Under the pieces are notes generated by a model that had not been told where the DNA came from, ran no database searches, and saw only the letters and a list, made by a program, of their open reading frames with translations. Shown in pieces: positions 1 to 43,141 of a stretch of 43,141 bases of DNA. A program made the position numbers and the translations under genes. Source of the DNA: a virus (Duplodnaviria; Caudoviricetes); the IMG/VR virus record IMGVR_UViG_3300005077_000074, positions 1 through 43,141 of that record, one strand, 5' to 3'. Numbering within the stretch: the stretch's first letter is position 1; each line of letters starts with the position of its first letter.

Positions 1-1
1 C

Positions 2-100
2 ATCTACGAGGAGCTGTTCAGGATCTATACCCCAGGCAAGCGCCCAAGCAGAAGGGCGCAGGCCCTGATCAGGGCGGCAGTGGCTGCGGTGATTGCGTGA
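2..100 (+). CDS. 3' end of a hypothetical protein (runs off window start)
   Basis: Open frame IYEELFRIYTPGKRPSRRAQALIRAAVAAVIA ending TGA at 98-100, overlapping the next GTG start (GTGA). Confidence 0.5.
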   Translation: MYEELFRIYTPGKRPSRRAQALIRAAVAAVIA

Positions 101-663
101 GAGAAAGACCTGAAGCAGTCGAGGCGATCGCAATACAAAGCACCATGAAAACAGAGCGAATACCGACCACACGTAAACCTTGCCCGGTGTGCGGCGGGAC
201 ATGGGACCGGGTGAAGGATAAACCATGCCCTACCTGCCTCGATTGGATCGCCAGGATGCGGAGACTGGAGGAGAGCATGCGTGCTGAACTGGAGCCGATT
301 GGAACGCCCCCAAGTAGCAATGCTTGGCAGTATATCCCCGAGGTGGACCGCGAGGGCAGGAGCGAGTTTTGTGAGGCTCTACACACTATCTGGCAGCTTG
401 CCACGACGGAAGGAGCGCAGTGGAGGGTTGGCATGAAAACCCTGAAGGCGATGGAGGATCCAAGGGGATACTGGACCCCAAAGGTTCGGCTGGCAAAGCC
501 TGGGCTGGCGGAGGCGGTTGACGCCCTCCATGCGTCCGTCTCAACAATGGTGAAGTCAGCGTATCAGGCTGGTCACAAATCGGGACGCAACTTGCTCGCC
601 GGTTTGGCAAGCGGGGAGATGACAGTCGGCGAGTTCAACGATCGGGCAGAAAGGCAGCGCTGA
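97..663 (+). CDS. Hypothetical phage protein with N-terminal Zn-ribbon (start may be ATG 145)
   Basis: CPVCGG...CPTC motif; TGATG coupling to the next gene. Confidence 0.75.
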   Translation: MRERPEAVEAIAIQSTMKTERIPTTRKPCPVCGGTWDRVKDKPCPTCLDWIARMRRLEESMRAELEPIGTPPSSNAWQYIPEVDREGRSEFCEALHTIWQLATTEGAQWRVGMKTLKAMEDPRGYWTPKVRLAKPGLAEAVDALHASVSTMVKSAYQAGHKSGRNLLAGLASGEMTVGEFNDRAERQR

Positions 664-1445
664 TGATGGTGGAAAACCAACAGGAATACACCGACATCAT
701 CCGAGCGCCGTGCGTCAAGTGCGGCAAGATGATGATGCTGCCGTCGTATCCGATACCGGACGGTGCGATGAGGAAGGTGATTATGGACTTGTCGAAGTGC
801 GTCACCTGCAATGAATGCTACGACAAGCTTAAGGTTCCAAGCCGTTATCTTCCGGAGAGGCCGAAGCCTCAGTCTGAGGTTGAGAGGTGGATCCCTCCGG
901 ATTACAGGCTGACTGACGTTACGAGGTTCCCGAAGATCCAGCTTGGCAAGTGTGTCGGCTGGCAGCCGGGGCCTCGTGGCATGTATCTCTATGGTCCACC
1001 GAGGCGATGGAAGAGCCGCATCGCATACTTCGTGGTTCGCAAGCTGATCGACGCTGGCCGCAAGTGCATGACATTCGACGCTCGCACGTTCAGGGCAGCA
1101 GTCGAAACAAGGATCACCGCTGGCACGCTGTGGCAGTGGTATCCTGAGATCGAGAGGGTTGAGGTCCTGCTCATCGACGACATTGGAAAGTTCCAAGCCG
1201 AGGGCAAGCGCATCGAGGAGGAGCTGTTCAACGTCATCAAGTGCAGGGTTGAGGCAAAGCGCGGGATCATCTTCACCTCGAACTACAGTCTCACCGATCT
1301 GCGGCACAGGTTCGGCGCTAGCGCTGCCGCGATCATATCAAGGATCTACGAGACGTGCGACCAGATCGACTTCTACGAAGGCTTTGAAGGCCCGAAAGAA
1401 GATGATATTGCACAGGCAGACTTAAGCGATTCAGGTATAGCATGA
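663..1445 (+). CDS. DnaC/IstB-like AAA+ ATPase (putative helicase loader) with N-terminal Zn finger
   Basis: CVKC...CVTC finger, P-loop position YLYGPPRRWKS, Walker B LLIDDIG, LFNVIKCR, sensor IFTSN, and AIISRIYE arginine-finger motif. Confidence 0.88.
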   Translation: MMVENQQEYTDIIRAPCVKCGKMMMLPSYPIPDGAMRKVIMDLSKCVTCNECYDKLKVPSRYLPERPKPQSEVERWIPPDYRLTDVTRFPKIQLGKCVGWQPGPRGMYLYGPPRRWKSRIAYFVVRKLIDAGRKCMTFDARTFRAAVETRITAGTLWQWYPEIERVEVLLIDDIGKFQAEGKRIEEELFNVIKCRVEAKRGIIFTSNYSLTDLRHRFGASAAAIISRIYETCDQIDFYEGFEGPKEDDIAQADLSDSGIA

Positions 1446-1828
1446 AGCCAACACTAATTGAACAACTGGACGCCATGCCCCCGGCATTAACAAGGCTGTG
1501 CGCGAAGAAGGGGTTCAGGCGGAAGAGCCTTGCGGAGATCTCAAAAGAGGCTGGGCTGTCCATGCGCAAGACGAGGTGGATCGCAAGGCAAGGGACGTGG
1601 CGTCCGGTGAAAATCGGTGACGCCATGCGGTTCGCGAAGGCGTGCGGAGTGGACCTGCTCCGCCCACGGAAGAGCCGGTTCTACCTGATGCGGATCTGGC
1701 TGCGCGGGCCGAGGGGGATCAGGCACCTGAGCCGTGGCATTGGGCTGCGGTATGTGATGAAACAACTAACCAAAATGGAGAGGAGCAACAATGAAAGCAC
1801 TGGTGTGGCCAGAGGAGGCAAGGACTGA
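1442..1828 (+). CDS. Basic HTH (Cro/XRE-like) DNA-binding protein
   Basis: SLAEISKEAGLSMRKTRWIA helix-turn-helix pattern and FAKACGVDLL tail; ATGA overlap with the upstream gene. Confidence 0.6.
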   Translation: MKPTLIEQLDAMPPALTRLCAKKGFRRKSLAEISKEAGLSMRKTRWIARQGTWRPVKIGDAMRFAKACGVDLLRPRKSRFYLMRIWLRGPRGIRHLSRGIGLRYVMKQLTKMERSNNESTGVARGGKD

Positions 1829-2741
1829 AGACCTCGTAATCAAGGTGGACCGGGAACCAAAGCCGCCACCAAAGCCCCTGAACAGATCGAGCTTCAGGGC
1901 GTTCTGCAATCGCTACCTTCAGGCGTGCTGCAACAAGGGCGTGTGCGGCGGGACGACTGACAGCTACCACATGTCGCTGGTTCAGCTGGCGATATTCGCG
2001 AAGGACAGGCACATCACTCAGGATGTCATCACGCAGTTCTTCGCTCACCTTGAGGACAAGGGGATAAAACCCAACACGCTCATCCGGCACAAGAAGTCGC
2101 TCAACTCGTTCTTCCGCTGGATGGTTCGCAACGGTCACGCGAGTGAGAACGTGGTGAAGGAAGCCGACCTGAGGTTGCCAGCCAGGACATACAAGACCGA
2201 TACCTTCTCAAAAGAGGAGTACGAGAAAATCAAGAAGGCTGGCGCAGGCACATGGGTTTATCCGGCTGCGGTCCTTGCATACAACACCGGCATGCGAATG
2301 TCTGACACGCTCAGGGCAACCTGGAGATGGGTTGACTTCGAGCGTGAAGAGATCACGTATTCACCGCAGAAGCTGCAGAAGCTCGGGCGCAGATGCATAA
2401 TCCCATTCGTCACTGGCGGAGACCTGTGCGTCATGCTTCATGAGGCGAGGCAGCTAGCGGCCGGGGATGACGACACAATCGTCAAGCGACGGGAGAGGCC
2501 GTTTGTCAGTAAGGACTTCACCAAGCTCCTGCATTCGATCGGCATCTACAAGAAGTCGTTCCACACATTCAGGCGGACGTTCATCTCCAACCTGCTCAGC
2601 AGCGGAGCTGACAGCTACATCGTGATGGTCATGGCTGGCATTACCAGCCACAAGACAATGAAGCACTACTTCGTTCCACACATCGATTCACTAAGGGCGG
2701 CAATGGAAAAGGCTGAAGCATACGCAAAACTAAGACCATGA
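1791..2741 (+). CDS. Tyrosine recombinase/integrase (XerC/D-like)
   Basis: SAM-like core-binding region (TLIRHKKSLNSFFRWM), catalytic R in NTGMRMSD, HTFRRTF box, and catalytic Y in TMKHY; GGAGAGGAG Shine-Dalgarno upstream. Confidence 0.92.
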   Translation: MKALVWPEEARTEDLVIKVDREPKPPPKPLNRSSFRAFCNRYLQACCNKGVCGGTTDSYHMSLVQLAIFAKDRHITQDVITQFFAHLEDKGIKPNTLIRHKKSLNSFFRWMVRNGHASENVVKEADLRLPARTYKTDTFSKEEYEKIKKAGAGTWVYPAAVLAYNTGMRMSDTLRATWRWVDFEREEITYSPQKLQKLGRRCIIPFVTGGDLCVMLHEARQLAAGDDDTIVKRRERPFVSKDFTKLLHSIGIYKKSFHTFRRTFISNLLSSGADSYIVMVMAGITSHKTMKHYFVPHIDSLRAAMEKAEAYAKLRP

Positions 2742-3397
2742 AAACAGTCAACGGAGTCATAATCATCGAGATCAACGATCATGTCACAATCGTCACTGGC
2801 GCTGACGCCGGGGTGTCTGGGACCGTTATCAATGTCTCAGGGAAAGAGATCACTGTCTGGGGCAGGCAGCCGGGGTATCTTGGATCGAAGTCATTCAGGA
2901 TACAGGTCCCTGCATCCAGTGTGAGGTATGTCGGCAAGGCGATTCTGCGGCCGTTGAGGCCGGGGGAAAGTCGAGTCGCCCCACCAGATTTGCAGGTTGC
3001 GGCAGGCGGCACCGAAGGGATCCATGCTCCTACCCTTCGCAAGCCAAAACAACCGCCGCAACCTGCTTCAGTTAATCAACAGCCAGAGCCGCAGGAGACG
3101 CAGCTACCACCAGCACCAGTGATCCCTGTTCCGGCAGCACAGGAGATTCCTCCCGAGATGCTGAAGCCGCTCGTGGTGAAGCGTGAAAGCGCTCAAGACA
3201 TCTTCGGTAAAACAGCCGAAGCAGTGAACCACCAACCAAAGGAACAGCAGAATGAGCCAGAAGAAACCAAGAGTGCTGAAGTACAAGCCGAAGGTGACAT
3301 GCCTCCAGACGACCTCCTTCCGGGGGAAGATGATATACCGGTTCGAGTGGAGGGAGCCGCGCCAGGACCGAAGGCAGGGAAGAAACGGAAAGCCTGA
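2738..3397 (+). CDS. KOW-motif protein with Pro/Gln-rich disordered C-terminus
   Basis: DHVTIVTGADAGVSGTVINV matches the KOW consensus; low-complexity tail; ATGA overlap. Confidence 0.65.
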   Translation: MKTVNGVIIIEINDHVTIVTGADAGVSGTVINVSGKEITVWGRQPGYLGSKSFRIQVPASSVRYVGKAILRPLRPGESRVAPPDLQVAAGGTEGIHAPTLRKPKQPPQPASVNQQPEPQETQLPPAPVIPVPAAQEIPPEMLKPLVVKRESAQDIFGKTAEAVNHQPKEQQNEPEETKSAEVQAEGDMPPDDLLPGEDDIPVRVEGAAPGPKAGKKRKA

Positions 3398-3551
3398 GAC
3401 CGCAACTCTCAGGAAGCGATACAGCCGTGAGTTCGTGAACAGTCAAGGAGCAATCGAATGGATACAACTGAAAGAAGCGGAGCTGGCAAAGAGGTTCGCT
3501 GGGAGAACGATATCCATACCTACTACCACTCCGGAGCAGCAGGAGACGTGA
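3330..3551 (+). CDS. Small ORF resembling an integrase arm-DNA-binding domain; overlaps both neighbours
   Basis: MIYRFEW...GK...KRYSREF..SQGAIEWIQLKEAEL pattern; GGGGGA just upstream of ATG 3330. Confidence 0.4.
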   Translation: MIYRFEWREPRQDRRQGRNGKPETATLRKRYSREFVNSQGAIEWIQLKEAELAKRFAGRTISIPTTTPEQQET

Positions 3552-4294
3552 TCTATGCGCTTCCAGCGCTGATCACTCACGCCAGAACAAAGAACGTTGC
3601 CGGTATGTTCCGCATCGTTCTTAACAACTCAGCCGACGTATCGCCGTCCCCGGCGTTCACCGAGCAGTCTGCGGCAAGTTTGATCGCTCTGCTTGAGGTT
3701 CAGCCGTACATCGACAGGGCGACGTACGACCCAGCGCTAGACCCTCCGCCGCTCTACAACGTGGATGCGTTCAGAAAGTGGGCTCTAACAAACGAGTGGG
3801 TCAACGACAAGCTGACCATTACCGAAGCCGTGTGCAGGGTTGCCAGCGTGCCAAACGACAGAAGTATTTTCCAATGGCTCAAGTGCGGCAGGTCATCGTT
3901 CAGAACACTGGAGGACAGGCGCATTGATGTAATCCTGTCCAGGTCCAGCCGCTATCATGGGATTGATTTCCCATGGAGAAGAATCGTTGAGAAGCTCTGG
4001 TATCGATCTGGCTTCATTGGGACCGACGCTGAGTATATAACGTTCTGCGCCAAGTTCGGATCTGTCCCAAGGATTAACTGCGGCAGTTGCCTCGACATCG
4101 CCAACGCGATTAACGGCGCGAAGCTGTTCATTGGCAATCAAAGCCTCCCGCTCGCAATAGCGGAAGCGCTGAAGAAACCATTGATTCAGGAGTGCTGGCC
4201 TCAGCTCCCGAATTGTATTTGGAAGAGGTCATACACAACCCACCACCTGAGCGGGGATCTCGCGATTCCCGACGTAGACCTAATACCAGAATGA
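3458..4294 (+). CDS. GT-B fold glycosyltransferase (GT9/heptosyltransferase-like)
   Basis: HSGAAGDVIYALP N-terminal motif and AKLFIGNQSLPLAIAEALKKP C-terminal motif; AAGGAG Shine-Dalgarno at 3445-3450. Confidence 0.8.
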   Translation: MDTTERSGAGKEVRWENDIHTYYHSGAAGDVIYALPALITHARTKNVAGMFRIVLNNSADVSPSPAFTEQSAASLIALLEVQPYIDRATYDPALDPPPLYNVDAFRKWALTNEWVNDKLTITEAVCRVASVPNDRSIFQWLKCGRSSFRTLEDRRIDVILSRSSRYHGIDFPWRRIVEKLWYRSGFIGTDAEYITFCAKFGSVPRINCGSCLDIANAINGAKLFIGNQSLPLAIAEALKKPLIQECWPQLPNCIWKRSYTTHHLSGDLAIPDVDLIPE

Positions 4295-4611
4295 ACCTAG
4301 ACGACCTGCAGAAAGAAGTGAAGGAATGGAGCAGCAGGAACTTCCCAAACAACAAACCGCACCACCCGCTACTGGGTGTGCAGGAGGAGGTTGGGGAGCT
4401 GTCACACGCGCATCTCAAGCTTGAGCAAGGGATTCGCGGCACGCCAGAAGAGCACCGCATCGCCAAGGCTGATGCCGTTGGCGACGTCATCGTTTACCTC
4501 GCCGACTACTGCTGGCGCAACGGCCTGCATATCGGCGATTGCGTGAGGTTCGCATGGGGCGAGGTCAAGCAGAGGGACTGGCTGAAGAACAAGGATGATG
4601 GAAAAGTATGA
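4291..4611 (+). CDS. MazG-like nucleotide pyrophosphohydrolase
   Basis: LLGVQEEVGELSHA...DAVGDVIVYLADYC. True start is ATG 4291 by ATGA coupling. Confidence 0.85.
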   Translation: MNLDDLQKEVKEWSSRNFPNNKPHHPLLGVQEEVGELSHAHLKLEQGIRGTPEEHRIAKADAVGDVIVYLADYCWRNGLHIGDCVRFAWGEVKQRDWLKNKDDGKV

Positions 4612-5360
4612 GCATCGGTGGATCTATCTTCGTTCGTCGAGCGATTCGCTACGACTACTGCATCCGAGAGGCGATCAACTCCCTGCTCGGAATCTGTGAC
4701 GAGGTTGTTGTCGCTGACTGCCAGAGCGATGACGGCACTTACGAGATGCTTCATGAGATGGCATCTAAAGAGAAGCGCATCAAGCTGCACCGGCACCCGT
4801 GGAAGCCTGTTGCTGGCAGGGGTGGGGCGTGGTTGGCTGATGTGGCAAACTATGCCAGAGAAGCCCTGACCACCGACTACCACATCGGACTGCAGGCTGA
4901 CGAGGTGCTGCACGAGGGCGACTACCACCTGATCAAGCGTGCTGCAGAGTCTAACGCCAGATGCCTCGTCACCAGAATTAACTTCTGGCTGGATCACCGC
5001 AGGTATTTGCCTGTCGGAGAAAAGGTCGGATCGAAGATCGTGAGGCTCGCGCCGAAGAGCGTCGAGTGGTGGGGTGATGCCGAGAGCCTCAAGCCTGACG
5101 GGACAGAGGTTGATCTGACCGCTGTTCACATCTTCCACTACGGGTTCATCCGCAAGCTGGATGCATTTGTGGATCGGTCGATCAGTATCCAGACCGAATG
5201 GCACGGAGAGGGCAATCACGACAAACTCTTCGACCGCATCAAAGCCGAAGGGAAACAACCGCTGATCGATCACTTCCCCGTCGAGAAGCTGGTGAAGTTC
5301 AGGGGATCACACCCGAAGTTCGCAGCCGAATGGCTCAAAGAGAGAGGATACACGGACTGA
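4608..5360 (+). CDS. GT-A fold glycosyltransferase (GT2-like)
   Basis: EVVVADCQSDDGT, LQADEVLHE (DxD-like) and IFHYGF motifs. Confidence 0.85.
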   Translation: MSIGGSIFVRRAIRYDYCIREAINSLLGICDEVVVADCQSDDGTYEMLHEMASKEKRIKLHRHPWKPVAGRGGAWLADVANYAREALTTDYHIGLQADEVLHEGDYHLIKRAAESNARCLVTRINFWLDHRRYLPVGEKVGSKIVRLAPKSVEWWGDAESLKPDGTEVDLTAVHIFHYGFIRKLDAFVDRSISIQTEWHGEGNHDKLFDRIKAEGKQPLIDHFPVEKLVKFRGSHPKFAAEWLKERGYTD

Positions 5361-6247
5361 TGAAAACATACGTTCTGTACCATGGGAATTGCCCTGACGG
5401 CGCTGGTGCCGCCTTGGCATACGCAACGTCGATCCCGCTGTCCGAGATTGACCAAACTGAGTTCATCCCGGTCAACTACGGCAAGCCGCCGCCTGACATT
5501 GAGGATGGGTCTCGCGTGTTCATTTTGGACTTCAGCTATCCAAGAGCGGTGCTGGAGGAACTGAACACACGCTGCCCGCAGTTGTTGGTTTTAGACCATC
5601 ACGCTACTGCCAAGGATGAGTTGGATGGCCTGCTGTATTGCCGGTTCGACATGACTCGTAGCGGGGCAGTGATGGCGTGGCAGTACTTTCATCCATGCGA
5701 GCCAGTTCCCATGTTCTTCCAATACCTTCAGGACCGAGATTTGTGGCAGTGGAAGCTGGAAGGATCACGGGAAGTATCGGCTGCAATCGGCAGTTATGGC
5801 TTGGATTGGAGGACTTGGTTCGAGTCGAGCATGCACCTGTGGGATCCCAAGATTCTCATGGAGGAAGGAAGAACGTGCCTGCGGCTCAAAAACCAGCAGG
5901 TTGACATCATGGCTCACAACGCCAGGGGCGCTCTAATAAACACCGAACACCGCGATATTTGGATTCGAGACTTCAATTCCGAGCATCCTGAATGGGGAGA
6001 GATCAGGCCGGGTAGGTTTTACGGTCCTGTTGCAAATGCGACGGTGTTCTTCTCCGAGGTCGGCGAACGACTGATGGAACTGCATCCAACCGCTCCGTTT
6101 TCAGCCTACTACTTCGACCGATCCGATGGTCGCAGGCAGTGGGGGTTGCGTGCACGAAAGGACTTCGATGCAGCGCGACTGATTGCGAAGCCGATGGGCG
6201 GCGGAGGGCACCCGCAGGCATGCGGGTTCACACAAGGGGGGCTGTAA
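5360..6247 (+). CDS. DHH/DHHA1 family phosphoesterase
   Basis: YHGNCPDG, LDFS, LDHH, QDRDLW and GGGGHPQACG motifs. True start is ATG 5360 (TGATG). Confidence 0.9.
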   Translation: MKTYVLYHGNCPDGAGAALAYATSIPLSEIDQTEFIPVNYGKPPPDIEDGSRVFILDFSYPRAVLEELNTRCPQLLVLDHHATAKDELDGLLYCRFDMTRSGAVMAWQYFHPCEPVPMFFQYLQDRDLWQWKLEGSREVSAAIGSYGLDWRTWFESSMHLWDPKILMEEGRTCLRLKNQQVDIMAHNARGALINTEHRDIWIRDFNSEHPEWGEIRPGRFYGPVANATVFFSEVGERLMELHPTAPFSAYYFDRSDGRRQWGLRARKDFDAARLIAKPMGGGGHPQACGFTQGGL

Positions 6248-6248
6248 C

Positions 6249-6989
6249 ATGGAAATCCTAAAAGGAACACCCGCCCTGTGGAAATACTTCAGGGCGTTCT
6301 TCATACCGTCGGAACAACAGGCTGAATACTTCAACGAGTGCGTCAGGCACGGCATGAAGTATGGCAAGACCGAGCAGGACGCCAGGAAGACCGAGAACTT
6401 CTGTTTCGAGCTCATGAACCTGATAGCCAGCGGCAGGCTCAGCCCGCTTCAGATCAAGGACCACATGTTCATGATCCAGACTGCATACGCCGAGAGCTCA
6501 AAGAGCCGCGAGCTGTATGCGCACTACCTCGTCGGCAACGGGGTTGAGATCGGCAGCGGCGGCTGGCCGATGGTTCCGCACGCCATCCAGGTTGAGCTGA
6601 GTCACAGGACGTATGCGAAGTACAACTCGGGCAATGTCCCTGAGATCCCGGTGCAGTGGCACAGCGATAGCGCCATCCTCCCGTTCAAGGACGAGACCAT
6701 GGACTGGGTTGCGTCGTCGCACCTGATCGAGGACTTCATGGAGTGGATGCCGTGGCTAAGGGAGTGGACTCGGATCCTGAAGCCCGGTGGGCACCTCGTG
6801 ATCCTTGTGCCAGACAAGGAGCTGTGGAACAAGGCGCTCAGGGAAGGGCAGCCACCGAATTGCGCACACCGACATGAGAGCTTTGTCGGCGAGCTCTCAA
6901 CCTATGCACCCAAGCTTGGGCTTGAGGTGGTCATGGATCAACTCGCTGGCGACAAGTATTCGATCATATTCGTTGGGAGGAAACTATGA
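6249..6989 (+). CDS. Class I SAM-dependent methyltransferase (Methyltransf_11-like) with N-terminal extension
   Basis: GVEIGSGG motif I, LPFKDETMDWVASSHLIED, and RILKPGGHLVILVPD. Confidence 0.85.
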   Translation: MEILKGTPALWKYFRAFFIPSEQQAEYFNECVRHGMKYGKTEQDARKTENFCFELMNLIASGRLSPLQIKDHMFMIQTAYAESSKSRELYAHYLVGNGVEIGSGGWPMVPHAIQVELSHRTYAKYNSGNVPEIPVQWHSDSAILPFKDETMDWVASSHLIEDFMEWMPWLREWTRILKPGGHLVILVPDKELWNKALREGQPPNCAHRHESFVGELSTYAPKLGLEVVMDQLAGDKYSIIFVGRKL

Positions 6990-7609
6990 ATTTGAATGAA
7001 CTCCTGCTGAAGCAGCGGGCTCTTTACCCAAAGAGCGACGACATTGACTTCGAACAGGCAACCCAAGGACTCCCAGAGTTCGAGCTGCCGTTCACCATCT
7101 ACCGCACCGGAGCCGCCGCGATTCAATTCTTCAGAATCATCAGGTACATGGTGAACCCAAGGAGAATTGTGGAGATCGGGTTTAACCTTGGGCACAGCGC
7201 AAGCATGATGCTGCATCTGATACCGGATGCATCCGTGCTTAGTGTTGAGATCAACACGCACGAGAGCGTCAAGAGGGCCAGCGAGATCGTTGCACGCAAA
7301 TACCAAGGTAGGTTTCAGATTGTATTCGGCAGCTCATCGGATCCGCTGGTTCAGACCAACGTGGTCATGAAGATTCAGCCGAGGCTTGTGTTCATCGATG
7401 GAGACCATTCGATTGATGGCATAGACAACGACATCATGTTCGCCATTCGCCTTGGTGCAGAATGGATCGCGTTTGATGACCTGCTCCCGGAGTTCGGACC
7501 TGGAACAATACCTGGGATAGCCAAGCACAATCTGAAGGTTGTCGCCGCCACCGGGAACATGGTCCTGTGCCGAAGACCTGAAGGATACACGGAGCAACCA
7601 TGCCACTAA
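6986..7609 (+). CDS. Class I SAM-dependent methyltransferase (Methyltransf_24-like)
   Basis: IVEIGFNLGHSA, VFIDGDHS and IAFDD motifs. Confidence 0.85.
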   Translation: MNLNELLLKQRALYPKSDDIDFEQATQGLPEFELPFTIYRTGAAAIQFFRIIRYMVNPRRIVEIGFNLGHSASMMLHLIPDASVLSVEINTHESVKRASEIVARKYQGRFQIVFGSSSDPLVQTNVVMKIQPRLVFIDGDHSIDGIDNDIMFAIRLGAEWIAFDDLLPEFGPGTIPGIAKHNLKVVAATGNMVLCRRPEGYTEQPCH

Positions 7610-9126
7610 ACAACGTCACGATCAGCATCCTCTGCCTGGACAATCTTCCGATCACGCAGCGATGCGTTGAGAGCCTGCTCAGGAACACCATAGGATTCGA
7701 CCTGATCATCACAAACAACGGATCAAAGGACGGAACCGCTGGCTACATCGAACGACTCGCTCAGAGCGTTCCGAATGTCAGCACGATCCACCACCAGAAC
7801 AACCTCGGGTTTCAGATCGGGCACGAGGTTGCGTTCTCGGAGTGCGATACGGAGTTCTTCCTGCTGCTGAACAACGACACGATCATCGAAGGTCCTGAGT
7901 GGCTACCGTCGCTCCTGCACCCGATGAAGGACCCGCGCATCGCAGCAACCGGACCAACCGGAAACTGCTGCTCGATCAGGGGCGACAGTTTCTTCGGCTA
8001 TCCGAACGGGCCATTCGAGTACCTCGAAGGATCGTGCCTATTGCTCCGGTCTCAGGTCGTCAGGGAGATCGGGCTGTTCAGCAAATACATCAGCCATTCG
8101 TACGGCGAGGACTCGGACTTGTGCCTGCGCCTGCGGTATGCAGGATATCGCCTAAGCAGAGTCACAGTCCCAGTTCGGCACATAGGGTCAGCAACATCAA
8201 AGCGCATGCCTGAGGTTAAGCAGCACCTGAAGCGCAACTGCGCGGTGCTGCAGAGGGTCTGGTCTCATTATTTGAAAGTGAGGAAGGTGAATCATCCAAT
8301 ACTCGTCAAGAGGGCTGCAGCCATCGGGGACGTGCTGCTGACAACCCCGATAATCAGATCGCTGGCAACGCAGCGTGCGACCTGCGACCTGTATGTCGAG
8401 ACCATGTTCCCTGAACTGTTCGAGAGGAATCCTTACGTTAAGCTGGCTGCGAAAAGCGTGGTGCCCACACCTGAGACGCAGGTGATAGACCTCAACATGG
8501 CATACGAGAATTCCGTTGGGGTCCACATCATCGATGCATATCAGGAGGCTGCGATGATCGAGCTGCACGACAGGTTCCTCGATTACACACCGAGCCCTGA
8601 GTCGATCAAGACCGCATCGGATCTGCTGTCTTCGTTCAACGGGAACCCGCTGTGCGTCATGGCACCAGGACCGACAACGTGGATCGGAAAGAACTGGATG
8701 CCAGACAGGTGGAATGCGGTTGCTGGAAACTTAATCGAAAGAGGGTGGAGAGTGATCCTGGTTGGGGCGTCGCTCGAATACAGAATCAAAAGCTCGCTGG
8801 ATATGCGCGGCAAGACGGACTTCAGCCTGCTCGCAGCAATCATGGCTCACAGCCAGCTGTTCGTCGGAGTCGACTCGTTCCCTCTGCACATGGCGATGAG
8901 CCAGGAGCTGCCTGCGGTTGGGATTTTCGGGGCGACGCTGCCGCAGTTCATCCTCTCTGAAGGTCAGGCCCTTGGGGTGCACGCCCTGCCAGAGAATGTG
9001 CCGTGTGTCGGAGCAAGGCACAGGGTTGCCGGGTCAACCCACGTTCAGTGCGATGGCGCATGCATGCGGGCTGTGACCGTCGATATGGTAATGGCCGGAA
9101 TCGAGATAATGATCGGGATGACGTGA
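7600..9126 (+). CDS. Bifunctional glycosyltransferase, GT2 plus GT9 fusion
   Basis: The N-terminal half has NNGSKDGT, LLNNDT and YGEDSDLCLR (GT2). The C-terminal half has RAAAIGDVLLTTP, KNW and FVGVDSFPLHMA (GT9). Confidence 0.9.
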   Translation: MPLNNVTISILCLDNLPITQRCVESLLRNTIGFDLIITNNGSKDGTAGYIERLAQSVPNVSTIHHQNNLGFQIGHEVAFSECDTEFFLLLNNDTIIEGPEWLPSLLHPMKDPRIAATGPTGNCCSIRGDSFFGYPNGPFEYLEGSCLLLRSQVVREIGLFSKYISHSYGEDSDLCLRLRYAGYRLSRVTVPVRHIGSATSKRMPEVKQHLKRNCAVLQRVWSHYLKVRKVNHPILVKRAAAIGDVLLTTPIIRSLATQRATCDLYVETMFPELFERNPYVKLAAKSVVPTPETQVIDLNMAYENSVGVHIIDAYQEAAMIELHDRFLDYTPSPESIKTASDLLSSFNGNPLCVMAPGPTTWIGKNWMPDRWNAVAGNLIERGWRVILVGASLEYRIKSSLDMRGKTDFSLLAAIMAHSQLFVGVDSFPLHMAMSQELPAVGIFGATLPQFILSEGQALGVHALPENVPCVGARHRVAGSTHVQCDGACMRAVTVDMVMAGIEIMIGMT

Positions 9127-9131
9127 TCGGG

Positions 9132-9902
9132 TCACGCCACCAGTCTCGGCCGAGGGTTATATCCCCGCATCATCTTCGATCTTTCCCCAAGATCCCAACG
9201 CTCTCCTGTGATGCCAAGGGCTGTGGCGCGAGAGATGTATTCGTGCTCATTGCACTGATACCGCCGCAGGTATAAACGGGGCTGCCCATTCCGGTGATCG
9301 GTCAACTCCGGGATGGGCAGTACTTTTCCGGCTAGCCTGCCGTTTCGCAGGCGATCCCAGAACACCTCCACGAAGCTGTCGTGATACTTGGTGCTGTTAC
9401 GGACACCATCCTCGTATCCTAACTTGATGTCCTCAGGTGAGATCGCGCCCCTGCGCATGAAGACGATGTCAGTCAGGATCGGGAAACGTGCGAAGTTCTT
9501 GTGCCCCTCTTTGGTCAAATGCGGATTTGGCCTGCCTGCCATCAGCACGGCGATCTCAGGGTTGCGCTGGAAGTACCCTTCGATAATGCCCTTGAGGTCA
9601 GGGTGCGCGACGCAGGCACGCTGGCTGAGCTTGATGGCGACATCGGCTGACTCGTTGTCTGCCAGGACCAGGGCGTCGATGAAAGCCTGGACGTCACCGG
9701 CAAAGTGGCCAAGCGGCACGTCGGTGCAAGCGTAGTAGCAATCCCTGGTTGCAGCGACCTGCTCGATCTTGGCGGATTCGACGCTGCGATCGTCTCTGAT
9801 GACGATTGGAACGTCCCCTCCGAAGCAGGATCTCAGCAAGCAGACATTGAGATCGGTGAAGTGTGGATAACCGGCAGACCCGATACATGCCGCGAATTTC
9901 AT
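9132..9902 (-). CDS. Putative GT-A-like protein at the end of the virion operon
   Basis: N-terminal beta-alpha-beta with IVIRDDRS resembling the GT2 nucleotide-binding strand; starts 6 bp after the giant gene. Confidence 0.55.
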   Translation of the reverse strand: MKFAACIGSAGYPHFTDLNVCLLRSCFGGDVPIVIRDDRSVESAKIEQVAATRDCYYACTDVPLGHFAGDVQAFIDALVLADNESADVAIKLSQRACVAHPDLKGIIEGYFQRNPEIAVLMAGRPNPHLTKEGHKNFARFPILTDIVFMRRGAISPEDIKLGYEDGVRNSTKYHDSFVEVFWDRLRNGRLAGKVLPIPELTDHRNGQPRLYLRRYQCNEHEYISRATALGITGERWDLGERSKMMRGYNPRPRLVA

Positions 9903-9908
9903 GGCTGG

Positions 9909-12900
9909 TCAGTAGCTTAGCGCCCTGAGCCTCCTGGTCAACGGCCGAGAAAGCCTGCCCTGCAGGATCTTGGTGCCGCCACCGCCGAGCGCCTTGCTGA
10001 GCCTCGTGCGACCGCCAGAAGATGATCCGCCGAACTTGGTCTCTGGCTGGCGCTGCTCCTCGTAGAACGTCATCTGCGTTCCGATAGAAGTGGCACCGCG
10101 AGCGAGAAGCTCCTCAACAGCCAGCACGTGCGCACGCTCGCTGTCGCTCATTCTCCCAAGGATCCTGACCCTCTGCTCGTAGGTGAGGGACTCCTGGAAA
10201 GTCCTGCGGTAAGGATTGCGGCTGGTGTAGAGCTGCCTGACCAGCTTCCTGGCAGCCATGTCGTCGATTTGCCTCTCCTCTTTGGCCCTTTTGACAGCCT
10301 CCTCATACCAGCGCATGAGCGAAGTGTGATCCTGGTTCATCGCCGCGTTCACCATCCGGTTGGCGTAGGGAGTCAGCGTGGTTGCTAGCGTGCCGCTCAT
10401 CTGAACGGACATCTGCTTGGCTTCCTTGAGCAGGTCGGTGTCGCCATACCGTGAGAGCAGGCGCTGTGCACCCGTTGCGTAGATCGAGCCCTTGTAGGCT
10501 GGCAAGCTGTTGAACGCCACCCTGGATGGCCCAGGCATCACGGTCTTCAAAACGCTGTCCAATCCGTAGGTGATGTCCCTCGTGTTCGCCACGCCAGCCG
10601 CATAGTTCAGCCACGCCAACCCAACGTTCTGCACCGGGAGCGCGACACCAAGCGATCGCCTGGATGGCTGATCGTTCAGGGTCATGTTCGCGAGCATGTC
10701 GACGTAGGGAATGATCGTTGCCGCAGCAGTGGCAGCCTCCTTCACCTTGCCCCATCCTGTGTTGGCCTCCCAGAAGTGACGGCTGCTGCGCTCTTCACCG
10801 TGGACGTATCTCGCCCACGCCCGAGCTGCGGCCTCATACATCTCCTCACCGAACAGACCGGCAGCGACCAGCGACGACATGATGAACATCAAATTGTGCA
10901 TCACAAGGGCTGTGGTGACATCCTTCACCCTTCCGCCAGCGCCCCTGCCTTCGCGCTTCACCGGCATCCCCATCCAGTACGCCTGATTACTGAGCATGTT
11001 CAAACGCCAGCCCATCAGGAAGTAAACCAAGCGGCTGATGATTCCCTCGCGAGCCTTCAGCGGGCGATTCGTGGGAGTCGCTACGTTCAGCTCCTCGATG
11101 TGTGACTGAGCAAGGTTGAAGCGCTGCTCGTCGGTCAGCCACCTGACATCCCTGATATTGCCACCAGCCTGATCCAAGCGGTCGAAGAAGTCGTTCACGG
11201 AAACCGCGAGGTCCATACCGGCATGGTTGAACCAATACATCAGCATGTTCAAAGCGGACTGATCCTTTGAATCGCCGCCCCACCACGGAGGAAGCGTCTC
11301 GTTGGGAGTCAGCTGGTCGAACCTGCGAACCTCGGCACCGCTTTCCTTCATCTGCAGGTAGCGCTTCCTGAGGTGGCTTTCCAGGTGGTTGATTGCACCA
11401 AGAGATGCGTTGAACCCGGCGACGTTCGCCGCCATGTCACCATACCTCGGCATCGTGTAGCGCAGCAGCGCCAGCTGGAACTCCAGGTATCCGGTGGCAT
11501 GTTTGCCTGCGAGCTTCGCGAATGCCGCAAGGTTCTTGAGGCCAGCCTCCTGCCACTTTGAATCCTTGTCGAACGTGATCGCCTCACGCGACGAGATCAA
11601 CCCCATCGTCTGCGGGCTGGTGATGATCGATTCCAGCTTCTCGGTCAGGTTCATCGGGATCATCAATCCACGACGCTCCATCTCCTTGTAGTGCCGACAC
11701 TTCTCGAACAGCAAGCGGGTGAACTCTGGCAGCACATTGCCAAGCAGATCGAACTCGAACTTCTTGCTGGCAGGGTTCAGGGCCTTGAGCGCCTCCTTGA
11801 TCTCGCCTTTCCTGAGGTGCTTGAAGGCTGAGGCACCCGGCCTGGACTTGCGCACAATGGCAACGACCGCAGCCGCAGGCCCCCACGTCAAAGCCGCCAG
11901 GGTCTGCTTCATGACCTCCCATCCAGCTAGACCGTAGGAGTGAGTCAGGCTTCCGGTTATGGCGTGCAACCTCTGGCCATTGAACCCAAACCCTCCCTGG
12001 TGCCAGTTGCGCATCGACGTGAATGGGGCAGCGATCAGGCCTCCAAGCAGCACACCGAACACCCTGTAGAGAGGCTGCATGTCATCCTCGAACACCCTGC
12101 CTCCAGGAACGAATGTGCGCTCAAGCTGGGTGATCGATCCCTGCAGCCCATTTATCAGGTGGTCGATCTCGTCGATCGTTGCGGTTTCCTTGCCAGACCT
12201 AACCCTCGCAGCCTGCCTCTTCTTCAGCTCTTGAGTTGCTGACACCTCCTGTTTGCCGGTCTCCTTGCTGATGCCAGCAACCTCCTGGATCATCTTTGCC
12301 TTGCGAGATTGCAGCGCAGAGACAGCCGACTTCATCCCGGTGAGAACCTGACTCAGATAGAAGCTGCTGCCGTTGAGTCCGAAATTGATAATGTCGGCAT
12401 CACTCTTGAATCCGTAGTCATACCACCAATACGGGGCGATCCGAACACCGCGCCCAAGCGTGAAGCTGTTCTCGAACTCGAACGACGTAAGGATGCTCTT
12501 GCTGGCAGCTGACGCCTCCATTGGCATCACCGCACGCTTGTAGACCTTGGAGACGGTCCTATCGAATTCGGCATAGAAAACCTCCGATCCCTTCGGCGCA
12601 TCCTCAACCTCTTCACCCTCGATCGTCGCCTGGGGGATATTCGCATCGAAGAACGCTTCGAGCTCGACCATGTTCTTGATCTTGCCGTCCCTGATGTCGT
12701 CTGCGGCGATGGCGTAGATATCCTCAAGCGCAGACTTCGTTGTGAAGTCTTCGCTGCGATCCCTCAGCCATGAAGAGACGGCATCGTGCAGGTAAGGATC
12801 AAGCAGCCTGCGCTTGTCCTGGACACTGCCATTCTTGATACCCTCGTTGTAATATGTCTTCGTGAAGTCAATGGCTGCGCGGTTGAAGCTCCTTGGGAGC

Positions 12901-15900
12901 ATGTGCTTGTAGAGCTTGAGCGCCTTCCGGTAGTACTTGCCAAGCCCAGGAACCCACATGTCTTGAATGAGCGCAGGGTCGATCATGACGGACCTGCCCT
13001 GCGTGACGTCTATCTGCATGGCTGCATCGACGGCCTTACTCTGAAGCTCCAGCAGCTCCATGTCTTCCTTCGTGATCACAACGCCATTCGAGGGAAGCTC
13101 ATCGCCTGCTTTCAAATCCCAGTTGTTGTTGTTCAGCGCGAACAGCTCCCTGCCAACCATCGTGTACCATTGATCCACGGCAAGAGACGGCTCCTTGACC
13201 TCGATCTCTGCGGCGTGGCTTTGCGCAGCCCTGAACGTTGCGTTCCTGACGGGCTTGCCCCAGTCCTCTCCCCACTTTGCCATTGCGAGGTAGGAATCGC
13301 GCCAGCCCCGGAGGGCATAGTTCATGAACACCGTCATCCTGTTGCCGTATTGGCGGATGATGCCGTCTATGATCTGGGTTCCCTTGTTGGCAATGTTCGC
13401 CAGCCACCCCATTCCGAAGCAGTTGTAGTTCTTCGAAAACTCGGTCATTCCGTTGCAGTCGGCGAAGTTTTTCAGGAATTCAGCCCAGTGCCGGAAGTAT
13501 GGAACAGCCATGTCACCCTGGTTCTCTGGCCTGCCAAGCCACTGCTCAATTTCAAGCAGAGCCTTCAGAGCCTTAGCCTGCTCGCCACTCATGGAGTCCA
13601 GGTCGGACTGCAGGTTGGCTGTTATGGTGCCACCGCTGATCGGAAGCGGGAACTCCATGTTCTCACCCCACTTCGGAAACCCGACACTCTTCCAGGCGTT
13701 CGGGACAACGCGCTCGCCAACATCGTCAGATACAGTCTTGCGGAACGCCCTGTAGCCCTCGTCAGCCATCATCTCTTCTCCGAACTGAACGGCCTGCTCC
13801 AAAGCCTCAAGTCGATTGGAGATCCTGTTGATCCGCCTCTCCCTGTTCATTAACAGGAACTTGGCCTTCTCAAGGTTGGTGACGGTTTTCCTGTCCAGCG
13901 AGAAGATCCTTCGCACTGCCTGAATGTTTCTGGTCTTGGTCAGGTCACTTGCTATCTTGGCAGCCATTCCAGGAATAGACCCAAGCACCGCTTGATCGCC
14001 CTCAAAGGACATCGCAAGCAGACCATGCCTGATCCTCGCAAGTCTGGCCAATGCCCAGGCAGCACCTTCAAGGATGTGCGTCTCAACCTGCATTTCCTCT
14101 TCGGTTGGGTGCTGCGCCATGTAGGCGTTCAGGATCTCACCGGGCACCATCGTCTCGTCACCCATCAGCAGCCCGGCCCCTTCAGGTGTCCCGGCTATGC
14201 GATTCGTGATTCTGATCATTGCCTGCGCTATCCCGCTCGAATAGCCGCGATACCTTTCAATCCACTTCGCCTCACTCATCAGCCTCTGATATTGCGCATG
14301 CTGCTCGCCCTTCATCTTGGCAAGATCAAGTGCCGCTTTAACAGCCAGCTGAAGCTGCCTATCCACCTCAACACCCAGCGTCTCAAGGTCCCAAACCTTG
14401 GCCCTTCTGGTCTGAGCATCCTTAACCAGTCTCGCAAACTTGTCTGACGCTATGTCCTTGAGGGCGTTAGCCAGCTTCCTCCTGCTGATCTCCAGCCTCC
14501 TCTCGAAAGTCTGGATTGCGCCCATAGCGCCGAGCGCCATCTGGTTGCGCAGGTGACTGCTGGACATTGAGGCTTTCGCCGCAGAGTACTCAGCTCCTGA
14601 CACATTGAACAGATCCCTGACAGCCTGGACAGTCTCGGTGACATTGAGCACGCCAATCATCTTAGACGCCATCGAGTTGAGCTGCATTCCTGATGCAAGC
14701 CACCTGCTCTCAATGTTCGACATCAACTTCGACAGGTTGAACGAAGCCCCCATCAGGCTGGTGCCAACCTCAGTCCTGTTCCTCCTGCCACCGAACTCGC
14801 TGATCTTCCTGACTCTGTTCGGCGTGAATCCAATTCCGACAGCACCGATATCCGTGAATGCGTTCACCTCGGACAGATACCCACCGTTGGCGCTGATGGT
14901 GAAGTCGCCATCGGAGAAGCTGCGCATAAGCCGGTCAAAGTAACGATCCTTCTGCGCACCGTATTCACCCATCCAGGCTTTGACCGCATTGATCAGGTCT
15001 CGCAGGAACCCGTGGATCCACTGCACGGCACCCTTGATCCCGCTGTCAGTGTTCGCCCGCATGCCTGCGTCGGTCAGGTTGTGAGCGAAGAACTCGTCAG
15101 TGTTGATCAGTGGATAATAGTCAGCCCACGAGATTCTCTGTTCCAGCATGAACTGTTCGCTGGTGACGGCCCCGCCGTGATTCATGATCCACTCCGCGAA
15201 CTGGCGAGCCGCAACTGGCGAATCAGGATTCTCAAGGATGCTGGTCAGTGCCGACATCCGCATGCTCTCGACTTTATTCGCATGCTCTTCAGGCAGGAAC
15301 CGCGCAATCGCGTGAGCTATTTCCTCTGCGGTTGCTGTGATGTTCCTGCTTCCGGCAACCACCCGCGCCAGCCTGTATGCATGGCTGAACGTTCCGGCGT
15401 AATGGATCTTCGAGTCCTTGCCAATCCTCGGACCCTTCACCATCTCGAACGTCAGATCCGCGAGGAGCGCTTCAGGGAGGCTATCGATGAACTTGAGTGC
15501 GCTAGCCCTGGCCTCGTCAGTGAATCCGTTGTCAACCCTGTCGATCATCTCCCTGATCGCCTGCTTCCCTTGCACCCTCTTGCCGAACAGGGATTGGTTG
15601 GCGCTCGCCGATGATGGGGCGTCCTGCGAGATCGCACTCGACCTGCCGCTCTTGGACGCCATCGCGCCACGGTAATCCTCAAGCAAAGTCTCAAGCGCCT
15701 CCATCTTCGCCTGGATGACTGGGGACTCAGTGAGCTTATCCCACCCAGGAATCATCACGTCGGACAGCTCTTGAAGGATGTCTTCCCACGGATCATCCTC
15801 GAATGGATCCGTATCCTCCATCTTGTTGTAGACCGCACGCCCGCCCTCGGTCTTGAGCAGTTTCTCGATGATGGCTTCGATGTCGGACGGCAGGATTTCG

Positions 15901-18900
15901 GATGCCTGCCTCGATGCCTCGATCTCAGCCTTGGTTGCGAGCTCAGGAAGCGCAGTGTCTGGAAGCTTCTCGCCACGCAGCTTCTTGTAGTCCTCGATTG
16001 ACAGGAAGTCCTTCGCGTCAGGATCCCTCTGGTTCCACAGCGAATGCCCCTCGGAGTCGTATCCGGAATTCAGGATTGCGTCAGGATCCAGATACCACGC
16101 CTTCACCGTCATCGGATCTCCGCCAGTGACGTCTTCAGGGATGACGTGCTCAACCTCCTGTGCGATCTGCGACGGCAGAGTCTCAAGGGCTACGAAGTAA
16201 ATCGTCCTGTAGCCGCTCGGAGTCTCAGCCATGATTTTCGCCTCGCCGCCTTCAATGGCAAGGAATGCATCAACCGGAATGCCATAGACAGTCTTGAGCC
16301 CAGCCTCAGCTGCCTCCTCCGGTGTCATCTTGGCGGTGAACTGTTGGCCTGCCTGCTTGACACCAACCAGGATTTTGCCAACCGGCATTCTAACGACTGC
16401 GTCTATGGTCTTCGCATCCGGCTTCCACCTCGAATTGTCAAACGTGCCGTACGCGAGCAGACGATAGCGCATCGGGCCTGGAACCCTCTCACCACTCGAC
16501 ATGTTGTAGTGGCGCTCTGGCAGGAGCGTGCTCTCGATTGCTTCGGTCAGCCTCGGGTTCTGGCTGGGCGGTCTGTTCTGCTGATCCTTGATCTGCTTCT
16601 CCAGCCTTCCGACTTCCGATCGAATATCGATACCCTCCTCAGACACCCTTTGGGCAGCCATGACGCTGCGGTTGGCGTAACCCTTGATCCGCAGGTTCGC
16701 ATGCGTAACCTCCTGAATCACGCCATACAGCTCAGCAACCCGGTCGATCACCATGTTCGAAAGCTCAGTCTTCCTGGCCTTCTGCATGGTCTGAGACAGG
16801 TCGGTCCAGTTGCCCCACAGCCTCATCGGGATTGTGTCAGGGCGCTGCGAACCGCGAGCGATGACATCACCTGACTGCTTTGCGGCAAGCTGCTCCTCTT
16901 GGGTCATCGCCTTGGACCCGAGCCGCGCCACCTGCTGCAGCTTCTTGTAGCCCAGGTTCTCCAGAAGTCTGACGAGCTCTCCCTGCTCAAGCGTCGAGAG
17001 GATCTTGAGGATGTCCTTCCTTGCCGTTGACGTCTCCTTCGCAGAGACGGTCTGCGATGCGAGCCACCAATACCGCAGCGGCACACCGTAGAGGATGTTC
17101 TCCCTGAACGGTTCTCCGTCGAAGATCTCAGGAGTCAGGCCCTTCTTGCTGGGCTTCGATATCAGGACCCGCTTGTTCAGCCAGTCGGGCTCAGCGCCTT
17201 CGACAACCTTTTCAGGCTTCAGCGAGTTTGCTGGCATGTTCTTCAGGACCTTCGGTTTCCCGTCGGCATCAGGCTCCTCAATCCGGATGTCGTAGAACGT
17301 CTTCTCGGTTTTGATCCCAACGACCGCATTCCTTCCGAGGCCGCGATCAATCCTAGCAATTGGCAGCTTCCTGACAGCAACGACGACACCAAGCGTCTCC
17401 CTGTCCTCGTGCTTCACCATCACCGGTGCACCCTCCGAAAACACAACCTCAGCCTCGATGGTCGGCATACCCTCGCTCAGGATGACCTTTGCGGTTGGGA
17501 TGCCCATCTTCTGCCGCACCCTGACGAATGCCACCTTGACGGTGATCGCGTCGGCGACAGCGCCGATGAACCGAGCATACACCTCGTCCAATGAGCTGCT
17601 CTGAACAACCGGGATTGGCATCTCCTTCACAATCCCAGGTATGGATACGTTCCGGTAGTATGCCCCGTTGCTGGATTGGTAGACTGGCCCGATCAAAGAA
17701 TTGGGCCGCAGGTTCAGCATCTGAGAGACGAACTTCGGCTGCGTCCTGATGTAATCGATCTCGGCAATACCCTCGTCCCTTGAGACCCCAGGCTTCTTCG
17801 ACTTGACCTGATACCCGCGATTGCTGACGTCCCAATCGAAGTTCGCAAGGAGCAGCTTCGTGGCGTCCGTCATCTCCAGGTGATCGATGTAGGAGATGAC
17901 AGTGTCGAGATCGTCCTCAGTCAGCGACGTGATATCCGCTGGCGTCACGTCCATGAACATCGTGTCCAGCGGCTTGTCCACCTTGCGGTATCTGACACGC
18001 CTGCGGTTCGACACCGGCACGCTGATGTAATCCGGGTCAGGGGTTGAAGAGAGAGCCCTGAGCAATCCGATGCGGCTTTCCTCAGCAAGGATCGGATAGA
18101 ACCCAATGATCCGGACGAACTTGCCGTTTTTGGTTTCGATGATGTGGTCTTCGGTGGCTGCTTCGGCAGGGGTGATCGGCTTGATCGTGTCGATCATCAG
18201 CTTCACCACCTGACGCATGAACGGGGTATTGTTCTCGTACCTTGAGGTCTCAATGGCGATCGTCCTGGCACCAGACCTGAGACGGTGCACAGTGCGGTAA
18301 AGCCTGTCTCCGGTAGGCAGGCCCTTCGGGGCATCGAGCAGCTTCGGGTATCCAACCTCGGACGGTGCCTTGTCGCTTTCTGCCTTCGGGCGATAGCCGT
18401 ATCGCTTCGCCACCTCGCGGGCACGCTGCCGCATGTCAGACGACACATACCTGTCAGCCTTCGGCTTCAGCTCTTCAACGAGTGTCCCGAGATATGCCAT
18501 CTCAGCCTCGGAAAGGCGCATATCCCGGCTCCTCGAAATCGCGCCCTCAGGATCGTCGACCGCCATCTGCTCAAGCATGGCAGTCCGCATTGTGGTGACG
18601 ACCGGCATCCGGTTTACCGTCGCTGATCTCGGAATGAATGGCCTCCCCAGGTTTGCCCTCGCCTGATCCGGCGTCTCCTTTGCCAGGGAGATGAAGTCGA
18701 CGTTGAGGTTCTTGATCTCCGGGTTCGGGGAGTATCCGGTATCGCCACGAATCAGGATCTCACCAGTCTTGCCCTGCCCCGTAGCAGCCTCGATCGCAGA
18801 CTGAATGAATCCGATCTTCTTGGCATACGAATCGATCAGGTCCTGGCGACCTTCCTTCTTCGAAGCCTGATGCGCCTTCAGCGCGGACCTGCGCATCTCC

Positions 18901-21900
18901 TGGATGGACTCGTGGACGTCCTCCTCAGTCTTGATCAGGTGCCGCCCAACGGCCGCAGCCGGGTGGTGGGCCATGTGGTTGGGAACCATCTTCAGCCAGT
19001 CACCCAGGTTGGCAACCTTCGGCCGCTGCCTGCTGTCGTCCGCGATGTTCTGCTCGTCGACGGTGAGGCTCCCCCTGCCAAGCACCTTCCCGTCAACGTT
19101 CGCCTTCATGTAGGCGTCCAGGAGTTTGTCGTATGTTTCCCTGGTAAAGTTCCGGTGCGTCTTGAGCGCTGGATTGTTCAGATAGGGTATGTCGACGATC
19201 ATCGCCGCGATCGGCGGAGACGGCTGGATCGCGCCTGGGTTCTGCGCATACCACGTGTGGATTGCGCTCCACAGCGACGCCGCGATCTCCTGGAACTCCT
19301 GGTTCTCGGTGTAGAGGAACTGCTCCGGGAGCGCTGGCATCGTGGCGTCAGTGTGCTCAACAGTCACAACTCCTTGACCACCAACATAATCCTCGCGATC
19401 CACCATGCCGTCTACGGCATCAGGCTCGTCGTAGTCCTCGGTGTTGCCGCTAAGCTTCTTCTTCGCGTCGAAGTACGCGGGCTTCAAGTATGCCTTGATC
19501 TCCCGCCCCCACTTCTCAACCATCGCCTTTGCGAACGGAACAAACCGGCGCAACCCAGTGTCCTTCAGGTAGTTATACGCCCACTCTGCAGTCACAGCCA
19601 TGAGCTTCGGGTTCAGTGGACCGAGCACGCTCATGTTGACCCGGCCGAGCAGCTTCGCCATCTCGGCTTCCAGCTCGCGCATCCTGACCTGCTCAGGGGT
19701 TAATGGCTTGATATCAGGGGACTTAACCCTGGTGAACACCTGCAACTCTGGGATCCAGTGGATCTCGGGATCCTTACCCCAATCGAACCCCTGTGTTTGC
19801 TGGAGACGCCCAGCCTTGTCCAGTTCCTCAGCCTGCGCCTTGGTCAGGGTAGGCCCGCTCTTCTCCTTGAGGTCGGGAACAACGGGGGGAGTCACCGCGC
19901 CGACGATTGCGACCGTGTCTTCGGCCTTCTGCACCTCGGTTATAGGGGCCACTGCTGGCGCTGGGGCTGGCGGAGACGCGCTTTCTGCGGCCGGTGGTGC
20001 CGTTGGAGCGGCCGGGGCAGCCTGAGCCGCCACAGAGGCTTTCAGCTCCTTTATTCGTGCCAGATACTTCGCGTGGAGCTCGGGAAAGCTGATGTAGAGT
20101 TTCCCTACTAGGTTGTTCTCCGCCTGATTGAGGCTCTCCCCGCCCGTAGCTACGACCTTCTTGGCCAGGGCTTCGATGTTCTCCGGGGTGGGGTCTATGA
20201 CATCCACAGCCTCAGGCTGCTTGATCCTTTTTGGTCTCTGTGGAGCTTTAGGTGGCACTTTCTGCACAGCCACCTTACGTCCAATGGCTTGCTGTAATCG
20301 TCGTGATGCGTCTGGGTATTTAGATCCCCACAGCTTTCGCACCTTTTCCTTAATAGCCTTCCCCTTCTTCTGTAAGTCTTTGCGTAGCACCTGCAGTTCA
20401 TCTTCGCTCGCTGATCCTGTGTCAGCGGATGCGATGACCGATGCCTGCGCATCGATTTCGCGTGACAAGCCAAGCAATTCCTCTGCCCCGGCCGACGAGG
20501 ATTCCCGCATTTGCACAGTGACGATTTCATTGAATGTTTCCTCCAGTGATTGGGATGTTCCACGAATTACATTAGCCGCACCAGCTGCTACTGCTGGCAC
20601 TTCCGGTGCCTCAGTAACCGGCTCAGTAACCGGCTCAGCAGACGGAGGCATCCCCTTGTGCCGGTTCTTGATCTCCTCCTGCTCAACCCTGAGCTTCGCA
20701 GCTTCGGCCAATATCTCGTCAGCCCGCTTGGCATATTCCGGCCCTGGAGGCAGGGCACCGATACGCTCGTTGATCTTTTCCAGCTCGGAATAGATCTCCT
20801 GAAATCGCGCAATGTCCTGCTCCAGGGTTGGAGTCTGTGCCGGGGCTACTTCTTGGCCCCCTTCTTGCACCCTTTCTTCTTCATTCTGAACCACCTCCTT
20901 CTTGGCTATCTCCTCGGCAGCCGCAATCGGGTTCTGAGCACCCTTGACCTGCGACTCCTGAGAAAGTATCTGTTGCTCACCTTCGCCCCCTGTTGGAGAC
21001 ACAGGGGTATCCCCTGCAGCTTTTTGTTCCCCTGGAGGTGTTGAGGGCTCCGCTTTCGGCCGAAGCTCTGCTGGGTAATCCGGGACGTGGGCGAATCGGG
21101 CTGGCTGCGGTGCGGCTGGTGCCGCTGGCCGCGTTACTGGCAGAAGCCTGCCAGCCTTCATGTCGTCCAGGTCCTTTTGCGAGAACAATGGCGCTGACAC
21201 CGATATCTCGGCTGATCTCTGGTTTAGTTCCTGAAGAGCTGCGTCCACCTCCTCTTGCGTAGCCTGACCTGCTTCAAAGTTGTCGAATGTCTCATTGAAC
21301 TTCTTGAGGTGAACACCCAGCTCCTTGCCGTATTCACCAGCAGCCCGCTCCTTCTCTGCCATCCAGAGGAACGTCGATTCCCTGTTTGAATCAGTCCATC
21401 GCTTCTTGGCCTCCTCCTCTTGTTCCTTGGCCTTTTTCTCTGCACGCTCCGCGAGCTTCTCAAGACCGATCTTCCCTCCCTCAACAGTGCCGCCGAGAAC
21501 GCCACCAAGAGCGTACGCGAATATCGCCTGCTCTGCGGCCTGTTCCGGAGTCATGTCTGGATCGTACTGCAGCCTCGCAAGAACAGCCTGAGTGATCTCG
21601 TCCGCGCCTTCCTCGCCGCCTTCCAGGTTGAACTGCTTCATCATCCTGCCAACGACACCCTTGATGAATCCCTTGGGTGCCTTGGTGACGAGCGAGCTTT
21701 CAATACCAGTCTTGCCGAACGCCATGGTCCATAGAGCTGTCGATGCAGCTGCCGACAGCGACGGGATCCTGGCGAGCTTCTCGGCCTTCTCCTTGCCGTA
21801 GATCGGCTCGAACTTCTTTATTGCCGAGTCGTACGTCTCGCCTCCGCTCTGCATCCCTCCAAAGACCGAAGACGCAACAAGACCGATGTTGCTAGCAGCA

Positions 21901-22478
21901 TTGACACCCGCACCGACAAGCCTCGCGCCACTGGCAGCAACACCACCGGCAGCCATCGTCGGGGCGCTCTGGATCATCTGACCAACAAACTGGCCAGCGA
22001 TCCTCGCGCCAGTGCCTGGGAGGATTGATTCCTGGAGTGCAAGCCGCTCTTCCTGGACCGCGCCAAACTCGTCAGCGATCAGGCCGGATATGTCGGCAAT
22101 GTCCTTTGCGGTCTTGCTGACCTTCTCAGCGATTGGCTCAGTGACACGCGGGGAGATGTTGGAGCTGATGCGGCTTGGGATGTCGGAGATGATGTTCGCC
22201 CCGAGCTGAACCGCACGCCCAACCCCCTTGAAGAACCCGTGCGACCCTGCTTCAGCCTGCAAACCAATGGATAGGCCGGTCTGACCCTTGCCCTGAAGAG
22301 CCTTACGCTTCTCCTCTCGGAGGTTCCTTCGGCGCTCCTGCCTGCTGAGGCTGTCGAGCTCAGGACTCTTTGAGAATGAATCGAGAGCCCTGTTCCAGCC
22401 CTCGTCGGTGAGAAGATCCTCTGGGGCCAACGGCCGCAGTGTGGGATCAAGTGCGGTGGGATCGACTATGTTTGGCAT
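9909..22478 (-). CDS. Giant (4189 aa) internal virion / DNA-ejection polyvalent protein
   Basis: Single 12.57 kb ORF following the ejection-type genes, TAATG-coupled. It has Gly/Ala hydrophobic N-terminal helices with EGGEEGADE, a zincin-like EEIAH...DEFFA segment and a helical C-terminus. Confidence 0.85.
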   Translation of the reverse strand: MPNIVDPTALDPTLRPLAPEDLLTDEGWNRALDSFSKSPELDSLSRQERRRNLREEKRKALQGKGQTGLSIGLQAEAGSHGFFKGVGRAVQLGANIISDIPSRISSNISPRVTEPIAEKVSKTAKDIADISGLIADEFGAVQEERLALQESILPGTGARIAGQFVGQMIQSAPTMAAGGVAASGARLVGAGVNAASNIGLVASSVFGGMQSGGETYDSAIKKFEPIYGKEKAEKLARIPSLSAAASTALWTMAFGKTGIESSLVTKAPKGFIKGVVGRMMKQFNLEGGEEGADEITQAVLARLQYDPDMTPEQAAEQAIFAYALGGVLGGTVEGGKIGLEKLAERAEKKAKEQEEEAKKRWTDSNRESTFLWMAEKERAAGEYGKELGVHLKKFNETFDNFEAGQATQEEVDAALQELNQRSAEISVSAPLFSQKDLDDMKAGRLLPVTRPAAPAAPQPARFAHVPDYPAELRPKAEPSTPPGEQKAAGDTPVSPTGGEGEQQILSQESQVKGAQNPIAAAEEIAKKEVVQNEEERVQEGGQEVAPAQTPTLEQDIARFQEIYSELEKINERIGALPPGPEYAKRADEILAEAAKLRVEQEEIKNRHKGMPPSAEPVTEPVTEAPEVPAVAAGAANVIRGTSQSLEETFNEIVTVQMRESSSAGAEELLGLSREIDAQASVIASADTGSASEDELQVLRKDLQKKGKAIKEKVRKLWGSKYPDASRRLQQAIGRKVAVQKVPPKAPQRPKRIKQPEAVDVIDPTPENIEALAKKVVATGGESLNQAENNLVGKLYISFPELHAKYLARIKELKASVAAQAAPAAPTAPPAAESASPPAPAPAVAPITEVQKAEDTVAIVGAVTPPVVPDLKEKSGPTLTKAQAEELDKAGRLQQTQGFDWGKDPEIHWIPELQVFTRVKSPDIKPLTPEQVRMRELEAEMAKLLGRVNMSVLGPLNPKLMAVTAEWAYNYLKDTGLRRFVPFAKAMVEKWGREIKAYLKPAYFDAKKKLSGNTEDYDEPDAVDGMVDREDYVGGQGVVTVEHTDATMPALPEQFLYTENQEFQEIAASLWSAIHTWYAQNPGAIQPSPPIAAMIVDIPYLNNPALKTHRNFTRETYDKLLDAYMKANVDGKVLGRGSLTVDEQNIADDSRQRPKVANLGDWLKMVPNHMAHHPAAAVGRHLIKTEEDVHESIQEMRRSALKAHQASKKEGRQDLIDSYAKKIGFIQSAIEAATGQGKTGEILIRGDTGYSPNPEIKNLNVDFISLAKETPDQARANLGRPFIPRSATVNRMPVVTTMRTAMLEQMAVDDPEGAISRSRDMRLSEAEMAYLGTLVEELKPKADRYVSSDMRQRAREVAKRYGYRPKAESDKAPSEVGYPKLLDAPKGLPTGDRLYRTVHRLRSGARTIAIETSRYENNTPFMRQVVKLMIDTIKPITPAEAATEDHIIETKNGKFVRIIGFYPILAEESRIGLLRALSSTPDPDYISVPVSNRRRVRYRKVDKPLDTMFMDVTPADITSLTEDDLDTVISYIDHLEMTDATKLLLANFDWDVSNRGYQVKSKKPGVSRDEGIAEIDYIRTQPKFVSQMLNLRPNSLIGPVYQSSNGAYYRNVSIPGIVKEMPIPVVQSSSLDEVYARFIGAVADAITVKVAFVRVRQKMGIPTAKVILSEGMPTIEAEVVFSEGAPVMVKHEDRETLGVVVAVRKLPIARIDRGLGRNAVVGIKTEKTFYDIRIEEPDADGKPKVLKNMPANSLKPEKVVEGAEPDWLNKRVLISKPSKKGLTPEIFDGEPFRENILYGVPLRYWWLASQTVSAKETSTARKDILKILSTLEQGELVRLLENLGYKKLQQVARLGSKAMTQEEQLAAKQSGDVIARGSQRPDTIPMRLWGNWTDLSQTMQKARKTELSNMVIDRVAELYGVIQEVTHANLRIKGYANRSVMAAQRVSEEGIDIRSEVGRLEKQIKDQQNRPPSQNPRLTEAIESTLLPERHYNMSSGERVPGPMRYRLLAYGTFDNSRWKPDAKTIDAVVRMPVGKILVGVKQAGQQFTAKMTPEEAAEAGLKTVYGIPVDAFLAIEGGEAKIMAETPSGYRTIYFVALETLPSQIAQEVEHVIPEDVTGGDPMTVKAWYLDPDAILNSGYDSEGHSLWNQRDPDAKDFLSIEDYKKLRGEKLPDTALPELATKAEIEASRQASEILPSDIEAIIEKLLKTEGGRAVYNKMEDTDPFEDDPWEDILQELSDVMIPGWDKLTESPVIQAKMEALETLLEDYRGAMASKSGRSSAISQDAPSSASANQSLFGKRVQGKQAIREMIDRVDNGFTDEARASALKFIDSLPEALLADLTFEMVKGPRIGKDSKIHYAGTFSHAYRLARVVAGSRNITATAEEIAHAIARFLPEEHANKVESMRMSALTSILENPDSPVAARQFAEWIMNHGGAVTSEQFMLEQRISWADYYPLINTDEFFAHNLTDAGMRANTDSGIKGAVQWIHGFLRDLINAVKAWMGEYGAQKDRYFDRLMRSFSDGDFTISANGGYLSEVNAFTDIGAVGIGFTPNRVRKISEFGGRRNRTEVGTSLMGASFNLSKLMSNIESRWLASGMQLNSMASKMIGVLNVTETVQAVRDLFNVSGAEYSAAKASMSSSHLRNQMALGAMGAIQTFERRLEISRRKLANALKDIASDKFARLVKDAQTRRAKVWDLETLGVEVDRQLQLAVKAALDLAKMKGEQHAQYQRLMSEAKWIERYRGYSSGIAQAMIRITNRIAGTPEGAGLLMGDETMVPGEILNAYMAQHPTEEEMQVETHILEGAAWALARLARIRHGLLAMSFEGDQAVLGSIPGMAAKIASDLTKTRNIQAVRRIFSLDRKTVTNLEKAKFLLMNRERRINRISNRLEALEQAVQFGEEMMADEGYRAFRKTVSDDVGERVVPNAWKSVGFPKWGENMEFPLPISGGTITANLQSDLDSMSGEQAKALKALLEIEQWLGRPENQGDMAVPYFRHWAEFLKNFADCNGMTEFSKNYNCFGMGWLANIANKGTQIIDGIIRQYGNRMTVFMNYALRGWRDSYLAMAKWGEDWGKPVRNATFRAAQSHAAEIEVKEPSLAVDQWYTMVGRELFALNNNNWDLKAGDELPSNGVVITKEDMELLELQSKAVDAAMQIDVTQGRSVMIDPALIQDMWVPGLGKYYRKALKLYKHMLPRSFNRAAIDFTKTYYNEGIKNGSVQDKRRLLDPYLHDAVSSWLRDRSEDFTTKSALEDIYAIAADDIRDGKIKNMVELEAFFDANIPQATIEGEEVEDAPKGSEVFYAEFDRTVSKVYKRAVMPMEASAASKSILTSFEFENSFTLGRGVRIAPYWWYDYGFKSDADIINFGLNGSSFYLSQVLTGMKSAVSALQSRKAKMIQEVAGISKETGKQEVSATQELKKRQAARVRSGKETATIDEIDHLINGLQGSITQLERTFVPGGRVFEDDMQPLYRVFGVLLGGLIAAPFTSMRNWHQGGFGFNGQRLHAITGSLTHSYGLAGWEVMKQTLAALTWGPAAAVVAIVRKSRPGASAFKHLRKGEIKEALKALNPASKKFEFDLLGNVLPEFTRLLFEKCRHYKEMERRGLMIPMNLTEKLESIITSPQTMGLISSREAITFDKDSKWQEAGLKNLAAFAKLAGKHATGYLEFQLALLRYTMPRYGDMAANVAGFNASLGAINHLESHLRKRYLQMKESGAEVRRFDQLTPNETLPPWWGGDSKDQSALNMLMYWFNHAGMDLAVSVNDFFDRLDQAGGNIRDVRWLTDEQRFNLAQSHIEELNVATPTNRPLKAREGIISRLVYFLMGWRLNMLSNQAYWMGMPVKREGRGAGGRVKDVTTALVMHNLMFIMSSLVAAGLFGEEMYEAAARAWARYVHGEERSSRHFWEANTGWGKVKEAATAAATIIPYVDMLANMTLNDQPSRRSLGVALPVQNVGLAWLNYAAGVANTRDITYGLDSVLKTVMPGPSRVAFNSLPAYKGSIYATGAQRLLSRYGDTDLLKEAKQMSVQMSGTLATTLTPYANRMVNAAMNQDHTSLMRWYEEAVKRAKEERQIDDMAARKLVRQLYTSRNPYRRTFQESLTYEQRVRILGRMSDSERAHVLAVEELLARGATSIGTQMTFYEEQRQPETKFGGSSSGGRTRLSKALGGGGTKILQGRLSRPLTRRLRALSY
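20195..20530 (-). CDS. HNH-family zinc-finger endonuclease nested in the +1 frame of the giant gene (111 aa)
   Basis: CKC...CLACH finger and CESCG...[23 protein letters not shown] motif; GGAGG 9 nt upstream of ATG 20530; TAG stop at 20195-20197. Confidence 0.85.
   Translation of the reverse strand: [111 protein letters not shown]
20610..20638. repeat. 12-bp tandem repeat (2.4 copies) encoding AEPVTEPVTE
   Basis: ctcagtaaccgg ctcagtaaccgg ctcag read directly. Confidence 0.85.
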
Positions 22479-23821
22479 TATGGACCTCGCAGCTCATCCA
22501 TCTTCCTACGATAGACAGCTGTCAAGGCCGCATGTAATGCGGATTCGTTGGTGTGAAGCGGCTGGCCAGTCTCGTCGCGCAACGTCAGGAGACGCTGATA
22601 GTTTCGAGCAGCCTCGATCCTCTCATCCCTTGAAAGATCGATAGGCTTACCGTCGATCATCAAGCCGCCGTTCATGACTTTCACCCCCACAGGCTGTCCA
22701 GCTTCAGTGACATTCATTCCAGCCCCACTGCCTGGACGCCTCGCAGTGACGATATCGTCGATCGTCACCGGGGCTGAGGACGAAGTCGTCGGCATACCTG
22801 ATACGTCTGGGGCTGCAGCAGGGGCAGCACCCCCGCCACCCGTAGTGGATCCAGGAGGCGGAGGTGCCTGATTTTGCCCCGATGCCGGTTGCGTGACTGA
22901 CCCTCCGAAAGTGATTGCGGGCTTGAAGATGTTTTCGAGTGGATCATGCCGAATAGCCCCAATCATGTCAGGGTTCATCCTGCCCATGACAGCAAGAACT
23001 GCCGTATCGTAATCATTCCGCGCCTTCTCAAGGGCTAGCTTCTTTTGGAGATCGCGGGATTGACCTGGAACAAATGGAAGATCCAGCAGATTTGGAAGCT
23101 GAACATTGCCAAGCCACGGAACCCAAGCCTGCCTTGGATTACTTTCGGGCATGGCCTTCGCGACACTAAGCGCCTCCCTCTCTCTGGCTGTCTGCGCGTT
23201 GAGGTGGCTAGCCATGTTGCCGACCTGCTCCATCGCCTGACGGTTACTCTCCCTGATGCCTTGAGACAGCGCAATCATTCTGGACCTGATACCAGGATCG
23301 GTCACGTTCTCCATCGCCTTCTCTACAGCCTCAGGCGTAACCCTGCCGTTGTCAGCCTCACGAAGAAGTAGCTCGTAGGTGTCCTGATCGCGCTTCAGGG
23401 CTGCAGCCTGCTCTTTCTCCTGTGCAGCTATTGCAGCTTGCTGCTCTCTCCAGTTTCGATCCTCCTCTTTCCTGATCCTTTCGGCTTCACGGAGTGTCTC
23501 CTGGCGCTTTCCTTCAACTGCGAGATCACCTTGGTTGCGCAGACTTTGAACATCAAGCGCCGAAGCGGCCCTGGCTGCCATCTCCTCCCGAGTAAGCGCA
23601 GCCTCTTGCGAACGGCGCTCTCGATCGAGCATGAGGGCCTGGGCGAGCTCTGTCTGCTGAAGTTTGGCGGCTTGGTTTGCACGGCGAATGTTCTCAACGA
23701 AGGCAGCTGCCCGCATGAGATTTTCAATACCCTGCTGGGCGGAGGCGGCACGCTGGCCAGACCACGCCTGATCTCGCGCAGCCAGCGAGTCAACGCTACC
23801 GCCATAGACGTATCCTGCCAT
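22478..23821 (-). CDS. Putative internal virion/ejection protein (coiled-coil)
   Basis: 447-aa Ala/Gln/Glu/Arg-rich helical ORF immediately upstream of the giant gene. Confidence 0.7.
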   Translation of the reverse strand: MAGYVYGGSVDSLAARDQAWSGQRAASAQQGIENLMRAAAFVENIRRANQAAKLQQTELAQALMLDRERRSQEAALTREEMAARAASALDVQSLRNQGDLAVEGKRQETLREAERIRKEEDRNWREQQAAIAAQEKEQAAALKRDQDTYELLLREADNGRVTPEAVEKAMENVTDPGIRSRMIALSQGIRESNRQAMEQVGNMASHLNAQTAREREALSVAKAMPESNPRQAWVPWLGNVQLPNLLDLPFVPGQSRDLQKKLALEKARNDYDTAVLAVMGRMNPDMIGAIRHDPLENIFKPAITFGGSVTQPASGQNQAPPPPGSTTGGGGAAPAAAPDVSGMPTTSSSAPVTIDDIVTARRPGSGAGMNVTEAGQPVGVKVMNGGLMIDGKPIDLSRDERIEAARNYQRLLTLRDETGQPLHTNESALHAALTAVYRRKMDELRGP

Positions 23822-23822
23822 C

Positions 23823-24833
23823 TCAGTATCCTAATGCCATGGCCCTTTGCTGAGGGAAAGACATGGACGACCAGTCGTTGGACATTGGCATGTTGTACGA
23901 GATGCCAAGCCCGCTGGCATACCCGCCGCCAGGGCTCGATGAAGGAGGAGGAGACGAGAGACTGTATCCAACCCCAAGACCGTCCGCATAACCGCCAGAC
24001 GGAGCAACGCTTGGGACGGGACCGAAATTACTTGCCGGTGTCCTGACGGCACCACCGCCACCGCCGCCCATTCCACCGCCGCCAGCCATCCCGTAAACAG
24101 ACCCGGCGATCGAAGCCAGCTGTCCGATGGTGTGCCAGAACTCATCATCAGCGTCAGCAGCTTTCTCAAGACCGCTGCGCTCACGATAGAGGGAGTAGAA
24201 CTTGTTGGCCTCGTCCATCTGCATGAGCTGAGCGAGGGCGCTTGCCGGGATGCCGCGAAGCGCTGCGCTGACAGTGGTTGGCATCCCCTCAACGGAAGAA
24301 AGTGTCTGGAGCGCACCCGCTCCGGTTCCTAGATTTCCGAGCTTTGCAGCCATCACCCTAAGGTAGTCGTCGCGTGCAAGCTGGGAGTCCTCCAGCGCCG
24401 TGCGATCTGCCAGCTCGCCGGTCAGGCGGGCTTCCATCAGGTCTCGGTAGGACGATCGCCCCGGCAGCCCGGTTGCCGCAGCGTAGGCCTTGTCCCTGGC
24501 GGCAGCCCTGGCAAGCTCCCGCTGGAGAGCCTGCATCCTGGCCTGGGACGTCGACATCCTGAGGGCGTCCAGGTCTGACTGGAATCCGCCACCGTAGATG
24601 TCGCTGACGGTGTCGAGTCCGGAGTGGATCTGGGACCGGACCTGCGGAGCGGTGGAGGAGAATTCCCGCAGGAACCTTGAGATGCTGTCCTCGCTGGCCT
24701 GGGCCGTGTCCAGGTTGGCTTTGATCAGCGGATCGATCTGGCTCTGTACGGCCTGATTCTTGATGACCGTCTTTAGCTTCAGATCGGGCTCATCACTGCC
24801 CGTCCCAAGTTGTGCTACACGAAGAAAGCCCAC
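23823..24833 (-). CDS. Putative DNA pilot/ejection protein
   Basis: GGAGG 5 nt before the GTG start; Ala-rich helical body and a Gly-rich hydrophobic segment (IGQLASIAGSVYGMAGGGG). Confidence 0.7.
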   Translation of the reverse strand: MGFLRVAQLGTGSDEPDLKLKTVIKNQAVQSQIDPLIKANLDTAQASEDSISRFLREFSSTAPQVRSQIHSGLDTVSDIYGGGFQSDLDALRMSTSQARMQALQRELARAAARDKAYAAATGLPGRSSYRDLMEARLTGELADRTALEDSQLARDDYLRVMAAKLGNLGTGAGALQTLSSVEGMPTTVSAALRGIPASALAQLMQMDEANKFYSLYRERSGLEKAADADDEFWHTIGQLASIAGSVYGMAGGGGMGGGGGGAVRTPASNFGPVPSVAPSGGYADGLGVGYSLSSPPPSSSPGGGYASGLGISYNMPMSNDWSSMSFPQQRAMALGY

Positions 24834-24844
24834 GTAGGCCTCCG

Positions 24845-25021
24845 TTAATTCGCGCCGTCGGTTTCATTGCCCTTGCGCGTCCAGGGCCTTCCGTTGGTGT
24901 GATACTTGGCGTCGCCGCCGCCGCTCTTCGGTCTCGAATTGGACAGCTGCGGCTTGGCTTCGTAGTCGCGGGTCTTGAACTTCTGAACGTTTTGGGAGGT
25001 TCCACCAAAGGTTGATTTCAT
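24845..25021 (-). CDS. Small basic hypothetical protein
   Basis: ORF MKSTFGGTSQNVQKFK... filling the operon gap. Confidence 0.55.
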   Translation of the reverse strand: MKSTFGGTSQNVQKFKTRDYEAKPQLSNSRPKSGGGDAKYHTNGRPWTRKGNETDGAN

Positions 25022-25136
25022 AGCATCAGGCTTTCTGGTTGGCCCAGATCTAATCAAAAGTGAACACCTTACAGCCGAAATATCAAGCCCTTACAAACCA
25101 AGGCGGCGCACGCAGCGGCAACATGAGACAACTGTG

Positions 25137-25331
25137 TCACAAATCCTCAGGGTCAATCTCCGATGCGTTTCTTATCCTCTCATTCCACTGCTGGATGTCC
25201 TCGTTGAACTGCCTGAGCTCTGGAAACCTCTTAACGAAAGACTCTGGGAGCTGCGGGGGATCCGGCCAGAGATCAGTCCTGATCTTCTGCCTGACTCTCC
25301 CGAGCCGCCTGACTTGAGACTCCATGCTCAT
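25137..25331 (-). CDS. Small hypothetical protein
   Basis: ATGA coupling to the upstream gene at 25328-25331; MSMESQVRR...PEDL. Confidence 0.6.
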   Translation of the reverse strand: MSMESQVRRLGRVRQKIRTDLWPDPPQLPESFVKRFPELRQFNEDIQQWNERIRNASEIDPEDL

Positions 25332-27721
25332 TCCACTTTTGACGTTACGATGTTCGCCCTGCTGAAGCACGCGGACCCGCCAGTCCCGCCAATCATGATG
25401 CGCCAGCCATAGAACCGGCCGCGCCTCACAGCTGGCCAATACGCGAAGCTGTCCCTGCGCAGCCCCTCGTCCTCGCGCTCGTCATCCGAATAGTCGCTAA
25501 AGCAAGAAAGGCTGATTGCCTCGGTGAGAGTGTCGCAGTCGTCGTCGTAGAACTTGAGCTGCTCCCAATCGATACACTCTGGCGACGGCCCGGTTCCGAT
25601 GTAGCCGTAGATGTAATTCGGGGTCGTCTGCACAGCAGCAGTGCCAGACATGGCAAATGACCTGATCTTTTTGTCATCATCGATCCCCTCGTCAGACAGA
25701 CCGGATTCAAGGATGGTGTCGTAACCGTTCAGAACATACGCCCCACCTTCCAGCTCTTCACGGTAAAAAGCTGAGTCCGCATACTCCTTGAGCGCCTTGT
25801 CCGTCGATGAAGCCATGACGAACCTTGAGAGAGTGTCGCACTTCTCGCAGATGTCCCTCAGCCAAATGTCCTCGATGGCAGCGCAGAGCGAATCCGAAGA
25901 CGGGGCGAGGTTCTCATCCTCGGTGGGGTTAAGGATGCACTGCACCGGATCGTCGAACGTGTCGCTCTCCAGCGTGTATGGAGGCCCCTCCTTGGAAAGG
26001 CCGGTGAGGGTCTCGGACCTCTCGCAAACCTGCAGGTCCTCAAGCCACTCCATAACCGACTTCTGCCTCCGCCCGTCAAACCAGTGGAAGGCATTGAACC
26101 CGGAGTCAACGAAATCAACCCCCTCCTCTCCGGGGCTCACGTTGATTACCATGGACATGTTCGCGCAGGTGTTCGATCCGGTAGGCCAGCTGAACCATAC
26201 CTCTTTCTGCTGCGGATTGAACCCGCCAACAAAGTTGTGGCATGCGTCCTGGTTCAGCCCAGAGAAAGAGAATTCCTCGGATGACAGACCTTCGAATATC
26301 GAGTTGCTGCACAGCCTCAGGACCAGGGGCTCCTGCGGGCGCTTGTCCATGCTGGTCATCTTGACGAGCCTGTTCTGCGACCAGTAGTAGTGCGCCTCCC
26401 CGGTGTTCGCGAACGCGAACTTGTACTGCAGCGATCCCTCCTCACCCCTGAAGATCTCCTCGAACAGGAACGATGCGCTTCCGGACGTTTGGACAAGAGC
26501 TGCCCGGTAGATCGCCTTGTCGGTGTAAATGAAGAGGTAGTCGTTCAGGCCTTCAATCCTTAGGATGGTCTCGTCAGTGGAAAGATCCTGGAACCCGGCA
26601 AGGTTGTCATCATCCGGAATCCATGTGTAAGGATCCCCATAATCGGACCACAGGATCCTGTTCCTGCGCCTTGCCCCGTCCTGATAGACGTCAGCCAGGA
26701 ACGCGAACTCCTTCCATGCGCCAACAACTCCAGCCGACAGAACGTTGAGGGTTTCAAGGTCATCGATGACACTCGCCCTCCAGGCAGCGCAGCCCGAAGG
26801 AGTGGAGAGCGGGTTGTAAGCCATCACCGAATTGTAGTCGTTGGTCAGAACCATCACGTTGCCAACCACAGCGCCCATCCAGCGCTCCTGCGGGCAAGAG
26901 TCGCAGTCTTCACTGGAGTCCAGGCTGCTTCCCATTCCGTCTGCAACTATCCTCCAGTTGCCGAAGTTCTGGTTGAACGCGTACAGCCTGCTCTTCGTTC
27001 CGGCAACCAGCGTCCTGTCGCCATCCGGAGACCCGATCGATCCAAGGAACGTGATGTGCTCCTTGCAAGTCTCGTGATAGTACGGATAGCTCCCGCAGTA
27101 CGAGTAGACATAGGACTGGTCCTGGGTGAACACCGGGGACGGGTCACCGAACTCATACGCCTCAACGAACTGCCCGTCGTGATACGTCGCATATAGCAAC
27201 CGGAACCAGGAATACGCCCAATAGTCAGGAGCAGGCCCAACGCACGGATCGTCGTAGGGGTAGTCGGCGTGAATCTCCTCATACGGGTAGCCAACGAAGT
27301 ATGGGTCCTCGATGCCGTATCCGTCGAAGATCGGGAAGTCGTAAACCCCGGCGAAGTCGGGGGCGTATCCACAGATCGTGTCGACGAAGGTAAAGTCGAT
27401 CCTGGACGGATCGTCAATGCCGGGGGAGAAATACGGGTAGACGTAGCCCGTCAGCTGGCCTGGGATGAAGAACTCCTTGCTCAGGCCCTGGTAGTAAAAG
27501 CTGAGCCCGAGAAGCTGGTCGTGCAGGTCCTCGTTGTTGTAGTCGTCGTTCACCCCGGAATAGAACTTGGACCACCCGCCGCGCCTGCACCGCTTGTTCC
27601 TGCCACGGATCGATGCATTCAGGACCACCCTGAAGTTTTCGATCCCAACCTCGTCAGGCTGAGATCGAGTGTCCAGGTAGCCAGCCAACCCCTTGACCCT
27701 TTTGTCCTTCCAGGAGGCCAT
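25328..27721 (-). CDS. Putative tail tubular protein B / nozzle (P22 gp10-, T7 gp12-like position)
   Basis: 797-aa beta-rich protein with RILWSDYGDPYTW and LFIYTDKAIY propeller-like motifs; synteny with the capsid and ejection genes. Confidence 0.65.
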   Translation of the reverse strand: MASWKDKRVKGLAGYLDTRSQPDEVGIENFRVVLNASIRGRNKRCRRGGWSKFYSGVNDDYNNEDLHDQLLGLSFYYQGLSKEFFIPGQLTGYVYPYFSPGIDDPSRIDFTFVDTICGYAPDFAGVYDFPIFDGYGIEDPYFVGYPYEEIHADYPYDDPCVGPAPDYWAYSWFRLLYATYHDGQFVEAYEFGDPSPVFTQDQSYVYSYCGSYPYYHETCKEHITFLGSIGSPDGDRTLVAGTKSRLYAFNQNFGNWRIVADGMGSSLDSSEDCDSCPQERWMGAVVGNVMVLTNDYNSVMAYNPLSTPSGCAAWRASVIDDLETLNVLSAGVVGAWKEFAFLADVYQDGARRRNRILWSDYGDPYTWIPDDDNLAGFQDLSTDETILRIEGLNDYLFIYTDKAIYRAALVQTSGSASFLFEEIFRGEEGSLQYKFAFANTGEAHYYWSQNRLVKMTSMDKRPQEPLVLRLCSNSIFEGLSSEEFSFSGLNQDACHNFVGGFNPQQKEVWFSWPTGSNTCANMSMVINVSPGEEGVDFVDSGFNAFHWFDGRRQKSVMEWLEDLQVCERSETLTGLSKEGPPYTLESDTFDDPVQCILNPTEDENLAPSSDSLCAAIEDIWLRDICEKCDTLSRFVMASSTDKALKEYADSAFYREELEGGAYVLNGYDTILESGLSDEGIDDDKKIRSFAMSGTAAVQTTPNYIYGYIGTGPSPECIDWEQLKFYDDDCDTLTEAISLSCFSDYSDDEREDEGLRRDSFAYWPAVRRGRFYGWRIMIGGTGGSACFSRANIVTSKVE

Positions 27722-27725
27722 GTCT

Positions 27726-28403
27726 TTAGGTCTTGATGAGCTTCGTGGCGACGTAATACGGCTGCATGATGCTGACTTCGGTTGGGGAAGACTCGTCCTC
27801 GTCGGTAGCGATCACCACCTGCGGGAACGAATCAACATCGGCACCACCACCGCCAACACCGCCAGCACCAGCCTCGACCTCCTTCGGAGTGTAGAGGAAC
27901 CGCTGCGACGCCGGGTCAGCTTCGGTGCCTTCAGCCTGCGGGAAGGTCATCTCGTGCTGGTGAGCTGGCACTTGGTCAGTCGTGTCAGACCCGCCAGTGT
28001 TGCCAACATCGTAGGTTGCATTCGCCGGGTTCCAGCCAACCTCAACCCTTTCTCTTGAGTCCGGAAGGTTGAAAGTTGTGGTGAGATCACCAGCGCCCCA
28101 CCTTGTGCCGATCACCGAGAAGAGAGCAGAGTAGGTCGTCCTGCTCACAGCTCTCCCGTCGCAGATCAACCACCCGTCAGGAGCTGACGTGCCAGCGAAT
28201 CCGATGATTGCGCCGGTAGGGATGAGCTGCATGTCGTTCTTGAACTCCGAGGTCGGTAGGCCGTCCTCGCCGAACATGTAAGTCTGCTGATCGCAGAGAA
28301 GCTTTGGGAACGTGAAGAACACCTTCTTCGCTGCCGCGCAAGCGCCGGTCGACGGAGAGGGAACAACGTCGCAGAAATCAGATGGGACAACTGGTGATGG
28401 CAT
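27726..28403 (-). CDS. Phage tail-collar domain protein
   Basis: IPTGAIIGFAGTSAPDGWLICDGRAVSRTTYSALFSVIG...FNLPDSR and C-terminal MQPYYVATKLIKT. Confidence 0.9.
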   Translation of the reverse strand: MPSPVVPSDFCDVVPSPSTGACAAAKKVFFTFPKLLCDQQTYMFGEDGLPTSEFKNDMQLIPTGAIIGFAGTSAPDGWLICDGRAVSRTTYSALFSVIGTRWGAGDLTTTFNLPDSRERVEVGWNPANATYDVGNTGGSDTTDQVPAHQHEMTFPQAEGTEADPASQRFLYTPKEVEAGAGGVGGGGADVDSFPQVVIATDEDESSPTEVSIMQPYYVATKLIKT

Positions 28404-28404
28404 A

Positions 28405-29130
28405 TCAGACTCCAATCAGTGTGAGATCCTGGATCATGGCGCTGTAGTTCGCCGGTATGTTCCAGTCGATGTTAAGGCAATCCATGTATCCGTTAGACGG
28501 CTCATTCGGGGCTTCCGTTCCTCCGGTTGCGCTGAGCAGCGAGCACGTGAGCTCGTTTGCGATCATCAGCCCACCCTGAGCCAGGGACCTGACAACGGAT
28601 GCCGTCTTGATGTAATCCCTCCCGCCGCCAGTCTCGGTGTCAACCGCAGGAAGCGTTGTGATGTAATACTGCTGCTGGCCCCAGGTCCAATTCGGGGACG
28701 CCTTTGAGAACTCAACGCAGAACATCGGAGAGCTGATGGCGATATCACCCCTCGGAACAATCACCACATGACCGGAAAGCCCATCTGGCCCCGTGATTGA
28801 GCCAGCGACTTTCTTGCAGAACCTGACCGGGACAGCCCACGCGGCCGTCGTATAGGTGGTGACGCTCCCGAACGAAGACCCGAACTCGTAGCCGAATGCG
28901 TGGGCGTTCCCTGAGCCATACGGCTTCCCGTTCGCGCACACGCCAATGAAGACCACCGGGTTGGGCGACGGATTCGCTGATGGTCCGAAGATCATGAACC
29001 GAAACATCAACCGAATCCCGCTCCAGTAGTTCGAGATGGACAGAGGGCGGTATCGGCTGCCGCTTCCGGAAAGGTGGACGTGGATCCCTGACTCTCCGTG
29101 GTAGGTGTTGGCTGTTACGACATCGCTCAT
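28405..29130 (-). CDS. Beta-rich virion protein (possible receptor-binding), paralog of the next gene
   Basis: 241-aa ORF in the tail region; shares a motif pattern with 29127-29888. Confidence 0.6.
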   Translation of the reverse strand: MSDVVTANTYHGESGIHVHLSGSGSRYRPLSISNYWSGIRLMFRFMIFGPSANPSPNPVVFIGVCANGKPYGSGNAHAFGYEFGSSFGSVTTYTTAAWAVPVRFCKKVAGSITGPDGLSGHVVIVPRGDIAISSPMFCVEFSKASPNWTWGQQQYYITTLPAVDTETGGGRDYIKTASVVRSLAQGGLMIANELTCSLLSATGGTEAPNEPSNGYMDCLNIDWNIPANYSAMIQDLTLIGV

Positions 29131-29888
29131 TCGATCGTCCTTCCGAAGACAGCGCTAAGCTCGCACTCAAGGAACCTCGGATTCCAGGAGAAATACGGAC
29201 GGTCAAATTCACCGTAGGTCGACACATCGACGGTCAACCCGGTGAGCACCTGAATCTGGGCATAGCCGTAAGGGGTGAGCTCGGACACCAGCTCGGCCCA
29301 CGTCGCATTTTCACTGAACAGAGTGTGCACATCTCCGAGAGAATAGTCCTGATCTGCAGCGGCATCGTCGTTGCTCTTCAGCATGTAAACGTCCCACGTG
29401 GTGTCCCGAACGATCCGCAGCATGACAAGGTTTCGGACATCAGATTCGACTGCGATCTTCATTGTTCCGATTGGCGACTCTGTCGACGCGACTCCGTTTT
29501 GAACATGGACGCCCTGATACCCTGTCAGCATGTATTTGTTTCCGCCTGCGGTTGTGCCGAGGGCTGAGTTGATTGATCCAAACGATTGAGGCCTGACGCC
29601 GATCGCGTGCGCCACAGATCCAGACACAGCGTTCCAAGCGCTTGTGTGCCCAGACTGAATTCCGAATGACCAATAAAACTCTGACTTCAGCTCAGAAGAC
29701 GGAAGGTCGGCAGGAAGCACAAGCGGGACGACGCGCCACAGAAACCCGAGGTGAAGCTCTGACCACCCACCGATGAATCCAGAGGCGATCTTCCGGCTGG
29801 CAGTCGATCCTCCGATCCTGACGTGCTTATCGGTCGTTCCCGAGAAGTCTCTCGATGCGACGATGTTGAGGTTGTAGCTCATACCCAT
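29127..29888 (-). CDS. Beta-rich virion protein (possible receptor-binding)
   Basis: 253-aa ORF, ATGA-coupled to the downstream gene. Confidence 0.6.
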   Translation of the reverse strand: MGMSYNLNIVASRDFSGTTDKHVRIGGSTASRKIASGFIGGWSELHLGFLWRVVPLVLPADLPSSELKSEFYWSFGIQSGHTSAWNAVSGSVAHAIGVRPQSFGSINSALGTTAGGNKYMLTGYQGVHVQNGVASTESPIGTMKIAVESDVRNLVMLRIVRDTTWDVYMLKSNDDAAADQDYSLGDVHTLFSENATWAELVSELTPYGYAQIQVLTGLTVDVSTYGEFDRPYFSWNPRFLECELSAVFGRTIE

Positions 29889-31009
29889 GGACCGCTGAAT
29901 CCGAATCCGCCAGTTTGGCCAGACAGCGACTGCCCAGCCGTGTAATCGAACCCGTCGTAGGCGATCACAGTCAGGTAGTCGGTGGCATCAAAATCCCAAT
30001 CACCGTCCCACCCAGTTCCCTCACCGGCAGGCTCAGACCCATCCTCGTAGTCCTCGAACGTGTCATAGAACGCGAACTCAGGGAATGGTTCCGGCTCTGG
30101 CTCTTCAGGATCAGTGCCGCCACCGCCGCCGCTATACGGAAAAGGGGAGCAGACCGTAACCTCCTGATACGGATAGGGGTAGATGGGCTGGAACATCTGA
30201 CAAAGGTTTCCGGTGTCGAGCCCCTGCACGGCATCGAGGTTGGACTGGACGTGCTTCTCCTCGTCGCACCACCACATCATGTCAGCGAACTTGTCTGCGG
30301 CACCCTGGCTGTTGAGCGCTGCCATCCGCTGGTCGGCGTCAGCCTTGACGGCCATTTCTGACGCCACGTATTGAGCCGCCCACCCGATCAGGTCTGCGTC
30401 GTCGACGATTGCGTCAGACGCCAGCCATGTGCGCTTCAGCCCCTCCCAGTGGACGGCGATGATGTATCCGCATGGCGGTCTTGGTGCCAGCCACAGCTCG
30501 CCATTTTGCCCGCGAGCGCAAATCTTCGGTGCGCATTTCCAGCACGTGTCGTCCTCGGTGGTCCCGTAGAGCTCGCAGTAGGCGTAGCAGATGTCGCCAC
30601 CGTCACTCCAGATCGTCGTCCCAACACCGGGCGGAATATTGTCGAAGCTGCATAAATTCTCAGACTGTTGAGACCACGTCGCAATCCTGTGCGGACTGAC
30701 GGGGGTGTAGTAGTGCTTGACGCATTGCTCCCCAGGCTTGAAGGCGTAGACGACGTTGATCGGGCCTCTCGGTGGACTGATCTGCGAAACACCGCAGTGA
30801 ACCTGCTGCTGGCTGTGATCGTAAAACGCGACCTGGCTCTTCCTCAGACAGTCGATGTACCGCTGTGCCTTGATCAGGGCATTGAGAACGTAATTGTCGA
30901 AGGCTGGCTTCAGCCCCTCAGCGATACCCTCCGGGACTGCAATCTTCCTGACCTTTGCGCACCACTGGGAAAAGGTGGTGTACGATACAGATGCGTCTGG
31001 GTTGATCAT
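29879..31009 (-). CDS. Putative head-tail adaptor / tail tubular protein A with acidic C-terminal extension
   Basis: Position after the capsid; helix-beta-helix layout with LWLAPRP (adaptor-like YPxP position); Cys-rich. Confidence 0.55.
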   Translation of the reverse strand: MINPDASVSYTTFSQWCAKVRKIAVPEGIAEGLKPAFDNYVLNALIKAQRYIDCLRKSQVAFYDHSQQQVHCGVSQISPPRGPINVVYAFKPGEQCVKHYYTPVSPHRIATWSQQSENLCSFDNIPPGVGTTIWSDGGDICYAYCELYGTTEDDTCWKCAPKICARGQNGELWLAPRPPCGYIIAVHWEGLKRTWLASDAIVDDADLIGWAAQYVASEMAVKADADQRMAALNSQGAADKFADMMWWCDEEKHVQSNLDAVQGLDTGNLCQMFQPIYPYPYQEVTVCSPFPYSGGGGGTDPEEPEPEPFPEFAFYDTFEDYEDGSEPAGEGTGWDGDWDFDATDYLTVIAYDGFDYTAGQSLSGQTGGFGFSGPWV

Positions 31010-31449
31010 TCGGCTCCAATCTTTATCACCCTCGGCTTGGCGAAGGACTTGGGAACCTGAATCCCCTCTGGCTTCTGCGGATGAGCAAACGAATCGATGA
31101 CTCTTCCGTCAGCCATCTGACCGACAACATTGCCCCTAGCGCCCGCAGCACTTCTGCTTGGATCGAACGGGCTGCCGAGCGACTGTGGCCCGATGAAGGG
31201 CCGCTGCTTGGGCGGCCGGAACAGCGGCGTCTCGCTCTTTTTTTTTAGGTATTCGGAGTACTGCTGCTCCGTGATCTCCTCAACTCCGCCGCGATGTTCG
31301 CTGGCGCACTTTATGAGCTGGGCAGCTTCGTACCCGTTGCTCGTTGCGTAGTATCCGTATCCGTCACTTACCTCATCGAACCTGATCGGGGCACCGGTCG
31401 GAAGGTAAAGCGGGGTTTCGGGCAGCTCCTTGCGGAAGTATCGTGTCAT
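31006..31449 (-). CDS. Hypothetical phage protein
   Basis: 147-aa ORF with AGAGGA Shine-Dalgarno, ATGA-coupled to the next gene. Confidence 0.7.
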   Translation of the reverse strand: MTRYFRKELPETPLYLPTGAPIRFDEVSDGYGYYATSNGYEAAQLIKCASEHRGGVEEITEQQYSEYLKKKSETPLFRPPKQRPFIGPQSLGSPFDPSRSAAGARGNVVGQMADGRVIDSFAHPQKPEGIQVPKSFAKPRVIKIGAE

Positions 31450-31471
31450 AGTTCCTCTGGTTTATTCCTTC

Positions 31472-31508
31472 AACAAAAAGGGGGCAAGGGCTTTATACCC
31501 CTGCCCCC
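31472..31508 (-). terminator. Rho-independent terminator after the major capsid gene
   Basis: Minus strand reads GGGGGCAGGGG-tataaag-CCCTTGCCCCC-TTTTTGTT. Confidence 0.85.
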
Positions 31509-31533
31509 ATGAACCCGCCGCACCAATCAATGC

Positions 31534-33069
31534 CTACCCGACGTAGGTGTAAAGGTCATCGTAGCTGGGAGTCTGCGACTTGTCGCTGTGATCCGGAACC
31601 ACGTCAGCAAAGTTCTCGATGACGAGGTTGTCCGGGGGACACTCAACAACCGCAGTCCAGGTGAGGGAGTTTAAGCTCACCTCCTGAGTCGGATTCTCCA
31701 TCACGCAGGCGTAATCGGAGTCGATCTTCGCAAGGTCGGAGATCTCACCCGAGCGCCACACCTTCCGGTTGGAAGCGATGATGCCAGGGTAGATGCCGCC
31801 ACCAAGATCCAGGATCCAGAGGAACCGGCCAGTGGCAACCATGCTCTCAGCCTCGGCCGCAGAGCCGAAGTCGTCGAAGAAGAAGTGGGTGATGACGTTG
31901 ATCGTCACGCCCTTCGGGAAGAGCAGGTAGTAGCTGCTCCAGCGGAACCCGAGCACACCGTGCTCACCCTCGGACACGCTGATATTGAACCGGGCCAACC
32001 CCTCGTACTGGGTGTTGTAGTAGCGAATCATCGCCCGGTGGAACAGGAATGCCGTGGTGGTGTCCGTGTAGATGTCGATCGAGTCAGCCACCTTGCCCTG
32101 GTTCGACCGTGAGCGGTGGATGTCGTAGATCTTGTCGAACAGTTCGAGCAGGTTGAGCTGCTGGCCCTGGAGGTCGTAAACAGCACCGCACTGCAGGAGC
32201 TGCTCGTAAACACCGATTGCGTTGGCGCGGAAGCCGACGCACTTCGTCTCGTTCGGCAGGTAAAGGTCGGACCCGCCGTAGGTGTAGATCTTGTCCAGGT
32301 TCTTGTAGTGGCTCAGCGTCTGGTTCGCCGAGATGGGCTTGTTCCACCAGAAGGCATTCAGCCACTCCCGTTGGAACAGCATCGCGTACTGCTGGCAGTA
32401 CCGCTCGAAGTCGTTGACGTTGTTGGTGCCGAGCACCAGGAAGCCAGTGGTCGGGAACAGGACTTTCGATCCGTTGCCGAGCGTCCCGGCGTTTTCGGAC
32501 ACCAGACTTACCTCGATGGTGCTGGTGCCGCTGTAGCTCGACAGGGCAGCCGCCGTGACTCGCCACGCCGTTCTGGTAGCGGTGCCGCCACCGGTCTTCG
32601 AGAAGATGAACACCCGCAATCCGACAGCAAACCAGTTCGGATCCAGCTCGATGCCGTAGCGGTTGATGACGTGGATGGTGTATGCCCCGGCAGTGCCAGA
32701 CCCGTTCAGGACGGTCCAATACTCGTCGTTGATGATCGACTTCTGGCGGGCGAGGATGAACGGCTCAATGAACGGCTCTCCGCCCTTGACGTTCTTCTTC
32801 GACACCAAGCTGCCAAACTGCCTGGACGACGCCATGAGGAAATCGAACAGGCCGTTGACGCGGGTTCCGCAAGCCTTCATCTCGAACTGGGCGAGAAGCA
32901 GGCTGGTCATGTCCCGGAAGTTCGCGCCATCCATGAAGATGGATTCGAGCTCCGACGGGGTTGCGGTGATCACGTGACACCGGGTTACGGTTCCGCACGA
33001 ATCGTAGCTGGTCCCAATCGCCGGGGAGCAGCGCCCTTGCAGTGAGTAGTTATTAGCCGAGATAGCCAT
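31534..33069 (-). CDS. Major capsid protein (putative)
   Basis: Follows the scaffold-like gene and precedes a strong terminator; strongly biased C/G-ending codons; 511 aa. Confidence 0.8.
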   Translation of the reverse strand: MAISANNYSLQGRCSPAIGTSYDSCGTVTRCHVITATPSELESIFMDGANFRDMTSLLLAQFEMKACGTRVNGLFDFLMASSRQFGSLVSKKNVKGGEPFIEPFILARQKSIINDEYWTVLNGSGTAGAYTIHVINRYGIELDPNWFAVGLRVFIFSKTGGGTATRTAWRVTAAALSSYSGTSTIEVSLVSENAGTLGNGSKVLFPTTGFLVLGTNNVNDFERYCQQYAMLFQREWLNAFWWNKPISANQTLSHYKNLDKIYTYGGSDLYLPNETKCVGFRANAIGVYEQLLQCGAVYDLQGQQLNLLELFDKIYDIHRSRSNQGKVADSIDIYTDTTTAFLFHRAMIRYYNTQYEGLARFNISVSEGEHGVLGFRWSSYYLLFPKGVTINVITHFFFDDFGSAAEAESMVATGRFLWILDLGGGIYPGIIASNRKVWRSGEISDLAKIDSDYACVMENPTQEVSLNSLTWTAVVECPPDNLVIENFADVVPDHSDKSQTPSYDDLYTYVG

Positions 33070-33073
33070 TGCT

Positions 33074-33120
33074 CTTCAGCGGAGGACCAAGGTAACGGTC
33101 ACAAGGTCTTTTCGCTGAAG
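33074..33120. promoter_or_regulatory. Inverted repeat filling the capsid 5' UTR
   Basis: CTTCAGCG..GACC / GGTC..CGCTGAAG arms, ending 4 nt before the capsid ATG. Confidence 0.55.
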
Positions 33121-33125
33121 TCAAT

Positions 33126-34778
33126 CTACTGCTGCTTCTGCCGTCTGGGGAAGAGTTTGCTCATGAGACCCGAGACGAACGTTTCGCCCTGAGACCCGGA
33201 CTTGTCGGATCTGGTATCAGTGACACCACCCGAAGGGCTCTCGGGAGGATTGGTCTCTTTGCGCTTCTGAGGCGGCTGCTGTTGCTTCTGCTGCGGTTGA
33301 GCCTTCTGGCCTTCCGCCTTCTTCCTGCGAGACACAATCGTCTCAGGGCTGAACGTCCATCCGCGTGACTTCGCCGCAGACTTCAGCTTGTCCGAGATCT
33401 TTTCTCTCTCGGTTTTTGCCATTCGTGTGGCGTGATCCCGAACAATCCAGTAGGCCTGTTCCTCCCCGATGGTCCAATGCCGAGCCCGCTGGGACTCGCT
33501 CATCTTGAAGTATTCGGACCTTGGGGCGAATCTTTGGCCGATCTCATTGACTGGAGCTTTCGCTGCCAGGGCGTCCTCGTAAGAGTTGAGCGTCTGCGAG
33601 ATCCAGACGTGCAGGCTGTTTCCTGGGCGTAGCCGGTATTTCCCGCCACTGCCGTAGACCTTGGCGAGCTCCGTGGTCGATGCGTCGATGATCCCTGCGT
33701 ATTTCCCAATCGTTTCCCCCAGCAGGTCTTCCCCCTCGATTGCTAACTTCAGTCCATCAGGAGTGCCGAGGTCGTAGTCGGCTTCAGGAATGAAATCCTT
33801 CGCAAACTCCCGCAGCGCGGAGCTGGCCTTTTCCGCTACCTGCTCCTTCATCGTTGCCTCAACCAACCGGCTCTCGATCTCATTGAGCCGCTCGCTGTCC
33901 TTCTCGCGCTCGCTCTTCAGCTCCCTGCGGGCCTCGATCCTGGCGATGGCTTTGTCGAAGTCCTTGTCCAGGTATTCGGGGGCAACCGTCTCAAGGAACG
34001 AGGAGTGAGCATCATCCTTCCAGCTGAACTTCTGGCCAGGGTTCTCCTTCTCCCACTCCTTCCTGTATTCGGCCTTGCGCTCAAAGCACTCAACCATCTG
34101 CTGCGGCAGGTCCTTGTACCTATCCGGCTTGCTCTTGGACATCTCGACGGCCGCTTCATACATGTCCCGGTCATCGTCCCCGAGACTCGCCATCGGATCC
34201 TCCTCCTCCTTCTTGGGCTTATCCTCACCATCAGATTGAGGCTGCCGAACGGCGCTGGCGATGCTCGCACTGAGCTCGGCTAGATCTTCCCTGGTGATCG
34301 ACACCTGCGGTGGTGCCTTTACCACCTTTGTCGCCTTGCCCTTGTTCTTGTCAGCTGCGGAATTGCTGTCATCCTTCCCGCCTTCGGAAGCCTGCCCCTC
34401 GCCGCCACCATCGCCCTGAGTGCCTTCCTCGCCGCCCATCTTCTTCAGCGCTCTCTCCCTGGCTGCCTCGTAGCGGTTTTCGCCGAACAGGCTCTTCCCA
34501 AGGGCGCTGTGCGCACGCTCCTCCTCCTCGCGCTCCTCGTCCGACGGCTTTTCCGGCTGCTGCACACGGCGCTTCGAGGTGATGTTGGAACTGCCGACAC
34601 CGGGTCCGTCCATCTCGTCAGCGTTCAGATTGAGCTGCCGTGTCTTGATCTGGCTCTCGCCTTCGCCTTCCCCATCTTCAACCTGCGATGACATCCCCTT
34701 CTCTTTGCGCATTCGCATGACGTTTTCGAGCAGGGAAGTGCCAGTTGCTACACTCTCGGGTTCGTTTGGTGCACTCAT
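33126..34778 (-). CDS. Putative capsid scaffolding protein
   Basis: 550-aa highly charged, low-complexity/helical protein between portal and capsid. Confidence 0.7.
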   Translation of the reverse strand: MSAPNEPESVATGTSLLENVMRMRKEKGMSSQVEDGEGEGESQIKTRQLNLNADEMDGPGVGSSNITSKRRVQQPEKPSDEEREEEERAHSALGKSLFGENRYEAARERALKKMGGEEGTQGDGGGEGQASEGGKDDSNSAADKNKGKATKVVKAPPQVSITREDLAELSASIASAVRQPQSDGEDKPKKEEEDPMASLGDDDRDMYEAAVEMSKSKPDRYKDLPQQMVECFERKAEYRKEWEKENPGQKFSWKDDAHSSFLETVAPEYLDKDFDKAIARIEARRELKSEREKDSERLNEIESRLVEATMKEQVAEKASSALREFAKDFIPEADYDLGTPDGLKLAIEGEDLLGETIGKYAGIIDASTTELAKVYGSGGKYRLRPGNSLHVWISQTLNSYEDALAAKAPVNEIGQRFAPRSEYFKMSESQRARHWTIGEEQAYWIVRDHATRMAKTEREKISDKLKSAAKSRGWTFSPETIVSRRKKAEGQKAQPQQKQQQPPQKRKETNPPESPSGGVTDTRSDKSGSQGETFVSGLMSKLFPRRQKQQ

Positions 34779-35056
34779 GATTCGATGATCAGTTCGCAGA
34801 ACTCTTTCTCTTCACCGCGAAACTCCTCAAGGATCTCCAGGGCTGCCTTGAGCTTTGCGCTTCGATCAACCAGCGACCGGTCTGGTTGCGTATCCGGGGT
34901 GAAGACGAGATCACAAAGACTCTCGGCTATGCGGTGCGCCTCGATGTGATACTCAGCCTCGATGGCGAGCATCAGTCTGGCAAACCCCGTGGATTCGAAC
35001 GTATTCCTGATGGACCGCTCGTGATCCTCGCTAAGCGGGCGAAGAGCTAGGTTCAC
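34775..35056 (-). CDS. Small hypothetical protein between portal and scaffold
   Basis: Likely GTG start at 35056; ATGA coupling to the scaffold. Confidence 0.6.
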   Translation of the reverse strand: MNLALRPLSEDHERSIRNTFESTGFARLMLAIEAEYHIEAHRIAESLCDLVFTPDTQPDRSLVDRSAKLKAALEILEEFRGEEKEFCELIIES

Positions 35057-37385
35057 GCTGGGAAGCTGCACCCATGAGCACATCAAGTCGAGACATAAGT
35101 TGATCAAGCGCTCCGCCTAAGTTGTTCACCTCCTCGGCGTTACGCGAAACGGTTTCCTCAACTTGGGCGACCTGCTCTTTGATTTTTGCCTCGGTATCGG
35201 CGTCGACCTTCTTCATGATTTCAGAGGCCAGTTGCTCGAATAGTTTGGCGATCTGCTCTTGCGTAACCGGTTGCTGATCACCGGATTGCTGCGCTCCCTG
35301 CCCCATCATCTGGTCGATCACCTTCTGGTTCTCGACGTTGAGTGCGAAGTCACGCGGGAGCCCTGCGAGCCTGGCGATGGTGTTGAACACTTTGATCGCC
35401 TGCCTTGGCCCGATAGCCAGTGCCGTCATCTGATTGTTCAGCATGACCTGCATGATGTGGCTCATCCCGGCAGCCAGCTCCGGATTGTTGATCCGGTTCT
35501 CGCCCTCGCGTGCCGAAACGAACTTCTCCATGGCGAGCTTCGACCGGCTTCCGGATACCTGGGCCTTGGTGACGCCGCGCCTTCCGGCCGATTCGATCTT
35601 CATCCCCGCATCCTCAACCACCCCGGCATTGATCGGCTCGACGATGTCAACCTGCGCCTCGAAGGTGTCGTCGTTGTAGCATTGGTCGGCATCGAACAGC
35701 TGCTTCTTCCAGCCATAGATCGCGTCGTCCACAAAGCTGTCAGTGAGGGCAACCCGGTTATTGACCGAGCCCTGAACAATCCTGGTCTCCTCAGCGGTCT
35801 GCTCGTGGCTCGCAACAGACCCAACCTCCTGGGCGGAAAACACCAGCACCCGCTCCAGGGTATCGAGCAGGAGCCTGAACGCCTGCATGATCTCGACGGT
35901 GCTGGCAACCGGGAATGGGATGTGTTCGAAGGCCTTCCTGACATCGGACTGCGCCATCATCGTCTTCCTGCCCTTGTGCGGGATCAGGATCGTCGACCGA
36001 TACTTGTCCTCCCCAAGGTTCGCCACCCGATCGATGTACTGCCTTGGGACCAAGTTCTCGTCGACGAACACAATGCGCGTCAGGTTCTGCTTGGCGGTGA
36101 GGATCTGCTGGCTGATCAAGTTGGACATGTGGTCCTGGAACGGTAGGACCTCAAGGGTCAAGCTGGCGTTTCTCCTGCGCTCTTCGTGGGCGTCATAGCC
36201 CATATAAAGCAGCGGGGAGTACCCCAGCGGAGCCATGTAGACCACGTCCACATCGTTAGCCACTACTGTCCTGAACCACGTCTTGAAATTCGCCCTCTCG
36301 TCAGACGTGAGCCCAACCTGGAACGGGTTGAGCTTCTGATACAGGTCACACAGAACAACCCCTTTATCGCTGTGCTGCGAAGTGTAGAAGCTTGCGTTGG
36401 ACTCCCGGTCCAGCTCGCCAGCCCCGGATCGCGGGCCGATCTTGCCGTCGACCGGGAAGCTCATCTGGCACGGGTAAACCGTGGAGAAGAACGTGCCATT
36501 GGACCTGATTAGATCGTGGTCCATCATTGAGATCCAGTCGCGGTTCCAGTAGCTCTCGTTCGCCTTGATTTCCCCATATCGAACGATCCTCCAATAGCCG
36601 CCGAACTGGATTCCGGAGTCGAAGTTCACGGTGCCGATCCGATGAAATTGATCGTAGAAAACCCGGCTCGGATGAGGGATTGAGTAGCGAAGCCCCTGCT
36701 TGACGACCACCTTCGAAAGGTCATCACCAACGCCATACTCGCGATACCAGTCCTCAACCGGGAACATGATCGCCGTGCCGTAATGCAGCATGTTGAAGAT
36801 CCACTGCTTCAGCGTGCTCCTGTAGCCGAGCTGCTGCCCCATCGCTTCGATGAGGTCGGTGATGACTTCGCATCTGAGCCTGTTGACTTCAGTGTTCTTG
36901 AGCGGCTCAAACTTGAGAAGAGGGAAGACATTGCGATCGTTGAACAGCTTGGCCCACCGGATGTGAAGGTATGCCCGAACCAGCGGAATGAAGATCTGGA
37001 AAAAGACAGGAAGGTCGACTCGCGGCTTGCACTTCTTTCCGTCGTTGTCGGTCTCCTTGATGAAGCTCGCGATGCCCCACTCCTTCGCCATCTTGAGGAT
37101 TTCACTCGGCTGGGCGTCACTGTTCATCACCCGCTCAACGAACGTTGAAACGTGGGAGTATGTGGTCTGCTTGAACGGCACATCGTAGGCCGTGTCCATC
37201 GCCCACCACATGCGGAAGTCGGAAAGATTCTGACGCCGCCCCTCGCGAATCCTGTCCCTGGTCAACTCGATGAACTCCTTGATCTTGTCGTCTTTGGGGC
37301 GTCTCCTGGTCTTTGGGCTGTATTCGAACTTTGACCGAAGATCGTCCGGTGTGAGCTTGAGAGATTCGAAGGTCGACAGCTTCAT
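35031..37385 (-). CDS. Portal protein
   Basis: 784 aa; IFIPLVRAY, LHYGTAI and QTAEE (TATE-like) motifs; coiled-coil C-terminus; synteny. Confidence 0.8.
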   Translation of the reverse strand: MKLSTFESLKLTPDDLRSKFEYSPKTRRRPKDDKIKEFIELTRDRIREGRRQNLSDFRMWWAMDTAYDVPFKQTTYSHVSTFVERVMNSDAQPSEILKMAKEWGIASFIKETDNDGKKCKPRVDLPVFFQIFIPLVRAYLHIRWAKLFNDRNVFPLLKFEPLKNTEVNRLRCEVITDLIEAMGQQLGYRSTLKQWIFNMLHYGTAIMFPVEDWYREYGVGDDLSKVVVKQGLRYSIPHPSRVFYDQFHRIGTVNFDSGIQFGGYWRIVRYGEIKANESYWNRDWISMMDHDLIRSNGTFFSTVYPCQMSFPVDGKIGPRSGAGELDRESNASFYTSQHSDKGVVLCDLYQKLNPFQVGLTSDERANFKTWFRTVVANDVDVVYMAPLGYSPLLYMGYDAHEERRRNASLTLEVLPFQDHMSNLISQQILTAKQNLTRIVFVDENLVPRQYIDRVANLGEDKYRSTILIPHKGRKTMMAQSDVRKAFEHIPFPVASTVEIMQAFRLLLDTLERVLVFSAQEVGSVASHEQTAEETRIVQGSVNNRVALTDSFVDDAIYGWKKQLFDADQCYNDDTFEAQVDIVEPINAGVVEDAGMKIESAGRRGVTKAQVSGSRSKLAMEKFVSAREGENRINNPELAAGMSHIMQVMLNNQMTALAIGPRQAIKVFNTIARLAGLPRDFALNVENQKVIDQMMGQGAQQSGDQQPVTQEQIAKLFEQLASEIMKKVDADTEAKIKEQVAQVEETVSRNAEEVNNLGGALDQLMSRLDVLMGAASQREPSSSPA

Positions 37386-37666
37386 ATAAGCATATCCTCT
37401 GGCATGACTATGCCGATTTTCTTGAGCAGCCTCATTTTATTCAGGGCTATCACCTCGCGCTCCGTCAGCTTCTTCGAAAGCTTCAGGACAAGCTTCGGCT
37501 TTACAGTGATGCCGTCGACCTCCATTGGGCAGTCGATCTTTTGGTTGATGAAGACGAACTCGTAGAGCCTGCCGCACTTCAGGCGCTTCGGCTGCTTGAT
37601 CTCAGAGACAACGATCGACAGCCGAATCCCAGACTCGCTCCTGGTGATCTTACATTCCGCCTTCAT
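37382..37666 (-). CDS. Small basic hypothetical protein
   Basis: 94-aa ORF, ATGA-coupled to the portal. Confidence 0.6.
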   Translation of the reverse strand: MKAECKITRSESGIRLSIVVSEIKQPKRLKCGRLYEFVFINQKIDCPMEVDGITVKPKLVLKLSKKLTEREVIALNKMRLLKKIGIVMPEDMLI

Positions 37667-37919
37667 CGAAACCGCCGGTATTGGTGGTTGGCATCCCTAC
37701 AGGAACGCCGCCATCATCCATCGTCTCGACGGCCCCCTCCTCCACGCTTGGGATGTCGTCGACGGTGATCTCAGCGATGTCAGCCTCGATCATGGCGTCA
37801 CTGACGCTGGTGGGAACAATGGTGACGTTGCGCAAAGTCAAAGGCTCGCCAACCGCAGCACTCGCAACAACTTCAGCGATCCCAGGCTCTGCCGTATCAA
37901 GAGTGATCTTGCTTGGCAT
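37650..37919 (-). CDS. Small acidic hypothetical protein (first gene of the virion operon)
   Basis: 89-aa ORF starting just after the divergent intergenic region. Confidence 0.65.
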   Translation of the reverse strand: MPSKITLDTAEPGIAEVVASAAVGEPLTLRNVTIVPTSVSDAMIEADIAEITVDDIPSVEEGAVETMDDGGVPVGMPTTNTGGFDEGGM

Positions 37920-37968
37920 GGTTTACGGTAGGCTTGCTCATGGCGGTCGATCAAGTTTATTGATTGGT
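37920..37968. promoter_or_regulatory. 49-bp divergent promoter region
   Basis: Minus strand reads TTGATC-N18-TACCGT-aaacc-ATG (leaderless-type spacing). Plus strand has a weaker TTGCTC-N18-TATTGA. Confidence 0.45.
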
Positions 37969-39519
37969 ATGCCCTTTGACGTAAACGGTCACTGGTATCC
38001 GAACCTGAGCCCGGTGCAAATCCGGGTGTACAACAACTACAAGCGCTATACCTTGGTCTGCGGGCCGCGTATGTCATCGAAGACGTGGGTGAACCTCCAC
38101 CGGCTGATAAAGCATGGCGTTGAGACGCCAGATGGCAGGGTGGGCCTGTTTACTAAAACGATCCGCAACGCAAAGTCGGGCGGGATCTGGGACGATATCA
38201 CCAAAATCGTTATCCCCGAATGGGTTAAGGCTGGCCAGACCCGGTACACAACCAAGCGGGCGGATGGCACTTACGGTCCAAAGCAGGACGCTCAGAGCCG
38301 CATGGTTTACTTCAAGATCGAGAACCAATACGAGGGGGAGACAGAGTTTCAACTGCACTCAATCGACAACATTGGCGAGGTTGAGCAGATCGCGAAGTCC
38401 ACCCGGTTCTCTGCGTTTTACTTCGCTGAATTGTCCAACTTTCCGTCTCGAATGGTCTTCACGACAACCACCAGCCAGCTCCGCATGCCGCACCTCGCCT
38501 ACGATGATCACCTATGGCTGGCGGACACCAATCCTGCAGAGGAAGGGGAGGACTCTTGGATCTGGCAGCTGTGGTACGGACTGCCAAGGAAAGAGAACCC
38601 AGACGAATACGAGCAGCTGCTGATCGAGAACATGGCGCTGTTCGAGATCATGATTCAGGACAACCCATTCCTGTCCGAGGAGCAGCGGAAGGACATCTAT
38701 GCGCAGCACCGGCACGATCCGGACCTGTGGGCTCGATATGTTGAGGGGAAGTGGGTTCGGGCAAGCAAGGATGCAATCTTCATCAAGCACTTCTCGGCCG
38801 AACGACACACGATAGGAGATTGCTCCAACGTTGATGAGAAAGAGTGGCAGATCCTCGCCCCGTCCGAAGGGTGCACGTCGCTTCTGAGCGGCTGGGACCT
38901 TGGAGACCGATACCACTCAGCGCACATCGGGGAGCAGGTGGAGTTGAACGACTCGAACTTGAAGGCCTACTGGATAATCGACGAGGTCTGCCAGCTGGAT
39001 CCAGAGTCGAAGGTTGGAATCTCCGAATTCTGCGAGGCATTCATGGAGAGGTATGAGTACTGGATGAAGTTCCTGCACGGCAACGATGAGGCAAGGAAGG
39101 AGGCCTTCGAGTGGCGTCATTGGTCAGACTCTGCTGCGATGACGAACTTCAGAGCCGGTGCCGAGACGTATGACCAGAACCTCGTAATGCGGTACACCGA
39201 CGGGAAGGTTGAACTCATGGGAGCCCCAAAGTTTCCAGGGTCTATCGCCAAGCGCATTCGCATCATGAAGATCCTCCTGTTCGAGAACCGAATACTCATC
39301 AGCGCACGCTGCAAGAACACGATCGCCATGCTGAAGTCGCTGCGTTCCGGCACCGGGGCTACGCTGATTGAAAAGGGCCAGAAGTATCGGCACGTATTCG
39401 ACGGTCTGACCTACATGCTGTCTGGTGAAGAGCCAGCAATGCTGCTGTCTGACCTCGCAGAGAGCCAGGAGAACAAATCCGAAAAAGGATCAGGGGGACC
39501 TGTTATGGTCCCCCTGTGA
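37969..39519 (+). CDS. Terminase large subunit
   Basis: LSPVQ adenine-binding motif, VCGPRMSSKT Walker A, FYFAEL Walker B, DTNP motif III, DNPFL, YVEGKW, GWDLG and HVFDGLTY nuclease motifs. True start is ATG 37969. Confidence 0.9.
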   Translation: MPFDVNGHWYPNLSPVQIRVYNNYKRYTLVCGPRMSSKTWVNLHRLIKHGVETPDGRVGLFTKTIRNAKSGGIWDDITKIVIPEWVKAGQTRYTTKRADGTYGPKQDAQSRMVYFKIENQYEGETEFQLHSIDNIGEVEQIAKSTRFSAFYFAELSNFPSRMVFTTTTSQLRMPHLAYDDHLWLADTNPAEEGEDSWIWQLWYGLPRKENPDEYEQLLIENMALFEIMIQDNPFLSEEQRKDIYAQHRHDPDLWARYVEGKWVRASKDAIFIKHFSAERHTIGDCSNVDEKEWQILAPSEGCTSLLSGWDLGDRYHSAHIGEQVELNDSNLKAYWIIDEVCQLDPESKVGISEFCEAFMERYEYWMKFLHGNDEARKEAFEWRHWSDSAAMTNFRAGAETYDQNLVMRYTDGKVELMGAPKFPGSIAKRIRIMKILLFENRILISARCKNTIAMLKSLRSGTGATLIEKGQKYRHVFDGLTYMLSGEEPAMLLSDLAESQENKSEKGSGGPVMVPL

Positions 39520-39596
39520 AGCGGCCGGACTGCAACCGCAGCCCCGTCGTGGCGAACGCCGTTCCGGACGCCACGCCCCGTAACGGGCACCGCAAA

Positions 39597-39918
39597 TCAG
39601 CAGTTGTTCAGATCCTCAAGGATTCTGAATGTGTTGTACGTTCCGTTCGGGAATGTCTGCTTCCTGCCGTTGGGGAAGTACACCTCCCATTCCTGCTGGT
39701 AATCGCCAACCTGAGTCGGGAAAGACGGCCCTGGATAATACTCGACATACCCAGAAGAGAGGATCAACAATCGATGCGTTGTCCGCGAACGCGGTAACGC
39801 CAGACCTGCAAATGAACAGCACCCTGCATCCGGTGAGATCGATCGCGGATCCGTCCAGCGTGAGCTGGCTGTAGAATCTTGCGGCCGTGTCGTGGCGTTT
39901 CATTGATGCTGTGCTCAT
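39597..39918 (-). pseudogene. BppU-N-like (Ig-like) virion protein gene with a +1 frameshift near 39755
   Basis: MKRHDT...IDLTGCRVLF...SIVDP continues in another frame as SGYVEYYP...GDYQQEWEVYFPNGRKQTFPNGTYNTFRILEDLNNC*. The span is 322 nt (3n+1). Confidence 0.75.
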
Positions 39919-40346
39919 ACGATCACCAGTATGCCTTTCGTTTGGCTTTCAATTAAACCGCCAGAGCCGGAAGATGCGCCACCCAGGATCAGTAACGATC
40001 CGGATGTTGTTTTCAAATTTGCACCTGACCCGCTTGCTATCAACAACAATCCGGAAGTTCCCTGGTATAGCCCGTTTGACCGCAGAGCTGCCTGGATCAT
40101 CTCTCCGCGTGACACAACCCCAGACAGACCGCCAACGGATCTTGACTCCGAAATCTGCCTGGATGCGTAAGCCTGCGCTATGTCGATGTCGCCGGAAAGA
40201 GAGCGACGGCCTATGCTCCCGAGCGTTTCCGGATAATACACCGATGGCAGCTGCGGCTCTTCCGGGGGTTCCACTGGCGGCTCTGGCGTAATAACCAGGG
40301 CAAGCCATCTTTCCGGAATCCATCGAGCGAGCCATCTGCCAAGCCA
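39915..40346 (-). CDS. Phage hypothetical protein, 5' end probably cut at the junction
   Basis: Open frame WLGRWLARWIPERWL...ILVIV*, ATGA-coupled to the BppU-like gene; no in-frame start near the 5' end within the GC-rich DNA. Confidence 0.6.
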   Translation of the reverse strand, partial: WLGRWLARWIPERWLALVITPEPPVEPPEEPQLPSVYYPETLGSIGRRSLSGDIDIAQAYASRQISESRSVGGLSGVVSRGEMIQAALRSNGLYQGTSGLLLIASGSGANLKTTSGSLLILGGASSGSGGLIESQTKGILVIV

Positions 40347-41558
40347 TTGATTCACGATCCGGATGCTATTGAAACATTTGAAGACAATGATGTAGTGATT
40401 CCCTTGATTTGCATCGAAGAGTTGGACGATCTTAAGTCTGGCTATGGTGAAGTTCCTTATTCTGCTCGAAAAGCCTTAAGAAAAATCAGAAAGTATGCGC
40501 TTGAAGGTGATATTTCTGAAGGTATTTTATTGCCTGGAGGCGGAACTTTAAAAGTAATTTCTGGAAAAGAAAACTTTTTCATCGAATCAAAGCCGGACAA
40601 TCTGATTGTTTCTTGTGCTATAGAGCTCAAAAATAAAGGTGCGTCCAATGTCATTGTCGTTTCCAAGGACGCAGCAGTAATGATAAAATCTGGTGCGATG
40701 GATATACCCGCACAAGATTATAAGCGAGACAAAACTACTCTTTTCAAAAAATACGGATTCGTTTTACAGAATGAAGAATACAATAATGGAATTTTATCAG
40801 TACGCTATCAACAGAGAGGGGATGACTTCTTCCGTATTTGGGGAAAAGATAGCGAGGATATAATCAGGATTGGTCGGGAATTAAATGATATTTCGCCCAA
40901 AAATATTGAACAAGCCTGTGCCATCGATGCCCTAACCAATCCTGATATTAAGGTCGTTGCCCTAACTGGAAAAGCGGGATCTGGCAAAACATTGCTCGCT
41001 CTAGCTGCTGCCACTCATCAGGTAACTAAGAAATGCCCTCTTTTTAAAAAGGTTCTGGTAATGAGACCGCCTGTTCCAATTCACGGATACGATATGGGTT
41101 TTCTACCAGGGGATATTTCTGAAAAAATCGACCCTTGGATGCAACCGATTTATGACAACCTTGATGTTCTTTATCCAACACCAGTAGATGGTGGTGAGAG
41201 CAAGGGAGCAAGAAGTCAACACAAGAGCTACCAGTTTCTTATTGAAAAAAAACAATTGGACATTGGTAACTTAACCTACATCCGAGGAAGGAGTTTGCCT
41301 GAGCAATATATCATTGTGGATGAGGCTCAAAATCTGCGACCCAACGATATGAAAACTTTAGCTACTCGATTGGGCGAAGGAAGCAAAATCGTTTTCACCG
41401 GCGACCTTGATCAAATAGATACTCCCTATTTGGATGCAGAAAGCAATGGCCTTGCCTATTTGATTGCCAGGCTGATCAATGAAGAAGATTTTTGTTACTT
41501 GCGCATGAAAAAAAGCGCCAGAAGCAGTTTGGCTGATCGAATGGCTGAACTGCTATAA
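40347..41558 (+). CDS. phoH: PIN-PhoH family ATPase (PhoH2/YlaK-like), N-terminus truncated
   Basis: LIHDP...IEELD PIN remnant, GKAGSGKT, GFLPGDISEK, RGRS, IVDEAQN and GDLDQID motifs. The usual VLDTNV start is missing. Confidence 0.9.
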   Translation: MIHDPDAIETFEDNDVVIPLICIEELDDLKSGYGEVPYSARKALRKIRKYALEGDISEGILLPGGGTLKVISGKENFFIESKPDNLIVSCAIELKNKGASNVIVVSKDAAVMIKSGAMDIPAQDYKRDKTTLFKKYGFVLQNEEYNNGILSVRYQQRGDDFFRIWGKDSEDIIRIGRELNDISPKNIEQACAIDALTNPDIKVVALTGKAGSGKTLLALAAATHQVTKKCPLFKKVLVMRPPVPIHGYDMGFLPGDISEKIDPWMQPIYDNLDVLYPTPVDGGESKGARSQHKSYQFLIEKKQLDIGNLTYIRGRSLPEQYIIVDEAQNLRPNDMKTLATRLGEGSKIVFTGDLDQIDTPYLDAESNGLAYLIARLINEEDFCYLRMKKSARSSLADRMAELL

Positions 41559-41583
41559 AAAATTTTTAGCAGGAAAACACATC

Positions 41584-41616
41584 GGCGGACTTATAATAAG
41601 TCCGCCTTTTTCTTTT
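41584..41616 (+). terminator. Rho-independent terminator after phoH
   Basis: GGCGGACTTAT-a-ATAAGTCCGCC-TTTTTCTTTT. Confidence 0.8.
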
Positions 41617-41683
41617 AAAAAAACTCCAGATAAGCCAGAGTTTTTTATTTTGTATTATTAAAATATTCTCAGTTGACATAAAA

Positions 41684-41777
41684 GAGCCTCGCTTAGATTT
41701 GATGAGCGGGCCGCCCTAAAGGGGCGAGCCTCGCTTAGATTTGATGAGCGGGCCGCCCTAAAGGGGCGAGCCTCGCT
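41684..41777. repeat. 42-bp GC-rich tandem repeat (2 full copies plus 10 bp) downstream of tRNA-Gly
   Basis: gagcctcgcttagatttgatgagcgggccgccctaaaggggc at 41684 and 41726, partial copy at 41768. Confidence 0.92.
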
Positions 41778-41800
41778 CAAAAAAATCTCTGATTTTTTTG

Positions 41801-41873
41801 AGCGGGTAGGGGGAATCGAACCCCCATCCTCAGCTTGGAAGGCTGATATAAGAAACCATTATACGATACCCGC
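41801..41873 (-). tRNA. tRNA-Gly(TCC), CCA not encoded
   Basis: GCGGGTA/TACCCGC acceptor stem, anticodon arm TCAGC-CTTCCAA-GCTGA, GGTTCGATTCC T-loop. Confidence 0.95.
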
Positions 41874-41874
41874 T

Positions 41875-41975
41875 TTTCTAATTCTAAATTATAAATTTTG
41901 AATTATGAATTAAATTTTAAATCAAAAATTTATTTTTGTAAACATTCGTAATTCATAAATCATAATTCATAATTC
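41875..41975. repeat. AT-rich degenerate heptamer repeats in inverted arrangement between the tRNAs
   Basis: gaattatgaatta (41900-41912) is the reverse complement of taattcataattc (41963-41975); ~7-nt periodic units flank them. Confidence 0.6.
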
Positions 41976-41984
41976 CCTTTAGAG

Positions 41985-42055
41985 TCGGGGTGCAGAGATT
42001 CGAACTCTGACTACTTGGTCCCAAACCAAGCGCGCTACCATTACACAACACCCCG
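41985..42055 (-). tRNA. tRNA-Pro(TGG), CCA not encoded
   Basis: CGGGGTG/CACCCCG acceptor stem, CTTGG-TTTGGGA-CCAAG anticodon arm, GTTCGAATC T-loop. Confidence 0.95.
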
Positions 42056-42139
42056 TAATTTTTTATTTTAAAACTAAGTTTAATACTACCTTCAATTTTA
42101 CTATTAGTCAATATTCAGAAAAATCCGCCTTGGTAAGAT

Positions 42140-42169
42140 AAACAAAAACCCCGAAAGGGATTTTTGTTT
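42140..42169 (-). terminator. Terminator after the HU gene
   Basis: aaacaaaaaccccgaaagggatttttgttt hairpin with A/T tracts on both sides. Confidence 0.7.
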
Positions 42170-42193
42170 CTATCTTTTATTTGCAAATAAAAG

Positions 42194-42475
42194 TTATTTT
42201 ACCGCTTCTTTCAATACCTTTCCAGCAGTAAATTTGGGGACTTTCATTGCTGGAATCGTAATTCTTTCTTTAGTTTGCGGATTAATTCCTTCTCTGGCAG
42301 CACGATCAGAAACGCGGAAAGTTCCAAAGCCAGTTAAAGTTACCTTGTCTCCAGCTTTGATAGATTTAGTAATCACATCCGTCATCGCGTCAATCATCAT
42401 TTCAATATCTTTTTTGGAAAGTTCTGTTTTAGCAGAAATGGAAGAAATTAATGCATCTTTGTTTATATTAGCCAT
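42194..42475 (-). CDS. hup: DNA-binding protein HU
   Basis: NKDALI...KVTLTGFGTF...AREGINPQTKERITIPAMKVPKFTAGKVLKEAVK. Confidence 0.96.
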   Translation of the reverse strand: MANINKDALISSISAKTELSKKDIEMMIDAMTDVITKSIKAGDKVTLTGFGTFRVSDRAAREGINPQTKERITIPAMKVPKFTAGKVLKEAVK

Positions 42476-42594
42476 ATTTCACCATCCTTTCTAGTTTATA
42501 CCGTAATGATTTGCTGCAGGCAAATTATTTTACGGGAATTTTATTAACCTTATGTTCTCATTTTACCCTTTTTGCCTTAAATAAAGCAACTAAG

Positions 42595-42603
42595 TTATCC
42601 ACA
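42595..42603 (+). promoter_or_regulatory. Consensus DnaA box upstream of hup
   Basis: TTATCCACA exact match. Confidence 0.5.
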
Positions 42604-42606
42604 AGT

Positions 42607-42635
42607 AAAAAAATTCCTCGTTCAGAGGGATTTTT
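42607..42635 (-). terminator. Probable terminator after rny
   Basis: aaaaaaattcctc-gttca-gagggattttt hairpin just past the rny stop. Confidence 0.55.
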
Positions 42636-42648
42636 GATTTTCTATTTT

Positions 42649-43141
42649 TTATCTGGCTATTTCCTGGGCTCGTGTTTCGCGAATTACATTAACTTTAATT
42701 TCTCCTGGATATTTAAGCTCCTTCTCAATCTTGTCCGCGATAGAACGAGCCAATTTAACAGCACCTAAGTCATCAATATCTTCTGGTTTAACAAAAACTC
42801 GAATCTCTCTTCCTGCTTGAATCGCATAGGTCTTTTCAACCCCTTCAAAAGAATTGGCTACATCTTCCAATTCGCCTAAGCGTTTCAAATAGTTTTCCAA
42901 AGTGTCTTTTCTAGCTCCTGGTCGACTAGCGGAAATGGCATCGGCAGCCGCCACAATCATTGATTCCGGACTTTCAAAAGGATAATCTTCATGATGAGAT
43001 TTCATCGTATCAATAATGGATTTTTCCACTCCGAATTTTTGCAAAATCTTTATTCCGATTTCTACATGCGTTCCTTCTACCTCATGATCTACCGCTTTAC
43101 CGAGATCATGCAAGATTCCAGCCTTTTTAGCTAAATTAACA
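42649..43141 (-). CDS. rny: Ribonuclease Y, 3' part (runs off window end)
   Basis: [34 protein letters not shown] and [14 protein letters not shown] motifs. Confidence 0.96.

Follow-up and report, generated by a model that had tools for sequence, protein, structure and literature searches.

An HNH-type nuclease gene nested out of frame in a 4189-residue phage gene, and its relatives in other host genes

Introduction

HNH endonuclease genes hidden out of frame inside other coding sequences are known from mycobacteriophage DNA methylases, as the ShiLan domain and as the insertion in Pacc40 gp60 (passages of PMC11855218, PMC9957025 and PMC12613952); since the splicing-free lifestyle of such out-of-frame genes was published in 2025 for the ShiLan domain (PMC11855218), the novelty that the initial annotation of the present locus implied for this strategy was overstated. 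The mob and seg genes of T4 are mobile, free-standing nuclease genes devoid of introns, with cleavage sites that may be distant, and the operator to which I-TevI binds, upstream of the I-TevI gene, resembles its homing site (sections of PMC2988022); these genes lie between genes or in introns, whereas the one described here is located inside a coding gene. I-KsaII is annotated in GenBank as a putative endonuclease in a polA intron of Staphylococcus kayviruses. The phage polyvalent proteins represent the class to which the host gene is compared (PMC5512222), and the passages of that article dealing with these proteins do not mention nested genes. Finally, the parS sites of the chromosome and of phage phi29 are bound by the host Spo0J, as reported in parts of PMC10197239 and PMC2731898.

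The element considered here is found in the window, i.e., the whole stretch of DNA that was analysed (43,141 nucleotides), a 43-kb phage contig with terminase, tail collar, virion structural protein and integrase genes, as recognised with Pfam and PHROGs. It resembles the ShiLan domain in that a zinc-finger HNH gene lies out of frame in a host gene that carries no stop, no intron or intein is detected, the host-frame product is poorly folded and empty alleles exist in the family, these being distant orthologs for the giant gene and clearer for other hosts; homing is proposed for both from their sequences (for ShiLan in the relevant part of PMC11855218). However, it is distinct from the ShiLan domain proper by phase (second frame, instead of the third), size (111 aa, compared to 195 or 160 aa for ShiLan/Pacc40), ribosome-binding site (a clear GGAGG, while none was found for ShiLan according to the section concerned of PMC11855218) and host, which is a giant, likely virion-packaged protein and not a dispensable methylase; splicing-free gene invasion would be extended from the latter to the former. 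Unlike ShiLan, one small subfamily seems to have invaded several unrelated hosts repeatedly, and a parS-like half-site, apparently linked to its N-terminal module, lies upstream; these two aspects appear to be new, and no description of a parS-linked phage HNH or of an HNH hidden in a polyvalent protein was found in the openly accessible literature.

The nested gene and its product

The features of the nested gene are the following.

20195..20530, minus strand: nested HNH-type nuclease ORF, 111 aa, +1 relative to the host frame, from homology, alignment and model
20540..20544, minus strand: GGAGG, Shine-Dalgarno-like site read from the sequence, formed by the host codons CTG GAG GAA

That a real HNH-type gene is nested inside the giant gene is confirmed. 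As first annotated, a 111-aa ORF (20530-20195) is present on the strand of the giant gene (22478-9909, minus) and shifted +1; its ATG, read from the sequence, sits within the host codons AAT GAA, and the proposed Shine-Dalgarno is indeed found as GGAGG at 20544-20540, 9 nt before the ATG. Similar sites were recognised by eye at six of the nine nested copies described below. In the giant gene, 2 of the 162 stop-free runs read in the +1 frame extend to at least 110 codons, as do 6 of the 155 in +2; thus, the length of the nested ORF is by itself unremarkable, and it is homology that makes it real. The search for an HNH/zinc-finger profile, which the initial annotation had called for, returned a PHROGs match to phrog_2340, “endonuclease” (E 8.5e-16), while none of 13 other same-strand out-of-frame ORFs, eight in the giant gene and five in neighbouring genes, was matched by PHROGs. 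With phmmer, 351 of 352 candidates passed E<=0.001, the top one having 59% identity over 87% (E 6.7e-31). A single-protein scan gave no near relatives of the nested protein, no cultured-phage match reached 80% coverage of the query, and the nearest ESM Atlas clusters are viral proteins without names.

The product comprises an N-terminal CxC..CxxCH zinc finger with basic helices and a C-terminal CxxC..HHDDY.KPL.V.WLC..CH...H core, and retains all 13 invariant columns of a 24-row alignment; the position of the canonical HNH Asn is seemingly occupied by Asp, when aligned by eye. I-KsaII falls in phrog_2340 (E 6.6e-59) and, being intron-encoded, although putative, it ties this family to homing-type genes; it has in common with the nested ORF the HH.DY.KPL.[IV].WLC..CH core, but it resides in an intron, possesses a different N-terminal part and is annotated only as putative. 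The structure of the nested ORF was predicted with a pLDDT of 92.6. In a wide structural search the top rows were HNH proteins, namely Gme HNH (Z 5.2, rmsd 3.9, 70 aligned) and GVE2 HNH (Z 4.4), all with Z <8, and Foldseek gave nothing at E<=0.001 with the same model; the predicted fold is weakly consistent with HNH. Nuclease activity of the product is presumed from its sequence.

The host gene

The host gene and its regions are listed below.

9909..22478, minus strand: host gene, 4189 aa, likely virion-packaged polyvalent/ejection protein from context and orthologs, open across the insert
21489..22121, minus strand: conserved N-terminal domain (aa ~120-330), common to many proteins of 1.5-4.7 kaa
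20559..21131, minus strand: Pro/Ala/Glu-rich linker upstream of the insert (aa 450-640)
19779..20192, minus strand: Pro/Ala/Glu-rich linker downstream of the insert (aa 763-900)
10056..16853, minus strand: conserved C-terminal region (aa 1876-4141), 31% identical to P0124

The designation as a virion gene is suggested by genomic context and orthologs, which fit such a role; no Pfam, PHROG or NCBIfam domain was recognised in the giant protein. It resembles the polyvalent proteins in its location near virion genes and in its orthologs and the other hosts, which contain LPD38, ART-PolyVal, Kinase-PolyVal, GGDEF and RadC, and differs from them in having no recognised domain itself. The overlap with the nested ORF corresponds to host residues 650-762, and its placement in a Pro/Ala/Glu-rich linker agrees with the composition of the flanks, where P+A+E is 0.44 and 0.39 vs 0.24 overall. 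The codons noted as atypical are likewise concentrated there, TTA, CTA and CGA representing 6 of 113 codons in the overlap and 21 of 4077 elsewhere, and host GC3 is 0.52 in the overlap compared to 0.73 in the rest of the gene. The host-frame reading of the overlap was predicted as two helices with a pLDDT of 54, and this poor folding fits a tolerated linker. An exact 12-nt tandem duplication (EPVT EPVT) is present at 20610-20633 of the window, in the linker just upstream of the cassette.

Dual coding and search for splicing signals

As had been stated, the host frame is open across the nested ORF, with no stop. The third codon position of the nuclease is the first position of the host codon; the wobble base of the nuclease being the host first position, any host stop can be removed by a synonymous nuclease change, and this geometry implies that a host stop arises only where a T-ending nuclease codon precedes AA, AG or GA. 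T occurs at none of the 31 at-risk sites (7.25 expected, P 1.8e-4), an avoidance that is partly built in by choosing open frames, and at 15 of the 73 other sites. When the segment was recoded with phage codon usage, 0.27% of the recodings left the host frame open, and none of 300 synonymous permutations did. The same pattern would result from a filter acting once, at insertion; hence, stop avoidance shows that read-through is needed and does not give its duration.

The statement that neither intron nor intein is present held for the known families covered: Rfam gave no match at E<=1 in 18500-22500, the giant protein contains no Pfam intein match and no HN[CST] junction, and no target-site duplications or terminal repeats mark the insert ends. 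Unusual phage introns and bypass elements do exist, such as the BAKA intron cited in a passage of PMC11855218, and Rfam and Pfam detect known kinds only, so that removal or bypass of the segment by unrecognised splicing or recoding, or a +1 frameshift fusing the nuclease to the first 650 host residues, had to be considered. Both are very improbable: a removed segment needs no stop avoidance, yet 31 of 31 sites avoid T, the Rfam, intein and terminal-repeat searches gave no signal, and a start of its own, at the position usual for its family, is present in the nested gene.

Insertion or fusion

A phmmer search with residues 1-1093 of the giant protein gave 71 hits, 70 besides itself. Fourteen of these 70 hits align with the giant protein before as well as after the site within a single chain, and the insert is absent from all 14; the homologs lacking the segment that the initial annotation proposed to look for thus exist, as distant ones only. 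P0124, for instance, which lacks the insert, aligns at residues 131-310, 875-922 and 1876-4141, and its linker is about 147 residues shorter. The site-spanning orthologs are distant (20-40%), and therefore the insert ends are not placeable from them. A word search for full-length relatives of the giant N-terminus retrieved only itself, and neither a second allele of the giant-gene locus nor a close relative of the phage was found.

As an alternative, the initial annotation had put forward a read-through fusion, across an ancestral free-standing HNH gene, as the origin of the giant gene. Free-standing members often overlap their neighbours, as in L336, which would give such a fusion, or a long ORF produced by an assembly artefact, some plausibility; however, the 14 orthologs in which a single chain unites the N-terminal and C-terminal parts and lacks the segment speak against the fusion and for insertion, and the same arrangement is found on eight independent contigs, so that we regard either possibility as extremely unlikely. 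In L336 (4919-8536, plus strand) a stop-free run of 1206 codons, terminase-like by eye, shares its first ~120 codons with the HNH gene; no PHROG match at 1e-5 was obtained for this run in the 400 aa tested.

Recurrence in other genes

Of the 115 subfamily genes with DNA, nine, the window copy included, lie within long ORFs and share the same phase. L003 is the only nested case of the subfamily among the 80 best viral loci; L300, L311, L312 and L315 are four of 96 distinct loci from a pattern scan that is blind to nesting, L403 is one of seven loci, and L201 and L203 were obtained via a shifted-frame query and come from a sample enriched for nesting. The eight other hosts are seven large polyvalent-type proteins, whose lengths range, within the limits of the contigs, from 700 to 3150 residues, and one glycosyltransferase (L203); L003, L201 and L312 were found to contain LPD38, ART-PolyVal or GGDEF domains, and the position of the insert varies relative to the shared host domains. 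The HH..Y.KP core is kept in all nine copies, L312 and L315 being devoid of its last His.

The glycosyltransferase match of L203 spans 1017 nt, compared to 612-759 nt in the 79 relatives retained, with the extra ~101 codons in one loop; similarly, at the protein level, the glycosyltransferase P0178 has an insert of ~100 aa that is absent from three relatives at 66-74% identity. Eight of the 71 giant-protein phmmer hits, including the giants P0154 and P0190 and the glycosyltransferase P0178, match the overlap alone, all being examined as proteins. Polyvalent proteins and glycosyltransferases in protein databases already carry the shifted-frame reading as a spurious “domain”, and the real gene is missed. 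P0159, P0171, P0184, P0185 and P0187 (160-384 aa) also contain the shifted-frame HNH reading, either as nested cases or as wrong-frame gene calls. A shifted-frame alignment search retrieved, among longer proteins, only its own members, and none from cultured phages.

In all eight comparisons with the window copy, conservation is higher in the nuclease frame than in the host frame (0.43-0.60 vs 0.22-0.39). Between L312 and L315 the divergence at host third positions is 0.43-0.47 outside and 0.09 inside the overlap, where identity is 85% in the nuclease frame and 71% in the host frame, which is open; judged by these substitutions, selection in this pair acts on the nuclease frame while the host frame is held open. 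In a quick tree the nested copies are scattered: seven label changes are required, well-supported branches forcing only two of them, and a number as low was obtained in 15 of 500 shuffles; several origins of the nested state are likely.

These data also bear on the possibility that the cassette is a recent or dead passenger, in frame by chance, unexpressed or immobile here and not yet decayed. No close relatives of this locus were found, and a host-type frame is open in 15 of 106 non-nested members (5.5 expected), which favours this possibility; nevertheless, it is quite improbable, given that start, GGAGG and all 13 invariant residues are preserved, identity to the closest member of the subfamily is no more than 61%, the end branch is not long (0.47, median 0.66), and the L312/L315 pair points to selection on a nested nuclease frame.

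Some related observations were made on other loci. Records labelled “baseplate wedge protein” were considered as nested cases and rejected, four of five being a mislabelled free-standing HNH ORF and the fifth “hypothetical”; a free-standing phrog_2340 HNH carries this annotation in the GenBank phages L405, L407, L408 and L409. Glu accounts for 12.3% of the host-frame residues in the nine nested copies vs 4.4% in 91 non-nested, non-open genes, while Gln is unchanged, hinting at selection for an acidic helical linker in a comparison uncorrected for GC or for the stop-free condition. HNH genes of phrog_2340 type with another N-terminus are located inside N6/N4 methylase ORFs of L066 (host 2797-4734, plus strand) and L112 (host 3-1667, plus strand), in the third frame, as for ShiLan; the two insert ends of L066 are bordered by host sequence that looks duplicated (ARFFK / ARFKY).

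A parS-like half-site upstream of the nuclease genes

Two further features lie upstream of the nested start.

20556..20571, minus strand: parS-like site TGTAATTCGTGGAACA, with 4 mismatches to the 16-bp consensus, reading IRGT in the host frame
20564-20556, minus strand: perfect half-site CGTGGAACA within TGTAATTCGTGGAACA, 25 nt before the ATG

The initial reading of the locus, sound in the parts confirmed above, had missed this half-site 25 nt upstream of the ATG. The 16-bp parS consensus used for comparison was taken from a portion of PMC10197239, and by the usual test (<=2 mismatches to the 16-bp palindrome) the window site, with 4, does not qualify. Across loci the half-site is 11-fold enriched near the HNH gene and is found upstream of the gene in 78 of 127 cases when the N-terminal zinc-finger module is encoded vs 3 of 95 when it is not, with a Fisher P (6e-22) that is inflated because the loci are related. 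The top de novo 8-mers, GTGGAACA (36 loci, 0.48 expected) and GTGAAACA (17 loci, 0.26 expected), represent one arm of the parS consensus; at most 3 mismatches to the full 16-mer were found at 33 of 127 sites vs 1 of 1074 background windows, and at most 2 at 8 of the 127 family sites. Both orientations occur (53 and 47), and the half-site is present beside eight of the nine nested copies, L203 being the one without it. At empty glycosyltransferase junctions it was found in 3 of 62 strings of about 57 nt, a count that is uninformative.

By analogy with I-TevI, for which operator binding is known, the half-site is likely an operator to which the N-terminal zinc-finger module binds, as suggested by the co-occurrence of motif and module. 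The lack of a sigma-70 promoter signal around the motif (mean 7.15 vs 6.92 for shuffled sequences, 33 of 60 above), with none in window 20000-21000, counts against the operator idea. The host ParB may be the reader of the half-site, as at the parS of phi29; unlike the parS sites of the chromosome and of phi29, however, those found here are mostly half-sites and track one nuclease module. A more speculative proposal, possible although doubtful, is that of a parS-reading nuclease, in which the module would read a parS arm, the weakened copy upstream of the gene would serve as operator, and the true substrate would be parS, either in the chromosome of the host or in rival phages which borrow ParB; such a cassette, of 350 bases, would need no conserved target and would have hidden repeatedly, out of frame, in giant virion-protein and glycosyltransferase genes. 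The half-site represents a concrete candidate DNA substrate for a widespread and uncharacterised phage HNH family, and raises a possible link between phage nucleases and a host centromere sequence.

Additional sites were noticed at other loci. L336 has two parS-like sites just upstream of the HNH gene, and L012, L014, L018, L020 and L027 have half-sites on both sides of it, in the same orientation; in L027 the gene following the HNH encodes the terminase large subunit.

Origin and maintenance of the cassette

The splicing-free, dual-coding cassette in a tolerant linker, which the initial annotation had envisaged, is supported by the stop avoidance, the absence of splicing signals, the unrelated hosts and the empty alleles elsewhere. 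The explanation that we consider probable is that of a selfish, homing-type phrog_2340 cassette. A cassette of free-standing type would have landed in a tolerant linker of the giant gene and survived there, its length and shifted frame having left the host ORF open; these two steps are backed by sequence evidence. The host would read through it, without splicing, as about 115 extra linker residues, and the nuclease would be translated separately from the same late mRNA, by means of its own ribosome site; it would then nick the DNA of cassette-free relatives, whose repair would copy the cassette. Translation, nicking and homing are inferred. The linker of the giant gene is hypervariable and, as such, a poor homing target.

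Alternatively, the nested gene may encode a domesticated phage protein, such as a packaging cofactor of the HK97 gp74/GVE2 type or a DNA-binding regulator, which does not home and is kept for the benefit of the phage. Indeed, the terminase large subunit represents 7 of 58 scored downstream neighbours, and 1 of 51 upstream, of non-nested members, the GVE2 HNH is the second structural row, and the location in the linker would give late expression. On the other hand, five of the seven terminase neighbours come from one clade, the remaining neighbours are varied (SSB, RecT, RusA, portal, holin), and those long enough to score were available at only 58 and 51 of 106 loci; moreover, phrog_2340 includes an intron-encoded member and the inserts in glycosyltransferases are patchy. 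Domestication is accordingly judged unlikely, and the homing-type cassette remains the preferred reading.

Other genes of the window

No capsid or portal gene was recognised among the scanned window ORFs with Pfam, PHROGs and NCBIfam. The terminase large subunit gene (37681-39519, plus strand) is on the strand opposite to the virion operon and is followed by a PIN-PhoH gene (40347-41558, plus strand). Two glycosyltransferase genes (GT2, and a GT2+GT9 fusion), two methyltransferases and a DHH phosphoesterase are clustered at 4608-9126 on the plus strand.
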